From a virus, in the IMG/VR virus record IMGVR_UViG_3300032431_000003, positions 1 through 64,000 of that record: a stretch of DNA of 64,000 nt; one strand, 5' to 3'. The position numbers were made by a program, and so were the translations under genes. This document shows positions 1-64,000 of the stretch, in pieces. Every line of letters begins with the position of its first letter. Position 1 is the first letter of the stretch. Under the pieces are notes generated by a model that was not told the origin of the DNA, searched no databases, and saw only the letters and a program-made list of their open reading frames with translations.

Positions 1-159
1 AGTGGATATTACGGTAAGCAGTGCCTATTCGGAACAGTCTGGTTCAAGGATGGGACTTGGGCGGACAGAGAAAGCGATGGCGGACTAGAGTGGTGGGTTC
101 ATCATGAACGTCCTGAGATTCCAGAGGGGCTTGCTGGCGAACCCAAGATAGCTAACTAG
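1..159 (+). CDS. 5'-truncated hypothetical protein, tandem paralog of 275..601
   Basis: Frame 1 translates ...LFGTVWFKDGTWADRESDGGLEWWVHHERPEIPEGLAGEPKIAN*, matching the C-terminus of 275..601. Confidence 0.85.
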   Translation, partial: SGYYGKQCLFGTVWFKDGTWADRESDGGLEWWVHHERPEIPEGLAGEPKIAN

Positions 160-189
160 TGCTAGTAATCTCCTTGGAGGAAGAAACCC

Positions 190-206
190 ATTCTAACCAG
201 ACAAGT
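190..206 (+). repeat. Intergenic 17-mer ATTCTAAYCAGACAAGT, copy 1 (others at 5237-5253 and 31582-31598)
   Basis: Direct sequence match at three intergenic sites upstream of plus-strand genes. Confidence 0.75.
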
Positions 207-274
207 AGTGGTAGCATATTTCAAGAAGTAAAAACATGTCAAATAATGACTGCTAGAAATATTGAGGTAGAAAA

Positions 275-601
275 ATGAACGCAAAAACCGAGTTTATTGA
301 ATTAGTCGAAGGCAAGGAAGTTAAATGTGCAGCAATCAATTATCAAGAGTGTTGGGACAAGAGGAACCCAGACTCATTACTACCTATAGGGTATGATCAG
401 GAACAATATAATCAGTTTATCGAAAGTCTTGATTACGACTACGACAATGGGTATGGTGGGCAAAGTCTATTTGGAACAGTTTGGCTTAAAGATGGAACTT
501 GGGCGACCAGAGGAGAGTATGACGGTTCGGAATGGTGGGATCATCATGATTGCCCTGAGATTCCAAAGGAGCTTATCGGCGAACCCAAGATAGCTAACTG
601 A
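275..601 (+). CDS. Phage hypothetical protein (acidic, GTVWxKDGTW-RGEYDGSEWW motif)
   Basis: ORF with GAGGT RBS; adjacent paralog. Confidence 0.8.
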   Translation: MNAKTEFIELVEGKEVKCAAINYQECWDKRNPDSLLPIGYDQEQYNQFIESLDYDYDNGYGGQSLFGTVWLKDGTWATRGEYDGSEWWDHHDCPEIPKELIGEPKIAN

Positions 602-676
602 TGCTAGCAATCCTCGTGGAGCCAGCATATTCCAAGAAGCCAAAGCATGACAAACAATAACTAGTAGGAGAGAAAG

Positions 677-1231
677 ATGACTCAAATTGAATTAACTCAA
701 ATCTCGGATGAGCCGATAATTCGGGCTCTTGAAGCTATGCCTGCTAGATCACAATTCTCCATTCGTTGTCTTGCCGCAACGGAAATCGACCGTAGATGGG
801 ACTGGATTCAGACACATTATTATAACGGGGCTGAAGTGCCTTGTAACGATCTGTTTGACTATCGAGACTGGCAGGTAGTTGCCTACTCAGGAGACACACG
901 GGTTACTGTCCATGAAGTTACGGGGCTGGCTATTGACAGCACCAATTCCCTCTTGACTGTTTCTTCGGGCGACTCGACTGCGCTTGATGACGGCTTGATT
1001 GATTCACTAGGCTTACTTAACAAGCAGCGAAATGAAGAAATGGGAGCAGCAAAAGTTGATCCAGTCTTTGTGGCGAAGAAAGGCGCGCCAATCGGACTTA
1101 TTAAAGTTCAATTCAAGGCTCTCATCACAGACCGCACAATGCGTGATCTAATGGCATCCACTAAAGCCCTGCACGAATCAAGAATAAGAGCGAATAATAG
1201 GTATCTAACTGAGCAATTCGGCGATGGTTAA
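677..1231 (+). CDS. Hypothetical protein
   Basis: ORF with AGGAG RBS, overlaps next gene. Confidence 0.75.
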   Translation: MTQIELTQISDEPIIRALEAMPARSQFSIRCLAATEIDRRWDWIQTHYYNGAEVPCNDLFDYRDWQVVAYSGDTRVTVHEVTGLAIDSTNSLLTVSSGDSTALDDGLIDSLGLLNKQRNEEMGAAKVDPVFVAKKGAPIGLIKVQFKALITDRTMRDLMASTKALHESRIRANNRYLTEQFGDG

Positions 1232-1583
1232 TAACCAGGATGTCTTCGCCTATGGACAATGTTATCGATGCAATCAAGGTATCCGCTATCCCGGCAACAA
1301 CTACGGCTGTTCTTCGGGGGCATGGGTACTCAATGGAACCGTTGCTGACGCAGTGGCTCAGTTCAACTTCATCCTTGGTGGCAAGGGCATTCCTGAAAAA
1401 TACAAGAAGGAAGCCCACAAGGAATCTCGTGCTTACGGGCTACTCATAGACAGTAAAGGAACTAAGTATTCTGCAAAACTCGGCACAGAATCAATGCTGC
1501 TCCGAGACGTAGAATACGACGCAACCCAACGGAGGCTCCTTGAGCGTCTGTGTACATCAAAGAAAACGGAGAGAGACGTATGA
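1224..1583 (+). CDS. Hypothetical protein
   Basis: ORF in coupled operon. Confidence 0.65.
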   Translation: MVNNQDVFAYGQCYRCNQGIRYPGNNYGCSSGAWVLNGTVADAVAQFNFILGGKGIPEKYKKEAHKESRAYGLLIDSKGTKYSAKLGTESMLLRDVEYDATQRRLLERLCTSKKTERDV

Positions 1584-1984
1584 TAAGACTCATTGATTTG
1601 AGAGCCTCAAGTATTGGGGATTACGCATTTGCTTGGATTATCGAAGAGACGGATTGCTTCCTTGTGATCAATGGCAGTCAAGCATGGGATGGGTGGATCG
1701 ATTTCGCCCAAGACTGTAGGAGTGCAAACAAAGAAGAGATACTAGCGACTCTGCGACCACTTTGCCCTGAGTGGCTAGAGCAAGAAATACGGAGCCACGA
1801 CATAAGGCTCATAACGAACAGCCTAGGAGCAGACACAATGATTATCGATGATCCTCTTGCAAAGGAACTCGTCCCTAATGAATACGGACTGGCAGAGCTG
1901 GCTGAATGGTGGGAAGGCAGCGGGGTCTATAAAAAAAGAAGACAGGAAAACAACGAAGGGAGTGTAGATTGGACAGGAGCCTGA
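1580..1984 (+). CDS. Hypothetical protein with a terminase-ATPase-like fragment (GADTMIIDDPL)
   Basis: ATGA overlap with upstream stop; GGAG RBS. Confidence 0.65.
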   Translation: MIRLIDLRASSIGDYAFAWIIEETDCFLVINGSQAWDGWIDFAQDCRSANKEEILATLRPLCPEWLEQEIRSHDIRLITNSLGADTMIIDDPLAKELVPNEYGLAELAEWWEGSGVYKKRRQENNEGSVDWTGA

Positions 1985-2113
1985 CCCTAAACGAATGGTC
2001 TCTCAAAACCCCTGAGACCCTTTCGTGGTAACGATTCAAGGCTTATAACGAAGCAGCTAAAAGGAGGCACACTGAGGGGTCTTCAAAAAGAAACGACAAA
2101 ACGGAGGGAGACG

Positions 2114-2422
2114 GTGACTAAACAGTATCGAGTAACATTCTTTGAGCATCCACCGTTATCTGGGCGGGTTCCGGGATTAGGACGATTTGACGAAGAAAAG
2201 CTCTTGGGTCGAATCAAGGATGACACTGGCTGGACAAAGACCATTACGAAGCCCTTCACCGACCGCCCTGAGAATCGGCAATGGGTATTTCTGATTGACT
2301 CCGAGGTAGTGGTCAACAAGGTGTTGGGAACTCTAATGTGGGGCACACCCAGTATCGGTGGATTGGCAATGGAGTTGATCGAAGGAAGCGAAGAAAAACA
2401 AGGAGAAAGCAATGACTTATAA
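2114..2422 (+). CDS. Hypothetical protein
   Basis: GTG start with GGAGG RBS. Confidence 0.7.
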   Translation: MTKQYRVTFFEHPPLSGRVPGLGRFDEEKLLGRIKDDTGWTKTITKPFTDRPENRQWVFLIDSEVVVNKVLGTLMWGTPSIGGLAMELIEGSEEKQGESNDL

Positions 2423-2972
2423 CGAAAGAAAGAAGGCAAGGGCTGACCACTTTGAGCTAAAGGTAAAGGGCTGGAAGCAGCGAGACTGCGAAGGTGGTGG
2501 CAAAGAAAGGTACAAGCCAAACTCCGTAGAGGAATTGAGTAAAAAAGATTGCGTGGTCAATCCTGAGAAGATATCAAAGGTACTTCAGTCTCGGAGAGTC
2601 AAGGAAGTCCTTTGTGTTATCGATGAGTTACAGAGTACCGATGATGACGGGCACGTAGCTCAAGCGATCACTCAGATCGAAAGGTTGAAGCCCATTGAAA
2701 TCGCCCTAGTGGATATCTTCTGTCGAGAAGACCATCCACAACTTAAGCACCTGACATACCTACTATCTTGTGCCCTCGATCACCAAGAGGTTTTCCGTGG
2801 GCATAATCCACTGCTCTTCGCTCACGCTGAACTGCTGGATTCTTTAGGCGAGGACGGTAGCGTGTCGCATGGGCGACTAACCCTAGACCAGCTAGAGGAA
2901 GGTCGCCAACAATGGAAGAAAGCGGGTATCGACCCGTTGAAAGTTGCGCTGGAACAAGGAGAGACATCGTGA
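2412..2972 (+). CDS. Hypothetical protein
   Basis: AGGAG RBS, overlapping neighbours. Confidence 0.7.
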   Translation: MTYNERKKARADHFELKVKGWKQRDCEGGGKERYKPNSVEELSKKDCVVNPEKISKVLQSRRVKEVLCVIDELQSTDDDGHVAQAITQIERLKPIEIALVDIFCREDHPQLKHLTYLLSCALDHQEVFRGHNPLLFAHAELLDSLGEDGSVSHGRLTLDQLEEGRQQWKKAGIDPLKVALEQGETS

Positions 2973-3394
2973 CGATGACCAATAAGCAACGGGCAGAAGC
3001 AAGACACCTGATCGCAGTTAGGGCACAGAAGTCTCTGGTGAAGAACGCAGCGAAAGTCGAAGCTCTTTCCGAGGATGGGACGGTGGTATTCACCTCCTCT
3101 CAGTTCGAGATAGGGCTAGGCAGGTGCGGAGATGTGGCTTATCGCCTACAAAGAGAGCAGTACGGATGGGATAGATTAGGCTTAGTTACTGACGCTCCAC
3201 TTAAGGACAGACAGATGGAGGGATGGAAGCAGGTCTCATCGAGAGGCAAGACGACTATACAGTACACATACCACTTCACCATTGACTGCAAGGACATACC
3301 CAGTCCGCTCGTCCCTTTTTGTCGCTACCGAGTGATTGATAGCGAAGGGACTGAGTTATACGAGACTAACGTTAATTGGAGGAGCTTTCTTTAG
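2969..3394 (+). CDS. Hypothetical protein, member 1 of six-gene paralog family
   Basis: GTGA overlap, AAGGAG RBS; motifs KVEALSEDG..TS and YRVIDSEG. Confidence 0.75.
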   Translation: MTMTNKQRAEARHLIAVRAQKSLVKNAAKVEALSEDGTVVFTSSQFEIGLGRCGDVAYRLQREQYGWDRLGLVTDAPLKDRQMEGWKQVSSRGKTTIQYTYHFTIDCKDIPSPLVPFCRYRVIDSEGTELYETNVNWRSFL

Positions 3395-3433
3395 GCACAG
3401 GGGTTCTTAGTCAATCTTTGATAGTATGTACCC

Positions 3434-3766
3434 ATGCGAAAAGGCAAACTCCCGAAAACCAAGTCTCTCCAAATCCAGACCGGAGCTATTCTCTGGTTTG
3501 GCGAAGAACACACAACGAATGCCGAGTTCAATCCATCGTTGCTCAAGGATGGCGATGAGCTTTTTTGGGTTCAAGGAGAGACAAAGACTCGCATGGGTTT
3601 CATCAAGGGTTATGGTAGCGGGAAGCACTATTACAAAGAGTCAACTAGACGCTATGTAATCTTGCCAAGGTGGTGGTACAGCCAGGTAAAAGCGACCCCC
3701 GGTGAGGTCGCAATCTGTGTCGGCGGGAAAGCTATTCCTTCGACAATTCTCGATCCGCCTCTCTGA
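3434..3766 (+). CDS. Hypothetical protein
   Basis: ORF in plus-strand run. Confidence 0.55.
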   Translation: MRKGKLPKTKSLQIQTGAILWFGEEHTTNAEFNPSLLKDGDELFWVQGETKTRMGFIKGYGSGKHYYKESTRRYVILPRWWYSQVKATPGEVAICVGGKAIPSTILDPPL

Positions 3767-3905
3767 CGAGCTTGCGGAATAAATCGGAGAAGCTAGTGTC
3801 ATGGTGAGCCGCAAGCCTTTCTAGAGCCTTTTTATCCGTGGGGCTGAAATACGCCTTGACTTCTTCGGTTCTCTTCACGTTAGCTGCCTTTCGTTGTTGT
3901 GCCAT
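3732..3905 (-). CDS. Ribbon-helix-helix (CopG/Arc-like) DNA-binding protein, 57 aa, below ORF-track cutoff
   Basis: MAQQRKAANVKRTEEVKAYFSPTDKKALERLAAHHDTSFSDLFRKLVREADRELSKE; GGAG RBS; beta-helix-turn-S-x-S-helix pattern. Confidence 0.75.
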   Translation of the reverse strand: MAQQRKAANVKRTEEVKAYFSPTDKKALERLAAHHDTSFSDLFRKLVREADRELSKE

Positions 3906-3930
3906 AATTCTCTCCGTGTTCCTTGTTTAG

Positions 3931-3939
3931 TGCTATACT
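3931..3939 (+). promoter_or_regulatory. Putative extended -10 promoter element (TGcTATACT)
   Basis: Consensus-like element in the divergent intergenic region upstream of 4010. Confidence 0.45.
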
Positions 3940-4009
3940 GTCACTATATCAGGGATAACAAAGAAAAGCAAGGAAGAGTCGGACAATACTAAACCAATGG
4001 AGAGAAAAG

Positions 4010-4354
4010 ATGGGAATACCAAAAGAAGAAAGAGGAAACGTTCTACCAAAAGAAGTAGCGAGGGCTCTCAAAAAGAAGGGAGCAAAGATCGAGTACCTTT
4101 CCGAAGAGGGTGGTAAAGTAATCTTTTCCACCGATGATTATAAGCCCATGAGAACCTCTGAAGGCACTAAAGTATGGAGGCAGGAATGTGCGGAATCAAC
4201 TCAACTACCTACATACTTTCAGATAGTGGACGAGCATGGAGAGAAAATCTTTGGAGGGCAAGTTCATCCGATTCTCCAATACGAAGATACGACGATCCAA
4301 TACTACCCTGACGACGACTCTAACGATCTAACATTAAGTTTTTCAAGCCTTTAA
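4010..4354 (+). CDS. Hypothetical protein, paralog family member 2
   Basis: KIEYLSEEGGKVIFST..YFQIVDEHG; DNA duplicate of next gene. Confidence 0.8.
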   Translation: MGIPKEERGNVLPKEVARALKKKGAKIEYLSEEGGKVIFSTDDYKPMRTSEGTKVWRQECAESTQLPTYFQIVDEHGEKIFGGQVHPILQYEDTTIQYYPDDDSNDLTLSFSSL

Positions 4355-4444
4355 GGAGGAAAGAAGGTATAGCAACCTTCATGGGTGCAGACTTCCGCCC
4401 AACAAGAGAAAAAGTCCAGCAATACTAAATCAATGGAGAGAAAA

Positions 4445-4804
4445 ATGGGAACACCAAAAGGAAAGAAAGACGTTCTATCAAAGAAAGTAGCAAAGGCTCT
4501 CAAAAAGAAAGGAGCAAAGATCGAGTACCTTTCCGAAGAGGGTGGTGAAGTAATCTTTTCCACCTCTAATTCCAAGATCAAAAGAACCGCCGAAGGTATC
4601 AGAGTAAGAAGGAAGGAGTTTGCGGAATTGACCCAAGTACCTACCTACTTTCAGATAATTGACGAGGATGGAAAGAAAATCTCTGGAGGGCAAGTTCATT
4701 TGATTTGCGGTGATCCGATACCTGTCTTGACGGTATTTGAGCCGACTGTCAACCCTGGCGATCTAACATTTAACATCGCAAAATTTAGCATCGCAAAACT
4801 ATAA
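4445..4804 (+). CDS. Hypothetical protein, paralog family member 3
   Basis: Tandem duplicate of 4010..4354; start set by alignment with paralog. Confidence 0.8.
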   Translation: MGTPKGKKDVLSKKVAKALKKKGAKIEYLSEEGGEVIFSTSNSKIKRTAEGIRVRRKEFAELTQVPTYFQIIDEDGKKISGGQVHLICGDPIPVLTVFEPTVNPGDLTFNIAKFSIAKL

Positions 4805-4813
4805 GGAGGAAAG

Positions 4814-5209
4814 ATGGAAATAACGAGAATCAAGGGTACGGATTGGAAAATCACAGAAAATGAAGACATTTTCACGATCCTAACTAGAGACTTCGCAGCA
4901 AGCCCTTGGAAATGGCATGTAAAGACAATGGATTTGGACGAAGCAGTGATTCAGATGGCGGTGGGTTTAACCCACGTCCCCATTGTGAATATCAAGGATC
5001 ACCCCGACTTGACCTTCGTTAGTCGCAAATCGTTCACCCTATTGCTAGGCGGTTTGTGGCGAATCGCAAAGTACCTAGATATCTACTTCGTTCAGATCAG
5101 AGAAAACCCAAGCCAATCGTGGGACTCTGCGACTCTCTCTGGAGCGTTCCCCAACGTAGAAGGTGCTGTTCGATGGGTAGCAAAGTTGTCCGAAGGGAAC
5201 AAGGCATAG
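4814..5209 (+). CDS. Hypothetical protein
   Basis: Perfect TAAGGAGG RBS. Confidence 0.8.
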   Translation: MEITRIKGTDWKITENEDIFTILTRDFAASPWKWHVKTMDLDEAVIQMAVGLTHVPIVNIKDHPDLTFVSRKSFTLLLGGLWRIAKYLDIYFVQIRENPSQSWDSATLSGAFPNVEGAVRWVAKLSEGNKA

Positions 5210-5282
5210 CAACCCTCTCTTTCGCAAAACAAACTCATTCTAATCAGACAAGTAGTGCTAACATATTCAAAGAGGTGAAAAC

Positions 5283-6527
5283 ATGACAGCAAAACTAGAA
5301 GGATACGATTTCGATGATGGCGATTTCGCTACTTCCAATGACTTAGCTACGTGCCAATGGATCAATCCCCAGAAAGATCACTTCGGCTTGGCTATTTCTC
5401 CAGAGAACGCAACGAAGGCAATGTTCAAGCCCGACACTGCTGGCTGGGAATACAAGGAAATCAAGTTCCCGAAGAAGTCGGAGGGAATGTGGATGACGCG
5501 CAACCCCCGAATCCTCGTCCTCAACGGCTCCAGCGTTATCTCCGCCGAAAGGAAAGAGGAAGGCGATGCTTGTCCTCGTTATATGTGGGCTTTGAAACCC
5601 AAGTTTGACGATGATGGTCGTCCTATCTTCGATAGCAACAACAAACAAGAAGTCGAGACGTTAGGCGTTATCCCCTACGACGACTCTAAGTGGGCTGACA
5701 AGGAACACTATGCTTCCTTTAGTCGCTTTGTTTTCTTGGTTGTTGACGAGAATAATCAAGTGGTCTCGAATCCCATTGTGCTTCGTACTCAAAAAGCTTC
5801 GGAGCTAACGATTGTCAACTTGTTCCGCAAGGAATTTATTCCCGGTGTACTCAACGTGTACGAGAAAGCCGTAGGGAAAAAACTACCCAAGGAAACCCCT
5901 ACCTGTAAGTTCCTCGCTCGGTTTGTATTTCAACCTATCCTGACCGCAGGTAAGGCTGGCGCAGGAGCCGCCGCAACCCGTGCTGATTCCTTCGTGCCAT
6001 TGACTGCCGAGAGATTCGCTGAGTTTGCCTTGCAGTCAAAGACCCACGCTGACACCATAGCCACCGTTGCTTCTCACCTAGAGAATCTCTTGGATTACGT
6101 CAGCGAACCCTTGATGGCAATTCCCTCGGAGCCTGAGCCTGCCGAAGTTGAGGCGGTAGCTCCTAAAGCAGCACTCAAGGCAGCATTAGGAGAAGAGACT
6201 CCTTTGTCAGCCGATGATATCAGGTCGTTGATGGACGAAATTGGTCGAGCAGAGAAAGAGCTCCATCTCTCTCCTGTAGAGATAAGAACTCTTCTCCTTG
6301 AGACCTTTAAGAAGAGAGTGAAGCACCTCTTGACCACGGATGATCTGCTTGCCTATCTCGACCTACTCAAAACGATTCGACTAGAGATAGAGATGGGGGT
6401 CTCCCCTGAAGAGATGAGGGTTATTCTCCTTGAGACCTTTGCTAAGGCAGAGAAGAATCTCTTGACCACGGAAGAGCTAAGCGACTATCTCGAAATACTC
6501 AAAACAATGGAAATGGATGAAATCTAA
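5283..6527 (+). CDS. DUF5895-like protein (cyanobacterial mobile-element family) with two C-terminal helical repeats
   Basis: N-terminus YDFDDGDF..CQWINP..FGLAI..FKPD..W..TRNPRILV recalled as DUF5895-like; duplicated LLETF.K..LLT.E.L..YL..LKT unit; near ssb. Confidence 0.6.
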   Translation: MTAKLEGYDFDDGDFATSNDLATCQWINPQKDHFGLAISPENATKAMFKPDTAGWEYKEIKFPKKSEGMWMTRNPRILVLNGSSVISAERKEEGDACPRYMWALKPKFDDDGRPIFDSNNKQEVETLGVIPYDDSKWADKEHYASFSRFVFLVVDENNQVVSNPIVLRTQKASELTIVNLFRKEFIPGVLNVYEKAVGKKLPKETPTCKFLARFVFQPILTAGKAGAGAAATRADSFVPLTAERFAEFALQSKTHADTIATVASHLENLLDYVSEPLMAIPSEPEPAEVEAVAPKAALKAALGEETPLSADDIRSLMDEIGRAEKELHLSPVEIRTLLLETFKKRVKHLLTTDDLLAYLDLLKTIRLEIEMGVSPEEMRVILLETFAKAEKNLLTTEELSDYLEILKTMEMDEI

Positions 6528-7147
6528 TGCCCAGAAAAAAGCCCTACCCAGTCGAAGACAAATATTGTCTGTTCATCGGGAATCATTATCCCAGAGAGTC
6601 GGGGCTTCCCCTGCCCATTGATCGTGTTTGGCACGATCTTCTCTCCGAAAACAACGAAGACAGGGTTAGCCAAGATGTCCTGTCTTCGGCTCTGCATTCC
6701 TCGCGAGACTTAGCGCGCCATGCAAACTTGGTGAAGCTACGGAATCTTTGTCGTAGATGGTCTAGCCAACCTGAGCTAACTGTCGATAACATTCTCTTTA
6801 CCGTTACTGAGCTAGATGCCGCCAGGATCGAATCTGGCATCAACCCAGACTTCTTTAAGAAGAGGTCGATTATCTCCACGAGACACCGAGAAGCCCTGAT
6901 TCTCGTTCGGCTGATCGGTGAAGGCAATGAAGCCGATGAGTGGACTCAGGGACTCAGAGAAGCTGCAATGTCTATCGCCGACGCTCGGAACCACACTGCT
7001 GCTACCCTCTTCTTGAGGAAGCACAAATACGTCTGGGATAGGGACACCTGCACTTATACCCCCAAGACTGAATTGCGAAACCTGTTGATCGAGAACAACA
7101 AAGATAGAGTAATTAACTGGGTTGGCAAGGAGGCTGGCAATGAATAA
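6527..7147 (+). CDS. Hypothetical protein
   Basis: TAATG coupling to upstream gene. Confidence 0.75.
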   Translation: MPRKKPYPVEDKYCLFIGNHYPRESGLPLPIDRVWHDLLSENNEDRVSQDVLSSALHSSRDLARHANLVKLRNLCRRWSSQPELTVDNILFTVTELDAARIESGINPDFFKKRSIISTRHREALILVRLIGEGNEADEWTQGLREAAMSIADARNHTAATLFLRKHKYVWDRDTCTYTPKTELRNLLIENNKDRVINWVGKEAGNE

Positions 7148-7598
7148 TTCAACGTTTTCTGTGACTTTTCTCTCTGATCCTGAATTGAAGCATCTTGATA
7201 TTGGCGGGAGAGAAACTACCTTCGTCTCATCGCTAGTGGGCTTGAAGGATATTAAAGGTGTTGAGTCCCAACTTAGGGTCGAGGCTTGGGGCAAACTTGC
7301 CGATGACCTCTCCGCCGAGCTTCGTCAGGGAGATGAGGTGATCTTGATTGGTCGCTTGCAGATCAAGGTAAGGGAGACCGAGGCTGGTGTTCGCAAATCG
7401 GCAGAGGTGATCGTCACTCAATTCCTTAAAATAGGAAGTACTACCCCCGGAGCAACCAGCGACATCCCTGTTACTCAGTGGAACCAATTGGACGCTATTC
7501 CTATGAAACCTAAGCCTGCTGGTAAGAAGGTCGTCCCTGTTATCGACGACACTGACCCTGACGATGGAGACACTAACTTCGACAATATCCCTTTCTGA
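7140..7598 (+). CDS. ssb: Single-stranded DNA-binding protein
   Basis: OB-fold motifs RVEAWGKLA, LRQGDEVILIGRL; acidic tail ending DNIPF. Confidence 0.9.
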   Translation: MNNSTFSVTFLSDPELKHLDIGGRETTFVSSLVGLKDIKGVESQLRVEAWGKLADDLSAELRQGDEVILIGRLQIKVRETEAGVRKSAEVIVTQFLKIGSTTPGATSDIPVTQWNQLDAIPMKPKPAGKKVVPVIDDTDPDDGDTNFDNIPF

Positions 7599-7613
7599 CT
7601 CACCGATAAACCT

Positions 7614-8231
7614 ATGCAAAAGAGCATCATTTACGACGTTGAAATTATCAGGGCTATTCCGTCCAAAGACCAGCCGAGAGACCTTAGCTTGGAATACTGT
7701 AAGGGGTGGGGTGACTACCTGAACATGGGCATATCCATTGTCACGGTTTACATCTCAGAAGGCTTTTCTTCTTACCCAGCCGGAGTCAGAACCTTCATCA
7801 ATCAAGAGAGTAAGATACCCTACGACTTCCCCGACTTTCGGCTACTGCTGGAGGAGCAACCAATAGTCTTGGGTTTCAACTCTCTTCGGTTCGATGACAA
7901 AGTGGCAGCAGCGAATGGTATCGAAATTACCACTAACTACGATATCTGCGCTCAGATCAAGAAAGCGGCACAAGGGGCAGGGACTTACCCACTGAGGAAT
8001 ATCGCCATAGCCAATGGACTCCACAAAGGCGATGGAGCCCTTGCTCCCCTCCTCTGGCAGATGGGCAAGCGAGACGAAGTGATTGCTTACGGAAAAGAAG
8101 AAATGGAGTCCCTAGTACGGATACTCCAGCTTGGGCTCCGAGGGGAATTAAAGAATCCCAACAATGAAAGCCTGATTAATCTACCCCAGACCAATCTGGA
8201 CATGAGCTACTACAGCGAGGTACAACTATGA
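7614..8231 (+). CDS. RNase H-like / DEDD 3'-5' exonuclease-family protein
   Basis: IIYDVEI (ExoI), LGFNSLRFD (ExoII), GDGALAPLLW..EVIAY (ExoIII-like). Confidence 0.75.
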   Translation: MQKSIIYDVEIIRAIPSKDQPRDLSLEYCKGWGDYLNMGISIVTVYISEGFSSYPAGVRTFINQESKIPYDFPDFRLLLEEQPIVLGFNSLRFDDKVAAANGIEITTNYDICAQIKKAAQGAGTYPLRNIAIANGLHKGDGALAPLLWQMGKRDEVIAYGKEEMESLVRILQLGLRGELKNPNNESLINLPQTNLDMSYYSEVQL

Positions 8232-8440
8232 CTGGTTTTTGGCTAAAGCTACATGATCGGGTCGAACATGTAGGGGATATCGGAATCGCTGGAACCGTTG
8301 TCCATATCGACGAGAATCTCATTGAGAGTCACGGCATCACAACGTGTCTCGTTCGGTGGGATGACGCAAAGGATGATTTCATTGATATCCAGTGGACGAA
8401 TAAAATGCAACTAGTCGAAGCTCCCACCGACACTCAGTAA
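8228..8440 (+). CDS. Small hypothetical protein (SH3-like beta pattern)
   Basis: DRVEH..GTVVHI..CLVRWD; ATGA overlap. Confidence 0.65.
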   Translation: MTGFWLKLHDRVEHVGDIGIAGTVVHIDENLIESHGITTCLVRWDDAKDDFIDIQWTNKMQLVEAPTDTQ

Positions 8441-8448
8441 GCAACGAA

Positions 8449-8820
8449 ATGACCAAAGAGGAAAACACCGTGAAGATAATATTCTCCGAAGAAGTCAAAG
8501 CTGGGCTAAGAACCCTCTCCAAGGAAGATCGAAGGGAGTACATTGAGAACGCTGTAGCCGAGCAACTAGCGAAGGATGGGCGGAGCTCAGTTGTCATCAG
8601 CAGAGTAGATGATGTAGAGGATGTCTCTTCTGCTTCTGGCTCTGGCTGGGTTGTTGGTGGCTATGACTATAGTCATGGTTGTGATTCAAGCAAAGAACTG
8701 AAGCTATCTGGACAAGAATGGCTGCAAGCTATGGTTCATGACCAGAAAATCCCCTTCCGTACTCGTGAGGGACTCTCTGGTTCTGTCCAAATCTCCTTTG
8801 AAGGCTCCGACACTCAGTAA
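8449..8820 (+). CDS. Hypothetical protein, RHH-like N-terminus; partial paralog of next gene
   Basis: VKIIFSEEVKAGLRTLSKEDRREYIENAVAEQL; DNA duplicate with 8851 region. Confidence 0.65.
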   Translation: MTKEENTVKIIFSEEVKAGLRTLSKEDRREYIENAVAEQLAKDGRSSVVISRVDDVEDVSSASGSGWVVGGYDYSHGCDSSKELKLSGQEWLQAMVHDQKIPFRTREGLSGSVQISFEGSDTQ

Positions 8821-8850
8821 ACAACGAGATAACACAAAGAGGAAAACACC

Positions 8851-9573
8851 GTGAAGACAAGACTCTCAGAGGAGATCGAAGCCGCCCTAAGAACGCTCTC
8901 CAAGAAAGTGAGAACACTCTCCAAGGAAGACCGGGGGGAGTCCATTGAGAACGATGTAGCCAAGCTACGAGCACAGGATGGTCGGCTTATTACACCAGAG
9001 GACGAAGTTCCCACCGATACTCAGGGCTCAGTTGTTATCAGCAGAGCAGATGTAGGGTATGTCTCTTCTTCTGCTGACTCTGGCTGGATTGGCGGTGGAG
9101 GTGGACAGTCTTTCGGATTGGGTGTTGACTATGCTGGCGGGGGTGGCGGTCGTGAGATGACTCACGGAGCGGGGTTTGGTGGTTATGGCTACGATCCAAT
9201 AGAAAGGAGAAAACCAATGCTGAAGCCAAAGAAAGCAAGGATCGAGTTCACTCTAAGGGAAGGAGTCCTGAAGGGGGCGATTGAGCGTATTCAGTCTCGA
9301 CTGGAATCTGAGTTTGATTGGGATGACAAACATGCGCCACTAGTACTCTCCAAAGTGTTGCCAGTGAGACTCCTTGAAGCCTACAACGAGGAGTTGAATG
9401 AACGTGACTTAGAGGCTCTTGAGGATGCTGAGTATTGGGCTGGGTTAACCTCTGGAGATCAAATGAACAGACTAATCACTGACTCTATCGTATTAATGAA
9501 GGGTATTGACAGCCAAGGACTCCTTGAATACCTAATCAAAGACTACTACGATCAGCACGGACAGTTTCGCTAG
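8851..9573 (+). CDS. Mosaic hypothetical protein (duplicated N-terminus, Gly-rich linker, acidic C-terminal domain)
   Basis: GTG start with GAGG RBS; shares 5' half with 8449..8820. Confidence 0.65.
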   Translation: MKTRLSEEIEAALRTLSKKVRTLSKEDRGESIENDVAKLRAQDGRLITPEDEVPTDTQGSVVISRADVGYVSSSADSGWIGGGGGQSFGLGVDYAGGGGGREMTHGAGFGGYGYDPIERRKPMLKPKKARIEFTLREGVLKGAIERIQSRLESEFDWDDKHAPLVLSKVLPVRLLEAYNEELNERDLEALEDAEYWAGLTSGDQMNRLITDSIVLMKGIDSQGLLEYLIKDYYDQHGQFR

Positions 9574-9584
9574 AAGGTTCTCCC

Positions 9585-9848
9585 ATGAAACCCCACTCCC
9601 GATGGAAGGAGGGAGACACTGCTCAGTTCTTCCCCCACTACTTCAACAATCCGATTCCTTGTACCATCATCGAGGTTGATCCCTGTGGGGTCGTAGTCCT
9701 CATCGTTTACCACGAACTTCCCTGAAAGCCAGAGAGACACTTGACTCGCTGGTTAAATAGATACCTAGAACCCTTCGTTCCTCGCATTGTTTTCGTTGAG
9801 GACGAGGAGGACAACAAAGATAACGAGGACAATGATGCAATTAATTGA
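9585..9848 (+). pseudogene. Small ORF interrupted by one in-frame TGA (9723-9725)
   Basis: MKPHSRWKEGD...VYHELP*KPERHLTRW...NDAIN* fills the gap between neighbours. Confidence 0.5.
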
Positions 9849-10422
9849 ACCCATGCACAAGAACGAAGTCCCAGAAGTACCTATTCTCAAGGAAGATGTT
9901 GAGATAGTTATTGAGACAAAAGACCTATTCAGAGTAGGTGGATACTACTACCTAGAGGAGGGAGTTGCCAGAGAGCGTGGCTCAACCCATGATTATTGTA
10001 TGTGCGGAAACATCAAAAGCAAGATGACATCTTGTTGTGTCTCCTGCGAACAGACATATCAATGGGCAAGATATAATGAAGCTCAAAAAGTAGAGTGGAA
10101 TGGAGAGCAGGTTTATTCTGATGCCTATGATCAATGGTTTAACAGCCCCAGTGAAGCTATTGATTGGGCGGAGTCTTCCTTTGATGAAGAATTTACCATC
10201 GATGAGATGAGGCTCTATCAGTCTCAACCCTTATATCTAGAGGAACCTAGCTGGAGCGAAATAGATGAACTGCCTGACGGGGCTGAAAGCGTAATGGACG
10301 TACTACCCCAAGATGTCAGGGAAAAGTATGATGAGCTAACCGCCTTAATTAGAGAAAAGAAGATTATTTCTTGCTATAGGGTGAGTCGGGTTGGCATTGC
10401 GGAAAGCACTGGAGACCAATGA
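9832..10422 (+). CDS. Hypothetical protein with Cys cluster (CMCG..CCVSC)
   Basis: ORF; start uncertain (9832 or 9853). Confidence 0.7.
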   Translation: MMQLIEPMHKNEVPEVPILKEDVEIVIETKDLFRVGGYYYLEEGVARERGSTHDYCMCGNIKSKMTSCCVSCEQTYQWARYNEAQKVEWNGEQVYSDAYDQWFNSPSEAIDWAESSFDEEFTIDEMRLYQSQPLYLEEPSWSEIDELPDGAESVMDVLPQDVREKYDELTALIREKKIISCYRVSRVGIAESTGDQ

Positions 10423-10934
10423 ATAACTACGACTTACGGAGAGATCGAGACCTACTAAATTACATGATTGACCGCCAAATCGCCGAACTCGAAGCAGCAA
10501 GGTCGGCAATGCTATTCCGACTAGAAGGAGTGGTTGTTCCGAAGGCTCGTCCTAGATCAACCACGACTGGTCACGTTTACACCGAACCTTCCTACGCTGA
10601 ATGGAAGTCGATGGCAACCAATGCTTTCGAGGAAATCAAAACGCTGTACCCCGACTACACCTATCCATTACAGAAGTGCAACGCCTTCTATGTTCTCGAT
10701 GGCAAATATAGTCGCAAAGGTGACGGGGATAACATTGCTGGATCGATCAATGATGCCCTCGTTGATTCCAGTGGTAAACAAGAGGCGAAGAAATTGGCGG
10801 AGAAAAGGGGACTCACTGAATACGAAAAGCCGGGGATACTCAGGGGTGACAACATAAACTGTATCCCCAGTCAAACAATCACCTTGAACTACGACAAGAA
10901 GCGACCACCGAGCTTACTAGTTTGTCTTTATTAA
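10419..10934 (+). CDS. rusA: RusA-family Holliday junction resolvase
   Basis: VPKARPR, KGDGDNIAGSINDAL, GIL.GD motifs. Confidence 0.85.
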   Translation: MNNYDLRRDRDLLNYMIDRQIAELEAARSAMLFRLEGVVVPKARPRSTTTGHVYTEPSYAEWKSMATNAFEEIKTLYPDYTYPLQKCNAFYVLDGKYSRKGDGDNIAGSINDALVDSSGKQEAKKLAEKRGLTEYEKPGILRGDNINCIPSQTITLNYDKKRPPSLLVCLY

Positions 10935-10951
10935 TGAAAGGAGTGAAGAAT

Positions 10952-11458
10952 ATGATAGCTATGACTAATGGTTCAGAAGAAGCTCAACGGGCTTACCAGC
11001 AAGCCTGTCTTGATCTGATAAAAGAGCGAGGAGTAAAGATCGAGATTTACCAAGAAGATGGTAAGACTGTCATTGGAACTTCATACGAGTTTCATGTATT
11101 TCAAGATAGCCAGCTTTCGGTCAACGTAAACATATATAGCGGCGAAGGAGAAGCATTCCCACCTTATTCTCCTTGGAGAGTCTTCGATGCGAGTGGGAGT
11201 GTCCTGATCGAGGAGATGGCTCCAGTCGAAGAAGCCAAGGCAAGAGAAGCCAGACTGCGGAAAGAGTCAGAGCGCAGCAAGATGCTGCACGGTCGCAGGG
11301 TCAGGAATCTCACCGAGCTTTGTCAATACTCCGACGAGGAAGAATTCGTCATCTTCAGCCCCAGAGAAGCTACTTTCATCTGGGAGGATGCTGCCGAACA
11401 AGTCGTGGAGGACAACTACTTCGTGGTATCTGCCGATGAAGTCGAACTAGTTGATTGA
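10952..11458 (+). CDS. Hypothetical protein, paralog family member 4
   Basis: AAGGAG RBS; KIEIYQEDG..GTS, WRVFDASG, C-terminal GRRVR..ADEVELV. Confidence 0.8.
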   Translation: MIAMTNGSEEAQRAYQQACLDLIKERGVKIEIYQEDGKTVIGTSYEFHVFQDSQLSVNVNIYSGEGEAFPPYSPWRVFDASGSVLIEEMAPVEEAKAREARLRKESERSKMLHGRRVRNLTELCQYSDEEEFVIFSPREATFIWEDAAEQVVEDNYFVVSADEVELVD

Positions 11459-11514
11459 AAAGAACAACCAAGGAACGAGAAATAATGAATAGCGGAATAA
11501 AAGGAGTGGAGAAT

Positions 11515-12018
11515 ATGGCAGCTACAACTAATGACTCAGAAGAAGCTCAACGGGCTTACCAACAAGCCTGTATTGATTCGATCAAAGGGCGGGGAGTAAG
11601 GATCGATATCTACGATGAAGACGGCGAGACTGTCATTGGAACTTCAGATAAGTTCCATCTATTTCAAGATAAGCTCTCGGTCAATGTCAATGTATATAAC
11701 AACGAAGGAAAAGCATTCCCATCTCATTCTCCTTGGAGGATATTCGATGCCAGTGGAAACGCTTTATTCGAGGAGATGGCTCCGGTCGATGAAGCCAAGA
11801 TAAGACGGCAGAAAGTACAGGAACTCAAGGAACGCAGCAAGATGCTACACGGTCGCAGAGTTAGGAATCTCACTGAACTCTGGGAATATTCCGATGACGA
11901 AGCGTACCTCATCTTCAATCCCGGCAAAGTCACCTTCATCTGGAAGGATACTGCCGAACAAAGTGTGGATGATAACTACTTTGTGATGTCTGCCGATGAA
12001 GTCGAACTAGTTGATTGA
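11515..12018 (+). CDS. Hypothetical protein, paralog family member 5
   Basis: Tandem DNA duplicate of 10952..11458; alternative start 11485. Confidence 0.8.
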   Translation: MAATTNDSEEAQRAYQQACIDSIKGRGVRIDIYDEDGETVIGTSDKFHLFQDKLSVNVNVYNNEGKAFPSHSPWRIFDASGNALFEEMAPVDEAKIRRQKVQELKERSKMLHGRRVRNLTELWEYSDDEAYLIFNPGKVTFIWKDTAEQSVDDNYFVMSADEVELVD

Positions 12019-12041
12019 AAAGAACAACCAAGGAACAAACA

Positions 12042-12569
12042 ATGAATAACGAAGAAATCAAGGAAACACTTCTGCTTCCACTTCTTGATCGGCTGGCAAA
12101 ATTCGCCACCAGAGTTGACATATTGAGCGAGGACGGGAGCCGCTTGTTGGGTACGTCTCACAGCTTTGAATTTTCTCTTGGGCAATCAATCGCAGCAGGG
12201 AGGGAAAGGTACGGGCTGAACTTAGTTCTAGGGGACTGGACTGGGAATGGCTTCTCTAGTATTTCTCCTTACAAAGTTTACGACGAAGGGGGAGAGCTGT
12301 TATTTCACGAACCCAGAGAAGAGGCGAGAATAATTCTAGAGTCTCTCCTCACACTTTCCAAGGAAAGGAGCGCAAAAGGCGAATCTTTTGATGGTAAAAG
12401 AGTGCGAGTCACAACCCAGTACCATAGTGCGCCCGGAGGCATTGTCATTGAATCGGGAACTGTTTTTGTATGGCAAAATGATCGACTAGAGCAGGAAGTG
12501 GGTGGTCGATTAATTGACATCCCTGCCGATGAAGTCGAACTAGTGGAGGGCAAAGATGAGCAAAGTTAA
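12042..12569 (+). CDS. Hypothetical protein, paralog family member 6
   Basis: RVDILSEDG..GTS, YKVYDEGG, GKRVR..ADEVELV. Confidence 0.8.
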   Translation: MNNEEIKETLLLPLLDRLAKFATRVDILSEDGSRLLGTSHSFEFSLGQSIAAGRERYGLNLVLGDWTGNGFSSISPYKVYDEGGELLFHEPREEARIILESLLTLSKERSAKGESFDGKRVRVTTQYHSAPGGIVIESGTVFVWQNDRLEQEVGGRLIDIPADEVELVEGKDEQS

Positions 12570-12690
12570 GCGATGGAGATCGAAGAAAGCATCGAAGATA
12601 AAGGTCCTCCTTAGGAGGGCTGGTGCGACACTGATACGCTCAGGAGAAGTCCACGACTGGCTAACGAAACTACTGAAGGAGGAGAATTAA
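12556..12690 (+). CDS. 44-aa basic ORF, weak resemblance to a truncated HicA N-terminus
   Basis: MSKVKRWRSKKASKIKVLLRRAGATLIRSGEVHDWLTKLLKEEN; GGAGG RBS; fills gap. Confidence 0.45.
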   Translation: MSKVKRWRSKKASKIKVLLRRAGATLIRSGEVHDWLTKLLKEEN

Positions 12691-12692
12691 CC

Positions 12693-13190
12693 ATGACCAA
12701 TGAAAGTCTCGACGCAATCTCTGAAAACATCAAGGCACTCAAAGAGCAGTACACCGCTACAGTGAAAAAGGGTATCTCTGACGCTGTGACTAGTTTCCTG
12801 ACTGAGAACGAAGAGGTCAGGGCAATTCAGTGGACTCAAGAGACCCATTACTCCGAAGAGGGTGATCCATCCGGCTTTAGCATCTCTGCCTTCACTTTCT
12901 TTTTCAAGTCGCCACTAGACACAGAAGACCTGTTAGACGACTTGGATAACTGGGACGAAGGCTTTTATGAATACAGCGACTTCAAGCGAGACTACCTTTT
13001 GAGATGGTTAGATCGTTTTGGGGTCAACATCCCCCTTTCTCGGCTCACAGAAATCCAACTTAGCTTCGGGCTTCTATCGGGTTTTTTGATGGATATTGAG
13101 GGATACGTTTATCTAAGTCTATTCGGATACAATACCCAAGTAACCGTGACCAAGGACGGATTCACTATAGCCGAACATGACCCCGATTGA
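12693..13190 (+). CDS. Phage hypothetical protein
   Basis: GGAGGAG RBS; VRAIQWTQ..EGDP motif. Confidence 0.8.
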   Translation: MTNESLDAISENIKALKEQYTATVKKGISDAVTSFLTENEEVRAIQWTQETHYSEEGDPSGFSISAFTFFFKSPLDTEDLLDDLDNWDEGFYEYSDFKRDYLLRWLDRFGVNIPLSRLTEIQLSFGLLSGFLMDIEGYVYLSLFGYNTQVTVTKDGFTIAEHDPD

Positions 13191-13527
13191 TTTACCTAAA
13201 GGAGAGAAAATAATGACTAAGGATAAAGATCAGCCAGAGAAAACAGAGTTTGTCGTTGGTAAGCCATGCTGGATCACAAAGTTCGCATTGGGCAGAGGTA
13301 TCGAGGAGAACATCATAGCCAGTGTCTCTGAGGGCTTTGCTTGGATCAAGGCTTATCCAGATACGGGGAGTCCTTTTGATCACGAATCCATTAGAGCTTT
13401 CTGTGCTGGAACCGAAGTGTTCGCTACTCGCAAGGAAGCCATCGAATATGCCGAAGGAATGAAGACAAAGAGAATCGTTGCCCTTCAGCGAGAATTCGAC
13501 AAATTAAAAGCACTGAAGTTTAACTAG
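13177..13527 (+). CDS. Hypothetical protein
   Basis: ORF; likely start 13213 after AAGGAG. Confidence 0.7.
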   Translation: MTPIDLPKGEKIMTKDKDQPEKTEFVVGKPCWITKFALGRGIEENIIASVSEGFAWIKAYPDTGSPFDHESIRAFCAGTEVFATRKEAIEYAEGMKTKRIVALQREFDKLKALKFN

Positions 13528-13543
13528 ATTAGTAGGAGAGATT

Positions 13544-14077
13544 ATGACTGAGAACATTGATGTGTCGAAGGAAGACAATGAACCCATAGCATACGAAGTG
13601 GCAATGAAGAGACTCTCAAAAGCCAGAGGAAAGGCTGCTTGTTATTACTCAGTCACAGAGGTTCTTTGGAGTAGAGAACTCGAAGAAAAGGCTACTCAAC
13701 CCGTATTCCTTGAATCACTACGCCGGAAGATCGAGGTAATCTCCCCAAGGACTCTGAACAAGGGACTGCCTATGGGTTACATGATGCAGTGGCACGAGTC
13801 GTGGACAAGATTGAGGGAGGAATTGTACAACCCTTACTCTTACGAGTATTCCTTCAATGAATTCTTGGCTATTCGTGGAGACGGACATGTTCTGGAAGCT
13901 CTCGCTATTCCACTCGAAATACCCAACTCTCCTAGTTCTGCTCGGCAAGATACGGAGGGAGGCAAGCCAACGATTTACCACGAAGATCACTGGCAGACAC
14001 TGCGGCATCTTGAAGAAGGAGGCTGGGATATTTCCTTGGTGGAATCGTCGAACTTCTTTTTCGGCTCGACAAGGTAA
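13544..14077 (+). CDS. Hypothetical protein, paralog of 14114..14800 and 21560..22225
   Basis: Shared IEVISP..LN.GLP.GY.MQWHES motif; duplicated upstream 40-mer. Confidence 0.8.
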   Translation: MTENIDVSKEDNEPIAYEVAMKRLSKARGKAACYYSVTEVLWSRELEEKATQPVFLESLRRKIEVISPRTLNKGLPMGYMMQWHESWTRLREELYNPYSYEYSFNEFLAIRGDGHVLEALAIPLEIPNSPSSARQDTEGGKPTIYHEDHWQTLRHLEEGGWDISLVESSNFFFGSTR

Positions 14078-14113
14078 AAGCACTGAAGTTTAACTAGATT
14101 AGTAGGAGAGATT

Positions 14114-14800
14114 ATGTTTGCAAACATTAATGAGTGGAAAGAAGAGTTGAAGGAAAACAGCAAGCGCATCGCCTACGAAGTGGCAATGGAAAGACCCTCA
14201 AAGGACACCGGAAAGGCTGGCTGCTCTTACTCAACTACAGAGGTTCTTTGGAGTAGAGAACTCGAAGAGAAGGCTGTTCAAAGGATATTCATTAAATCGC
14301 TGGGCAAGGAGATCGAGGTAATTTCTCCCAAGGTTCTCAATGAGGGATTGCCCCTGGGCTACAAGATGCAGTGGCATGAGTCGTACAGGAAGTTGAGGAA
14401 GGAGGTTTACAATCCATATTTGCGTAACTATTCTTTTGATGAATTCTTGGTCATTATCGAAGACGGCAAATTACTGGAAGATACAATGGATATCTGGCTG
14501 GAAATACCAAACAACCCCAATGATTACTATTCGGATGAAGATGGTAACAGCCCAGCAGTCTGCCACGAAGAGTACTGGGAAATCCTCTGGGGCATTGATG
14601 ACTCTTGGGACAGTTGGCAAGAGGCTGTCCGAGAGTTCTTCCATTCAAAGGTAGATGAGGCAATGAAGGCGAGGCTGTCCTCAAGGGGAGAGTTAGACCG
14701 ACCTGAAGCTCTTGAAGTGGAGATTGAGAAGCTGGCAAGGCTGATTTATACAGAAGCCCAGTCTAGATCGTCTTCCACCAAATCCCCCCGACTTGAGTAA
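14114..14800 (+). CDS. Hypothetical protein, tandem paralog of 13544..14077
   Basis: DNA and protein duplication. Confidence 0.8.
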   Translation: MFANINEWKEELKENSKRIAYEVAMERPSKDTGKAGCSYSTTEVLWSRELEEKAVQRIFIKSLGKEIEVISPKVLNEGLPLGYKMQWHESYRKLRKEVYNPYLRNYSFDEFLVIIEDGKLLEDTMDIWLEIPNNPNDYYSDEDGNSPAVCHEEYWEILWGIDDSWDSWQEAVREFFHSKVDEAMKARLSSRGELDRPEALEVEIEKLARLIYTEAQSRSSSTKSPRLE

Positions 14801-15758
14801 ATTCGTCATCCAGAGGGTCAACCCAAGTAGCAACAATACCCCCGCCCTTGAGCGTCCTTGCCCACACGAGGACATCTCTGGCGGGGTTATCTGTGATTAG
14901 AGCTTGAAAGAAGTTTGGGTAGTATTCGTAATGTAATGGCAATTTGTCAACCGTGTCGCAGGTATCGCAGCCTACAGAGTGGATCAGTGTTCCTCCCAGC
15001 CATTCAGGGCAGTTGATCAGCATCGCCCGACCCCAGACACTCTCTTGGAGGAAAGCCATAGCACTCCAGTCCCACGCACTGCTTCCTGCGATAGCGTTGA
15101 ACCCATCGGCTTGACGTTGACTCAAGATAGATTGGTGTTGATAAAGTAGATCGCCAATGACTGACTTAGCAAAAGGTAGAGACGACAACCGTGTAGAACT
15201 TGCTCGAAGTGTTGAACTACTGATTCTCGTAGAACACATTGGATAGTCAACGTGAGCCAAGGTGTCAAGGATTAACCATCGATCAGTTCCTCCTAGTAAT
15301 CTCCGCCCCATCCTTGCTAGTCCTTGAGGAGCTTTGACAACCATCTGATAAAGTAAGTGCCGACTAAATAGAGCGGCATCAATAGTTACCGGACAGGCTC
15401 CCGTAGCAATCTCTTCAATAACCGTCCGGTTCGATTCACAGTTGATGACTACCTCCGTCTCTCCTTGTCGCTGAGAATCTAAGTACATTGGTCTCAGAGA
15501 AGCATTGAGACAGTCGAAGTTCTTCGTTGGATAAATCCGGCTCCCCGGTGTTATAAACTGAACGTAGTCGTCTCGAATGTCGGCAATAACTTCAGCCAAG
15601 GGCTTCTCAACGCAAACTTCGCCATCAAAGCTTCCTTTGCCCCAATTGAGAACCAAGACGTTCACCGGAATCACTGACTCCTTGGCGTTAACAATGCGTG
15701 ACTTCGTTTCTGCTTCGTTTTGCCAATGTGGAATACAAACCGTAATACTGTAGCTCAT
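14763..15758 (-). CDS. Degenerate GT2-like protein with possible C-terminal methyltransferase-like remnant
   Basis: SITVCIP first strand, YVQFITPG where a DxD is expected, ALFSR..GGTDRWL, C-terminal ARTLKGGG. Confidence 0.55.
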   Translation of the reverse strand: MSYSITVCIPHWQNEAETKSRIVNAKESVIPVNVLVLNWGKGSFDGEVCVEKPLAEVIADIRDDYVQFITPGSRIYPTKNFDCLNASLRPMYLDSQRQGETEVVINCESNRTVIEEIATGACPVTIDAALFSRHLLYQMVVKAPQGLARMGRRLLGGTDRWLILDTLAHVDYPMCSTRISSSTLRASSTRLSSLPFAKSVIGDLLYQHQSILSQRQADGFNAIAGSSAWDWSAMAFLQESVWGRAMLINCPEWLGGTLIHSVGCDTCDTVDKLPLHYEYYPNFFQALITDNPARDVLVWARTLKGGGIVATWVDPLDDEFTQVGGIWWKTI

Positions 15759-16470
15759 GGATATCCCCGTAACAATCGTCATTCCCTGTCATAATAGCTC
15801 AGAGACAATAGCCAAGACTATATCCGCAGCGATAGGGCAGGGCTTCTCTGAGGTTATCTGCGTGAACAACAATAGCACCGACGATACTGTTATTAAGTTG
15901 GAAAAACTCCCAGTGCTTATCGTAGAGGAAAAGCGACAGGGAACTACCTGGGCAAGGAGAGCCGGAGTTGCTTGCGCCGAAACTCAGTGGGTTGCAGTGA
16001 TTGACGATGACATCGTGTTGGAGACTGGTTGGTTGAAATCTATGAGGGATTTCATTGAGAACGTGGCTCCTACTGCCGTGGCTGTTACTGGACACGTCTA
16101 TACTCCATTGCCTCCTCATCTGCTTTGGGCGAGGTCTGTGCTGGCTTGTAATTGCTCAATAGATACCCAAGAATACTATCGACATTCACAACCTTTGGGG
16201 TCGGCTACGTTTGTTCGCCGTGACATTTTTCTAAGGCACACTCAGAATCCAGTGCTGGTAGGCAGGGACGACATCAATGGCACTCTCATTGGCTGCGGTG
16301 AAGACATCGAAGTTTTTACAAAAATAATGAGAGCCGGAGGCAGGATGTTCCATAACGCAGAAGCCAAAGCTCTCCATGAAATCGAAGAATGGCGCAAGGA
16401 TTACAACTACTTGATGAGGCTAAAAACAGCCTATTCAAACAGGAAATACCTTGACACTTATTGGACCTAA
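15757..16470 (+). CDS. Glycosyltransferase family 2
   Basis: VTIVIPCHN, VNNNSTDDT, G..WARRAG, VAVIDDD (DxD), GEDIE. Confidence 0.9.
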   Translation: MDIPVTIVIPCHNSSETIAKTISAAIGQGFSEVICVNNNSTDDTVIKLEKLPVLIVEEKRQGTTWARRAGVACAETQWVAVIDDDIVLETGWLKSMRDFIENVAPTAVAVTGHVYTPLPPHLLWARSVLACNCSIDTQEYYRHSQPLGSATFVRRDIFLRHTQNPVLVGRDDINGTLIGCGEDIEVFTKIMRAGGRMFHNAEAKALHEIEEWRKDYNYLMRLKTAYSNRKYLDTYWT

Positions 16471-18959
16471 AACCATGCGGTCGTTGAATGAACAATAAAG
16501 GTTGAATCCCCTCGCTCCTTGCCTAATGGGTGGATATCCCTCGTTTCAGGGTTATTCCACGAGAAGCTTCCTGATCCGGTAAATTTTCCCGAAAGAATGA
16601 CCCCTATCCCTTCCCGATAGCAATAACTTGCCTCGCTGCTGGGGAAGGCGGAAACAAGTATTCTCCCGTTGTCGTAAAAGCAGTACGCTGGATCACCCAA
16701 AGGTCTAATTACATTAAGGAATGGGGTTTGATATTTGTTGGCGGTATCAGGCTGTGGTTGCTGTATTGACATCGATCTAGTATATGGATCAGCTAAGTCA
16801 GCGTACCCCAGAGACGGCAAAGTTAAAAGCCCAGTAAAGCCGTTCAAAGAAAGAGCGAGTGAGGTTGCTCCAGTGTTGTCTATTTTCCCAGTGAAAACTG
16901 CCGAGCCAGTGAGAGGCTTTGGCTGCGCTGCCTCACTAAAAGACATGGATTGAATTGAGATAACGCCTGATGACTTGCCGCCTACTACCGCAGCAGAGGC
17001 AGCGGAAACAGAGTGAATCGTTCCCAGCGTAAATACCGAAGAAGGGACTCCCGGAACCGAGGAAGGATCGGGTAAGAAGGAGGCTGAAGGCATCTTAATT
17101 AACAAGGTTGGCAACCCGTTGAGTTCACCGATAGACCTGCTGTATTTTGGAGACTCAGGATACTCCCCTACTCCAGAGTATTCAGACTCAGCAGTAAAGA
17201 ATGATGGGCTTGAGTAACTAGTTCCAACTTGACTTAGTACAGACACAAATCCTAGTGGAGTTTCAACGTTAACCCCATTCCAGTAAATTTCCTCTTTGCG
17301 ATCATTGTCCATCTGAGTGTATCGGAAAGTTAGCCGATCTCCTCCGTTAATGCCGACGGCGAGGCACACTTCTCTACTTTCCCTTGCAGACAACGTTGGT
17401 GGATCGACATCAACTTGCGTTGAAACGTCGGTAGAAGAGCAGGAAGCCGTTGCTCCACGGTCAACCCAAGACTCGCCTCGATAGCTGTAAGTAGATACAG
17501 TTGTCATTGTCAATCCAAGCGCACCACTGGCGACTCCAGTACCAACAACCTTGAGACTGATAGTCCCCGGTCTGTCCGAGTATTCCCCATTGTTGACAAG
17601 GAACGACAAAGTGGTCAGATCGTAGCCACCAGAAATTGTTCTCGTGACTCCACCGGGGATTACAGTGTCGTAGGAAGGAACCGCACATGACACAATCACT
17701 CGCACAGGAGTTGCTGGCTGGCAAATACGTGGTCCGGGTACGCTTTCCTCAGAGGGAGTCGATGGACTTCTCTGCCATCCCCATCCCGAAATGGCGTAGG
17801 TAGTACCGTAGTTAGTCAAAAAAGGGGCGGCATATTCTAAAGACCAAAGAGTATCCCCTACTTGCCACGACACAACCCCCGCATACAGGTTACTAACCTT
17901 GCTTGAACCCATGCTCGGAGAATTAAACCGTCCATCTCGAACTGTGGTTTCCCCAGTCACCGGAGGTATGTTCCCCAAAGGCAGCAATGAATCAATCTTT
18001 GATTGAGGGATGTCATCGATCCAAGATCGTCCCCCTGCGCGAATAATTGCATCCCTGTAGTCCTTGACTTTTTGCCAAGCACCCTTGTCACCATGTAAGC
18101 CAAGGGATGTCTCCGAACTACGATGCACTGTCACCGTTGTCATGGGACCATTCACGCACTCACCAGAACGCATCCGAGTGTCGTAACAGACCTCCGCCTT
18201 CTTTATTGTCCGACTCTTTGAAATGTTTATATCCTTGACCTGCCCAGTTCCCAAAACGAAGCTAGGTCTATTTACCGTAAATGTAGATGTCTTTATTACG
18301 GACTCCCCTACCGACTCTACCACTTCAGACGTATCCATTGTTGGCGCAATGAACGTCCCCGCACTCCACATCCCGAACCCGTTGTAAGTTAATAAAGGGA
18401 ATATCTCATCCGTTGTATCCGTCCAACTCCTCTTTCCTGACTCTGTAGCGGTAATATGCCAGATGGTAACTGCCGTACCTGCCTGAAGAGCCAATGCTAC
18501 CACCCACTTGTCTTCGCCTTCTCCGGTAGCACTGATATACGCTGCCTTGACTACGCTAGACTCGCTGGTTTCATGGACTTTCTTTGGCGACAATCGATCA
18601 CCGCCAATATAAAATACTCGACTGCCGCCCACTATCTTAGAAAAAAGTACTTTTATGTACTTTCCACTCTTAGTGGGATTGTTTGCTCTTGATTGGCGGA
18701 AGGTCGTTGTTTGCTGGGAAATCAATGTACTAGCGTTTCCCGACATGGCAATGTATGTGCCGTCCTCAAGTCGGAATAGAGAACACTGCCCACCAGAGCA
18801 GTCATTGCCAGCCTTGGCGGTCACTGTCTTGCCATTGGGTAACTTTGCTGTCACCGTTCCCCCGGTACTCGCTGAACTGGTTAGTTGCCCTAGCTGAAAG
18901 TTGCTTTGAGAATCAATGAGCTCTTGGAGCTTCCGGGCTACGCTATCTTTGCTTGTCAT
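16467..18959 (-). CDS. Large Ser/Thr/Gly-rich putative tail-associated virion protein
   Basis: 830 aa, beta-rich composition, same strand as tail module. Confidence 0.55.
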   Translation of the reverse strand: MTSKDSVARKLQELIDSQSNFQLGQLTSSASTGGTVTAKLPNGKTVTAKAGNDCSGGQCSLFRLEDGTYIAMSGNASTLISQQTTTFRQSRANNPTKSGKYIKVLFSKIVGGSRVFYIGGDRLSPKKVHETSESSVVKAAYISATGEGEDKWVVALALQAGTAVTIWHITATESGKRSWTDTTDEIFPLLTYNGFGMWSAGTFIAPTMDTSEVVESVGESVIKTSTFTVNRPSFVLGTGQVKDINISKSRTIKKAEVCYDTRMRSGECVNGPMTTVTVHRSSETSLGLHGDKGAWQKVKDYRDAIIRAGGRSWIDDIPQSKIDSLLPLGNIPPVTGETTVRDGRFNSPSMGSSKVSNLYAGVVSWQVGDTLWSLEYAAPFLTNYGTTYAISGWGWQRSPSTPSEESVPGPRICQPATPVRVIVSCAVPSYDTVIPGGVTRTISGGYDLTTLSFLVNNGEYSDRPGTISLKVVGTGVASGALGLTMTTVSTYSYRGESWVDRGATASCSSTDVSTQVDVDPPTLSARESREVCLAVGINGGDRLTFRYTQMDNDRKEEIYWNGVNVETPLGFVSVLSQVGTSYSSPSFFTAESEYSGVGEYPESPKYSRSIGELNGLPTLLIKMPSASFLPDPSSVPGVPSSVFTLGTIHSVSAASAAVVGGKSSGVISIQSMSFSEAAQPKPLTGSAVFTGKIDNTGATSLALSLNGFTGLLTLPSLGYADLADPYTRSMSIQQPQPDTANKYQTPFLNVIRPLGDPAYCFYDNGRILVSAFPSSEASYCYREGIGVILSGKFTGSGSFSWNNPETRDIHPLGKERGDSTFIVHSTTAWF

Positions 18960-19006
18960 AAATAGTTTAAGTTGTTCAATCCAAGAAGACGAAGGAATCG
19001 AAGATA

Positions 19007-19342
19007 TCAGTTTTCCAGATTCGATATCTGAATTGAGCCGGAAATCGAAACTTGAATATCTTCTTTTGGCTGATCACTTGCTTTCCATCCGCAAATCCTC
19101 AAGCCTTCGGCTGAATATTCGATCATTCCCTTAGCTCTGAATTTGTCCAAAGCATAGTCCCAAGTCTCTGTCGATATTCTTATTCTCTCGCAGATAACAC
19201 GAGGCTTTAAGTCAACCGTCCCTTCGGGTTGTCCTTGACTAGCTAGGCACAAAACCTTGAACCAGATAAGTTGTTCAGAATCGCTCATTGTATCCGTCAC
19301 CGGATTATCAATGAATTCTAAGTATAGCTGCGACCATCTCAT
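19007..19342 (-). CDS. Stand-alone phage replisome-organizer N-terminal (winged-helix) domain
   Basis: W..LY.EF.DNP..IWFKVLCLA..G.V..L.KF..KGMI..I.GW pattern. Confidence 0.65.
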   Translation of the reverse strand: MRWSQLYLEFIDNPVTDTMSDSEQLIWFKVLCLASQGQPEGTVDLKPRVICERIRISTETWDYALDKFRAKGMIEYSAEGLRICGWKASDQPKEDIQVSISGSIQISNLEN

Positions 19343-19400
19343 AGGAAAACCTTGTTAAATTAGAAGCCCCGCATCTTCAGATCGGGGAGTGCCAAGGGCT

Positions 19401-19574
19401 TCATCTCCAAGTTGAACTTTGACTAGAGATTACTTGCCCTGAACCCAGTGGGATTTCTCGGACAACGTTGCCATCATAGAGTATCTGTACCTTGTTGCCG
19501 AGATCTTTGTAAGTAAACCTGTCTTTGGTTATATAGTCGAACTTCTTTATCAGTGAATCAGGGGTGATATTCAT
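19401..19574 (-). CDS. 57-aa hypothetical protein (below ORF-track cutoff)
   Basis: MNITPDSLIKKFDYITKDRFTYKDLGNKVQILYDGNVVREIPLGSGQVISSQSSTWR; GAGGT RBS. Confidence 0.55.
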   Translation of the reverse strand: MNITPDSLIKKFDYITKDRFTYKDLGNKVQILYDGNVVREIPLGSGQVISSQSSTWR

Positions 19575-19587
19575 TGGGAAACCTCGG

Positions 19588-19648
19588 TGGTATAATTAAA
19601 CCACTAGTCCGGCGAAGGATGTTTGACTCATCCCTGCCGTTAATCAAC
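19588..19648 (+). promoter_or_regulatory. Extended -10 (TGgTATAAT) followed by leader hairpin GGATG-tttgact-CATCC and AATCAAC
   Basis: Same architecture as 20738-20789. Confidence 0.55.
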
Positions 19649-19685
19649 TAGCAATATTTTCACCCGTAAGAGGCGGGTTACTTCT

Positions 19686-20426
19686 ATGACTAATATAGTA
19701 CGCTTTGATGACTTTGTTGACCCTGAAATCGAAGTTAGCGATGCTGGTAATCTGGATAGTCGCTACTGGACCAAGGAAGAGTCTGACTTTTTGGAATCTT
19801 TAGTGGGAGAGTATCCCATAGAACTCTTGATGGGCAAGCTGCGGGAATACTGGCAAAAAAATGGAATGCGAACCCGAACGAGAGGTGCGATCAGGGTCAG
19901 GATTCATAATAAAAAACAGAGCACAAGGAGCCAATTAGACAACTACTCCCAGAGGCAACTAGGCGCACTGCTAGGAATAGGGCGCAAACGATTAAGCAGG
20001 ATATTGGTTGAGGTGAAGGGTTTGGTTAAGCTCTCTAGCTGCTCCGCTATCTCTCGGAAGCAACTGAAGAAACTAATAATGGAACGTCCCGATTTGTTCG
20101 CTGAACTGGACGCTGACGCTCTCTATTTCACGATAGGGGGAGAGAAAGAAAGCCCAACATTTTTTAATTACTGCAAGCAAGTATCTTCTCTTCTCTATAC
20201 ACGCCCCAACACCCCAAGGCGGGTGAGGCTCCTGAATACGGGGGAAATATTTGACAGCCTGAGTTTGGCATCCGCAGCTTCATTCTGCTCTAGACATTCC
20301 ATTAGCAGGGTGTTAGCTAAGAAAGTAGAAAGTTCTTGTGGGCTGAGGTGGGAATATGTTGATCGCACCCAAGCGGACAAACCAAAGATTGATACAATCT
20401 CATCAGCAACCAAGGTCTCCTTATGA
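19686..20426 (+). CDS. DNA-binding protein: Myb/HTH-like N-terminus and NUMOD1-like C-terminus
   Basis: YWTKEESDFL..RTRGAIRVR; NTGEIFDSLSLAS..ISRVL..GLRWEY. Confidence 0.65.
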   Translation: MTNIVRFDDFVDPEIEVSDAGNLDSRYWTKEESDFLESLVGEYPIELLMGKLREYWQKNGMRTRTRGAIRVRIHNKKQSTRSQLDNYSQRQLGALLGIGRKRLSRILVEVKGLVKLSSCSAISRKQLKKLIMERPDLFAELDADALYFTIGGEKESPTFFNYCKQVSSLLYTRPNTPRRVRLLNTGEIFDSLSLASAASFCSRHSISRVLAKKVESSCGLRWEYVDRTQADKPKIDTISSATKVSL

Positions 20427-20680
20427 ATTTATTAGAGGTATTGATATTAATAAATTCAGGGCTTTCTAGTAACGACAAAAGCTCTTTGCTTATTTATCAT
20501 AGTTGTGATCAATCCGTACCAGCAGGGGCAATTCCCTATGGGACTGGGTTCCCAAAGTTACCTTGGTACTGCCCTTTATGTAAAAAGTCTGTAGATAATT
20601 ACGCTGAGTTGTCTTTTGATATTACGGTCGAAACACTTGATCTAGAGGTGGGTGCGATTGTCCAAGAAAACAAAGACTAG
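20423..20680 (+). CDS. Small putative zinc-ribbon protein
   Basis: HSCD and CPLC motifs. Confidence 0.55.
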   Translation: MNLLEVLILINSGLSSNDKSSLLIYHSCDQSVPAGAIPYGTGFPKLPWYCPLCKKSVDNYAELSFDITVETLDLEVGAIVQENKD

Positions 20681-20737
20681 CCTCGTTCCCCAAGGACAAT
20701 TATCTCTTTCTTGGTTATGCTTTGGGGTCGTAAATTC

Positions 20738-20789
20738 TGGTAAAATATTAGAGCGCAGATGCCTGACAAGCATCTGCTAACCAATCAAC
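20738..20789 (+). promoter_or_regulatory. Extended -10 (TGgTAAAAT) followed by hairpin GCAGATGC-ctgacaa-GCATCTGC and AATCAAC
   Basis: Perfect 8-bp inverted repeat at 20755-20777. Confidence 0.55.
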
Positions 20790-20805
20790 CTAAAACACAG
20801 GTATC

Positions 20806-21504
20806 ATGGCTAAGAATAATTCTACATCAAGAGCAGTCGTAGCTCCAGTTAAGATTGGACACATCAAAATCAAAGGGTTGATGCTTCCAGATGGGAGCTT
20901 TGCGATTGGAGTTTCACAGGTTGCAAGCCTGTTTCTGATCGACAGCGAACAAGCCTCTAGACGATTCAAAGCCTTGCTGGGAGGGGATTTCCAGTTCGAC
21001 AAGGCTGCTAGTGAACTGAATCCCAAGGCTGTTAATATCTTGACACTCCCTGAGTTTGAGTTACTCATCCAAAAGCTCGATCGGTCAGGGAATATCCCCG
21101 CACAAGAGTTTAGAGACTCACTAACTGGTCTCGCTCTTCATCAACTTTACTGCGATGCTTTCGGCGTGAAGTTTGAACAGCAAGATCGACAGCTATGGCT
21201 AAAGGAGCGTCAAGATGGCAAGTTCTATCGCCGATCACTCACCGACGCTACGAAGTACCTCATCGATCAGGGTGAATCATTGAATTACGGCTACATTACC
21301 TTGCAGACCTATGAGGCGTGCCATCTCCTCCTTGAATACCGTGCTTACAGAAAGGAGATCAAGGACAGTCGCTTCCGAGATACCCTAGGTGATATTGATC
21401 TGCGGAAGATATCAAAATTCGAGGAATTAACGGCTGACTATGTTTTGGTGGACAATCTACCGATTGATCAGTCAATGGCAAAAGCTGCCAGGTACATTCG
21501 TTGA
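20806..21504 (+). CDS. Antirepressor-like DNA-binding protein of cyanobacterial mobile elements
   Basis: IG.I.IKGLMLPDGSF..SQVA and R..GK.YRRSLTDA motifs, recalled family. Confidence 0.55.
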   Translation: MAKNNSTSRAVVAPVKIGHIKIKGLMLPDGSFAIGVSQVASLFLIDSEQASRRFKALLGGDFQFDKAASELNPKAVNILTLPEFELLIQKLDRSGNIPAQEFRDSLTGLALHQLYCDAFGVKFEQQDRQLWLKERQDGKFYRRSLTDATKYLIDQGESLNYGYITLQTYEACHLLLEYRAYRKEIKDSRFRDTLGDIDLRKISKFEELTADYVLVDNLPIDQSMAKAARYIR

Positions 21505-21559
21505 CACTACAACAGCAACGTAACCAAAGCAAAGGCTAAGAAAATACAGGAGCAAAAAA

Positions 21560-22225
21560 ATGACAGTAGTACAAGTAGTACGACATGAAGGCAGCCACTG
21601 GACAAAGACTTTTACAATAGTATCAATGGAAGGGGCTGAAGATGTTATCCGCACTGACAGAGATGGGACATACAGGGTTAAGTGGACTGAACAATTAGAG
21701 CTAGACAACACCATCCAGATCGAGCTTCCCGGAATCCCTGAACCCATCTCTGTGATCGCACCAAAGATTTTAAACGCTCGATTCCCGTCCAGAATGAGAA
21801 TGCAGTTTCACCCCTCTTGGCAAAAGCTCCGAGACAACTTCTACGACCGAACCAAGCCCGATTACACTAATCACGAACTTTACCAGATTAGTGGGTACAA
21901 CTCACTTATTTGGGAGGCGACCGGAATTCTCCTATATATGCCTAGCGGTGGTACGCCGGGAATGTGGGCGGGTGACTACAAGGAGATCGTTGTAGTCCCT
22001 GAACACGAAGAGTTCTGGGAAGAAGGCGGCGGAAGGTACTATGTTTGGGATAGATGGGGCGATCTTCTGCAAGACCTTATCTCAGGAGAGCTCAGAGACT
22101 TGATTGACGAAGAGAAACTCCCTAGGAGTTATGACGGCAAGCCCCCGGACATCGAGGCTACGTTTCAACTTTTGGCAGAGAGAGTTAAGGACAAGGTAGC
22201 CATGTTGGACGAGTGGGAAGACTAG
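21560..22225 (+). CDS. Hypothetical protein, distant paralog of 13544/14114
   Basis: ISVIAPKILN..MRMQFHPSWQKLRDNFY. Confidence 0.75.
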   Translation: MTVVQVVRHEGSHWTKTFTIVSMEGAEDVIRTDRDGTYRVKWTEQLELDNTIQIELPGIPEPISVIAPKILNARFPSRMRMQFHPSWQKLRDNFYDRTKPDYTNHELYQISGYNSLIWEATGILLYMPSGGTPGMWAGDYKEIVVVPEHEEFWEEGGGRYYVWDRWGDLLQDLISGELRDLIDEEKLPRSYDGKPPDIEATFQLLAERVKDKVAMLDEWED

Positions 22226-22316
22226 GGGGCAGATTCTGCATACCTCATATCTGAGTAATGTAGAATCCCTCGAAATCAAGGAATTCCCGCAACAGCTAAA
22301 ACAAGGAGAGACGAAG

Positions 22317-22784
22317 ATGACCACTAACGAATTAATTCAAGAAATAACTTCCCGTTTCGCTGAACTCAAAACCCTTCCGGTGACTAATACATCCGCAGTA
22401 ACTATACTACGAAGATGGCTAGGGCAACTCAATGCTTTGGATAACAATGCCGAAGCTAACAGTCTAAAGGCTGAGATTGACAGTAGAATTGCCTTGTATC
22501 TGTACGTTGGGCAGAAGGTTTCTCTCAGAGGACAGTTCAACTATGACGGCGAAGTCATAGATATCTTAGTCACTATCACTGAATTCAGGGAAGACCCAAG
22601 CAAGAGAGATCAGATGCTTGTTGACTACCGAATGGATAAAAGAAGTGTCGGCTGCACCCTTCTCGATGGGGCGGAGACCATGCTCTCGCTGGGCAAGGGG
22701 TGGAAGATCGTTTATCACGTTGAAACCGAAAGAGATGCTAACCCCGTCCTAACTGTAGAGCGAATAGTTCCACCTCAAAGTTAA
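22317..22784 (+). CDS. Hypothetical protein
   Basis: AAGGAG RBS. Confidence 0.7.
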   Translation: MTTNELIQEITSRFAELKTLPVTNTSAVTILRRWLGQLNALDNNAEANSLKAEIDSRIALYLYVGQKVSLRGQFNYDGEVIDILVTITEFREDPSKRDQMLVDYRMDKRSVGCTLLDGAETMLSLGKGWKIVYHVETERDANPVLTVERIVPPQS

Positions 22785-22786
22785 CT

Positions 22787-25700
22787 TCAAGGTAAATTCC
22801 GCCTCGTAATCACCCCGTCTCCAATGATCTCGCCGAGGGGATAGCTCCCTGAGAACACCCTGCTTGTAATGACCTTCTCCTCCTTCTGCCCCTTCTCTGG
22901 AACTCTGACCTTGCGGAAGGTGTCCATAGGGAAAGGTCTGTCTAAGCCAACGGATAACTGTGTAGCGGCATTGGGGACGGTGAGTACAACGCTTCCTCCG
23001 AAGCCATCAATGTTTACGGTGTTACTGATTGAGAGTATCCTTCTTTGTCTAGAAGAATAATTGCAGGCATAAATCAACCTGTCTCCCGGTCGGTAGGTAG
23101 TAGAAAATGGGACGCTGAAGTTCTCCTTAGTCCCGCCATTCCAGTTTTCAATAGTTGCTTCAGTTCTGACCCCTACAAGAGCTTGCCCCAAATTCTTTGC
23201 ATGGGGATAAGAAAGTGAGCCACCTTCAAGGTCTCTCTTGTTTCCATAGTAATCATCGATACCAGAGAAGACAAAGTGGTCGAAAGTATTCTTCTCCTTT
23301 TGAGCGGCAACCTTATCATCGCCACCATTCTTCGCTTCCGACTCAACCTTCTCCCATAGCGGCGGCAACTTAGTGCCAATGGGTGGTCTTCCTTCCTTTA
23401 GGCTGAAAGTAGTGTCCTGAAGACTGTTAACAAATTGCGAGTCTTGGGAACTGAATTTAGCCATATACTCCCTGTACTTGTCGTCTTCTTTGCTGTTCAA
23501 TGTATCCGGTGACTCTTGATGAAAGGACTTTGCTCCCAGTGCGGAAAACAGTCCCGGACTACGGAAGCCCTTGGGGAACTGAGTGTTCTTGCTCGTCAGG
23601 ATAAGTAAGCTCCGCCGATGAAACTCTTCCTTTCCGCAAGTCAATGGAGGCAGTGGTCCTCCTTCTCCTCCTGTGAGTGGATTGCGAATCCATGCTAGAG
23701 AATTTGAGTGCATCGTCTCAAAGAGAACTATGTACGGCTCAACAAACATAGGATCAACAGCAAAACGCCATTCTGAACGACCACCAGGAAGGCAGACCTT
23801 GTAGTTGGTCTGGGTATTGATTTCAATATCCTTGTAGTAATCCCGCATGGGTTCAAGGTAATTACGCTGCTGGACTCGGACTGGGTTCCGGAAGAAGATG
23901 TATAGGTTAAATTCCTCACTACCAGTGGTAGTGTCGCCTCCTAGCTCTATTGTTTCAGGTTTTGTGGCACTTTCTTGCTTGTAACGACTCAACTCCCAGC
24001 CATCGGTGTCATAGCCTAGTTGGTAGCCAGTGTCAGGGTCATAGATATATTTAGTGGTACTAGACCGAATCTGCTGCCAAAGAGGTGCACTATCGGCTCC
24101 GGTCAGCATTCCGGCAGCGTATATCTGCCAGCCATAAACCACGAAACCCCACTCTTCTACATAGTCTTCCAAGGGCAAACCGTCGAGAGTCGTAGTCTTT
24201 TTGTAGGTTTTCCGTGGACCCGACAGATCAAAGCACACGGAGATATCTTTGATGAAGCCACTGTTTGCTGGGGGTGCATTCACTGCGTCATCCCCTTCTT
24301 CTGTTATTGACTTAACTCGTGCTTTACGTTTCCATCTGGGGACTGTGTACTCATCGCTTAATTGGGTATCTTCTTTCTTGGCTTCATCCCCAGAATCGGA
24401 GGTATCACCCCACTCCAACTTGTAAGGTGGATCGTAGAGTTTAGCCCACTTGTAAAGCTGAGTATTCTCGGCATTCGCTGTAGGCACAGGGGCAGGGATG
24501 GGAACGGCGGGGATGATCGATCCATCTGGGTGGGGGTGAAACGACCCGCCTCCACTAAATGTTCTCGGTCCCATACTGCCAGCCAAGGTAGTCTGAATGT
24601 CCGAGAGTAGCCTTCCCTCACTCAGAAAATGTTGAGGAACAGAGTTGATACCTATAGCTTCCACGCAGCCGGGGTTGTTGTAATTAGCGAAGCAACCATT
24701 CCCAGTGATTCGTAGCCTTGAAGTGAATTCGCTGCTGAACGTTGTCATCGCAGTTGTCGGTGTGTCTCTGGGAATCTTGACTGCTAAACCTGGTCCACAA
24801 TAAGCTCCTCTAGCAGAATTAGCTATAGCCCCCAGCGATGTCTCCGAAGCTAAGCCTTGAGAGCTTCCTTGTCCACTTGAGTTGTTAAGCAGCAAGCAAT
24901 TAGGATCAATGCCTGAGACAGATTCCGAACTCTGCATTTCCCCACCCCGAAGCCTTACTTGGCGATCCACCCATACCTCATGGCGACCACCTAGGGATAC
25001 ATTGACTTCAAGGAGTCTCTGAGGACTATTGCTTGCCATCGTTTCCTTGAAAGACAATCCATTTACCCTGTAACCAATGCCAAACACAGTAAACTCTGTC
25101 CCTTCGCTAAGCTGCGCCATTGCTAAGTCACGGTACTGGGCGTAGGTAACAAAATTGAAACTTGCTGATGGATGCCCCTCGAAAGATAGGGTCCAGCTAA
25201 ATTGACCCTTGACGGGGAAGCGATAAAACAAGTCGGGGTAAGGCGGACTTAAATAGTTGGTAGGTAAGAATGTCTGAGGCGGAATCACAACCAGAGCTTC
25301 TGGAGGCGGTAGATTCCCTGGAGGCAAAGCAATGGAGATCGAAGGAATCCCTGGAGTCGGAGATAGCCCTGAGCCAACGGGGTTATAGATGAAAGTCCGA
25401 GGTGGAATAACGGGGACTCCGCCAGAGATGACAACTTCTCCTCCGTAAAGAGTGTAGGTAATCCCTGCAATAGTGATTGAAGTTGGGCTGGGAGTATTGT
25501 CCGGTAGTGGGACAACAACCGTAGTTCCCACGTAAGGAGGCAACTCTACCACCAGAGGAATTGCCGGGACTTCTCCTGGGGGAATGTCTTGAATTATGTT
25601 TACGAGCAATCCAGTGAAGGGGCTTGGTAGTTGGCTATTTAGTGGGCTATTGCAAACTTGTACCTCTATCGGTAATGGTGGCTGCTCCATTCCGTTTGCA

Positions 25701-26884
25701 TAGTGACCAACGGCTATCTCTGGGAGATTCGTTGTTACGGGGATACTCACGGCAGTATCAATGAGTTTCAATCCCCGATAGATTAGTCCATCACCGGAGA
25801 GTGTAACATCGAGAGTTGTTGCCCCAGTGACAGCTTGGAAGCCAGTGAATATTCCTGTAGAGCCATCACCAGCAATCCTAGCAAGAATACTTCCTGTCCC
25901 AGCCACGTAAGGTATCTGAACAAGAGTTCCTTGCCCTGAGATACCAATGGCAATAGCCCCAGTCCCAGCCACGTAGGGTATCTGAACTAGGGTTCCCTCG
26001 CCAGCTAGGATTAGGTCAATGTTTCCCGACCCAATAGCCGCTATCCCCAAGAGGATATTGCCAGTCCCATTTACCTGAGCAACTAGGCTCCCTGTTCCGT
26101 CCACGTAGGGTATCTGAGTCAGAGTTCCCTCGCCAACCAGGGCTAGGTCAATGTTTCCCGACCCAATAGCCGCTATCCCCAAGAGGATATTGCCATTCCC
26201 ATCTATTTGAGCGGCTAGTTCCCCTGCTCCATTTGCGTAGGGTATTTGAACAATGCCACCAGACCCAGCTACGGAAGCATCGATCACCCCTGATCCAGCA
26301 ATGACGTTCCCTAGGAATATTCCTCCAGTACCATCCGTTGTTAGATCAAGTACTCCAGAGCCAGTCAATTCAGGGACTAGGACTATCCCGCCGTTTCCAT
26401 CAATCCGTAAATCAAAGACTCCTATTCCATCTATCTGCGGTACGAAGGTTATGCCACCTTCTCCAGTAATTACGAGTTCACCAATCCCTGACGCTGAAGA
26501 GACAAGGACTAGTCCACCACTGCCTTCAATGATTACCTCGCCCGTGCCAAGGAGCCCGTTGCCAAGGAATATTCCGCCATCCCCCATCAGGGTTAATTGC
26601 CCCTCGCCGGAAACATTGACTCCAACGAAAAGATTCCCTTCGCCTAGAATCGGAATGCTGGTAGTCCCACCAGACACCTGTAATCCCGTGAAAAGAACTC
26701 CTTCCCCTAGGGCAGTAACAAGAATGTCAGCAGTTCCCCCGGATACCCGTAGTCCCGTAAAGAGAGTTCCTTCACCTGCCGCAAGAATCTCTCCACTACC
26801 TGAAACGGTGGAAGTGTCGTCTGACAGCCACCAATTCTCAAATGGGTCAAGACCAAGACTGAATGGTGAAGCGAAGTTGAGCAT
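22787..26884 (-). CDS. Large tail tip/hub-like protein with N-terminal Gly-rich beta repeats and Pro-rich linker
   Basis: ~1365 aa; C-terminal FSVPF..YRPGDRL..RILSISNTV hub-like ending; located in tail module. Confidence 0.6.
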   Translation of the reverse strand: MLNFASPFSLGLDPFENWWLSDDTSTVSGSGEILAAGEGTLFTGLRVSGGTADILVTALGEGVLFTGLQVSGGTTSIPILGEGNLFVGVNVSGEGQLTLMGDGGIFLGNGLLGTGEVIIEGSGGLVLVSSASGIGELVITGEGGITFVPQIDGIGVFDLRIDGNGGIVLVPELTGSGVLDLTTDGTGGIFLGNVIAGSGVIDASVAGSGGIVQIPYANGAGELAAQIDGNGNILLGIAAIGSGNIDLALVGEGTLTQIPYVDGTGSLVAQVNGTGNILLGIAAIGSGNIDLILAGEGTLVQIPYVAGTGAIAIGISGQGTLVQIPYVAGTGSILARIAGDGSTGIFTGFQAVTGATTLDVTLSGDGLIYRGLKLIDTAVSIPVTTNLPEIAVGHYANGMEQPPLPIEVQVCNSPLNSQLPSPFTGLLVNIIQDIPPGEVPAIPLVVELPPYVGTTVVVPLPDNTPSPTSITIAGITYTLYGGEVVISGGVPVIPPRTFIYNPVGSGLSPTPGIPSISIALPPGNLPPPEALVVIPPQTFLPTNYLSPPYPDLFYRFPVKGQFSWTLSFEGHPSASFNFVTYAQYRDLAMAQLSEGTEFTVFGIGYRVNGLSFKETMASNSPQRLLEVNVSLGGRHEVWVDRQVRLRGGEMQSSESVSGIDPNCLLLNNSSGQGSSQGLASETSLGAIANSARGAYCGPGLAVKIPRDTPTTAMTTFSSEFTSRLRITGNGCFANYNNPGCVEAIGINSVPQHFLSEGRLLSDIQTTLAGSMGPRTFSGGGSFHPHPDGSIIPAVPIPAPVPTANAENTQLYKWAKLYDPPYKLEWGDTSDSGDEAKKEDTQLSDEYTVPRWKRKARVKSITEEGDDAVNAPPANSGFIKDISVCFDLSGPRKTYKKTTTLDGLPLEDYVEEWGFVVYGWQIYAAGMLTGADSAPLWQQIRSSTTKYIYDPDTGYQLGYDTDGWELSRYKQESATKPETIELGGDTTTGSEEFNLYIFFRNPVRVQQRNYLEPMRDYYKDIEINTQTNYKVCLPGGRSEWRFAVDPMFVEPYIVLFETMHSNSLAWIRNPLTGGEGGPLPPLTCGKEEFHRRSLLILTSKNTQFPKGFRSPGLFSALGAKSFHQESPDTLNSKEDDKYREYMAKFSSQDSQFVNSLQDTTFSLKEGRPPIGTKLPPLWEKVESEAKNGGDDKVAAQKEKNTFDHFVFSGIDDYYGNKRDLEGGSLSYPHAKNLGQALVGVRTEATIENWNGGTKENFSVPFSTTYRPGDRLIYACNYSSRQRRILSISNTVNIDGFGGSVVLTVPNAATQLSVGLDRPFPMDTFRKVRVPEKGQKEEKVITSRVFSGSYPLGEIIGDGVITRRNLP
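25890..26250 (-). repeat. Intragenic tandem repeats (~66/132 bp; 22/44-aa GxGxxxQIPYV units)
   Basis: Near-identical blocks at ~25992-26063 and ~26124-26195. Confidence 0.8.
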
Positions 26885-26890
26885 CAAAAC

Positions 26891-27409
26891 CTAGGGGATA
26901 GGGGGAGTTGGAGGATTTACCTCATTGCTGGCGTAAGTAAAGAAGTTGGGATTGAAGCCACAGGACTCAAGGAGAGCTTCGGCTTCTGTGATTTCGGCGG
27001 GAGTAATGGGAGCATTCATTTGATCTAGCGTTACTTGTAATCCGAAGATTGCAAAGCCCAGAGACCGCTGATCCTGTCCGATGCCGATTACTTCGGATAT
27101 CTGCCCCATGATGCCATTAATTGCCAATGAAGTTACACGGAGCCCTTGCATTCTTTGAAACAACGAATTATCTTTCATTCGTTTTCCCAACTTGTCCCAG
27201 TAAGGAGGTGGATCATTTCTAATAATCAATTGCCCATTAACGTATTCAATGTCGAATATCTGACCCCACCAGTCGGGGATAACACCTTTTACCCAGCCAA
27301 GAGAGTCTAACTCTACGCTGTTCAAGGCATCTGCATTGGGGAGGGTTTCCTTGATCGCCTCCGAGCCACGATGCAAACCTGTTGAGAGTTCGTAATAGAT
27401 GGTAGCCAT
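26891..27409 (-). CDS. Hypothetical protein, possible tail-fibre accessory
   Basis: Position downstream of Gly-rich fibre gene. Confidence 0.55.
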   Translation of the reverse strand: MATIYYELSTGLHRGSEAIKETLPNADALNSVELDSLGWVKGVIPDWWGQIFDIEYVNGQLIIRNDPPPYWDKLGKRMKDNSLFQRMQGLRVTSLAINGIMGQISEVIGIGQDQRSLGFAIFGLQVTLDQMNAPITPAEITEAEALLESCGFNPNFFTYASNEVNPPTPPIP

Positions 27410-27411
27410 AA

Positions 27412-28254
27412 TTAACCAAAGAATCTTAGATGAATAAACCCATGCCCAGCCTGATCGTTGTTTGTGTTGCTAGTTCCCACGCCACCGCCGGGGTATCGAG
27501 GATCGGTATTGAGAGGGGGTGTTGCTCCTACGCCTTGACTGGTAAGCGCAGAGGTTCCCCCGGCAAACCCAGAGCCGCCAGCACCGCCAGAGGAATTACC
27601 ACCACCACCACCACCAAAGAGACCACCGCCACCAGAGCCTCCATAGAGTGATCCGTTACCGCCTTGGAAAGCGGAGCCAGCAGTCCCACTCAGGGAACCT
27701 GCACCACCAGCAGACTGAGTGCCACCACCGCTAGTTCCCTGCCCTACTCCACTTCCTCCAGTGGTTCCCCCGCCTACACCGCCCGTCGATCCTGCATTGT
27801 AACTAGCACCACCCCCACCACCCGCCGTAGCTAATTCGGTGGAGGTTCTACGAATTGCGCTTCGACCACCTCCTCTGCCGGAAAAGGAGCTACCATCCCC
27901 AGAGCAAGACCCAGAGCCGCCGTAGCCACCCGCTCTGCTTTGGATTGAGGCAGTTGTACTTAAGCCACCCTGCCCTATGATGGCAATCAGTGACTCCCCG
28001 CCAGTGACAGTAAGGATTCCCGTGGTCGCCCCGCCAGCCCCGCCTCTGATTGGGGTAATATTAGTTGCCCGACTCCCCGCCGCACCCCAAATAATATATT
28101 CACAAGAACTGTACCCAGCAGGAACCAAGATATCCTGATCTGCCCCCGTGTAAGCATAAGTCTGAATAATCTCAGGTAAAGGGGGCAAGTCCTGACTGCT
28201 GAATAGCGAGACTGTCCGTGTGCCACTCTGTTGTCCAAGGCTATGTCTAAACAT
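27412..28254 (-). CDS. Glycine-rich domain tail fibre / receptor-binding-like protein
   Basis: YTGADQ..VPAG..IWGAAG, GGGGG tracts, terminal GHGFIHL. Confidence 0.7.
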   Translation of the reverse strand: MFRHSLGQQSGTRTVSLFSSQDLPPLPEIIQTYAYTGADQDILVPAGYSSCEYIIWGAAGSRATNITPIRGGAGGATTGILTVTGGESLIAIIGQGGLSTTASIQSRAGGYGGSGSCSGDGSSFSGRGGGRSAIRRTSTELATAGGGGGASYNAGSTGGVGGGTTGGSGVGQGTSGGGTQSAGGAGSLSGTAGSAFQGGNGSLYGGSGGGGLFGGGGGGNSSGGAGGSGFAGGTSALTSQGVGATPPLNTDPRYPGGGVGTSNTNNDQAGHGFIHLRFFG

Positions 28255-28972
28255 AAATAGCCCCCACTGCATAAATATTCACTACGCTTGCCACGGAAGC
28301 CCTCGCCCTGATTGATCGAGCCAAGTCTTCATAGCAAACTTGGAACGGATAAGAGAAGTCAAGAACCGCCCCAGCCGCTAAAGTTATCTCTAGGAATTCT
28401 TCGGCAAGAGCAGGAGTCCCTGGGCTATTGCCACTGGGATTAACCAGATGCCAGATTTCTACAAGTACGGCTGCCGTGTGGGTATTTGAGATGGATATCC
28501 CAGTTATGAAAGTTTTCTGGGATGCAGGGTTTTGGAACACGATGGAGGTACTAGCTCCCGTTCCTGTGCCGAGCAAGATCGGTTCTGCTAATCGAGTGGA
28601 GAAAGTTAGTTGGGATGCTACCGTGGATTCGATTGACCCGCACACCGTAGCCGTTACCACGTTATTCACTGTTGCCGAGGCGATTAAGGCTCGATTGGTT
28701 TCGGGGTAGCAATTAACTTGAGGAATTATCCAATTAAGAGTTGCCTTTGAAGCCAAGGTAAACTGAACTCGATAAGCCAGACTGGGGGAGCCAACATTCC
28801 CACTACTAGGAGGAATCCCATTCCAGAGGGTGACAGTCACGGGGGCTGTGTGGGAATTAAACAGAACCACCCCAATCACATAGCTAATCTGGCTGGCGGG
28901 GTTAGCCAATAGGGTCGTGTTGCTTGTCCCAATTAAGGCAGGTAAAACTAATTGTTTTTGGGCAATTGCCAT
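28247..28972 (-). CDS. Putative minor virion protein with internally duplicated beta domain
   Basis: Two NPASQ..N.HTA.V.V..W..G.P.LA units. Confidence 0.6.
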   Translation of the reverse strand: MAIAQKQLVLPALIGTSNTTLLANPASQISYVIGVVLFNSHTAPVTVTLWNGIPPSSGNVGSPSLAYRVQFTLASKATLNWIIPQVNCYPETNRALIASATVNNVVTATVCGSIESTVASQLTFSTRLAEPILLGTGTGASTSIVFQNPASQKTFITGISISNTHTAAVLVEIWHLVNPSGNSPGTPALAEEFLEITLAAGAVLDFSYPFQVCYEDLARSIRARASVASVVNIYAVGAIYV

Positions 28973-28980
28973 GAAAGACC

Positions 28981-29373
28981 CTAGATGTTTGCAATATTAA
29001 ATACCAATAACCCAATCCCAATGGGTGCGCCGACAACTGCGACATTCGATGGGGTCATCACAAAGTCAATCCCCGCACCCGCAGCATTGGATACGTTGCA
29101 TCGCCACTGCCCCGTCCCTGCCGCATTAAAAAAGACTCCGTGGCTAATTGCCCCAGCATTAATAGCTGAAGCATTCAACCCAATTGCCGCCATTTGCACT
29201 TGCCCATTATTGGCTACGGTTCCCGCTGGTCCACCGAGAGCATGGGAGGAGACGTAGTTATTCGCTGAATTAGCGGAGTTGCTAAATAATCTGAATGTGC
29301 CGCCGGGGATTCTGCCAAGGAAGGCATCTCCTAGGGCAACTCTGGCTCCGGGGTCTACTGCTGAAACTGCCAT
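28981..29373 (-). CDS. Putative minor virion protein
   Basis: Ala/Gly/Asn-rich, in tail operon. Confidence 0.55.
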   Translation of the reverse strand: MAVSAVDPGARVALGDAFLGRIPGGTFRLFSNSANSANNYVSSHALGGPAGTVANNGQVQMAAIGLNASAINAGAISHGVFFNAAGTGQWRCNVSNAAGAGIDFVMTPSNVAVVGAPIGIGLLVFNIANI

Positions 29374-29377
29374 ATAT

Positions 29378-29707
29378 TTAACAAATTCCTATAATAATTT
29401 GATTGCCCGTTTCATCCCAAAAGAATTCTCCGGGCTGTAGATTTGACGGATTGGAACTAGCTCTGTAGCGAACCCCTGAGATATCTAGGGCTGCAACGTT
29501 TTTCAACGACAGTCCAGTCGTATCAATTGTAGCTAAGTTTCCAGAAACTCCGTTAATAATGGTCTTAGTAATTAAGGCTTGAGAAAAACCAATCATACAA
29601 AGTAGTCCACCCCCACCTGATCCATCTACCATAGCAAGAAGTCCGCCTCCATCTATAAAGGGGACAACTCTTGCTGCATATAGGATATCATTAGCAATAA
29701 CAAACAT
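29378..29707 (-). CDS. Hypothetical virion-module protein
   Basis: TAATG coupling. Confidence 0.6.
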   Translation of the reverse strand: MFVIANDILYAARVVPFIDGGGLLAMVDGSGGGGLLCMIGFSQALITKTIINGVSGNLATIDTTGLSLKNVAALDISGVRYRASSNPSNLQPGEFFWDETGNQIIIGIC

Positions 29708-30075
29708 TAACCGTAGAATCCATAAATATTCAAATAGGTCTCGGCGTTAGGGTTGGTTGTATTCCAGTTTCCAGCGCAAAGGAACATAAGCTGTATTGCG
29801 TAGATACCCTTGAAGTCAAGGATAGATACACCGCTTGTCCCCGGAGCCAGTGTTGCCAAAGCAGCACCTTCAGCCCTGACAAGCAAGCTTCCCGTCAAGG
29901 AACCATTCCACCACTCCCCCTGGGGATGGTACTGAACCTTGAGAGTCGTTGAAGCCAAAGCCACGCTGCCCACATTCCTGATTTCTAGGCTAAGGAGCCG
30001 ACCGCCAACTCCCAACTCAAATACCTCCGGGTAAGGAGTCGCCTTAACTAAAAGGTTTTCTTTTGTATATACCAT
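29707..30075 (-). CDS. Hypothetical virion-module protein
   Basis: GAGGA RBS before MVYTKEN; start shares CATG with portal. Confidence 0.65.
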   Translation of the reverse strand: MVYTKENLLVKATPYPEVFELGVGGRLLSLEIRNVGSVALASTTLKVQYHPQGEWWNGSLTGSLLVRAEGAALATLAPGTSGVSILDFKGIYAIQLMFLCAGNWNTTNPNAETYLNIYGFYG

Positions 30076-31534
30076 GCCAAATTTTCCTCGCAAGACTACT
30101 CCTTACTATAACTCAACCACCAACGCAGTATCACCCCCAATCGAGGGCAGTACAGCTTCTAAGTTGTCGTTCCTGACCAGTGAAGTGATCCAAGAGTTTC
30201 AGCGGAAAGGAAAGCACTCCATCTCTGAGCTACTAAAAACAAGGGAGTTGGATGAAGGAGTTGCCGCTTCCATTGCTTTGATGCAGTTAAGGGTAATGGC
30301 TAGGCTAGGGGATTACACTCATCCTATTCCTGAGATAAAGAAGTGGGTCAGGGGTAACTTCACTGACATGGAGGGGACTCTAGCCGAAACAGTTCATCAC
30401 CTAGCCTTGGCTCCTTGGATTGGTAGCACCGACGCCGAAATAAACCCAGTGGCAACAGTAAGGCAAGGAAGACCTGAATGGCGGCTACAAGGCTTGCAGC
30501 CAATCAGTCCCGACAAAGTAAAATATGCGGGTTCGAGAAGGCTGGGGCTAACTCACGTCATTGACATGAGCCATCCGAATCCGTCAAACAGATGTAATTG
30601 GATACCAGTCAGCAAAGTGCTCCACGTTGACCTCGGTAGCTTTGACGGTTCGCCCTATGGCTACGCTTTGGCAAGGAATATAATGCCCTACGTGAAGGCA
30701 AAGCAAGTATTGATGACTGAGTGGATTGTTGCTGGCAGGAATCAATCGTCTGGCTTGCTCATTGGTAAAGCCGATTCTAACCAATCCGTGAGTCTCCTTG
30801 ATCGGGCAGGGCAACCTCTCAAAAACCCTGATGGAACTCCACGTATCGCCTCTGCCGTAGAGCAACTCACTAAGCAGTTGGAGCAATTGGATAGCACCAA
30901 CTTCCTTGTTACCGATCCACAAAATAACGTCATGTGGCAGCCAATGTCTGTAGATTCTGGATTCTTCCAGCAAGCTATTCAGTATGTTGATGGAGCTATT
31001 CTGCTGGGATTGGGAATACCCAAGTTAACTTTCAATGAAGGCAGTGGGCAATTTGGAAACACCTCGGTAGCGATGGTTCAGAAGACTATGCTTGATACCC
31101 GACTGGGGATTATTGCCGACAAGATTGAAGATCAGATCATTGAGCGAGTAATTAGACCCTTGCTTGTCTTTAACTTTGGGTTGACAGCCGAAGATGGCTG
31201 GGGACACTTTGAATCCGACGTATCCAGTGACCCAATCATGGCTCAGTCTCAGCTTCAGATGCTCATGCAAGCTGTAGCCATGCAAGTCATTCCGGCAACC
31301 GATCCTGCTGTCATGGATTCTATTCGTCAACTCCTGAAACTCCCAGCAGTCACCGAAGAAGATGCGTTGGGCAATATTCGCAGGGCTGCGGATATCCAAG
31401 CTCTTCAACAGACAACAGTAATGAAGGCACAGATGGAAGTCCAAAACAAATCTCAGCTAGAGATGATGGAGAAACAATCTCAGATGCAGCAAGAGCAACA
31501 AGCCAAGGAACAACAGCAACCCCAGCAGCAATAA
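30074..31534 (+). CDS. Portal protein (Mu gp29/DUF935-like)
   Basis: SPYGYALARNIMPYVKAK..W, FQQAIQYVDGAILLGL, QIIERVIRPLLVFNFG, IRQLLKLP. Confidence 0.8.
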   Translation: MPNFPRKTTPYYNSTTNAVSPPIEGSTASKLSFLTSEVIQEFQRKGKHSISELLKTRELDEGVAASIALMQLRVMARLGDYTHPIPEIKKWVRGNFTDMEGTLAETVHHLALAPWIGSTDAEINPVATVRQGRPEWRLQGLQPISPDKVKYAGSRRLGLTHVIDMSHPNPSNRCNWIPVSKVLHVDLGSFDGSPYGYALARNIMPYVKAKQVLMTEWIVAGRNQSSGLLIGKADSNQSVSLLDRAGQPLKNPDGTPRIASAVEQLTKQLEQLDSTNFLVTDPQNNVMWQPMSVDSGFFQQAIQYVDGAILLGLGIPKLTFNEGSGQFGNTSVAMVQKTMLDTRLGIIADKIEDQIIERVIRPLLVFNFGLTAEDGWGHFESDVSSDPIMAQSQLQMLMQAVAMQVIPATDPAVMDSIRQLLKLPAVTEEDALGNIRRAADIQALQQTTVMKAQMEVQNKSQLEMMEKQSQMQQEQQAKEQQQPQQQ

Positions 31535-31551
31535 AATATATCCGCTTCACC

Positions 31552-31580
31552 TTGAGCATTTACGTTGTCAGTGTTAAACT
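31552..31580 (+). promoter_or_regulatory. Sigma70-type promoter for thyX operon: TTGAGC-17 bp-TAAACT with extended TG
   Basis: Exact 17-bp spacing, 48 bp upstream of thyX. Confidence 0.6.
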
Positions 31581-31628
31581 GATTCTAACCAGACAAGTTA
31601 AGATTGCTTTTCCTTAAGCCCAAAAAAC

Positions 31629-33203
31629 ATGAACCAAGATCACCTCCTATCTCCGTTTTTAACCAACTTAGACAAGCCTGTATTCTGCTTGAAAAATCTC
31701 CCTGAAGTTGTCAAGGGAGCCCTTTTCTCTCGTTATAGCCGTAGCGAAAAGGGGCTTCGAGAAATATTGCTCGATGAATTTATCAACGCTCCCGAAGCGT
31801 ATTTCCAAGAACTCTCTGGCGACGCTGAAATCCTCGTAAACAAAGAGCAAGCCGAAGCTTTCTATGACCGAGTACTCTTAGGTTACGGAGATGACTCCAT
31901 CGCTGAGCTTGGCGGCGCACACATTGCTTGCGAAGGCATTAGCAACATTGCGGCAAAAGCCCTAGAGGACTGTCGAATTGGTATTTCACCACTAGAAAAA
32001 TCAACTAGATATGTCCGGTTCGACCAGAAAAAGGATGGCAAGTATCTGTACTACCGAGAACTGCTGATAATGGCATCGATCCACTCCGATCTCTACGAAG
32101 AAACAATGGACTTGCTATTCAAGACTTACTCAGACTTAATCGCTCCTCTTTCTGAGTGGCTGAAGACTAAGTACCCCAAGAATGAGTCAACGAAAGAGAA
32201 ACCTTACCTCAATAGCATCAAAGCAAAAGCCCTTGATATTCTGCGAGGATTACTGCCAATGGCTACATTGACAAACGTGGGACTCTACGGCAATGGACGG
32301 TCTCTTGAGTACCTGCTGGTGAAATTTGCAGCTTCACGCCATATCGAAGTTCGCCAGCTAGGGGTGGATATGCAAGAAGAACTAAAACAAGTTATTCCAT
32401 CTTTTATCAAAGGAGCCACTACGGAGCGGGGGCAAAGGCAGTCTCAGCGAATCATAGATAGTCTAATCGCAACAAGGGAAACAGCCGAGGACTTGGTTGG
32501 TGGGCTGGCTCGTTGTGAAAGGACAGATACGGTTTGCTTGACTGATTACGAACCCTACGCTGTCACCCAAGTTATCACAGCTATCCTTTACCCACATAGT
32601 GACCTTTGCCTAAGTCGAATTGCCGAAGCCGTCATAGGTATGGCTCAGTGGGACAAAGAAGCTGTTATCAATGAATACGTGGGTGATCGACACTCTCGGT
32701 TTGACAAAGTAGGCAGGGCTTTCGAGGAGGTCTTCTATACCTTTGACATCCTTGCCGACATCGGAGCCTACCGAGACTTACAGAGACATCGCTTAATGAG
32801 CCAAGAGCACCAAGATTACACGGTTAAACATGGGTACGATGTTCCCGATGAACTTGTCGAAGCTACACTCGACGAACCGTATCGGAGGGCTATGAACGCC
32901 GCCTCCTTTGCCTTCGAGATCGTAGAATCAAGCTTGCCCATTGCCGCTCAATACATGGTTCCTTTTGGTTGCAAGATTCGATGGAAGATAAAGCTAAACT
33001 TGAGAGAGGCTTATCATTTCATCGAATTACGCAGTCAGAGACAAGGGCATTCTTCGTACAGGGAAATTGCCCAGCAAATGTACCTTGCAATCAACGATGT
33101 TCACCCAGAGTTGGCAGCGCACATGATCATCGACATGAAAGATTACGACCTAGAACGGCTTGCTGCCGAACAGAAAACCGAAGCAAAAAGAGGAGAAGCA
33201 TGA
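31629..33203 (+). CDS. thyX: FAD-dependent thymidylate synthase, long two-domain form
   Basis: GYGDDSIAEL, EKSTRYV, RDLQRHR, FIELRS..GH.SYR motifs. Confidence 0.92.
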   Translation: MNQDHLLSPFLTNLDKPVFCLKNLPEVVKGALFSRYSRSEKGLREILLDEFINAPEAYFQELSGDAEILVNKEQAEAFYDRVLLGYGDDSIAELGGAHIACEGISNIAAKALEDCRIGISPLEKSTRYVRFDQKKDGKYLYYRELLIMASIHSDLYEETMDLLFKTYSDLIAPLSEWLKTKYPKNESTKEKPYLNSIKAKALDILRGLLPMATLTNVGLYGNGRSLEYLLVKFAASRHIEVRQLGVDMQEELKQVIPSFIKGATTERGQRQSQRIIDSLIATRETAEDLVGGLARCERTDTVCLTDYEPYAVTQVITAILYPHSDLCLSRIAEAVIGMAQWDKEAVINEYVGDRHSRFDKVGRAFEEVFYTFDILADIGAYRDLQRHRLMSQEHQDYTVKHGYDVPDELVEATLDEPYRRAMNAASFAFEIVESSLPIAAQYMVPFGCKIRWKIKLNLREAYHFIELRSQRQGHSSYREIAQQMYLAINDVHPELAAHMIIDMKDYDLERLAAEQKTEAKRGEA

Positions 33204-33685
33204 CAACTGAACAATTTGACCTATATAGTAGCTTGAGAAGATACGCTAGCTACTATATAGGTTTTCCCTCCGACCTCGACTTTTACAGCAACGACTGCTT
33301 TGATGAGGTCGAAGGAAAAGACACCAAGCAACTTGTTAGAGAGCTATTGGAGGCTGTATACGAGAAGGGACTGATAAACCCATCCTTCCCTTCTCGTATA
33401 TCGGAGCTACTAAAAGAGTGGGAAAAGCTAAATGATTTTCCGAGTAGCTTTAACCCGGTTGAACTCAGAGAATTGCTCTCGCCCTTGGTTGCAAGAATAT
33501 TTCCTCCCGTGATAGAAATTTCGGGAGATGTTCGAGGTAGTTATGGATGCTTAGTTTCCCGATCTGAAGACACGCTAACCTTCAAGACTTTCAGTGGGGA
33601 AGAGGAATTCTCAATTAGAGAGTTCCTTCTTCGCATGAGAATCAACATTTCTGATTTTAATGAAGCAAAAACAGGAGAGACATGA
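33200..33685 (+). CDS. Hypothetical protein
   Basis: ATGA overlap with thyX, GAGGAG RBS; duplicated downstream. Confidence 0.8.
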   Translation: MTTEQFDLYSSLRRYASYYIGFPSDLDFYSNDCFDEVEGKDTKQLVRELLEAVYEKGLINPSFPSRISELLKEWEKLNDFPSSFNPVELRELLSPLVARIFPPVIEISGDVRGSYGCLVSRSEDTLTFKTFSGEEEFSIREFLLRMRINISDFNEAKTGET

Positions 33686-34148
33686 CAACTGAACAATTTG
33701 ATCTAGAGAGTAGCTTAAGAACATATGTTGACCTCTATGTAGGGTTTCCCTTTGACCTCGACTATAGTAATGACTGCTTTGATGAGGTCAAAGGAAAAGA
33801 CACTAATCAACTCGTCAGAGAGCTATTGGAGGCTATAGAGGAAAAGGGTTAGTAGATTCATCCTTCCCTTCTCAGGTATCCGAGCTACTAAAGGAATGGG
33901 AGCCAACTTGGAGGGTTAACCAGGTTAAACTCAGAGAATTGCTCTCGCCCTTGGTTGCAAGAATATTTCCTCCCGTGATAGAGATTTGGGGCGATGTCCG
34001 AGGCAGCCATGGGTGTTCGGTTTCCCGATCTGGAGACACGCTAACCTTCAAGACTTTCGGTGGGGAAGAGGAATTCTCAATCAGGGAATTCCTTCTTCGC
34101 ATGAGAATCGACATTTCTGATTTTAATGAAGCAAAAAGAGGAGAGTAA
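33682..34148 (+). pseudogene. Frameshifted tandem paralog of 33200..33685
   Basis: One base short at GAAAAGGGTTAG (33841-33852); homology continues in -1 frame. Confidence 0.75.
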
Positions 34149-34149
34149 G

Positions 34150-34725
34150 ATGTCAATTTTGAACGACAGAAGAATCATCGAAAATGAGTCAATGATCAGG
34201 GGCTTCAATGCTGGCAACGTAAACCCCGTTTCCTACGATGTAACCCTCCATCACGTCATCTTGAGGGAGAGGCATCAATGGCAGTCTTGGCTCATGGATT
34301 CGCTTTGCCGACAAAAGCACTGGGGCAGAATGGACTCCCCCAATAGGTTTCAGAGAATTGATATTTCCAAGCACTCCAGAAAAGACCCGTTCTGGATGAA
34401 GCAAGGAGACTTCATTCTCGCTGCTACCCAAGAAATCTTTGACTTGCCCTTGAATATCTCCGCTGAGTTTGTCTTGAAGTCTAATTCAGGAAGGCTGGGT
34501 TTTGGGCATCAACTAGCTGGACTTTGCGACCCCGGCTGGCATAACTCTCGGCTAACCTTGGAATTATTCAATGTATGCCGATTTGGCTTGCCACTCTACC
34601 CCGGACTGAAGATTGGGCAGATGGTGTTCCAGTTCGTTGAAGAACCATCGAAAGGCTATGGAATCACTGGGCATTACAACGGAGACAAAGAAGTTCAGCC
34701 GTCTCGTGTTGCTATTATTGACTAA
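34150..34725 (+). CDS. dcd: dCTP deaminase
   Basis: NPVSYDVTL, FILAATQE, KSNSGRLG, AGLCDPGW, LTLELFN, IGQMVF. Confidence 0.9.
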   Translation: MSILNDRRIIENESMIRGFNAGNVNPVSYDVTLHHVILRERHQWQSWLMDSLCRQKHWGRMDSPNRFQRIDISKHSRKDPFWMKQGDFILAATQEIFDLPLNISAEFVLKSNSGRLGFGHQLAGLCDPGWHNSRLTLELFNVCRFGLPLYPGLKIGQMVFQFVEEPSKGYGITGHYNGDKEVQPSRVAIID

Positions 34726-34751
34726 TTATTACAAATGGAGAGGTACAGCTA

Positions 34752-35003
34752 ATGGATTCGCCTGACAAAATATTCTTACTGGCTAGAGAATTGGCTAATG
34801 GAAGCGATACAGATAAATTTGCTTCTAGCATCCTAATGATTGTAGGGGGAGCCCTTCTATCTAGCAACGAGCTAGGATTCGACCACATAGAAAGACTAAC
34901 TATGGCAGTGATTGCTACTTCAAATGAATTCCGGGCTGAATTAATCCCTGAAGAGGAACGAGGTTCACTCGAAGAGTTTAAGCGCAAACTATTCGGAAAC
35001 TAG
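34752..35003 (+). CDS. Hypothetical protein
   Basis: GAGGT RBS. Confidence 0.6.
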   Translation: MDSPDKIFLLARELANGSDTDKFASSILMIVGGALLSSNELGFDHIERLTMAVIATSNEFRAELIPEEERGSLEEFKRKLFGN

Positions 35004-35584
35004 TAAATCTCACTCCGAATATATTCAAGGAATTTCACCGAGAACCCCGTGCTAAATCGTTGGTACGGGGTATTTATTGGGACTTCAGTGATTGTCGGTG
35101 GGTTCGTTGATTCGTTACAATTCATGCGTCCTGAGCGTACCGTACCGCCGACTCCATCGAAGACTTTGATTTTACCGACTCTTTGAGTAAAGCCTTGTTG
35201 ATATGCTTGCCAAAGACTACCAGTACCACAATCTACTCGGTGATAGTCAAAGCAGGTAATCGTGGCATAGTTTGCGTAGCCAGTAGAAGTAGAGAGCGTA
35301 GCAAGTTCCTTGAGAGCTAAGTAGATTTCTTCTCGCTGATCCTTGATTTTCAATGTAAATCCATAGCGACGAGTATTCAACGTGACCCCAGCAAGATTCG
35401 GCGAGAAGTAGTCATAGTAGTCTGATTCAGAGCCTTCACTGACAGCAGAGTAGTCTTCGGCGGGAGTGCGGATTACGAGGTGTCCCTGGGCATTGAACAT
35501 CGGGGCAATCTGAGTCGTTGCCCACGTTGTCATAAAATGCGGTGGGCAAACAAAAACTACTTTATTAGGGATTAATCTAGTCAA
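35000..35584 (-). CDS. Putative distal tail protein
   Basis: Directly downstream of tape measure; size and beta content (synteny inference). Confidence 0.5.
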   Translation of the reverse strand: MTRLIPNKVVFVCPPHFMTTWATTQIAPMFNAQGHLVIRTPAEDYSAVSEGSESDYYDYFSPNLAGVTLNTRRYGFTLKIKDQREEIYLALKELATLSTSTGYANYATITCFDYHRVDCGTGSLWQAYQQGFTQRVGKIKVFDGVGGTVRSGRMNCNESTNPPTITEVPINTPYQRFSTGFSVKFLEYIRSEIY

Positions 35585-35585
35585 G

Positions 35586-38500
35586 CTACCTCCTCTGATT
35601 CAGCGTTGTCAGCACCCCATCTAGGGACTGAAGCACCTGTTGCTCTACATTCTGCCCTATTTCGCCATTTTGGTCAGCCTGTAGAGTTATGTTAATTGTA
35701 TTCTGCATAGAGACATCGTTAGTGGGTCTATTGGCTTGAGCTTGAAGCCCATCCCTAATCTCTGCCATTGCTGGATCATTGGCTTGTCGCTGTCCGGCAA
35801 CTCCTCCCGGAGCTTGGGGAACTCCAAATTCTTGCATCTGAGCTTGGAAGTTTCGGCGAATGTAGTCCAAGTCAGGCGGAGTGATCTGGGGCATGACTCC
35901 CTGCGTATTGGTGTTTAGGTTGAGTCCTTGCAGTTCTCTAAAGTTATTCCGGGTAAGCCCATAATCAAGTGCACCTCCACTACTTAATCCCAAATCAGCG
36001 AGGACTTGATTCCTGACACTGGCAACCAATCTAGCTTGCTCCTGCCCTTCAGGGAGGGTCTCTGCAACTTCTAGGAGAGCATGTCCCCTCGCTGTGGACT
36101 GAGAAGCCACTATTGCTTGCCGTTCTTGGACGTTGAGCATCTCTGTGAGTTTGGCTTGATTGGATTGAATCTCAGTAGCATATTGAAGATAAGTTCCTTG
36201 CTCTACCTTGGCTGAGAGGGCATCTAGTCGAGCTTGAACCATCTCAGGAGAATCACCCTTAGCAATGGACTCACTGACCTTTGCCTTGGCATCGGCAATG
36301 TCAGCCTTGTTCTGGGCTTGCTGCATTCGTAGCCGAATTCGCTCTTGCTCCATCGTTGCCTTTTGTTGAGCTTGATTGAGATCAAGAAGCTTCAACTCCA
36401 TCTCTTGTTGGCTCAATAAGGACTGGTACTTGATCCGAGCAGTAGCTTTAGCGATAGCATGTTTTTCCGCCTCCCCGTGAAGAGTTTTGGAAAGTAGATC
36501 AAGTTGTCCAGCAACTTGACTGCTCCTAGATTCCATCAACCGCTTTTGTTTTTCAAGAATGTCTTTCTGGAAGTTCATCTTCTCAGTAATTAAGGCAGTT
36601 TGTTCAGCTTGCTTTGCCAAGAGTACATTTAGTCGAGCTTCAGACTTCTCTTGGTCTTGGCGGATTTCAAGCTCAACAGCAGCCCGAACATTCATCTCTT
36701 GCTGTTTACCAATCATGGAAGTCTGACCAGCTAGAAATTCTCGCTGTTTCTGGAGTGAAGTAATTCGAGACTGAGCCATTCCCTGCTCTTCTTTGCTAGA
36801 TGCCCTAGTCAGGTCAAGGTTAGCTTGGTTGATCAGTCGCTCATTCTCTTTAAGCTGCAAAACGTTGGCATATTCTTGCCCTTCAAGAGCCAAAGCATTA
36901 ATCCTTTCCTGATCTTTAGCCGACTCCTTTTCTAGTTCTTGTTTTCTTTCCAAGAACCGCAAGGAAGCTTGCTGACTCTTAGATTCAACGGTAGCCTTAA
37001 CCAACTCGCTATTGGTCAACTTCGTAACCATGTTGATCTGCTGCTGGTAATACCCCAGCATTTGTTGACCCAACTTAATCTCTTGGTTTCTCTTAGCTTC
37101 GCTCTCAGCTTGTTCGGCAAGTAATAAGTTAATCCTAGATTCAACAAGAGCCATAGATTGCTTAATCTTTAGCTCTTCTATGGCACTCTGCATAATCATC
37201 TCTTGTCCACGAAGCTGTAGCCGCTGATTCTGGAGTTGTTCTTGTTGAATCTTCAAGGCATCTACCCTGAGTTCACCGGAACGGACATCTTCCTCGGTCA
37301 ACTTGGCATTCACTTGTTGCTTGGCTATATCCGCCTCAGCGTCAGCAATGGCTCTTTGGTTTTCCTTGAGCGCAATGTCCGATTCGGTTTGTTGTTTCTC
37401 ATTGGCTATTCTTTGCTGAGCCTGAGACATGTTTAAGCTCTCAACCTCGGCTTCTTGAGTTCTTTCCAAGATTGACAACTGTTGACTTGCTGAACGGGTC
37501 TGAATTTCCGCCTTGATAGTTTCGTCCTTGATCTGGCGGCTGAGATTGGTCAAGGAAGCCTGAGACTGAGTTTCAACAAGGCTGAGTAGTGAATTCCTTG
37601 CCTCCAACACTTTCTGCTGCCGACCTAGTTCGTCACCAATCTTAGTTAGAGCATTAATCTGTATCCTTAAGCCTTGGTTTTCTGCCTCAATTTGATTGGA
37701 AAAAATCTTCTGACTTTTTTCAATGGCAATAACCTTCCGCTTAATCTCTCGATTTTCTTTTTGGGATTCCAACTCCATCTCTAGCTTGTTTACTTCAAGC
37801 TGGGCATCCATATAAGCCCTAGAACTTTTCCCTTGGAGCTTGGCAATCTTCTCCAGGGTTTCCTTGGCATCCTTAAGACGCTTATTATTCATCTCAATAT
37901 CAATACCCGCCATCTGATCCGCAGCTTCTTGAGCCGTAATCAACCCTTTCGTTTGGAGTAACTGAACTTGACGATTGGACTGCTCATCTAAACGTAGCTT
38001 CTGATCTAAGACATTTTTGCGAACAGCGATTTCTTGGTTTCCCATCTCAATCTGCTGCCCCTTCAAGTCCTGCTCCATCTTCACGATTTCAGCCTGCTTG
38101 TCCCTGTACTCTTGGGAGTCCTTGCCCTTCCCAACTTCCTCAATGAGTGCTAAGGTCTCTTTGGCGTTAGCTAGACGCTTTTTGTTTTGCTCAAACTGTA
38201 TTTGGGTGATCTGCAAAGCCGACGCTTCAGCACTGATAACTGTCTGCTTCTCCCTCAGTCGCACCTCCCCAATAGCTTTCTCGTCCATTGCAAAAGACCG
38301 CTCCAGAGCAGTCTTCTTCATTTCAATGATCATCGCCACGTTTTCTTGAATCTGACTAGCAGAAAGAATAGATTCAGCTATCCCGTTCTGCCCAATCGGT
38401 CCTTTCTGGCTCTGAAGTCCCTCAAGTAGCTCCGTGGCAAACTCTACTCCAATAGCCCCTCCATCAAAGGACTTCTTAATCTGATCCATTGCCGAATCAG

Positions 38501-41500
38501 CGTTAGAGCGAAGTATGGATAGATCAACAGTCCCAACATTAGCCATGTCTTGAGAGAGCTTGTCGTAAGTGCTAGACAAAGCTAGAAGCTGCCTTCTTTG
38601 TGATCCAGAAGCAGCGTTTGCCATCGTTGAGCTAAACACCCCAAACTTGGTCATCGATTCCTCATAGACCTTCTGGGCAGTCTCTGAATCAACTTGAGCC
38701 TGAGCGATTATTTCCTGAGACTGCCCATCTCGCCCCATCTTGGCGATTCTTTCTGCGTCTAATTCCTGAATCTTTTTCAGCCCTTCTTCGGTTTTCTGAT
38801 TGAGAGAATCAAGGAATTTCTCGGTCGATTTAGCCGCTTGGTTACTAGCTTGAGCATTGGCAATAGCCGCTATATTTGTCTGATACAGTGTCTCCGCCTT
38901 TGCTACTTCAGCCAGCAATGACGTTTGCTTGGTTAGATCGTCAATCTGGCTCTGCCTAGCCTTTTTTCTACCTGGATCATTTTCATTCTTGTTTGCCTCA
39001 GTCAAGTCGGCAATTGTCTGATCGTTTGTAGCCTTCAACGCATCAATGGCTTTCTTTTCTGCCGCTAAGACCTTGGCTAAATCCTCAGAACTCAACGCCT
39101 TTCCTTGGTTTGCCTTGACAATTGCCTTGGCTTCATCGGTGATATAGTCGTGGTTCTTTAGCTTCTGTCTATACTGGAGGGTCTTCTCGTAAAGACGTTG
39201 AGTTTCAGCTTCGGCAGCATTTCTGGCAGAGATAAGCCCCTCGGAAGTCGTTGCTGCTTCAGTGAGTTCTTGAATAATCTCAACACTCTGCCCAGCCCGA
39301 TCTTTTACCCAGTTGAAAGCATTACCTACAGAGTTCATTAAATCTCCAATGGAACCAAAGATAGCCTTAAACATGGGACCAAGAACGGGAACGTTGCTTA
39401 GTAACCAAGGGATGAAGCTGGTAATCCCTCCCATCACCCAGAGGACTCCCTTGCCCAAATCCCAGATATTACTGATAGTGCCAGCTAAAAGCCAGATTAA
39501 CCCTTGCATATTTCCCTTGTATGCCTTGCCCTCCTTTGTTCCCTCCTTCTGTTTCTCTGTCAACTCCGAAGTTGCCCCCGCCGCTTTAAGTAAAGCCTTC
39601 TCCATCTTTTCGCTTTCAGCAGCCGCTCCACCAAGGGCGGGAATGAAATCCTGGAGAACGAGGAGCACCGATCCTAGAACTGCTACCACCCCAATGACTG
39701 ACCCAATTAAAACAACCCAGAAAAGTGCTGCGGCTGAAGTTGCCCATGTCAACGCCGCCGTAATTCCGTTAATTGAGAGCGTGTACACTGCATTCGCAAG
39801 TGCCCCCAACTTCGTAGCAAAAGTTGTCCGCCCTGTTGCTACGAGATGGAACTCGGTGAGAACGGCGTTTGTCGCAAGGGCAGCAGTGTCGGCGTTCTTA
39901 GCTGCGGTAGAAGCTCCAATCTCGGCAATCTCTCCTATAGCTCTCTTCCCCTCGGCTTCTTTCAGGGCTAGCAATTTCGCTCTAGCTGCCAGATTAAATT
40001 CTATGGCAGCAGTTTCCGCCGCCATTTGCTTCGTCATGGGTCGAGGGAGGTCTATGTTTGCTAATTTAGTCTGAGCTTCCTGTACCGAAGACAAGGTTCC
40101 CTTCACATCGCCCAAGCCTAGCAGTTCAGCCATTAGCCCCTTAGTTTTCTCACTCTTATTGCCTATCGCAATCTGCTTGGTTAATTTCTCAGCTTCCGCC
40201 TTGACTGAGGGGGTGGCATTGGCAAAGCCTTCTTTTATCTTCGATCTAATTTCATCTTGGTTTCCACCAAGAAATATTTCCTCTATGCCCTGAAAATTCT
40301 GCACCCGTTTTTTCTTGCTAGCTATTGCGGATTGCTTATCTAAATCAACAAGCATTTCCGCATTCATTACAGCCAAAGCTTTTCTTGAAGTTAAATTGCT
40401 CTTAATAGCCTTGACTTCCGACTCCATTGCAATCTTTAGTGGAGTATCGTCAGGATACTTAGCCAGCACAGTGTCTTTGAAGTTCTTAAGCCGATCTTCA
40501 GCCTTTCCAATGCTCTCCAAGGATGATCCCGCCTGATCTAACCCCATAGCCTTAGCCACGTTCCCCTTAGCGATAGCGGGATCAAGTCCTCTAAGGTTCG
40601 TAGTGATTCTGCTAATTCTATCCTGGACTTCAGGGGAAGTTATTGAGTAGATGCTTTTGAACAAGTTCTCTGACTGCAAGGTAAACTTTGATAAGTCAAG
40701 CTGATCAACTTTCCTAATTGCCGCACCCAGGGTTTCGTAAGAGCCAATCATCCTGTCAAAAGCCTTTGCGGGAAGCAATGTTTTCTGCTGGGCGGACAAG
40801 AGCATGGGAGCAAAATCCTCAGCCCATCCATTTAGAGCTTTTCGGCTATTGGCAAAACTATTCATCAGTCCATCATTGATGTTCTTAAGCCCCTCCAGCC
40901 CCATGATTTGCCCTGCCCTAGCTTTTTGCACCACCTGTTCAACGCCAAGCACTCCCATCAGAGCCTTCTGGTAGCCCTGCTTCGCCATTATTGCTTGTCT
41001 TATCGCCTCAACGTGAGTGCGTATCTCCCCAGTCATGATCAGTTGACTGCCACGAGTAATAAGGTAAGCTTTACCCAGTCCCAGCACAATATTCGTCAGA
41101 CTCTGACCTGCCTCGGTAACTCGCCCAAACTGCATGGAAAGCATTGCCGTTCCAGCGATAACATCCTTAAGTGGTTCTGGCAAGTTTTGGAAGTACTTGA
41201 GTAATCCTTCCAACGACTTCAACCCCGGCTCAATGGCTGGCAGAGTTCTCTTGCCCAAGTCAGTCATTACTTCGTTGAACCCATTGGTTACTGCGGTCAT
41301 TCTTTGAGTTGCAGACTGTCTTCTATTGTCAAACAAGGTGTCCAAGCTCTCCGAGCCGACCGTGCCCATGTCTTCCATGTTTTGCTTTGCATCCTTAGAA
41401 GCCGTAGTCATTAAACTCAGAGCCGTACTGAAGGCTAGGGAGTCGGGAATAATCTCTTTAAGTTTATTGGTACTACCACCAGTCGCTTTCCACAAGTCCT

Positions 41501-43406
41501 GCAATGAAGCAAGCAGTCCCTTCGTTTTAATTGTATTTGTGTCAAATTTAATTCCCAATTCTTCAATCGCCTTGGCTGACTGGGCTCCCTGTCCGGCGAT
41601 GCTACTCAATAGAGATGCGTAACCTGTCATGGCATCGTCGGCACTCAAGGTCTGGGTTAGGGCTGAGATAGAACCATAGAGTTCGTCGATACCCACGCCG
41701 GAAGCCTTGGCAGACTCAGAAACCCTAGCAATACCTCCTGCTAACTGAGGAAAGGTGACAATACCTCTTTCAACCACTTGGTTCATCTTGGCAGCAACCA
41801 AAGCTGAATCCCGATTCTCAATCTTGTAAACCTTCATTGATTTGGCGAGGGCTTCAATGGTCGTCCCGGCATCGGTTCCCGTAGCTGAACTGAGCTTCGT
41901 GGCTGCTTCCATGAAATTCGTTGTTTCGGCGATGGAACCTACGCCAGCCGAGAGAGCATTGTACATGCCCTTTGCTGCTTCAACAGAGCTAATAGCATTT
42001 TGAAGTGGACCATTAACTAAGTTAGTCAGAGCGTCTCCTAACTTGTCTTGCCCAGCGGCTGCCCCGACACTCAAGGTAGCCAAGTTAGCTAACTGATCTT
42101 GGAATCCTGCAAACCTCTGAAAAGATACGTTGACAAACTTCTCTGCTGCTTGAGAACTGAGCAAGAGTCCTTCCCCCATCATGCCAAGAGAGACCGCCAT
42201 CTCCGAAGTGGTGGAGTCAATCCCTATCGACTGCATTGCTTGAAAAGCTGTATTCAATCCCTGCATCTTCATGTAGGCATCCATAGCAGCCACACCAAGA
42301 GCATTTAGCATATCTAGAGATTGCTTTAGCGCAAGAATTCCCAGGAATTTTCCTGCGACATCGTTCAGTCCAGCCTTTTTGAAATTCTCTCCAACTCCCT
42401 CAAGAGAGCGACCCGCTTTAGAGGACTTGTCCGTCAAGTTCTCTAATCCGTCCGCAAGTTTCTCGGTCTGCTTAGTTAATCCTTCAGGTAGGTTGACCTT
42501 TGACATTCCTTGACCGAGAAGCCTTATAGCCGAAGCACCCTTTGAGCCAAGGGCATCAAGGGTCTCCTTAAGTAGGTTGGCATTCTTGGTTAAAGCTCCG
42601 TAAGAGATCGTAATTGCTCTGGCAGAGGTCGTAGCAAGAGCCATAGGCGTACTGATCATTGGTATGACTTTTTGAGATACCGTAGTCAAGGCAGTCCCCG
42701 TTGATTCCAAGACTCCTGACAAGTCTTCTTCGGCAAACCTTTGAATTCCTTCACTAAGCCGATGGATATCTCCTACTTGATCGGCAAGATTTACTGCATT
42801 CGAGAATTTAATCAGTCCACCAGATAGTTGGTTGACTACCTTTGCTGCTCCTTCGCCGACAATTCCCATCTGCTCTAGTCGTTCCGCAAAATCAGAGGTT
42901 GCCTTTGCGGCAGTCCTCAAGCCCGAAGACAGCGGCTTCTGTGCTATATCGAGAGTTTTGAATATTTTCCCTGCAACAGTACCTTGTTCCATTACTGAAG
43001 AGAAGGAATCAGCGACTGGTCCCAATGTTGAGTTTAGAAAATCAACTTGCTTTCCCATTCCCAAGAATTTAGAACCAAGTTGGACAGCCCAGTTCCCTGT
43101 AACATCCGTAACTTTCACTGTTGTTTTCAGTGCAGAGTTTGTTCCTTCGATGGTATCGGAAACATCACCAAAAGCTCCACTAAGCCCACTGACAGCCTTT
43201 CGTGAATTACTAGCAGTTCCGCTAAGTTTCCCTAGTAGCTTCTCAGCGATGCCCGACTGCTTACCCATCTCGGTGATGTGTTCAGAGCCATCGGAGACCC
43301 CTTCGTTAAGCTTTGAGAAACCTACGCCCAGTTTCTTGAGAGTGGACTCTAGCTCACTCCCGTCTCCTCTAAAATTAATAACTGCATCAGTATTTAGCAT
43401 GGTCAA
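35586..43406 (-). CDS. Tail tape measure protein
   Basis: 2606 aa helical; TP901-type core (GMYNALSAG..AATKLS..VERG.VTF.QLA..LGIKF), hydrophobic segments, long coiled coil. Confidence 0.93.
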   Translation of the reverse strand: MTMLNTDAVINFRGDGSELESTLKKLGVGFSKLNEGVSDGSEHITEMGKQSGIAEKLLGKLSGTASNSRKAVSGLSGAFGDVSDTIEGTNSALKTTVKVTDVTGNWAVQLGSKFLGMGKQVDFLNSTLGPVADSFSSVMEQGTVAGKIFKTLDIAQKPLSSGLRTAAKATSDFAERLEQMGIVGEGAAKVVNQLSGGLIKFSNAVNLADQVGDIHRLSEGIQRFAEEDLSGVLESTGTALTTVSQKVIPMISTPMALATTSARAITISYGALTKNANLLKETLDALGSKGASAIRLLGQGMSKVNLPEGLTKQTEKLADGLENLTDKSSKAGRSLEGVGENFKKAGLNDVAGKFLGILALKQSLDMLNALGVAAMDAYMKMQGLNTAFQAMQSIGIDSTTSEMAVSLGMMGEGLLLSSQAAEKFVNVSFQRFAGFQDQLANLATLSVGAAAGQDKLGDALTNLVNGPLQNAISSVEAAKGMYNALSAGVGSIAETTNFMEAATKLSSATGTDAGTTIEALAKSMKVYKIENRDSALVAAKMNQVVERGIVTFPQLAGGIARVSESAKASGVGIDELYGSISALTQTLSADDAMTGYASLLSSIAGQGAQSAKAIEELGIKFDTNTIKTKGLLASLQDLWKATGGSTNKLKEIIPDSLAFSTALSLMTTASKDAKQNMEDMGTVGSESLDTLFDNRRQSATQRMTAVTNGFNEVMTDLGKRTLPAIEPGLKSLEGLLKYFQNLPEPLKDVIAGTAMLSMQFGRVTEAGQSLTNIVLGLGKAYLITRGSQLIMTGEIRTHVEAIRQAIMAKQGYQKALMGVLGVEQVVQKARAGQIMGLEGLKNINDGLMNSFANSRKALNGWAEDFAPMLLSAQQKTLLPAKAFDRMIGSYETLGAAIRKVDQLDLSKFTLQSENLFKSIYSITSPEVQDRISRITTNLRGLDPAIAKGNVAKAMGLDQAGSSLESIGKAEDRLKNFKDTVLAKYPDDTPLKIAMESEVKAIKSNLTSRKALAVMNAEMLVDLDKQSAIASKKKRVQNFQGIEEIFLGGNQDEIRSKIKEGFANATPSVKAEAEKLTKQIAIGNKSEKTKGLMAELLGLGDVKGTLSSVQEAQTKLANIDLPRPMTKQMAAETAAIEFNLAARAKLLALKEAEGKRAIGEIAEIGASTAAKNADTAALATNAVLTEFHLVATGRTTFATKLGALANAVYTLSINGITAALTWATSAAALFWVVLIGSVIGVVAVLGSVLLVLQDFIPALGGAAAESEKMEKALLKAAGATSELTEKQKEGTKEGKAYKGNMQGLIWLLAGTISNIWDLGKGVLWVMGGITSFIPWLLSNVPVLGPMFKAIFGSIGDLMNSVGNAFNWVKDRAGQSVEIIQELTEAATTSEGLISARNAAEAETQRLYEKTLQYRQKLKNHDYITDEAKAIVKANQGKALSSEDLAKVLAAEKKAIDALKATNDQTIADLTEANKNENDPGRKKARQSQIDDLTKQTSLLAEVAKAETLYQTNIAAIANAQASNQAAKSTEKFLDSLNQKTEEGLKKIQELDAERIAKMGRDGQSQEIIAQAQVDSETAQKVYEESMTKFGVFSSTMANAASGSQRRQLLALSSTYDKLSQDMANVGTVDLSILRSNADSAMDQIKKSFDGGAIGVEFATELLEGLQSQKGPIGQNGIAESILSASQIQENVAMIIEMKKTALERSFAMDEKAIGEVRLREKQTVISAEASALQITQIQFEQNKKRLANAKETLALIEEVGKGKDSQEYRDKQAEIVKMEQDLKGQQIEMGNQEIAVRKNVLDQKLRLDEQSNRQVQLLQTKGLITAQEAADQMAGIDIEMNNKRLKDAKETLEKIAKLQGKSSRAYMDAQLEVNKLEMELESQKENREIKRKVIAIEKSQKIFSNQIEAENQGLRIQINALTKIGDELGRQQKVLEARNSLLSLVETQSQASLTNLSRQIKDETIKAEIQTRSASQQLSILERTQEAEVESLNMSQAQQRIANEKQQTESDIALKENQRAIADAEADIAKQQVNAKLTEEDVRSGELRVDALKIQQEQLQNQRLQLRGQEMIMQSAIEELKIKQSMALVESRINLLLAEQAESEAKRNQEIKLGQQMLGYYQQQINMVTKLTNSELVKATVESKSQQASLRFLERKQELEKESAKDQERINALALEGQEYANVLQLKENERLINQANLDLTRASSKEEQGMAQSRITSLQKQREFLAGQTSMIGKQQEMNVRAAVELEIRQDQEKSEARLNVLLAKQAEQTALITEKMNFQKDILEKQKRLMESRSSQVAGQLDLLSKTLHGEAEKHAIAKATARIKYQSLLSQQEMELKLLDLNQAQQKATMEQERIRLRMQQAQNKADIADAKAKVSESIAKGDSPEMVQARLDALSAKVEQGTYLQYATEIQSNQAKLTEMLNVQERQAIVASQSTARGHALLEVAETLPEGQEQARLVASVRNQVLADLGLSSGGALDYGLTRNNFRELQGLNLNTNTQGVMPQITPPDLDYIRRNFQAQMQEFGVPQAPGGVAGQRQANDPAMAEIRDGLQAQANRPTNDVSMQNTINITLQADQNGEIGQNVEQQVLQSLDGVLTTLNQRR

Positions 43407-43445
43407 TTAGGGGGTGTTGAATGTGCAAGCCATTTCCGTTCTCCA

Positions 43446-43898
43446 TTATTCAGGCATTTGTTTTAAGATGAAACTAACCAATTGAACAAAGGCATCGTCG
43501 TTCAACGCTTCGGGCTCAGTGAGATCAGGGAAGCTAAGTCGAATAGCTTCCAGCAATAGTTTGTTTGCGCTAGGGTTGAGAAACATTTTACCCATAGCTG
43601 TATTGCGTTCCTGAGTCAACTCGTCGTCTTCGCTGAGTTCCCCCATCGCCTTCAGGTGGGCAAAGACTTTCTCGTAAAGTTGATCCGCAGTGAGCTTCTG
43701 CTGCTCTTCAGGGGTGACAATTAAGTCTTTCACCACTGCGACCAAGAAGGTGTAAACAAGTCCATTAACAGGAATGTTAGGTGGACGATAGCGAAGATTT
43801 TTTCCCAGGATAGTAACGCCTTGCTCGATTTGGTACAAACCAGTCAAGTCAGTGTCGAAGATCGTTCCAGGGATTACGTTTCTTTTCGTTGTTGCCAT
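43446..43898 (-). CDS. Hypothetical protein, possible second tail chaperone
   Basis: Between chaperone and tape measure. Confidence 0.55.
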   Translation of the reverse strand: MATTKRNVIPGTIFDTDLTGLYQIEQGVTILGKNLRYRPPNIPVNGLVYTFLVAVVKDLIVTPEEQQKLTADQLYEKVFAHLKAMGELSEDDELTQERNTAMGKMFLNPSANKLLLEAIRLSFPDLTEPEALNDDAFVQLVSFILKQMPE

Positions 43899-43904
43899 AG
43901 TTAA

Positions 43905-44614
43905 TTAAAAGTCATTAAGGAAGTTCTCTAGTTCAGGGTGGCTTGCCATGTGATCCTCTAAGCCCTTGCTTGCTACTTCAAGTCTCCTTTCTTCTGGGTC
44001 TCTTCTTATTTCGACCGTGGAATTAATTAAGTCTTGAATAGCTTGCCCATCCCAGTTTTGCCAAATAATCCAAGGCATTTGGGACTTGGGATAGAGTTCC
44101 ATCAGTAAAGCTAAGGTGTCGGCATCGGGGTTTGTTTCTTTTCGATCTCTTTCTTGAGAACTTTCTGCTTGCCCTTGATCTCCTGGATGAAGCTCTCCCT
44201 GGCTTTGTCCATCAACCCCTGACCGTCGTAAAGAAAAAAAGCGAAACCATGCAACTTAGCTATTCGAGAGGGTAGATGACTCTCTTCCTTGCTCTCAGGG
44301 ACAATGGCTCCATCCTCGTCTTGGTGAGTCGTTCCAGTAAAGAAGACCTGCATAATCTCATCGCTGTCCATTTCATCAAGTTCAAGGGGTTCCCCTGAGA
44401 TCGTGGGCAAGAGAGTCACCGCTTGCTGAAGCAAACTCCAAGCTTTCTTGTTAGAAGGAACAAGTAGAGTTCCCGCCATTAACCCAGAAAGGAAGAATTG
44501 CTCCAGCAAGGATTGTTGTAATTCCATCATATCAGCCCACTTAGCGCGGGGTAATGGCTTAACCTTAACCACTGCCCCGTCTAAGTAAGTAACGTCAAAA
44601 TAACGTTCAGCCAT
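43905..44614 (-). CDS. Tail assembly chaperone, long form via programmed -1 frameshift
   Basis: T TTT TTT slippery site (44240-44234); -1 frame open into ORF 43905..44102. Confidence 0.75.
44111..44614 (-). CDS. Tail assembly chaperone, short form
   Basis: Follows tail tube gene with TAATG coupling. Confidence 0.75.
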   Translation of the reverse strand: MAERYFDVTYLDGAVVKVKPLPRAKWADMMELQQSLLEQFFLSGLMAGTLLVPSNKKAWSLLQQAVTLLPTISGEPLELDEMDSDEIMQVFFTGTTHQDEDGAIVPESKEESHLPSRIAKLHGFAFFLYDGQGLMDKARESFIQEIKGKQKVLKKEIEKKQTPMPTP

Positions 44615-45411
44615 TAGCAAGCCACCTTTCTTCCTGTGTATTTAATCTTGTAGGTAGAGCAACCGCCAAGGGACTGGTCTAGTCGGAACTTGATGGGTAC
44701 ATCGGCTGCGCTTGGATCAAAGGAGTTCCCGGAGATCGTTGGCGATACGTTGTCAGCTTCAAAGGTCACGATGGTATTATCCACTGAGTGAACAAGGATA
44801 GCTTTAAGCCTGTAAGCTCCGACGGGTAAGTCGCCTAGTTGCAGTCCTGCTACAATAGGCTCCTCAGTGATAACAGTAACAGTTTCGCCAGCCAAGGCAA
44901 CAGGGAATCTAAGAGCCCCAGCCGCCCCTATCATCCAAGAATTTACGGCAACTGCCCCAGAAGCAGTCCAAGGAACTCGTATTAGCTGCTGGGAGACCCC
45001 AAAGGTTCCCTTGACAGCAGCCTTGGCATTGGGTTCATCGACAACAACACCGAAACCCTCAATGTCAATGAGTACGGGGGGAACTTCTCCGGTGGCGGGA
45101 ATTGTCAACTCTCTAATGACCGGGGCAACCAAGCCCGTAGCTTGGAATTTGCGTCCAAAAAGTAGCTCCAAAGCCTCCGGTTGGCGATGCCCAAAGGAGA
45201 TAGACAAGGTAGGCTTCTCTGAGGACTGATAGGAACCCATTGTTACCATCTTAGCCAAGGGGTTCATCCCTTCTTGGATTACTTCTTCAACTCCTAGATC
45301 AAGCTGCATCGACTTTGGAGTGGGAATGTGAAGAATGTTTCCGGTGGCTAATTCTTGGAGGCGAATTTTACCAGCCCCTTTGATAGTGTTCTGAAACTTA
45401 GCTAGAGTCAT
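44614..45411 (-). CDS. Major tail (tube) protein
   Basis: 265 aa beta-rich, IKGAGKI start, position before chaperone and tape measure. Confidence 0.75.
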   Translation of the reverse strand: MTLAKFQNTIKGAGKIRLQELATGNILHIPTPKSMQLDLGVEEVIQEGMNPLAKMVTMGSYQSSEKPTLSISFGHRQPEALELLFGRKFQATGLVAPVIRELTIPATGEVPPVLIDIEGFGVVVDEPNAKAAVKGTFGVSQQLIRVPWTASGAVAVNSWMIGAAGALRFPVALAGETVTVITEEPIVAGLQLGDLPVGAYRLKAILVHSVDNTIVTFEADNVSPTISGNSFDPSAADVPIKFRLDQSLGGCSTYKIKYTGRKVAC

Positions 45412-45614
45412 GGATTTTTACCTTTTGGTTTTGGTTGAATCGATTCACCCTCTGTCCCTTGGGGTGGCTCGGACTTGGGAGAGTCAGGGGGGACATATAC
45501 AAACCCAAGAATGAAAGCTGCTGGAGGAATTTCCTCTCTGTCGTACCAGCCAGGGGGCAGGACAGACCCGTTGGCGTGTTCAGTTGGATATAGTAAGTTA
45601 ACTTTTTTGCTCAT
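45408..45614 (-). CDS. Small hypothetical virion-module protein
   Basis: Coupled ORF. Confidence 0.6.
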   Translation of the reverse strand: MSKKVNLLYPTEHANGSVLPPGWYDREEIPPAAFILGFVYVPPDSPKSEPPQGTEGESIQPKPKGKNP

Positions 45615-46046
45615 TTAACCGCTTTGTTTTATGTTGAAACTAAAATCTGCTTGGTATATTAATTCGCCCAACTGAAACATCGGACGATACCGACTACTGA
45701 CTCTCCCCGTAAACTCGACACATCCTGCTTTCGCAATAGCCATCTCTCTCAAAGCGTTTGCTATATTCAGCGCAAGGAAATTATTTATCCCCGGTAGCTC
45801 ATCCATCGACACATTGGCTAAGGCATGGGTGAGCTTGATGTCTGACTGCCGAGCAGCCGTCTGAAGATCAAGGTAGTCAGACTCACGAAAACCTTTAAGT
45901 AATGGGTAGTCGGAAATAGGGATATTGAAAGCGTCATAGTAAGCCACTCGCCGAACAACCGTGACCCCATCGCCAGCCTTGTTTAAGAAAGTAGCCACCG
46001 TGTCTGTAATTTCCTTAATTAATGGGTCGTGGAATAAGCTGGTCAT
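45615..46046 (-). CDS. Putative tail terminator / completion protein
   Basis: Size, YPLL motif, position (synteny inference). Confidence 0.55.
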   Translation of the reverse strand: MTSLFHDPLIKEITDTVATFLNKAGDGVTVVRRVAYYDAFNIPISDYPLLKGFRESDYLDLQTAARQSDIKLTHALANVSMDELPGINNFLALNIANALREMAIAKAGCVEFTGRVSSRYRPMFQLGELIYQADFSFNIKQSG

Positions 46047-46459
46047 TTGTTGAGTGATCCCAATGTTCGTTTGGTAGTGTTGATTAGTGGTGGTGCTGAT
46101 ACCTTGGGTTGAGCCATCTTTGCAGCCATTTTAGGGTTCCACTCAACAATCTTTACCTTGCGCCCTATAGTTCGTGCTGGCGGAGGACTCCTGACTCCCT
46201 TGAGGGAAGACAAGACTTGTTTCTTACCCTGTGTCAGTGCAGGAAGTACTTTTGTTTTGGCCTTTCTGTACGCTCCAACTATCTCTGACTTATTTTTGGT
46301 ATTCATCCAGCCAACCTCACGGGTATTCACAGCTTTCCCGGAGGTCGAAGGCACTCCCATCGCTTTGTTATATTTGGCTCTAGCCTTATTTGCCTTGGCT
46401 ACCTTCTTTTTGAGTCGATAGTTTTTGGCTACTTTTGTTAATTTTGCTGTGATCGCCAT
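46043..46459 (-). CDS. Highly basic Lys-rich protein (no xEF leader)
   Basis: Composition; coupled to next gene. Confidence 0.65.
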   Translation of the reverse strand: MAITAKLTKVAKNYRLKKKVAKANKARAKYNKAMGVPSTSGKAVNTREVGWMNTKNKSEIVGAYRKAKTKVLPALTQGKKQVLSSLKGVRSPPPARTIGRKVKIVEWNPKMAAKMAQPKVSAPPLINTTKRTLGSLNK

Positions 46460-46463
46460 GTGC

Positions 46464-46946
46464 CTACCTAGCTGGTCGTGGAATAGGATTCCGATTATCT
46501 TGCAGTAAGGATTCTTGAATTAGTTTTGCTATCTTTTCAAGAAGTTCATTGTGCCAAAATACGATAGGTCGTAGCTTCTGAAGTTCGTCAACGTTTTTGG
46601 CGGTCAGTTCAAAGAAGAAGGTATCGCCGTCAACGTGGTAAACATTCTGAGCTCCTGGGGTAATAGCTCCTCTCCAGAGAGTTCCAGAGTCTATATGTAT
46701 CTGCCCAGAGAGTCGGCGAGGATTTTGGCGAAAAGCCATGTTGGATAGCTTGCGATATTCAATCCCTCCGTGAGCCATGCCACCCGTAGTTGTCACTGGA
46801 GATAACAAGAAACGAGTGTTGATGTCATCTCGAATCAATTGAGCCACTTGATCGGAGATCGGGGTTAAATCACCGATCCTGTCCTGAGCCGTCTCGATCC
46901 GATCCGTCATCTGACTCAAGCCAGTAGTCGTAATCTTTATTTCCAT
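46464..46946 (-). CDS. Virion morphogenesis / tail completion protein (Mu gpG-like)
   Basis: MEIKITT.GL..M..RI, DLTPI..VA, RF, YRKLS, IDSGTL, RP motifs. Confidence 0.7.
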   Translation of the reverse strand: MEIKITTTGLSQMTDRIETAQDRIGDLTPISDQVAQLIRDDINTRFLLSPVTTTGGMAHGGIEYRKLSNMAFRQNPRRLSGQIHIDSGTLWRGAITPGAQNVYHVDGDTFFFELTAKNVDELQKLRPIVFWHNELLEKIAKLIQESLLQDNRNPIPRPAR

Positions 46947-47013
46947 AACGAATCTCGTACCAGATGGTATAGCGGTTAATAGCCTTTCTCAGTAATTCCT
47001 TAGTTAGAACCAT
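46870..47013 (-). CDS. Possible 47-aa ORF overlapping the start of the morphogenesis gene
   Basis: AAGGAG RBS, MVLTKELLRKAINRYTIWYEIRYGNKDYDYW... Confidence 0.4.
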   Translation of the reverse strand: MVLTKELLRKAINRYTIWYEIRYGNKDYDYWLESDDGSDRDGSGQDR

Positions 47014-47027
47014 GTGTCTCCTTGTAT

Positions 47028-47540
47028 TTATCTAGGTCGTCTAGGTGGTCTTCGAGGAGTCGTGCTGCCTCTACGAACTCGTTGACCTCTGGGTTTTGCC
47101 TTGGGTAGAGACTGAAGCCTCTTCTCGGCTGCATTCCGCTTGAGTCGGTTTGCCTCAAGCTGGGTTCTGTACTTGGGAACCTCTACTGCATCTTTTGCAC
47201 TTCTGATCTTCTTGCCTGCTCTAGCGGCTAAACCCCAACGACCAGAATCTTCCTTGTTAATATGATGGATGACTGCTTTATTCAAAGGTTTAGCAAGTCG
47301 CTTATTAGTAGCCTGAACCCTTTGGTAGTAGGATTTTGGCTTTCTAGCAGGAGTGCTCTTTGCCGAAGAAAGTAACTCTGGTGCAGAAACCTGAGAGTCA
47401 AAAGTGCTACTTCCAGGAGTCCTTCTTCGGGAAGCCAAGTATCCTCCCCCTCCAAGGACTCCCGCCAAAGCTGCGGCTCTAACAATTCGCCCCTTCCTTG
47501 TTTTTCCTAGCAACTTTCGCCGCAAGTTACCCTTTGCCAT
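47028..47540 (-). CDS. Highly basic Arg-rich protein with glycine-zipper segment
   Basis: RAAALAGVLGGGGYL resembles the segment after the leader of 56771..57829. Confidence 0.7.
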   Translation of the reverse strand: MAKGNLRRKLLGKTRKGRIVRAAALAGVLGGGGYLASRRRTPGSSTFDSQVSAPELLSSAKSTPARKPKSYYQRVQATNKRLAKPLNKAVIHHINKEDSGRWGLAARAGKKIRSAKDAVEVPKYRTQLEANRLKRNAAEKRLQSLPKAKPRGQRVRRGSTTPRRPPRRPR

Positions 47541-48458
47541 TTAAGACCCCCTAACTCCGCCCATTAATGTGAAACTTCCCGGCTCAAAGGTAAACCGTTC
47601 GCTGAGTGGATCAATCAGTTCTAGCTCGTAGTAAACAGAGCCTCCGGCAACATCACGAGTATCGCTAGGATAGATGCGTATTTGTGCCTTCAACTCTTGG
47701 AGAATCCCATGAGTAGTTGTTGTAATATCCGTAGTAGAAATCACCCCGATACCCGAATAGGGCTGAATGGTTGATTTCTTAAACAGAGTTGATACATCGG
47801 AATCACTGGGATTCTTCTTGACCGTGAATAGCAAGGATGGACCAACGCCTTCAGTGAGAGCATCAAGGCGATAGCCCCTCACCGTTAGATTGATTCGGAA
47901 ACTGTCTCCCGCATAAATCTTGGCTCCATGAAGAGGTATCTCTTCGTAGGAAGTGACCAAAAACAGGGAAGCCATTGGGGGCGGGGGCAAGAACTCTCGG
48001 TGTACCGTAGTAACCACGAGCTTGGAGACATCGAGTTGCCCAGCAGTTTTCACTGCCAAAGCAATCCGGGGAGCCGCTTTAGACTTTGGGCTAGGGAATA
48101 ACCCACTGGTGTCAATCGCCTTGACTGCTCCCGGTCTTCCTACGGCAGGTACATGGGAGACAAAAGCATTGACGGACAGGCTGGTATGTTGCCTTGGGGA
48201 GGCTGTAACTCTCGACCTGTCTAGGGTTCCGCTAGCAACTAGTCCCCTGGCAATGATTACCTCCGCAGTCGGAGGAGTCGAGGGGAGGTCGGGGCTAGCA
48301 ACTAAAGCTCTGACAAAAGAAGGGGCTAGACCCACCGCCATTGATTGATCTAGCTTGCTACTAACGTCAAGGCTCCGAGAGTAGCGAAACTCAACGATCT
48401 TCATTGCTGAAGCGTCAAGGTGTCCATTGGTTTCAATTGAGATCGAAGGATTAGCCAT
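47541..48458 (-). CDS. Virion protein with C-terminal BppU-like Ig domain
   Basis: IYAGDSFRINLTV..FTVKK..IYPSDT..YYELEL. Confidence 0.55.
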   Translation of the reverse strand: MANPSISIETNGHLDASAMKIVEFRYSRSLDVSSKLDQSMAVGLAPSFVRALVASPDLPSTPPTAEVIIARGLVASGTLDRSRVTASPRQHTSLSVNAFVSHVPAVGRPGAVKAIDTSGLFPSPKSKAAPRIALAVKTAGQLDVSKLVVTTVHREFLPPPPMASLFLVTSYEEIPLHGAKIYAGDSFRINLTVRGYRLDALTEGVGPSLLFTVKKNPSDSDVSTLFKKSTIQPYSGIGVISTTDITTTTHGILQELKAQIRIYPSDTRDVAGGSVYYELELIDPLSERFTFEPGSFTLMGGVRGS

Positions 48459-48465
48459 TTATCTC

Positions 48466-49314
48466 CTACTCGTAAACTTCTAAGCCAGCAATGGGGATGA
48501 TGATGTTATCATCTCGACGAATCAAGATGTTGCGCTCAGGAGGGAATCCACCAAAGTACCAAGGAGTCCCACCACTCGCCGTAGTGTAAATCCCAAATGA
48601 CTTAGCCAACTCCCAGTTAGCTGTAGCATCTGCAAATTTAATCTCAACCAAGTTAGAGATTTTGCGATTTACACCGGGAGGCGTAAAGGTTCCTGCGGCT
48701 GCGGGAAGTTGAACCCGTGCATAGCCAGGGGCGTTAGCACTAGTTAGTTCTCCAATGTCTCCAACCCCTAGCTGAGAAGTAGGCTTTGTACCCAATCCAA
48801 TGTAGATACTGTTTCCGGGGAGGCTATAGGATTGCCCAAGAAGTAGCGACAGTTGTTTTCCTGCCAACTCATCGGACTTCCCTGTATTCCCAGAATCCAA
48901 AGTAAGCATCAGGCGGTTAGGCGGGAACTTAACATAGTTACCTTGAGGGCAATTCTGTCCAGTCACCAAGTGCATGAAGAACCAAGGAATCGTGCCAGCC
49001 AGAGTAGGAAAGATGCCAGCAGACTTAACTTCTTCATCCCAGTTGACCGTTGCGGGACCAAAAAGTTGAGTCTGAGTGTTGAAAGCACTCCGACCGCTGA
49101 CTACCCATGCAGATGCGGCGGAAGCACTGTTGATATTGAAACGAGCATAGCCGTCTCCGACAAACTCAATGCCAGCGAAGTCTCCAGTGTTAGGCGGTAA
49201 GTTTTTACCTAGCCCAATATGGAAGCTGCCAGTCCCGTAAGGAGAGTCACAGGCTTGTCCACGGAGGACATTCAAGAAATTAGCTGCAAGTGGTTGAGAG
49301 ATACCTTCTGCCAT
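48466..49314 (-). CDS. Virion structural protein with two tandem IGLG..E..GYAR..F..AT.NW domains
   Basis: Clear internal duplication; motif typical of phage minor structural proteins. Confidence 0.65.
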   Translation of the reverse strand: MAEGISQPLAANFLNVLRGQACDSPYGTGSFHIGLGKNLPPNTGDFAGIEFVGDGYARFNINSASAASAWVVSGRSAFNTQTQLFGPATVNWDEEVKSAGIFPTLAGTIPWFFMHLVTGQNCPQGNYVKFPPNRLMLTLDSGNTGKSDELAGKQLSLLLGQSYSLPGNSIYIGLGTKPTSQLGVGDIGELTSANAPGYARVQLPAAAGTFTPPGVNRKISNLVEIKFADATANWELAKSFGIYTTASGGTPWYFGGFPPERNILIRRDDNIIIPIAGLEVYE

Positions 49315-49331
49315 AAAAGCTCCTTATATTT

Positions 49332-49940
49332 TTAGTAATCTATGGACTCTCTTTGATCAGAAAGTCTTCGTCTTTCTCGAATAGTGCCAATACCAAAATC
49401 GATATCGGCAAGCTCTCCTGAAACTCTTCGCCGCCCAATGATTGCCTGGTTTCGACTCAGGGTATCTGGCGGTCGTAATTGAAGTTGCTCCCCCGGAAGG
49501 ACAACTGCTTCCATCCCCGGCTGTTGAGCATTAACTCCTGGAATAGCAAGATTGTGTCCGGCACAGTACATACCAAGCAATTGGCTAGCTCTACTGGCGG
49601 AATTCGTTCCCATCCCTGAGACATCATTGCCTAGTTGAGGGGAAGGACTTGACTGGTAATAAACGCCCATGAGATCAGCGACAATCAAGTTTTCAATGAT
49701 CTCAGAGAGGATAGCCCTAGTGTCTTGCTCAACGAGAGCAAGGGGAAACACGTAGATTCTTCGGAGAATCGAGTTGACATAGGCTTCTTTCTGTTCGCCA
49801 ATCTGTCCAATCAACTCTTCATTGGCAACCATCTCCCCTAAGTTCTTAGCCCAAGGTTCACTGAAACCATTGGTAGGCACATTGAGCCGACCTTGGAGTC
49901 TTCGAGCTATTGCGTGGGTGGTTGTGTAAATCAGGGGCAT
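49332..49940 (-). CDS. Head-tail adaptor (Mu gp36-like)
   Basis: YTT..I, EAYVNSIL..IYVFPL..L..I pattern. Confidence 0.7.
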   Translation of the reverse strand: MPLIYTTTHAIARRLQGRLNVPTNGFSEPWAKNLGEMVANEELIGQIGEQKEAYVNSILRRIYVFPLALVEQDTRAILSEIIENLIVADLMGVYYQSSPSPQLGNDVSGMGTNSASRASQLLGMYCAGHNLAIPGVNAQQPGMEAVVLPGEQLQLRPPDTLSRNQAIIGRRRVSGELADIDFGIGTIRERRRLSDQRESIDY

Positions 49941-49955
49941 TGATTATCCTCTTGG

Positions 49956-50462
49956 CTATTTAGATGATCTAGCTTTTCTAAGTTGAAGTGCTTGAGCCGT
50001 TAGTTCGAGCCCTCTCTCCCTAAGTCCCAGTCCTCGATCTCTGATGTCCAGTCCCCTGTTGGCAGAGGCAATCCGACCGAGTACGCCCATCCTTCCCGTC
50101 CTACTTTTGCTTATTCGTGATCCAATTCGAGAGGTTATATCCCCTCTCCTGAGTCCAGAATCGAGGAACCCTCCGACTAGACTTAGCCGACTTGATGACG
50201 GCACAGGTCTAGAGGCAATCTCACGAGCCATTCTGTATTTCTTGACCAGTTGAAAGTCCTTAGCTCCCCTAGCTACGTTGTAGTAAGCCTTGGTCAAATT
50301 GTTAGCCGAATTAGCCAGGTGAGTGGTTCTCAATACCGCCTTGTCAAGGGCTTCGCCAGCATTGAAGGGCACTGCGTTCCGCTTCCTCAAGGAGTTGCTA
50401 ATCTTCCGCTTGTGAGCAGCCGATAGCTTCTTCCTGAATTCTGCGATGTAAGGAGTGTTCAT
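49956..50462 (-). CDS. Basic protein with short MNTPYIAEF leader and NUMOD3-like motif
   Basis: LSAAHKRKISNSL immediately after AEF. Confidence 0.7.
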   Translation of the reverse strand: MNTPYIAEFRKKLSAAHKRKISNSLRKRNAVPFNAGEALDKAVLRTTHLANSANNLTKAYYNVARGAKDFQLVKKYRMAREIASRPVPSSSRLSLVGGFLDSGLRRGDITSRIGSRISKSRTGRMGVLGRIASANRGLDIRDRGLGLRERGLELTAQALQLRKARSSK

Positions 50463-50821
50463 CTTTGCCTTGCTTTTTTATACCTTTGGAGCAGTCGAGT
50501 TCCCTTGTTAGCAATGACTCTGGCTTGAGCTTCTGTTCTAGGAACAGGCTCTCCCCAAGCCTTTGCCGTCAGAGCTAGACGTGTAGGGCGACCCTTTTTA
50601 TCTACGAGAGGAGGTAGAACCTTTCTCCCATAGAATCGCCTAGCCCAAGAACCCTTTCTTCTCAGATCGGAGACCGTCATCTTCTTACCATGTCGCATAA
50701 CCCCAGGGCGGAGTTTGCTGCCAGTCTTCTGTGCATAGTATTTTCGACCTGCGGGAGTTAGACCTCCATTCGGGCTGTGATACTTTGCGGCAAAATTAGC
50801 TAGCGACAGGTGCTGAGGCAT
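50459..50821 (-). CDS. Basic DUF6321-like protein with MPQHLSLANF leader
   Basis: GGLTPAGRKYY..TGSKLRPGV..RRKGSW..D.KGRPTRLAL..AWG, recalled family pattern. Confidence 0.65.
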   Translation of the reverse strand: MPQHLSLANFAAKYHSPNGGLTPAGRKYYAQKTGSKLRPGVMRHGKKMTVSDLRRKGSWARRFYGRKVLPPLVDKKGRPTRLALTAKAWGEPVPRTEAQARVIANKGTRLLQRYKKARQR

Positions 50822-51074
50822 TGGCTTTCTTTGTAGGCGTAGATGCAGGAGTCGAAGTGTCGATGATTACCGCTTCAGCAGGGGGAACAACAACTTCGGG
50901 GAAAGCAAAGGACTGCTTTCTGCCGTTGTCATTGGTCAGGTATTCATCATTACGAAACTTCTCTGGGATTGCCTCTGCTCTGTAATAGCGATCCATGTCG
51001 ATAGGGAACATGCACTGAGTAGCCATATCCAATATCTGTTTCTTGACATAGACGGGTTTTGTTAAATCAAACAT
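50796..51074 (-). CDS. Hypothetical protein downstream of capsid gene
   Basis: Starts immediately after MCP stop. Confidence 0.65.
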   Translation of the reverse strand: MFDLTKPVYVKKQILDMATQCMFPIDMDRYYRAEAIPEKFRNDEYLTNDNGRKQSFAFPEVVVPPAEAVIIDTSTPASTPTKKANASAPVAS

Positions 51075-52220
51075 CTAAGCAGCCCTCCGTGCAAATAACA
51101 ATTTAGGATTAGGGATTACTGGCAACATTGTCGCAACGCCTTGAGTGGCATCACGAGGAGGGAACTTAGTAACTTCTCTAGTGACCACAAAGGGACCAGG
51201 GGCTCCTTCGTTTTCTAGGGTTGGACCCATAGCTTGTTCGCCCATGCCTTGAGTCAAGAAGACGTAACGATCTGGGTTGAAGAAGCGCATTTTCCCACCA
51301 CCATTAGGCAGGTTGTACATTTCATCACAGATAATAATTGGGGGTAAGCCCATGTCTTCAAAGAGACGATCAAGCATGAGGTTGGAAACCACTCCCACAT
51401 TGGAGACAACGACAGACGCTGCGGAGTTGGAGATCGAAGAGAATGAACGCTTCGTGGACTCTTGATTTCGCAAGTGAAGCCGCAACTTGTGGGACATGAG
51501 AATTGCCGTAGGCATGTAGCCGTTAGTGTCTCGGAAGACCTCTACGTCATTCTCTAAGTTTTGCAATCCATCGGCAGTGACGTATTGATTCCACGCTTGA
51601 GGAGTCGCAGTCAGATCGGGTGGAAAGTGAGCAAATTTGCCATTAGGGGCATAGCCATAGGTGGCATCGGCATCACGGTAGTCCAAGGGCAATCGAACAC
51701 TGGTTCGAGTATCTTCGTAATTGACGAAGCCAAACTGGACTGCTTGAGCCGCAATTAGATAATTAAGGTCAGTCAAGGCTCGTGCCATGTCAGCAATAGT
51801 GCCAAACAAGTAATCAGCCAAGGTGGAGTTAGCACCGGGGATGACTGCTCCATTGGGCAATACTTGTGACTGAACAGTTAGCCCTTTAGCCGAAGCCTTC
51901 TCAAGGGCTTCACGCATTTGCCATTGACGTTCTTCGGGGTAGTCAAAGGAAAGCCCAGCCTTGAATAGATCACCAGTAATCTTGTTGAATTTACCAACTT
52001 GAGTGGTTGGTAGTTCCGCACCATAGGCAACTAAGGAAGCCACTGGGCTTACCTTGTCCACCACGTAGGCGAGGAAGTCCCGCGTATCATACATTCGTGG
52101 AGGTAAGAAAGCATCAAGAGCCCGTTTTCGCTGATTAAGATAGTGGAGAGTGTCGTCCACCATAATGTTCGCTTCGGCAGCTTGTTGCTGTTCACTTAAC
52201 CAGCTTGCAATTTGTCCCAT
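51075..52220 (-). CDS. Major capsid protein (HK97 fold, lambda gpE-like)
   Basis: ASLVAYGAELP, GYMPTAILMS, GLPPIIICD, ATMLPVIPNP; GAGGA RBS; position. Confidence 0.88.
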   Translation of the reverse strand: MGQIASWLSEQQQAAEANIMVDDTLHYLNQRKRALDAFLPPRMYDTRDFLAYVVDKVSPVASLVAYGAELPTTQVGKFNKITGDLFKAGLSFDYPEERQWQMREALEKASAKGLTVQSQVLPNGAVIPGANSTLADYLFGTIADMARALTDLNYLIAAQAVQFGFVNYEDTRTSVRLPLDYRDADATYGYAPNGKFAHFPPDLTATPQAWNQYVTADGLQNLENDVEVFRDTNGYMPTAILMSHKLRLHLRNQESTKRSFSSISNSAASVVVSNVGVVSNLMLDRLFEDMGLPPIIICDEMYNLPNGGGKMRFFNPDRYVFLTQGMGEQAMGPTLENEGAPGPFVVTREVTKFPPRDATQGVATMLPVIPNPKLLFARRAA

Positions 52221-52228
52221 TTATCCTC

Positions 52229-53086
52229 CTAGAACCGTGTTCCGTATGTAATATTAGGGGTTGCGCGCTTGATACCCCCGTCAATATAGGGAAGGTTTTG
52301 TTCCCAAACGCCCTTAGCTCCAGTAACTAAAGCCAAGGTCTTTTCAGGGTCCACAGTCCAGTCGGTTCCGAAGGGATGTAAACCACCAATCTGATCAACG
52401 TAAACCCCGACCTTGCCACCGACCGGAACGGGGTTCGTTGCCGAAGCCGTCAAGGTAATTAGGCTAGGATCAACCTCGTCAAACATAGAGATGGTTCCCA
52501 CTGGGGTCTGAGCAGTCATGATTCCGTTAGCTGGGCTTCGAGTAACCGTGCCCCCAACCAAGGTAATAGTGTGGCAAGTAACTCCATCGCTGGAGAACAA
52601 GTGAACATTGGAGCCACTTGCTACAGCCCGAATCATGGAACTCAGGATGCCGCTTGCATTAATGAAAGCAGCCATTTCAGTTGCGGCATTCTGAACTGTG
52701 CTACCAAGAGTTCCCAAGAAGGTGAAGACGTGAGTGTTGCCAGCTACGGTAATGGCTACTGTAGCGTTGACCGCCAAGGCAGTAACTCCGAGCATCAGGT
52801 AGGGCTCAACAATTGTTAAGATATCGCCCACTTTGAATAGCTGATAGTTCTTCAGTTTTCCAGTAGTTCCCGTGATTGCCTGAGTAAGCTCAGTCCGAGG
52901 CAGGGGATGCCATAGATTGCCGATTCGAGCGAAGAATAACCCTGCGGGTAAGCTCCATTTTTTCCGTTCATTTAACTTAATTCGATCCCGGACAGCCGTG
53001 ATCGACATCGTGGTGTCAACGCCATCTACAAAGGCTAAAATTGGCAAGCCTTCGCCATAACGATCTGAGTGACGAACCCAAGACAT
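52229..53086 (-). CDS. Head decoration protein
   Basis: Between scaffold and MCP; LPAGLF and V.EQNLPY motifs. Confidence 0.6.
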   Translation of the reverse strand: MSWVRHSDRYGEGLPILAFVDGVDTTMSITAVRDRIKLNERKKWSLPAGLFFARIGNLWHPLPRTELTQAITGTTGKLKNYQLFKVGDILTIVEPYLMLGVTALAVNATVAITVAGNTHVFTFLGTLGSTVQNAATEMAAFINASGILSSMIRAVASGSNVHLFSSDGVTCHTITLVGGTVTRSPANGIMTAQTPVGTISMFDEVDPSLITLTASATNPVPVGGKVGVYVDQIGGLHPFGTDWTVDPEKTLALVTGAKGVWEQNLPYIDGGIKRATPNITYGTRF

Positions 53087-53091
53087 ACTTT

Positions 53092-54159
53092 CTACCTTCC
53101 AATGTTTTGTAGTCTCAATTCGGCATTGCGCCGAGCTTGAGCTTGAATAGCATTTTCTTCAGCTTCCTCGTTGGGATTCAAGGGTTCATCGTAAGCGAAG
53201 GAATTGAAACTAATCATTCCCCCACATTTTTGAAACATTTCAAGGGTCTTCTGCATGGCATATAGCTCAGTGTCTAAACTGGAGCCATTTGATTGACATA
53301 CAGAAGAAAATGCAGCCAACTGATCGTCTTGGCTCTCGAAGTTACCTAGGAGCTCACGGTGAACCACTGGAGGTAGCCATCCCTGATTGAACCCAGCATC
53401 GGCTAAACGATTTAGTTCGTTCAAGCGACTAGAGACCTCTTGCTGAACTTGAGCTTCAGTAAACTGAGCTTCTAATTCTTGCAAGCGGAAGTCCTTGTCT
53501 TGAATGGCTCTGGCGTAGCTTTCAAGGACTTCCTCGGTTTCGCCCTCGTCACCTTCGTCCTCTTCGTAATCGCCTTCTTCCATCGCATCATCCTCAGCCA
53601 AGACAAGCATCCCATTGAGGACTTCTTCGTCATTAGCCGAATCAAAGGCTTGAGCCAGTTCTAGTACGAGGTCTTGGTCTGGGATGTATTGCCCAACAAG
53701 GATTCCGGCAATAGATTCTGCATCGTAACCAGTGACTTCACAAAGAGCCGCAATGCCTTCTTCAAGGTCGCCGTAGTCTTCATTGATCAACTCCATCAGA
53801 GCTTGTCCAATCCCACTCTCAGAAGAACCACGAAAGAAGTTAGCAGTGTTTCCACCACGGGAATAATCCTCTTCGTCATCCTCTTCGTCGTCTTCGTCAT
53901 CTTCATCGCCTTCTTCGAGTTCTACGATTTGTTCGTATTCGTCGTAAGCTTGGGCACGAAGTTCTTGGGCTTCTTCGTAAGTCAGAAGTCCCTCTTCTTC
54001 GCCGTCATCAATGCTGTTGATGGTCGCTTCGTAAACTTCGTCGATGTTTTCAATGGCAGTGGCAAGAATCTCTTCTTCGGAGAGTTCTTCCTCTTGGTTG
54101 TCATCGTACTCATCGGCATATTGGTTTGCGTAGCGAGTTGGTCTTTCTTTTGTGTACAT
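53092..54159 (-). CDS. Acidic capsid scaffold protein
   Basis: Very acidic, coiled coil LQELEAQF, GWLPP motif, upstream of capsid genes. Confidence 0.7.
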   Translation of the reverse strand: MYTKERPTRYANQYADEYDDNQEEELSEEEILATAIENIDEVYEATINSIDDGEEEGLLTYEEAQELRAQAYDEYEQIVELEEGDEDDEDDEEDDEEDYSRGGNTANFFRGSSESGIGQALMELINEDYGDLEEGIAALCEVTGYDAESIAGILVGQYIPDQDLVLELAQAFDSANDEEVLNGMLVLAEDDAMEEGDYEEDEGDEGETEEVLESYARAIQDKDFRLQELEAQFTEAQVQQEVSSRLNELNRLADAGFNQGWLPPVVHRELLGNFESQDDQLAAFSSVCQSNGSSLDTELYAMQKTLEMFQKCGGMISFNSFAYDEPLNPNEEAEENAIQAQARRNAELRLQNIGR

Positions 54160-54194
54160 TATTTACTCCTTATTTAGTAAGTTCAAAAACGGGC

Positions 54195-54578
54195 TTATCT
54201 GTATTTCCGCTTCTTAGACCTCCGAATCTTTCTACCAAGAGCCTTGGCTCCTCGGTAGGCTCCATAGCCAAGAGCAACGGTTCCCGCAGCTTTCAAGGCA
54301 TTACTCGTACCACTCAAAACGCCCCCACCAACGGCTCCAGCAGCACCGCCTGCAACAGGGTTAAACCCCATCCCTTTTGCTGCGGCAGCACTCGCTGTTC
54401 CACCGATTATTCCACCCCTAAGCAGTCCCAGTCCTCCACCAGCGAGAGCCCCGTACTTGACTGCCTTACCTAGTCGGATACCTTTTCGGCTTTTCTTGCC
54501 ACCCAAGGGAGAGGCAAATTCAGCCCGAAGAGGCTCGTCGTAATACATTGAGAAAGCTGCGTCCAGCATTGTGTACAT
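54195..54578 (-). CDS. Leader-cargo basic protein (MYTMLDAAFSMYYDEPLRAEF) with glycine zippers
   Basis: AGGAG RBS; conserved leader. Confidence 0.85.
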   Translation of the reverse strand: MYTMLDAAFSMYYDEPLRAEFASPLGGKKSRKGIRLGKAVKYGALAGGGLGLLRGGIIGGTASAAAAKGMGFNPVAGGAAGAVGGGVLSGTSNALKAAGTVALGYGAYRGAKALGRKIRRSKKRKYR

Positions 54579-54590
54579 TGTTTACTCCTA

Positions 54591-54968
54591 TTAACCTTTA
54601 GTGCCTCTACGTCGTTTCAAGCCAATCTTTCGACGAGCTCGATGTCCAGTAGCTTTGATAGAGCGAACAGCCCTGTAGGCTCCGTAGCCAGCAAGTCCTC
54701 CTGCTAGACCAGTTGCGGCTCCCTTTAGACTCTCCGAAGCTATTGGTCTGACCATTCCCTTCGCTACATCCGTTGGGCTCCGTCCAGCCTTTCTGCTGAT
54801 GTATTGACGAGAAGCTTCACCGAGCCCAAGTCCAACGGCTCCCCCAAGGACACTATTGCGAATACCCTGCTTTAGAGCCCTTTTATTTTTCTTTGACATA
54901 CCAAACTCAGCTTGGAGAGGCTCGTCGTAATACATTGAGAAAGCTGCGTCTAACATCGAATATTCCAT
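54591..54968 (-). CDS. Leader-cargo basic protein (MEYSMLDAAFSMYYDEPLQAEF) with glycine zippers
   Basis: Start reassigned from leader homology. Confidence 0.85.
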   Translation of the reverse strand: MEYSMLDAAFSMYYDEPLQAEFGMSKKNKRALKQGIRNSVLGGAVGLGLGEASRQYISRKAGRSPTDVAKGMVRPIASESLKGAATGLAGGLAGYGAYRAVRSIKATGHRARRKIGLKRRRGTKG

Positions 54969-54972
54969 GTCT

Positions 54973-55374
54973 TTATATCTTGGGGAATTTGAGTGCATTC
55001 TGGGCGGCAGTAACGTTGGCAGAGGCTCCAGCCTTGGCTCCAGCAAAGACTGGCTTGACTAGTCTAGTTCCCCTAGCCCCAGAAGCATAGGCTGTCTTGC
55101 CAGCACCGTAGCCACCCTTGCCTGCCCCGTGAAGCCCAGCCCCAATGACTGATGCCTTTATTGGGTTCTTGGCAACAAAGGCTCCGACTTTTTTGAGTTG
55201 CGTATTGGCAGCCCCAGCTAGCCGACCAGCCCCTCGCCTAGCCAAGAGAGCGGCGCGTTTCGCCTTCCTCCCTGCCCGACGAAGAAATCCTCGCTTACCA
55301 GGGGGAGCAGCGCCTTCGTTGAAATTGGCGGAAGCGTAGAGTTCGTGGGCTGAGTCGATTAGTGTGTATGCCAT
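54973..55374 (-). CDS. Leader-cargo basic protein (MAYTLIDSAHELYASANF)
   Basis: AAGGA RBS; start reassigned from leader homology. Confidence 0.85.
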   Translation of the reverse strand: MAYTLIDSAHELYASANFNEGAAPPGKRGFLRRAGRKAKRAALLARRGAGRLAGAANTQLKKVGAFVAKNPIKASVIGAGLHGAGKGGYGAGKTAYASGARGTRLVKPVFAGAKAGASANVTAAQNALKFPKI

Positions 55375-55387
55375 GTTGATCCTTGAT

Positions 55388-55747
55388 TTATCGGGGCATT
55401 CTTTGACTATTTCTGAAGTTCTTGGCAGATTGAACGGCTTGAGCCCTATTGGTGGACTTTGGACTGTTGGCAACTCGCTTAGCTACAGAACCCGCATAAA
55501 GTCCACCAGCCCCAAGAGCTAAAGCCCCGCCAGCCCCAAGAGCCACCTTACCCTTGTTTCGCATGGCAACTCCGCCAGCCCTTCGAGCTAAAGACCCTGC
55601 GCCTCTACCTGCTCGTCCAGCCATCTGTCCAGCCCGTCCTGCAAAAACTTTAGCTTTTCGCCCTGCCTTACGAAGCATTCCTGCCTTAGAGAATTCTGCT
55701 TCGGGGTAGTACATTTCGTAAGCGGCATCTAATAATGTGTAAGCCAT
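55388..55747 (-). CDS. Leader-cargo basic protein (MAYTLLDAAYEMYYPEAEF) with glycine zipper
   Basis: GAGGA RBS; leader identical to 56060 and 56427. Confidence 0.85.
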   Translation of the reverse strand: MAYTLLDAAYEMYYPEAEFSKAGMLRKAGRKAKVFAGRAGQMAGRAGRGAGSLARRAGGVAMRNKGKVALGAGGALALGAGGLYAGSVAKRVANSPKSTNRAQAVQSAKNFRNSQRMPR

Positions 55748-55768
55748 CTGCGGTTTCCTCTGTTTCGT

Positions 55769-56044
55769 TTATTTTTTGCGGAAGGGGTTCATTCGTCGAA
55801 GCCCACCGCCAATGTCCTTTTTAATCCGTTGACCAACTCCGTAGGCAAAGGCTTCATCGGGAGCACGGGGTTGTCGTTTTCGAGGCTTTGTTTCTCGGTG
55901 CATCGCTCTTTCCCCAGCGTTGAGGTATCGATACTTTGCTGCCTTGAGCCTCGTCTTAACTTTCTTGAATGTCCGCTTACCCATTGCAAACTCAGCTTTC
56001 TGGGGGCGAAATTCAAGTGCAGATTCTAGTAGTGTGTATGCCAC
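55769..56044 (-). CDS. Leader-cargo basic protein (MAYTLLESALEFRPQKAEF)
   Basis: GTG start, GGAGG RBS. Confidence 0.8.
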   Translation of the reverse strand: MAYTLLESALEFRPQKAEFAMGKRTFKKVKTRLKAAKYRYLNAGERAMHRETKPRKRQPRAPDEAFAYGVGQRIKKDIGGGLRRMNPFRKK

Positions 56045-56059
56045 TTGTTTCCTCCCTGA

Positions 56060-56377
56060 CTATCTTCTTCGTGGAAGAGCTCTTCGTGCAACCTTGTCAG
56101 TGCTCATCTCTCTCATCAGCCCTCTCATTTCGGGGGTTTGGCGAAGCATTGCTCCTCCACCCTTATTCCACCGCTTAGCCGCCGCTTCCGTTCTGCCTGT
56201 CTTGTACCCTAGCCTGAAGTTTTTCTTATATTTCTTAGCCTTCATTCCACCTAGCCGGGCGTAACTCTTGGCTTTCCGACCAACTCCGCTAAGCGCAGCC
56301 CTACCTCTGTCTAGCAATCCGAATTCTGCTTCGGGGTAATACATTTCGTAAGCTGCATCTAATAATGTGTAAGCCAT
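56060..56377 (-). CDS. Leader-cargo basic protein (MAYTLLDAAYEMYYPEAEF), paralog of 56427
   Basis: TAAGGAG RBS; 26 of 86 post-leader residues are R/K. Confidence 0.85.
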   Translation of the reverse strand: MAYTLLDAAYEMYYPEAEFGLLDRGRAALSGVGRKAKSYARLGGMKAKKYKKNFRLGYKTGRTEAAAKRWNKGGGAMLRQTPEMRGLMREMSTDKVARRALPRRR

Positions 56378-56426
56378 CTGTGGTCTCCTTAGTCGTGTTT
56401 ATTTTTGCGGGTTAGTTTCTCTCTGG

Positions 56427-56744
56427 CTATCTTCTTCGTGGAAGGGCTTTTCGCCCAACCTTGTCGCTGCTCATCCCTCTCACAGCCGCCCTAACGTCGG
56501 GGTCTATCCGAAGTATTGGTCCCCCAGTCCGATTCCACCGCTTAGCCGCCGCTTGCGTTGCACCTGTCTTATACCCTTTCTTAAAGTCTTTCTTAGCTTT
56601 CCTAGCCTTCATCCCGGCTAGACGGGCGTAACTCTTGGCTTTTCGACCAACTCCGCTAAGCGCAGCCCTACCTCTGTCTAGCAATCCGAATTCCGCTTCG
56701 GGGTAATACATTTCGTAAGCTGCATCTAATAATGTGTAAGCCAT
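56427..56744 (-). CDS. Leader-cargo basic protein (MAYTLLDAAYEMYYPEAEF), paralog of 56060
   Basis: AAGGAG RBS; tandem duplicate. Confidence 0.85.
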   Translation of the reverse strand: MAYTLLDAAYEMYYPEAEFGLLDRGRAALSGVGRKAKSYARLAGMKARKAKKDFKKGYKTGATQAAAKRWNRTGGPILRIDPDVRAAVRGMSSDKVGRKALPRRR

Positions 56745-56770
56745 TCGTGGTCTCCTTTGTTTTGTACTTA

Positions 56771-57829
56771 TTAACGTTTGCCAGGTCGAAATGTCGAAAG
56801 AGAAGACGAACCCAGGGTTCTTGCCGTTACATCGACAGTTTTCTTGCCAGCGGGAACGCTAGATTCCTTCTTCCTCAGTGCATCTCGATACCTTGCACCT
56901 TGAATTAAATTGTGTCCTGTCTTGTACAGTCCCAACGCAAGTACCGTAGAGCGGATGGGGTTTTGAGCCATAGTCTTGAGTTCTCGCCCTATCACCCGAC
57001 CAGCGGCTCCGGCTCCCCTTCTCAGTCCTCGACCAGCTCTTCTTCCCCCAATCTTCGCTTTCCTCAAGACTCTAGATTCCGATCTCTTGAAGTCAATTAC
57101 TGAAGATCGGGATCGAAGTCTTCGTTGATTAAATCGAACGACTCCTCCTCTACTAGCTCGAAAACCAAGCCATCTTTTCCGAGTGGCTATATCTCTAGCA
57201 GCCTTCTCTTTAGCCCAGTTCTTGCCCTTCTCGATTGCACTACCTGCCACCTGGGAAGCCTTACTAGTCAACTCTCTTCTTTTTGCTATGTCCTCTTCGG
57301 CAATTCCCTTGAGTGCTTGCTTGACATTCTTTAGAACAGGCTTCGCTTTTCTTCTCACCAGTCGAACACCAGCTTCAACTCTCTTGCTTTTCTTTTGAGT
57401 CCAAATCCCGACATTCTTCTTGACTCCTTTGACGGTCTGAACAGCCTGCCCTGTTAGCTCTTTTCTCTTCGCAATGTCCTTGGTAGCTCTGTTGTTGCCC
57501 CAGTCTTTTGCCTTTTGGATTTGCTGATTGGTTTGCTTCTGGACTTGTTGATTGGCTCCCACAGGGATACCCTTGCCGAATTCCTCTCCAGCAGTATTAA
57601 ACCCCTGCTTTACCCTTTTCCCCGATTCATTCTTGATGGCGGAAATAGTTGCCCCAATTTTCTTGCGGTTCAAGTAAAGCCCAGCGGCTCCAGCGGCAGC
57701 AAGGCGAGTCCCCATCCCTTTCTTTGTCCTGCCTATAGCAAGCCTGCCTATCCGCTTTAGTCCAGCCCTAACTTTGCCGGACTTAAATTCAATTCTGTCG
57801 GGGGTAATGTCACCCATTACTACTAGCAT
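56771..57829 (-). CDS. Large basic protein with ..PDRIEF leader and internal DIAKR repeats
   Basis: Starts right after protease stop; very K/R-rich. Confidence 0.75.
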   Translation of the reverse strand: MLVVMGDITPDRIEFKSGKVRAGLKRIGRLAIGRTKKGMGTRLAAAGAAGLYLNRKKIGATISAIKNESGKRVKQGFNTAGEEFGKGIPVGANQQVQKQTNQQIQKAKDWGNNRATKDIAKRKELTGQAVQTVKGVKKNVGIWTQKKSKRVEAGVRLVRRKAKPVLKNVKQALKGIAEEDIAKRRELTSKASQVAGSAIEKGKNWAKEKAARDIATRKRWLGFRASRGGVVRFNQRRLRSRSSVIDFKRSESRVLRKAKIGGRRAGRGLRRGAGAAGRVIGRELKTMAQNPIRSTVLALGLYKTGHNLIQGARYRDALRKKESSVPAGKKTVDVTARTLGSSSLSTFRPGKR

Positions 57830-58762
57830 TTATCTAGCCCTCCGTCCCGAAGCCCTCTTCAGTATTTTGGCAAAATTAGCCAATTTACCTGCATTGGCGG
57901 ACATCTTTGCTTGAGACAAGTCTTGCTGCCTTGTGACGTAGCTAGGGTCTTGCATCCCACTCATTCCTGGGTAGCCATCGGGGGCATCTTCGCCACCATC
58001 TAATCCCAAGAGTTCAGCGAGACGATCCGAGAGACCACCAATGGCATCTTCGACAAGCATCGCTGGGTCTTCGCCCATCAAGGTTGATTCGTCTGCCTGA
58101 GAAATACAGGTAACAATCTCCCAGAATTTCTCAGTGATTTCTTCGTACTGTTCCTTGAGTTCGTCGATTTGGGTTTGCTCCTCTTCTGCATCATCCCAAG
58201 TCAGCGAAAAACGAGCATCACTGTTGTGCTGCCTGAAAATACTCAGTCCAACAATGGCTGGCTGAGGAGTTGCCGAGATTTCCTTGATAGTATTCGTAGC
58301 TACATCGATACCGGGAGAAAGAGTCTTGATTCTTCCCGACATTACCTGAGCTACAATATCTTCGCCCTTGGCTACTAACTGCCCAAAAGCTCCCAACTTA
58401 CCGACCAGCTTTCTTAGTCGGGGATTAGGAAGGTCATTTTCAGTAATGATGCGGATTTCCAACTCGCCTTCTAAGTCACCAATGTTGGCACTCTGAGTCT
58501 TGTCGTGGTCTTTTTGCCAAGGGATTCTGCCGCCAGCCCGAAGGAAGGCATTGGTTTTCTCAACTAAATCACGAAGTCTTTCTTGGGAGAAGGTGTGGGG
58601 TCGCTTCTGGGAGTCGTGGTGATTGCCTTCAATCATCAGCAAGGCTTCCTTGATTAGAACACCGTCTTCTTGGTCTTCTTCGGCAAAGCTGGCGGGAGTA
58701 AGCCCCAGTCCAAATGGGGAAAGAAATTCTAGTCGTTTTGACCGAGGTTTTGGTTTGGGCAT
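57830..58762 (-). CDS. Prohead maturation protease (Mu gpI-like / HK97-fold serine protease) with acidic C-terminal extension
   Basis: IPWQKDH, IG, IKTLSPGID, EISATPQPAIVGL. Confidence 0.8.
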   Translation of the reverse strand: MPKPKPRSKRLEFLSPFGLGLTPASFAEEDQEDGVLIKEALLMIEGNHHDSQKRPHTFSQERLRDLVEKTNAFLRAGGRIPWQKDHDKTQSANIGDLEGELEIRIITENDLPNPRLRKLVGKLGAFGQLVAKGEDIVAQVMSGRIKTLSPGIDVATNTIKEISATPQPAIVGLSIFRQHNSDARFSLTWDDAEEEQTQIDELKEQYEEITEKFWEIVTCISQADESTLMGEDPAMLVEDAIGGLSDRLAELLGLDGGEDAPDGYPGMSGMQDPSYVTRQQDLSQAKMSANAGKLANFAKILKRASGRRAR

Positions 58763-58874
58763 TTTGGACAGAATAGAAGGTGCTCATTCCAGACTAATGG
58801 AGCTTAACTACCTTTTTCTTTAAGCCAAAATCCCTAGCATTACATTTTCGTTGTTAACTCTAGCTTTGTAATAA

Positions 58875-59105
58875 CTACTTCATCCGAGGTTTGGAAAGGT
58901 GCTTGAGAGTGCCTAGCCGAGGAATAACTCGACGATAGGAATTGGGTATCTTGGGCAAAGTATTCTTCGCTCTCGTCGCTGCCTTGCCTAGTTTCCTGAG
59001 ACGACCTCGAATATGCCCTGTCTTTTGGAGCTTTGTCATCCCCGTTGGCATCTGAAGCTCTGCGTATTTCGTTGCAAACTCAATGAGACTATTGTAGTGA
59101 TTCAT
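58875..59105 (-). CDS. Small basic protein with MNHYNSLIEF leader
   Basis: Composition and IEF motif. Confidence 0.6.
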   Translation of the reverse strand: MNHYNSLIEFATKYAELQMPTGMTKLQKTGHIRGRLRKLGKAATRAKNTLPKIPNSYRRVIPRLGTLKHLSKPRMK

Positions 59106-59164
59106 GGCTAAGCCCTTGCAGAGCGTATATTATGATAGTTGATATAAAAAACCCTTGATTTTCC

Positions 59165-59632
59165 ATGACACAGAAAACTGCAACTCGACGAGGTAAATTT
59201 GGACGACCCAACGGGATTAGTCATAACAGCTTTCTTGCCCTACTTCGACTTGAATCGAGGATTAGTCAGAAAGAAGTTGCCATAGCAACCCACGTCTCGC
59301 AGCCCCTGGTTAGCAATATCGAGAAAGGGAAAACCCCAGCAGACATATTATACTTATACAGACTAGCTGAACTTTATGCCGTTCCATCCTTCGGTGAATT
59401 TTGTGAGAAGTACCTCCAAGACCTCATTAGCCACCTTTCGCCGCAGTCTATCAAGGCAGCATCGGCGAAATATCAGTCAATCTCTCCGGCGCAGGGGAAT
59501 CATGAGCAGCAAAAACCCAGCCCGACCCCATCTGAGACCGAGGGCAGTCAGATTGACGAACGGCTCAATTCTGATAATCAAGCCCAGACCCCTTTAATAA
59601 AGAATGAAGACCTTCACCCCGCTATTTTCTAA
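59165..59632 (+). CDS. XRE-family HTH transcriptional regulator
   Basis: LRLESRISQKEVAIATHVSQPLVSNIEKGKTP..LAELY. Confidence 0.88.
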   Translation: MTQKTATRRGKFGRPNGISHNSFLALLRLESRISQKEVAIATHVSQPLVSNIEKGKTPADILYLYRLAELYAVPSFGEFCEKYLQDLISHLSPQSIKAASAKYQSISPAQGNHEQQKPSPTPSETEGSQIDERLNSDNQAQTPLIKNEDLHPAIF

Positions 59633-60590
59633 GCTACCAATTCCTTGCGCCCTGATTAACGAAGACAACGTAGTCACTATGGCTTCCGAAGCAGCTATAG
59701 AAATAGGATATTGTATTGGCAAAAAGATTGAGTCAGACTGGCTCGACAACTTTAACAACTTAAAAGAGACTAAAGGGAGGCTAGAGGTCTTTTGCAGCCA
59801 AAACTGGTGGCTCGTTCAATTAGAAAGAGTCGAAAAGGGGGTGGTGCTTATTGCCACGAACATCTCAAAGGAGAAGTCGTTAATCGAGGTACTAGAGTCG
59901 AGGAATCAAAAGCAGACCGATCTGGGTCGTCAAATATTCCATCACGATGCCATTACATTCCTTAACGGTATTGACTTTTGGGTAGAAGAGGCATCTGACT
60001 CATCCCCCGACAATAATGCAATAAAAAGAATAGGCAGCATATCCCTAGAGCTTCGGAATTTGATGGAAGGAAGTTCATATCTTTATGGGGCAGGAAAAAC
60101 TCCTCTGAGAGCATTGGTTCTCAAGGAGTTGGTTGAGCATGTACTGGAAATACTGGAACCTCGCATCAAGGAGAAGGAAGCAATTGTAACAGTGGAAGGT
60201 AATGGAACTATTGTTTGGGGTGATACGAATCGACTAGGGCGAGTACTGATGAATCTGATCTCTAATGCACTTAATTATCAACCTCTCAGGAAATCTCATA
60301 TCCCAGTCGTAAAAATATCAATAAAGCCAGAGTCAGAGCAGGGGCTTGTTACCTTAGAGGTGGAGGACAACGGAATTGGTGTGTCAGCAGAGTATCAAGA
60401 GCGGATATTCTCTCCGCTATCAAGGCTGCACGGGAGTCAGGATTACCCAGGTTCAGGGCTGGGGCTGGCTATTGTGGAACGGATTATATTGGAACACAAT
60501 GGAAGTGTAGGAGTATCCAGTGAAGGAGACGGATCAACATTTTGGATTAAAATACCAGGGCATCAGGCACGTTCTGCTAGTAGAGGATGA
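59604..60590 (+). CDS. Soluble sensor histidine kinase (PAS-like + HisKA + HATPase, Cph1-type kinase core)
   Basis: H box FHHDA, N box NLISNALNY, DNGIG, IFSP..RLH..DYPGSGLGL, GSTFWI. Confidence 0.9.
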   Translation: MKTFTPLFSKLPIPCALINEDNVVTMASEAAIEIGYCIGKKIESDWLDNFNNLKETKGRLEVFCSQNWWLVQLERVEKGVVLIATNISKEKSLIEVLESRNQKQTDLGRQIFHHDAITFLNGIDFWVEEASDSSPDNNAIKRIGSISLELRNLMEGSSYLYGAGKTPLRALVLKELVEHVLEILEPRIKEKEAIVTVEGNGTIVWGDTNRLGRVLMNLISNALNYQPLRKSHIPVVKISIKPESEQGLVTLEVEDNGIGVSAEYQERIFSPLSRLHGSQDYPGSGLGLAIVERIILEHNGSVGVSSEGDGSTFWIKIPGHQARSASRG

Positions 60591-60987
60591 CTTGAGTGCA
60601 ACTGAGATGGTTCGAGTTATTTTTGCAAGAATGCAGAATAGTTCAACGATCAACACCGTTCAACACTATGCACTCTGGGAAATAAACAATGGGAAAAGTG
60701 CCGTGCAGACTCTCAGGGAGATGCCTTTCGATCTAATACTTCTAGACATCTCGCTACCCATTATGTCTGGGTTTGAGGTCTTAACTCTTGTTAGGGCAAT
60801 GCACATTTATACTCCAATATTTATGTTTTCCTCGTCAAGCAATACCTTGGATGTTCACAAGGCATACGATCTGGGAGCCAATGGATTCATATTAAAATCC
60901 GAAGGAAGAAGGCAAATAGAACTTCGCATAAGGGCTGTTTGTGACTGTTATTTTAATTACTTACTACTGCCATGCCCTCTATATTGA
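60520..60987 (+). CDS. Single-domain response regulator (Rcp1-like)
   Basis: VLLVEDD, DLILLDISLP..GFEVL, FSSS..DVHKAYDLGANGFILK; GTG start with AGGAG RBS. Confidence 0.88.
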   Translation: MKETDQHFGLKYQGIRHVLLVEDDLSATEMVRVIFARMQNSSTINTVQHYALWEINNGKSAVQTLREMPFDLILLDISLPIMSGFEVLTLVRAMHIYTPIFMFSSSSNTLDVHKAYDLGANGFILKSEGRRQIELRIRAVCDCYFNYLLLPCPLY

Positions 60988-62072
60988 TTATCGATGACAC
61001 CCCCGAAAACTGTGAAGCTCTAGCGATGAATCTCGATGCCCTGGGTATGTCCAGTGAATCAAGGATAGTCGCTTACTCAATAGACAAAGGGCTGGAAGCC
61101 ATTCAAGAGTTCCCCAGTATTCGGACTATTTTGCTTGATCTTCGATTGCCGGGGATAAAGATGGGCGAAGTAGTCGGCAAGGTGCAGGAAGTGTTGGAAT
61201 TGTGTGGAAATACTAAGGCAGTCATCATTCCCATCTCAGTAGGATCAACGAACCCTTCCGTTGTCAATACCACGGAAATCGCTAATTCTATAACAGGCCC
61301 AAAAGCGTTGTCGAAAGTGCTGCAAATAGCCGACAACCATGTAGAGCAGAACATATCAAGGGAAGATAGGGAGGACATTCGAGGTGGGGCAACAAGGCTA
61401 GAGGGAAAGGTTGAGAAGATAGAAGCAATGCTCTTGGCTTTCAAGGAAGAAAACAGGGAGTTAAAACTTGAATTAAAGGAAGTCAAGTCCGTCTTGCTTG
61501 CGCTCAAGATGGTAGTAGATGATCCCCTACTTCTATGGAAGCTAATCCTTCGACACCCCGCAATTCAAGTAGCCGTAATAGCAATTGTTATCAGCAATAT
61601 GGATTCAATGTTCGAGGCGTGGCAGAAAGCCAAGAAACTTTGGGACTCAGGGGCAGAAAACACTAGCCATCTGTCTCGCAATGTTGTCGCCCAGTCCTTC
61701 AAAGAGCCTACCGTCGTCGAGTCCAATGACCAAAAACCCAACCTCGCAATTTACCGCAGCAACTCCACTTTCTTGCAGGGCTCCATCAACAATGGTGATT
61801 GGCGCAATCCGACTTCCCCGCTCTCCAGTTGTAATCTTGGCTGGATCGACAAGGATAAAGCGAGTGTCGGACAGAAATATCCGAACCTCGCCACTACCCT
61901 GAGCACACGATGCCATGTATTCATTGGGTACTTGGGAGCCAACAAGAGAAAGCAGCCTACCTCGATAACCTACGAGTCTTGCTTCCGAGCTTGGGGCGAC
62001 CCTCCGCATCTGATCTACGATACCGACGGCTCCTGTCCAGTTTTGGGAGCAAACGGCGACCTGAAGGCGTGA
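60972..62072 (+). CDS. Receiver domain + coiled coil + hydrophobic helix protein (3' end uncertain)
   Basis: ILIIDD, ILLDLRLPG; heptad RLEGKVEKIEAML..LKEVK; AIQVAVIAIVI. Confidence 0.75.
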   Translation: MPSILIIDDTPENCEALAMNLDALGMSSESRIVAYSIDKGLEAIQEFPSIRTILLDLRLPGIKMGEVVGKVQEVLELCGNTKAVIIPISVGSTNPSVVNTTEIANSITGPKALSKVLQIADNHVEQNISREDREDIRGGATRLEGKVEKIEAMLLAFKEENRELKLELKEVKSVLLALKMVVDDPLLLWKLILRHPAIQVAVIAIVISNMDSMFEAWQKAKKLWDSGAENTSHLSRNVVAQSFKEPTVVESNDQKPNLAIYRSNSTFLQGSINNGDWRNPTSPLSSCNLGWIDKDKASVGQKYPNLATTLSTRCHVFIGYLGANKRKQPTSITYESCFRAWGDPPHLIYDTDGSCPVLGANGDLKA

Positions 62073-62123
62073 ATTTAGATTCGACGTGTTGATCGATGCG
62101 AGTAAAACTAGCTCTGGAATCAT
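61647..62123 (-). CDS. Probable exported hypothetical protein, antisense to the 3' part of 60972..62072
   Basis: Hydrophobic N-terminus; AVCSQNW..A..IVDQM..YR.RL resembles cyanobacterial hypothetical proteins (recalled). Confidence 0.5.
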   Translation of the reverse strand: MIPELVLLASINTSNLNSRLQVAVCSQNWTGAVGIVDQMRRVAPSSEARLVGYRGRLLSLVGSQVPNEYMASCAQGSGEVRIFLSDTRFILVDPAKITTGERGSRIAPITIVDGALQESGVAAVNCEVGFLVIGLDDGRLFEGLGDNIARQMASVFCP

Positions 62124-63999
62124 GGGGAATGGTGAATGTGGCTAAGGTTTTTCTGACCAAGAACTGAGAGAGTCGATCACTTTGGGAGAATCCGATCTGG
62201 AGTAACCCAAGCTCTATTGATTCTAACTCAGTCCGCCGCCGACCAAGGAGAACTCGGACACCAGAGTAGTTCTTCTCCGAAACGTTGAGTGGACTATCCA
62301 CTTCGTCAATGCCCAGTATCCCTCTTAGCTCCGCCAAGGGCTTGCCCAACCTCGCTTCCGCCGCAGGGATTCCTCCTCGAAAACGATCAGGGTTGTCAAC
62401 GTAGCGGGGATTCGACAAGGTGATTCTAGAGGGAAAGGATAGTCCAGCCGCAGTGTCTTCGGTTACGGACACGTCAACTTGGAAGCCCGTCTTTACTCGA
62501 ATGTCTTCAACCTTGCTCAAGACTTTACCCCAAGCCTTGCCTCGAAGTCCTTCAAGTCTATTAACTTCGGCTATGGCTTTGTTTCGAGCAAAGAACAGTT
62601 CCAGTCCACCGCTTCTTTGAGCCGCAACGACAACATCGATCTCTCCTTGAGTTAACCTCTGAATATATTCATGCTCCGCAGAAGTAAGTTGACCACCCGA
62701 TACGTGCTTATTGATAATTCCAAGGGCGGACTTTTGATTCACAGAAGTCAATAATCCCCTATGAGCCAAGGAGGTAACTGTGTTTCGGTCTTGGCTAACC
62801 AGGCTACTTGCCTTTGTAGCCGACCTTGCCTGAGCTATGTTTTCCTTGAGTTCCGCCGTAGTCTTCGCTACCCCGCCAATGCTGACGGGCTTGGCTATCT
62901 CTGCTTCAATCAACCGTTTAGCCTCTTGAAGCTCAGTAATAGTCTGGCTTGATTTAGCCAAGTAAGTAGCTTGCTTCTTCTTGATCTCATTGCGAATCTC
63001 TGGCGCAACTTCGGTGTAGTAGTTCAGATGAGCGTCCCTCAGTCCCGTGGTCTGAATTGTCCCATCAGGTCTCCTGACTCCTTCGAGCCCTTTCTCAATC
63101 TTGGCAGCGTAATCATCGAAAGCTTTTAGTCCTGCCTGCTGGTTAGCAATCTCTTGAGCAAGAGCGGTGTCTGCCTTCTCTAGTAGTGGAGCAAGGTTCC
63201 TAGTCTTGGTGTCGTAATCAATGACCCTTTCTAAAGTAGGGATTGCCCCGACCTTTGTGACAACTCCATTGACTACTACTTCTTTTTCCAGCTTGTTTCT
63301 GACGCTCTCGAAGATGCGCCTACGAAAGGCGGCGGCACTCTCCGCACCGATAGCAGACTTACCTGCCGAGCCAAGTCCAGCAATGATTTCTGGATCGTTG
63401 ATCGTATCAATGACTCTTTGCATGTTACGAAACACGTAGTCAGCCCCTTCTGGTCCAGAGACAAGACTGAGCAAAGAAAGATTGTCGTTAACGGTTTTCT
63501 GGGCTGAAGACAAACCCATCGTTGCGGTTCTCTCAATGCCGGACAATTCCTCCTGGAATAAAGTCGTCCCATCCGTTCGGGGACGAAACTTGTCAAGAAC
63601 TGTCTCAGCGTTGGAATTAACTCGAACCCCTTCACTCTTCGCTAGCTCCCGGAGATTCTCTAGCGGCGGACTGATCCTCTGAAGAGCAACGTTTCTTTGC
63701 TTGTCATCCCCAAAAGTCTGCTTGTACCTCTTGGACTGGAGGGCAGACAAGTCACCTTTTTTCTTTGGCAATTTCTGTAAATCTTTCAGCATTGCCTTTA
63801 GTTGATCTCTCGAATTAGCTAAACGAGCCAATGTATCTGGCTGATTTGCTCTAGCCAAGCGAGAAATAGCTGCCTCAGTGGCCGCTAATTGAGAGTTGAT
63901 ACTTTGAACTAATGGAACGTCATCTAGCGAGGGAATACCGAAATCATTATTGCCAGAAGCCCTGATCTGCGCCCTGACCTCGCCAAGCTGAGAGTTCAT
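61957..63999 (-). CDS. Large helical protein, probably 5'-truncated by window edge; possible internal/minor head protein
   Basis: 680+ aa open to the window end, upstream of the head module. Confidence 0.7.
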   Translation of the reverse strand: MNSQLGEVRAQIRASGNNDFGIPSLDDVPLVQSINSQLAATEAAISRLARANQPDTLARLANSRDQLKAMLKDLQKLPKKKGDLSALQSKRYKQTFGDDKQRNVALQRISPPLENLRELAKSEGVRVNSNAETVLDKFRPRTDGTTLFQEELSGIERTATMGLSSAQKTVNDNLSLLSLVSGPEGADYVFRNMQRVIDTINDPEIIAGLGSAGKSAIGAESAAAFRRRIFESVRNKLEKEVVVNGVVTKVGAIPTLERVIDYDTKTRNLAPLLEKADTALAQEIANQQAGLKAFDDYAAKIEKGLEGVRRPDGTIQTTGLRDAHLNYYTEVAPEIRNEIKKKQATYLAKSSQTITELQEAKRLIEAEIAKPVSIGGVAKTTAELKENIAQARSATKASSLVSQDRNTVTSLAHRGLLTSVNQKSALGIINKHVSGGQLTSAEHEYIQRLTQGEIDVVVAAQRSGGLELFFARNKAIAEVNRLEGLRGKAWGKVLSKVEDIRVKTGFQVDVSVTEDTAAGLSFPSRITLSNPRYVDNPDRFRGGIPAAEARLGKPLAELRGILGIDEVDSPLNVSEKNYSGVRVLLGRRRTELESIELGLLQIGFSQSDRLSQFLVRKTLATFTIPHDSRASFTRIDQHVESKFTPSGRRLLPKLDRSRRYRRSDAEGRPKLGSKTRRLSR

Positions 64000-64000
64000 T

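Follow-up and report, generated by a model that had tools for sequence, protein, structure and literature searches.

A Compact Two-Component Cassette Carried in the Head Module of a Phage Probably Infecting Filamentous Cyanobacteria

The Locus and Its Surroundings

The window, that is, the whole stretch of DNA analysed, comprises the first 64,000 nucleotides of the 77.9-kb IMG/VR phage contig IMGVR_UViG_3300032431_000003, and four overlapping plus-strand ORFs were found in it at 59165–62072 (Table 1). The first encodes an XRE regulator and the second a soluble kinase of 328 aa; they are followed by a stand-alone receiver of 155 aa and a 366-aa protein (ORF4) made up of a receiver, a coiled coil and a hydrophobic helix. 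The successive overlaps measure 29, 71 and 16 nt. The kinase boxes are all intact, as is the acceptor Asp of both receivers. A preliminary description of this DNA had reported four overlapping plus-strand genes with H, N, G1, F and G2 boxes and two acceptor aspartates, flanked on both sides by minus-strand phage genes. All of this was seen again in the ORFs, Pfam matches and alignments, with a protease homologue to the left and a Phage_Mu_F gene to the right, and the claim of a complete, intact, phage-borne two-component cassette within the head module was borne out.

Table 1. Features of the cassette and its flanks (positions are those of the window).
Feature	Position	Strand	Evidence or remarks
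Major capsid gene	51075–52220		
Mu GpI-type prohead protease homologue (left flank)	57830–58762	−	PA-SR01 'Mu-like prophage I protein', 34% identity, E 6.5e-34; weak phrog_976 match
Divergent intergenic region, 59 nt, presumed promoter/operator	59106–59164		Separates the XRE gene (+) from a 76-aa gene of the head module (−)
XRE-family HTH regulator, 155 aa	59165–59632	+	HTH_3; low-complexity C-terminal tail
HTH, residues 22–74	59228–59386	+	
Soluble sensor histidine kinase, 328 aa	59604–60590	+	HATPase_c, invariant boxes, AlphaFold2
Mini-PAS-like domain, residues 8–86	59625–59861	+	Predicted fold
DHp helices, residues 88–160	59865–60083	+	Phospho-His H114 = 59943–59945
CA/ATP-binding domain, residues 169–319	60108–60560	+	
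Stand-alone CheY-like receiver, 155 aa, without output domain	60520–60987	+	Acceptor D76 = 60745–60747; GTG start after AGGAG
ORF4, 366 aa	60972–62072	+	
ORF4 conserved part	60972–61670	+	Divergent receiver + coiled coil + hydrophobic helix
ORF4 divergent receiver, residues 1–~125			D8, D9, D56 = 61137–61139, S89
ORF4 coiled-coil helices, residues ~130–181			
ORF4 short hydrophobic helix, residues ~185–215			W..(H/N)P..I motif
ORF4 C-terminal extension, ~135 aa	61671–62072	+	Window's lineage only; coding status uncertain
MuF-like minor head protein gene, 1,803 aa (right flank)	61957–67368 (3' part to 64000 in window)	−	Phage_Mu_F 7e-7, above cut-off

The cassette separates the MuF-like head gene from the gene for the Mu GpI-type prohead protease and runs in the opposite orientation to the head genes. 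The head module is syntenic with that of the Pseudanabaena phage PA-SR01, in which the gene upstream of the protease is weakly matched by the MuF-like gene, and the PA-SR01 module has no cassette. By this comparison the cassette is accessory, an island inserted in reverse at the MuF/protease junction. Its codon usage was found to be atypical for the phage (RSCU r of 0.36 vs 0.71 ± 0.11), and the kinase and receiver genes are unlike the rest of the phage in both codon usage and GC content. The junction was recovered in two independent metagenome contigs, with 88% identity in one (L004) and near-identity in the other (L005), which makes an assembly chimera unlikely. Judging only from the capsid and from the head synteny with Pseudanabaena phages, the host is probably a filamentous cyanobacterium. 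Single-sequence scans of IMG/VR with the kinase, protease and capsid proteins returned no matches, so that, by the protease and capsid scans, the phage has no close relatives in that collection. Neither a sigma factor nor a tyrosine integrase was found in the 78-kb fragment.

Components of the Cassette

The XRE protein matched HTH_3 (1.6e-8, 34.9 bits against a cut-off of 23) and HTH_31 (1.1e-7) in Pfam, as well as repressor and regulator families in PHROG, and its dN/dS value against L004 was 0.23. No homologue was present in the cassette of a second viral contig, IMGVR_UViG_3300007517_000168 (L003), and on this comparison the XRE gene is a lineage-specific accessory. In one near-identical variant the XRE tail is frameshifted. 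A consensus scan of the plus strand did not find a sigma-70-like site and the promoter/terminator scan remained at background level, so the cassette promoter is only presumed. A single inverted repeat was detected, within the XRE coding sequence, and the intergenic region had none.

The kinase matched HATPase_c (2.9e-25), and among 11 family sequences the H-box residues H114-D115 were invariant or near-invariant, whereas N217/N221 (N), D255xGxG259 (G1), F269 (F) and G283xGxG287 (G2) were all invariant. H114, the putative phospho-acceptor of a class I (HisKA/DHp-type) kinase, lies within the predicted helix 88–131 and aligns with the SHDLR H-box of HisKA kinases. Nevertheless, the Pfam HisKA profile (PF00512) did not match the window kinase and matched only two of the 11 family members (best E 0.018); by this measure, the DHp is divergent. 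The AlphaFold2 model (pLDDT 87.5) predicts a PAS-DHp-CA architecture, with full-length structural matches to VicK, ThkA and YF1 (Foldseek/VIA). No hydrophobic segment was found by hydropathy, and the dN/dS value was 0.14. The best solved relative of the kinase core, in both sequence and fold, was the kinase domain of the bacteriophytochrome RpBphP2 (8f71; E 1.9e-25, 35% identity, Z 23.9), other bacteriophytochromes (8sgk and 8avv) ranked third and fourth among the PDB matches, and the RLH..(D/E)YPGSGLGL motif is common to the kinase and its nearest cellular homologues. None of the 11 family members contained GAF, PHY or PAS Pfam domains, and only 86 residues precede the DHp, of which residues 8–86 are predicted to form a small PAS-like fold. 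As far as the alignments and the model indicate, the kinase shows a phytochrome-type resemblance limited to its core.

The free receiver, whose gene overlaps that of the kinase, consists of a single receiver domain (Response_reg 4.6e-19, residues 18–137) with the key residues D23/D24, D76, S104 and K126. Its closest solved relatives were the OmpR-type proteins AdeR, MtrA and PmrA (1e-12 to 1e-10), whereas RcpA (1k68) ranked about 45th at 5.8e-7 and Rcp1 and RcpB were outside the top 60. Similarly, its top matches in NCBIfam were the receivers of CtrA and MtrA. The C-terminal LLPCPLY tail of the protein was considered as an Rcp-like extension and ruled out, since the same nucleotides also encode the start of ORF4 (the conserved MPSILIIDD), and this dual coding accounts for the conservation of the tail. 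These results divide the earlier comparison with the Cph1/Rcp1 pair: the likeness stood for the kinase core and the loss of the photosensory GAF-PHY region, with a short PAS-like region left, was confirmed, but the 'Rcp1-like' label of the regulator was not supported, its best solved relatives being OmpR-type receivers. No evidence was found for the suggested link to light or host phytochrome signalling.

ORF4 begins with a region that matched Response_reg weakly (1.9e-3, 18.8 bits, below the cut-off of 30.2), with half of the domain covered. Its D8/D9, D56 and S89 were invariant in six sequences from four lineages, while the Lys conserved in receivers after beta-5 was present in the window lineage only and not in the relatives. 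The ORF4 family profile matched PDB receivers at 2e-4, and all ten structural neighbours of the Atlas model of the L003 orthologue were receiver proteins, aligned over 127–162 residues. The AlphaFold2 model of ORF4 itself (pLDDT 42.5) was confident for beta1–beta4 only and poor past residue 88. The hydrophobic helix is short, and its hydropathy of 1.6–1.8 is no higher than that of a buried strand of the free receiver, so that it is only a candidate membrane anchor. No enzymatic or recognisable killing domain was found in the cassette with Pfam and NCBIfam. The C-terminal extension shares 116 nt with the 3' end of the MuF gene, which is convergent to it, is absent from the orthologues of 187–200 aa and has a pLDDT of about 25 and a GC3 of 0.64, against 0.48 ± 0.04 for the phage genes; its frame stays open in relatives at 86–90% (P0130/P0131).

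Conservation and Distribution

The kinase, receiver and ORF4 genes were also found together in L003, a 38-kb viral contig that has few genes in common with the window phage beyond this trio, with identities of 38% for the kinase, 47% for the receiver and 38% for the ORF4 N-terminus. The 16-nt overlap between receiver and ORF4 is identical in design in both. The L003 trio lies between the terminase and a SigF-like sigma factor, a link that is not general because the 78-kb fragment of the window phage yielded no sigma factor. Co-occurrence of the trio was scored over two lineages, the window's and that of L003, leaving out P0003 (41.5 kb), P0004, P0133–P0139, P0281 and P0283. The dN/dS values across the cassette genes were 0.14–0.23, by which the cassette is under purifying selection. 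The preliminary description had proposed to look for conservation in related phages, and the cassette is conserved in another phage contig; this and the purifying selection are at odds with a decaying host fragment absent from relatives, which it had named as refuting its reading. Its remark that complete phosphorelays are uncommon in phages is fair for cultured phages. Two short motifs by themselves drew 53 kinase contigs from IMG/VR, some 30 of which also encode a receiver at a distance of up to 4 kb.

An exhaustive profile search placed the kinase family at about nine full-length lineages, confined to phage or metagenome contigs and only ~30–34% identical to any cellular kinase. No member was found by a motif scan of 185,579 species genomes, which is not proof of absence and which returned generic kinases only, from Thermotogae, Marinomonas and Eubacterium MAGs. 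A 161-aa tail-anchored protein beside hybrid kinases on two giant-virus contigs (L038 and L042) was considered as a further parallel and rejected, being unrelated, Cys-rich and provided with two TMs.

Comparison with Known Systems

A similar cassette was found in the Microcoleus phage My-WqHQDG (OR578706.1, 88856–91946; WOL31350–WOL31353, annotated as hypothetical, response regulator receiver, hypothetical and hypothetical). My-WqHQDG is, as the window phage probably is, a phage of a filamentous cyanobacterium and, like it, carries the island oriented against its neighbours, with overlapping genes for a PAS-kinase, a stand-alone receiver, a second receiver and a coiled-coil protein with a C-terminal TM. 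The G2 region of its kinase is of the same type and its receiver is 30% identical to that of the window. However, its kinase is longer (545 aa), with a recognisable HisKA and a longer PAS input, and matches the window kinase over the ATP-binding domain only (34%); the cassette lies in the replication region rather than the head module, and there is no XRE gene. The second receiver and the helical membrane protein, fused in the window, are separate genes in My-WqHQDG, and the last gene of the window looks like a fusion of its last two. This argument is one of architecture, since no sequence similarity was detected between the helical part of ORF4 and that of the My-WqHQDG protein.

By analogy, the closest described wiring is that of Detocs (DtcA, DtcB, DtcC), a three-gene unit of the same order in which one receiver stands alone and the other carries a C-terminal module that does not bind DNA, the likeness holding at the level of architecture only. 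DtcA, in contrast, is large and has a TPR sensor, Detocs resides in bacterial genomes rather than on a phage, and the window cassette shows neither sequence-level membership (PADLOC) nor an identifiable killing domain. In Detocs, DtcB was proposed to be an antagonistic second receiver of one kinase, and 80% of the effectors are PNP ATP nucleosidases, some variants being transmembrane (Rousset et al., bioRxiv 10.1101/2023.01.24.525353). A comparable division of labour is known from Synechocystis Tax1, where PixL phosphorylates PixG and PixH, both without DNA-binding domains, one driving a protein-level output and the other antagonising it (PMC11181946). Tax1 was compared by its wiring of one kinase and two non-DNA-binding receivers, with no homology claimed beyond the receiver fold; PixL is CheA-type and photoreceptor-fed, and the pilus motor is the target of the PatA-type PixG.

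Cph1-Rcp1 and RpBphP2 (8F71; RcpA 1K68) provide the best solved match to the DHp-CA core and the same succession of kinase and stand-alone receiver, but the window kinase lacks their PAS-GAF-PHY photosensory core and bilin site, its receiver is nearer to OmpR-type proteins than to RcpA, and an extra receiver is fused to a helical tail. The Thermotoga maritima pairs ThkA-TrrA (3A0R) and HK853-RR468 (3DGE) likewise combine a cytoplasmic PAS-DHp-CA kinase with a stand-alone receiver, and the window kinase model aligned with 3a0r over residues 2–320 (Z 18.1) and with HK853 at Z 22.8. These pairs differ in being cellular, with a canonical HisKA and no second receiver-helix protein.

Proposed Mechanism and Alternatives

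The cassette is best read as a phage-owned, branched two-component module, to which we assign a probability of roughly 0.6. In its favour are the domains and motifs, the confident kinase model, the conservation of the trio with purifying selection, the accessory status and the architecture of the My-WqHQDG cassette, together with PixL/PixG/PixH and Detocs as precedents for one kinase with two receivers. We infer its phosphotransfer wiring, sink role, membrane association, signal and biological purpose as follows. The small PAS-like N-terminal domain of the soluble kinase would sense an intracellular cue in the infected cell, whereupon the kinase would autophosphorylate on H114 and transfer the phosphoryl group to D76 of the free receiver and D56 of ORF4, the two phage receivers being produced from one translationally coupled message. 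Since neither receiver has a DNA-binding domain, the output of the cassette would be post-translational. Phosphorylation of ORF4 would most likely change how its helical tail oligomerises or binds partners, possibly at the membrane, while the free receiver may compete for phosphate as a sink or buffer and the XRE protein may provide lineage-specific transcriptional control. The purpose could be the timing of a late or membrane event or the exclusion of other phages; the timing of development, suggested earlier, is one possible role. Against the branched module stand the DHp without a Pfam HisKA match, the ORF4 receiver below the Pfam cut-off with relatives lacking the conserved Lys, the short ORF4 helix of marginal hydropathy and the failure to detect a cassette promoter.

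The resemblance to Detocs raises the alternative of defence or superinfection exclusion, in which the kinase would detect a competing phage, the free receiver would buffer leaky phosphorylation and phosphorylated ORF4 would damage the membrane, aborting or excluding the secondary infection. Reversed accessory islands with their own regulator and atypical codon usage are typical of phage-borne morons and defence genes, and the cassette is such an island with its own HTH regulator; its gene order is that of dtcA-dtcB-dtcC, and among Detocs variants there are defensive ones whose effectors are transmembrane (bioRxiv 10.1101/2023.01.24.525353). Additionally, the first 60 residues of the free receiver weakly match the PADLOC candidate PDC-M60B (9.5e-6), where we infer the identity of PDC-M60 with Detocs from the profile lengths. 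This match is, however, generic (23.5 bits, vs 69 bits to Pfam Response_reg), and PADLOC gave no match to ORF4 or to the kinases of the window and L003. The predicted sensor is a mini-PAS and not a TPR, a recognisable killing domain is missing, the hydrophobic helix is marginal, the motif scan did not find the kinase family in cellular genomes, where defence systems normally abound, and the neighbours of the L003 trio place it outside any defence island. Defence of this kind is considered unlikely.

A different use of the same genes, in line with the preliminary description, would be to subvert the host network, the phage kinase phosphorylating host regulators or the phage receivers draining host kinases, possibly in light or redox pathways, with the effect of reprogramming the cell or timing development. 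The phytochrome-type subgroup of the kinase core (8f71 as best match), the motif common to it and its nearest cellular homologues, the probable cyanobacterial host and the reports that count orphan kinases and phoR/phoB-like genes among the regulatory genes of viruses (PMC10987575) are consistent with this, but the receiver is not Rcp-like, no chromophore-binding domain is present, and the kinase family is distant from cellular kinases and found on phage or metagenome contigs only. The phage brings two receivers of its own, encoded in a unit that is both conserved and translationally coupled, which favours a self-contained circuit. Subversion of the host is held to be quite improbable. That the cassette is a recently captured, decaying host fragment or an assembly chimera, functionless for the phage, could be argued from the kinase and receiver genes, whose codon usage and GC content deviate, from the non-genic look of the ORF4 extension (pLDDT ~25, GC3 0.64) and from the frameshifted XRE variant. 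Such a reading, very improbable indeed, is already contradicted by the conservation data: the catalytic and acceptor residues are all intact, the dN/dS values are low (0.14–0.23), a distinct phage contig carries the trio at 38–47% identity, independent assemblies show the same junctions and the motif scan of species genomes found no cellular source.

A more speculative and rather doubtful reading is that phages of filamentous cyanobacteria may carry a private class of signalling module. In it a PAS kinase would be combined with a buffer receiver and with a second receiver joined to a tail-anchored coiled-coil protein, either fused to it or encoded next to it, and phosphorylation would gate a membrane event. 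Such an event might be lysis, timed by a phospho-controlled holin/antiholin-like device, or exclusion by a Detocs-like effector. If true, the membrane-gating module would be a type of two-component output not described for phages.

Significance

Two-component systems are the main sensing device of bacteria. No functionally characterised phage-encoded two-component system was found in the literature searched, where nothing turned up beyond the agr genes of phiCDHM1, the divergent Rec domains of jumbo phages and auxiliary phoR/phoB genes, and viral kinases have so far mostly been catalogued as 'regulatory auxiliary genes' (PMC10987575). Compared with a stolen host gene, the cassette is self-contained, conserved between unrelated phage contigs and without a cellular counterpart in the genomes scanned, and the receiver at its end has, in place of a DNA-binding domain, a helical tail that may bind membranes. 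If the proposed wiring is true, phages operate a sensory circuit of their own within the host cell. The cassette would then offer a compact three-protein system for asking what viruses need to sense, be it a competing phage or the energy or redox state, and in what way a phosphorylated receiver can work at the membrane.

Cassette and Genomic Context

The four overlapping plus-strand genes of the preliminary description were found to be real, with overlaps of 29, 71 and 16 nt. Pfam matches were obtained for the XRE protein (HTH_3, 1.6e-8), the kinase (HATPase_c, 2.9e-25) and the free receiver (Response_reg, 4.6e-19), together with a sub-threshold match for the N-terminus of the fourth product, the receiver-helix fusion ORF4 (Response_reg, 1.9e-3). 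The left junction and the operon were reproduced in the independent metagenome contigs L004 (88% identity) and L005 (near-identical). The XRE gene is confined to the lineage of the window and is absent from L003 (IMGVR_UViG_3300007517_000168), a second viral contig carrying the kinase, receiver and ORF4-like trio. No promoter for the cassette was detectable in a scan that included the 59-nt divergent spacer. In L005, the C-terminal tail of the XRE protein is out of frame past the HTH domain and the ORF stops short of the kinase start; either a tail that can be dispensed with or a sequencing error could account for this. The dS values against L004 were very uneven (0.03 for a 76-aa gene, 0.14 for XRE and 0.43 for the kinase), which suggests recombination breakpoints within the cassette.

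The source IMG/VR record, of which the window is bases 1-64,000, is linear (77,925 bp, about 71% complete by the CheckV estimate), with the gene content of a tailed phage. Among cultured phages, relatives of the capsid were found only in Pam2 and PA-SR01, both phages of Pseudanabaena (30% identity, with E about 5e-40). From the MuF-like gene through the Mu GpI protease, the scaffold and the capsid to the tape measure, gene order is common to the window contig and PA-SR01, so that a host among the filamentous cyanobacteria is likely. The MuF/protease junction of PA-SR01 holds two small unrelated genes and no kinase. ThyX and the Mu-type portal, on the plus strand, sit apart from the remaining head module, and the Thy1 domain of ThyX is confined to its C-terminal part (best stretch 319-494), behind a long N-terminal region. 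Between the genes for the prohead protease and the scaffold lies a series of small, very basic genes with a common N-terminal leader that is conserved and acidic/aromatic (MAYTLLDAAYEMYYPEAEF...); their products look like leader-tagged capsid cargo, cut by the protease. Past the end of the window, an FtsK/SpoIIIE-like ATPase adjoins an M23/endolysin-like protein.

Features of the window contig and of the viral and metagenome sequences compared with it
Sequence	Feature	Position	Strand	Details
Window contig	Four-gene cassette	59165-62072	+	XRE, kinase, receiver, ORF4
Window contig	Major head protein	51075-52220		phrog_29, 5.5e-23
Window contig	Mu-type portal	30074-31534	+	
Window contig	ThyX	31629-33203	+	524 aa
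Window contig	Probable tape-measure gene			2,606 aa
Window contig	Protein with Phage_Mu_F domain	61957-67368		1,803 aa
Window contig	Mu GpI protease homologue	57830-58762		34% identity, E 6.5e-34 to PA-SR01 protein
Window contig	Small basic genes	54195-56744	-	
Window contig	Further basic genes	58875-59105; 56771-57829		
Window contig	Region of uneven dS	58875-60590		Against L004
Window contig	ORF4/MuF overlap region	61647-62123		
Window contig	Family common with L003	21560-22225; 13544-14077; 14114-14800		About 180-230 aa
Window contig (beyond window)	FtsK/SpoIIIE-like ATPase	68208-70802 (L002 6208-8802)	-	PF01580, 2e-12
L003	SigF-like group-3 sigma factor	11958-12755	+	NF005644, 7.7e-22
L005	XRE with altered tail	622-1053		
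L025	Two-receiver cassette	3598-6116		
My-WqHQDG	Gene 1, PAS-HisKA-HATPase kinase			545 aa
My-WqHQDG	Gene 2, receiver			138 aa; 30% identical to the window's receiver
My-WqHQDG	Gene 3, second receiver			171 aa; Response_reg 5.7e-12
My-WqHQDG	Gene 4, coiled-coil protein			179 aa; clear C-terminal hydrophobic anchor, hydropathy 1.91

Kinase

The catalytic boxes had been described as intact, and indeed every kinase signature is present, with H114-D115 aligning with the canonical SHDLR H-box and N217/N221, D255xGxG259, F269 and G283xGxG287 invariant throughout the family. The DHp is divergent, and Pfam HisKA matched 2 of the 11 family members, marginally. The AlphaFold2 model, built from a 39-sequence alignment (mean pLDDT 87.5), predicted a mini-PAS-like domain of five strands and two helices at residues 8-86 (pLDDT about 95), a DHp of two long helices (88-131 and 137-160) and a CA domain (169-319). 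At full length, the model fits the PAS/LOV-DHp-CA kinases VicK (4i5s) and ThkA (3a0r) and YF1-type chimeras (Foldseek, VIA-align). The top single match was the kinase domain of the bacteriophytochrome RpBphP2 (8f71), with an E-value of 1.9e-25 and 35% identity by sequence and a Z score of 23.9 structurally, and no Pfam PAS, GAF or PHY match was found among the 11 family members. The earlier picture of a phytochrome-type core, stripped of its photosensory part and left with a short PAS-like remnant, was therefore a fair one; it concerns the kinase subfamily, not light sensing. No hydrophobic segment was found in the kinase, which is therefore taken to be cytoplasmic.

Receivers

The free receiver is a stand-alone protein of 155 aa carrying D23/D24, D76, S104, F123 and K126, and its GTG start has AGGAG ahead of it. 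Its proposed kinship with Rcp regulators did not hold, the nearest solved structures being the OmpR-family receivers AdeR, MtrA and PmrA (1e-12 to 1e-10), with RcpA reaching only 5.8e-7. The C-terminal LLPCPLY, identical in the 47%-identical orthologue of L003, is dual-coded with the start of ORF4 (the conserved MPSILIIDD) in a 16-nt overlap kept in both phages, and its conservation is thus attributed to translational coupling with the next gene. Given this dual coding, an extension of the Rcp kind was rejected.

ORF4 belongs to a small family (the window protein, its 86-90% relatives P0130 and P0131, the L003 orthologue, P0281 and P0283), in which D8/D9, D56 and S89 are retained in all four known lineages and the conserved Lys is not. 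In the usual member (187-200 aa), a divergent receiver is followed by a short coiled coil and then by a conserved W..(N/H)P..hydrophobic helix, which lies about 15-25 residues short of the C-terminus. The family profile matched PDB receivers at 2e-4, and the Atlas model of the L003 orthologue had receiver proteins as 10 of its 10 structural neighbours. Because the hydropathy of the helix is borderline (1.5-1.8 over 19 residues), membrane anchoring is regarded as a possibility. In the window lineage, the coiled coil is longer and about 135 C-terminal residues are added; this putative extension has a 116-nt overlap with the convergent MuF gene, is without predicted structure (pLDDT about 25) and is unusual in its GC3 (0.64). 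The final 38 codons of ORF4 overlap the final 38 codons of the MuF-like gene, and a 158-aa minus-strand ORF likewise spans the extension.

Four overlapping genes in an island running against its neighbours were also found in the Microcoleus phage My-WqHQDG (OR578706.1). The last two of these are separate genes, whereas ORF4 is one, and ORF4 looks like a fusion of their functions; zero sequence similarity was found between the helical parts of ORF4 and the Microcoleus phage protein, and the argument is therefore architectural. By this analogy, the second receiver and the helical membrane-proximal protein may act jointly. A further two-receiver viral cassette is present in the jumbo-phage contig L025 (IMGVR_UViG_3300023257_000007, 348 kb). 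Its genes encode, in this order, a 349-aa kinase, a 122-aa receiver, a protein of 232 aa that has a hydrophobic segment at its N-terminus and is possibly a membrane partner, and a 119-aa receiver.

Distribution and Maintenance

An IMG/VR profile scan recovered the same trio in L003 (38 kb, estimated 41% complete) as overlapping genes for a kinase (316 aa), a receiver (135 aa) and an ORF4-like protein (200 aa). The trio is flanked by terminase genes (TerS/TerL, upstream) and the SigF-like sigma factor (35 nt downstream). The 78-kb contig of the window yielded no sigma factor; one idea is that a receiver-helix protein might act on a sigma factor. Besides the trio, the two contigs have only a handful of genes in common, and the sole other clearly common set is a family without a Pfam match (up to 56% identity), which is present in L003 as two tandem copies.

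When 1.84 billion representatives were searched exhaustively by profile, about nine full-length kinase lineages emerged, all of 299-340 aa, the remaining matches covering the catalytic core alone. The nearest cellular-type kinases were about 30-34% identical over the core, and a motif scan covering 185,579 species, at one genome each, turned up no member of the family in cellular genomes. Against L004, dN/dS was 0.14 for the kinase and 0.23 for both XRE and the receiver N-terminus; with the trio present in a second phage contig, the decaying host fragment considered in the preliminary description does not describe the cassette. Its RSCU correlation with the phage was 0.36, against 0.71±0.11 for random gene triplets, and the GC content of the kinase and receiver genes was 41-44%, against 48.4±2.3% for the phage. 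The L003 trio, the low dN/dS, the atypical codons and GC and the PA-SR01 junction without a kinase together showed the cassette to be an accessory island that moves between phages and is kept by selection.

Proposed Function

The reading preferred here, with a probability of about 0.6, is a self-contained branched two-component circuit. The PAS-like domain of the kinase would sense a cytoplasmic cue, H114 would be phosphorylated and the phosphate would be split between the free receiver and ORF4, with phospho-ORF4 working via its helical tail, possibly at a membrane. The free receiver may be a phosphate sink or buffer, by analogy with PixH, for which this role was shown in the PixL/PixG/PixH system (PMC11181946), and with DtcB of Detocs, for which a buffer role was proposed (bioRxiv 10.1101/2023.01.24.525353). 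In Detocs, the DtcB mutation that corresponds to D76A of the free receiver is toxic. In this scheme, we infer the signal, anchoring in a membrane and the role of a sink. In the window lineage, transcription of the island from the divergent spacer is probably under the control of XRE.

The architecture is in common with Detocs, but a Detocs-like exclusion or abortive module is an unlikely explanation, given that PADLOC found no sequence membership, the sensor is different, no killing domain was recognised and no cellular members were found. Cross-talk of the cassette with host regulators was rated slightly less probable still. As to its purpose, one option is that the self-contained circuit times an event that occurs late or at a membrane.

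The kinase matched only 23 of 50,697 records of cultured or deposited phages, many of the 23 being doubtful assemblies, and two short motifs retrieved 53 IMG/VR contigs with kinases, about 30 of which have a receiver at most 4 kb away. PHROGs includes families of kinases and of receivers whose function is unknown, phoR and phoB are reported viral auxiliary genes (PMC10987575), and the literature searched yielded no study of how a phage two-component system functions. The module brings together a kinase family restricted to phages, in which the DHp is divergent and the input domain is a mini-PAS, a new receiver-helix family, and a two-receiver layout common to the window cassette and the Microcoleus phage.
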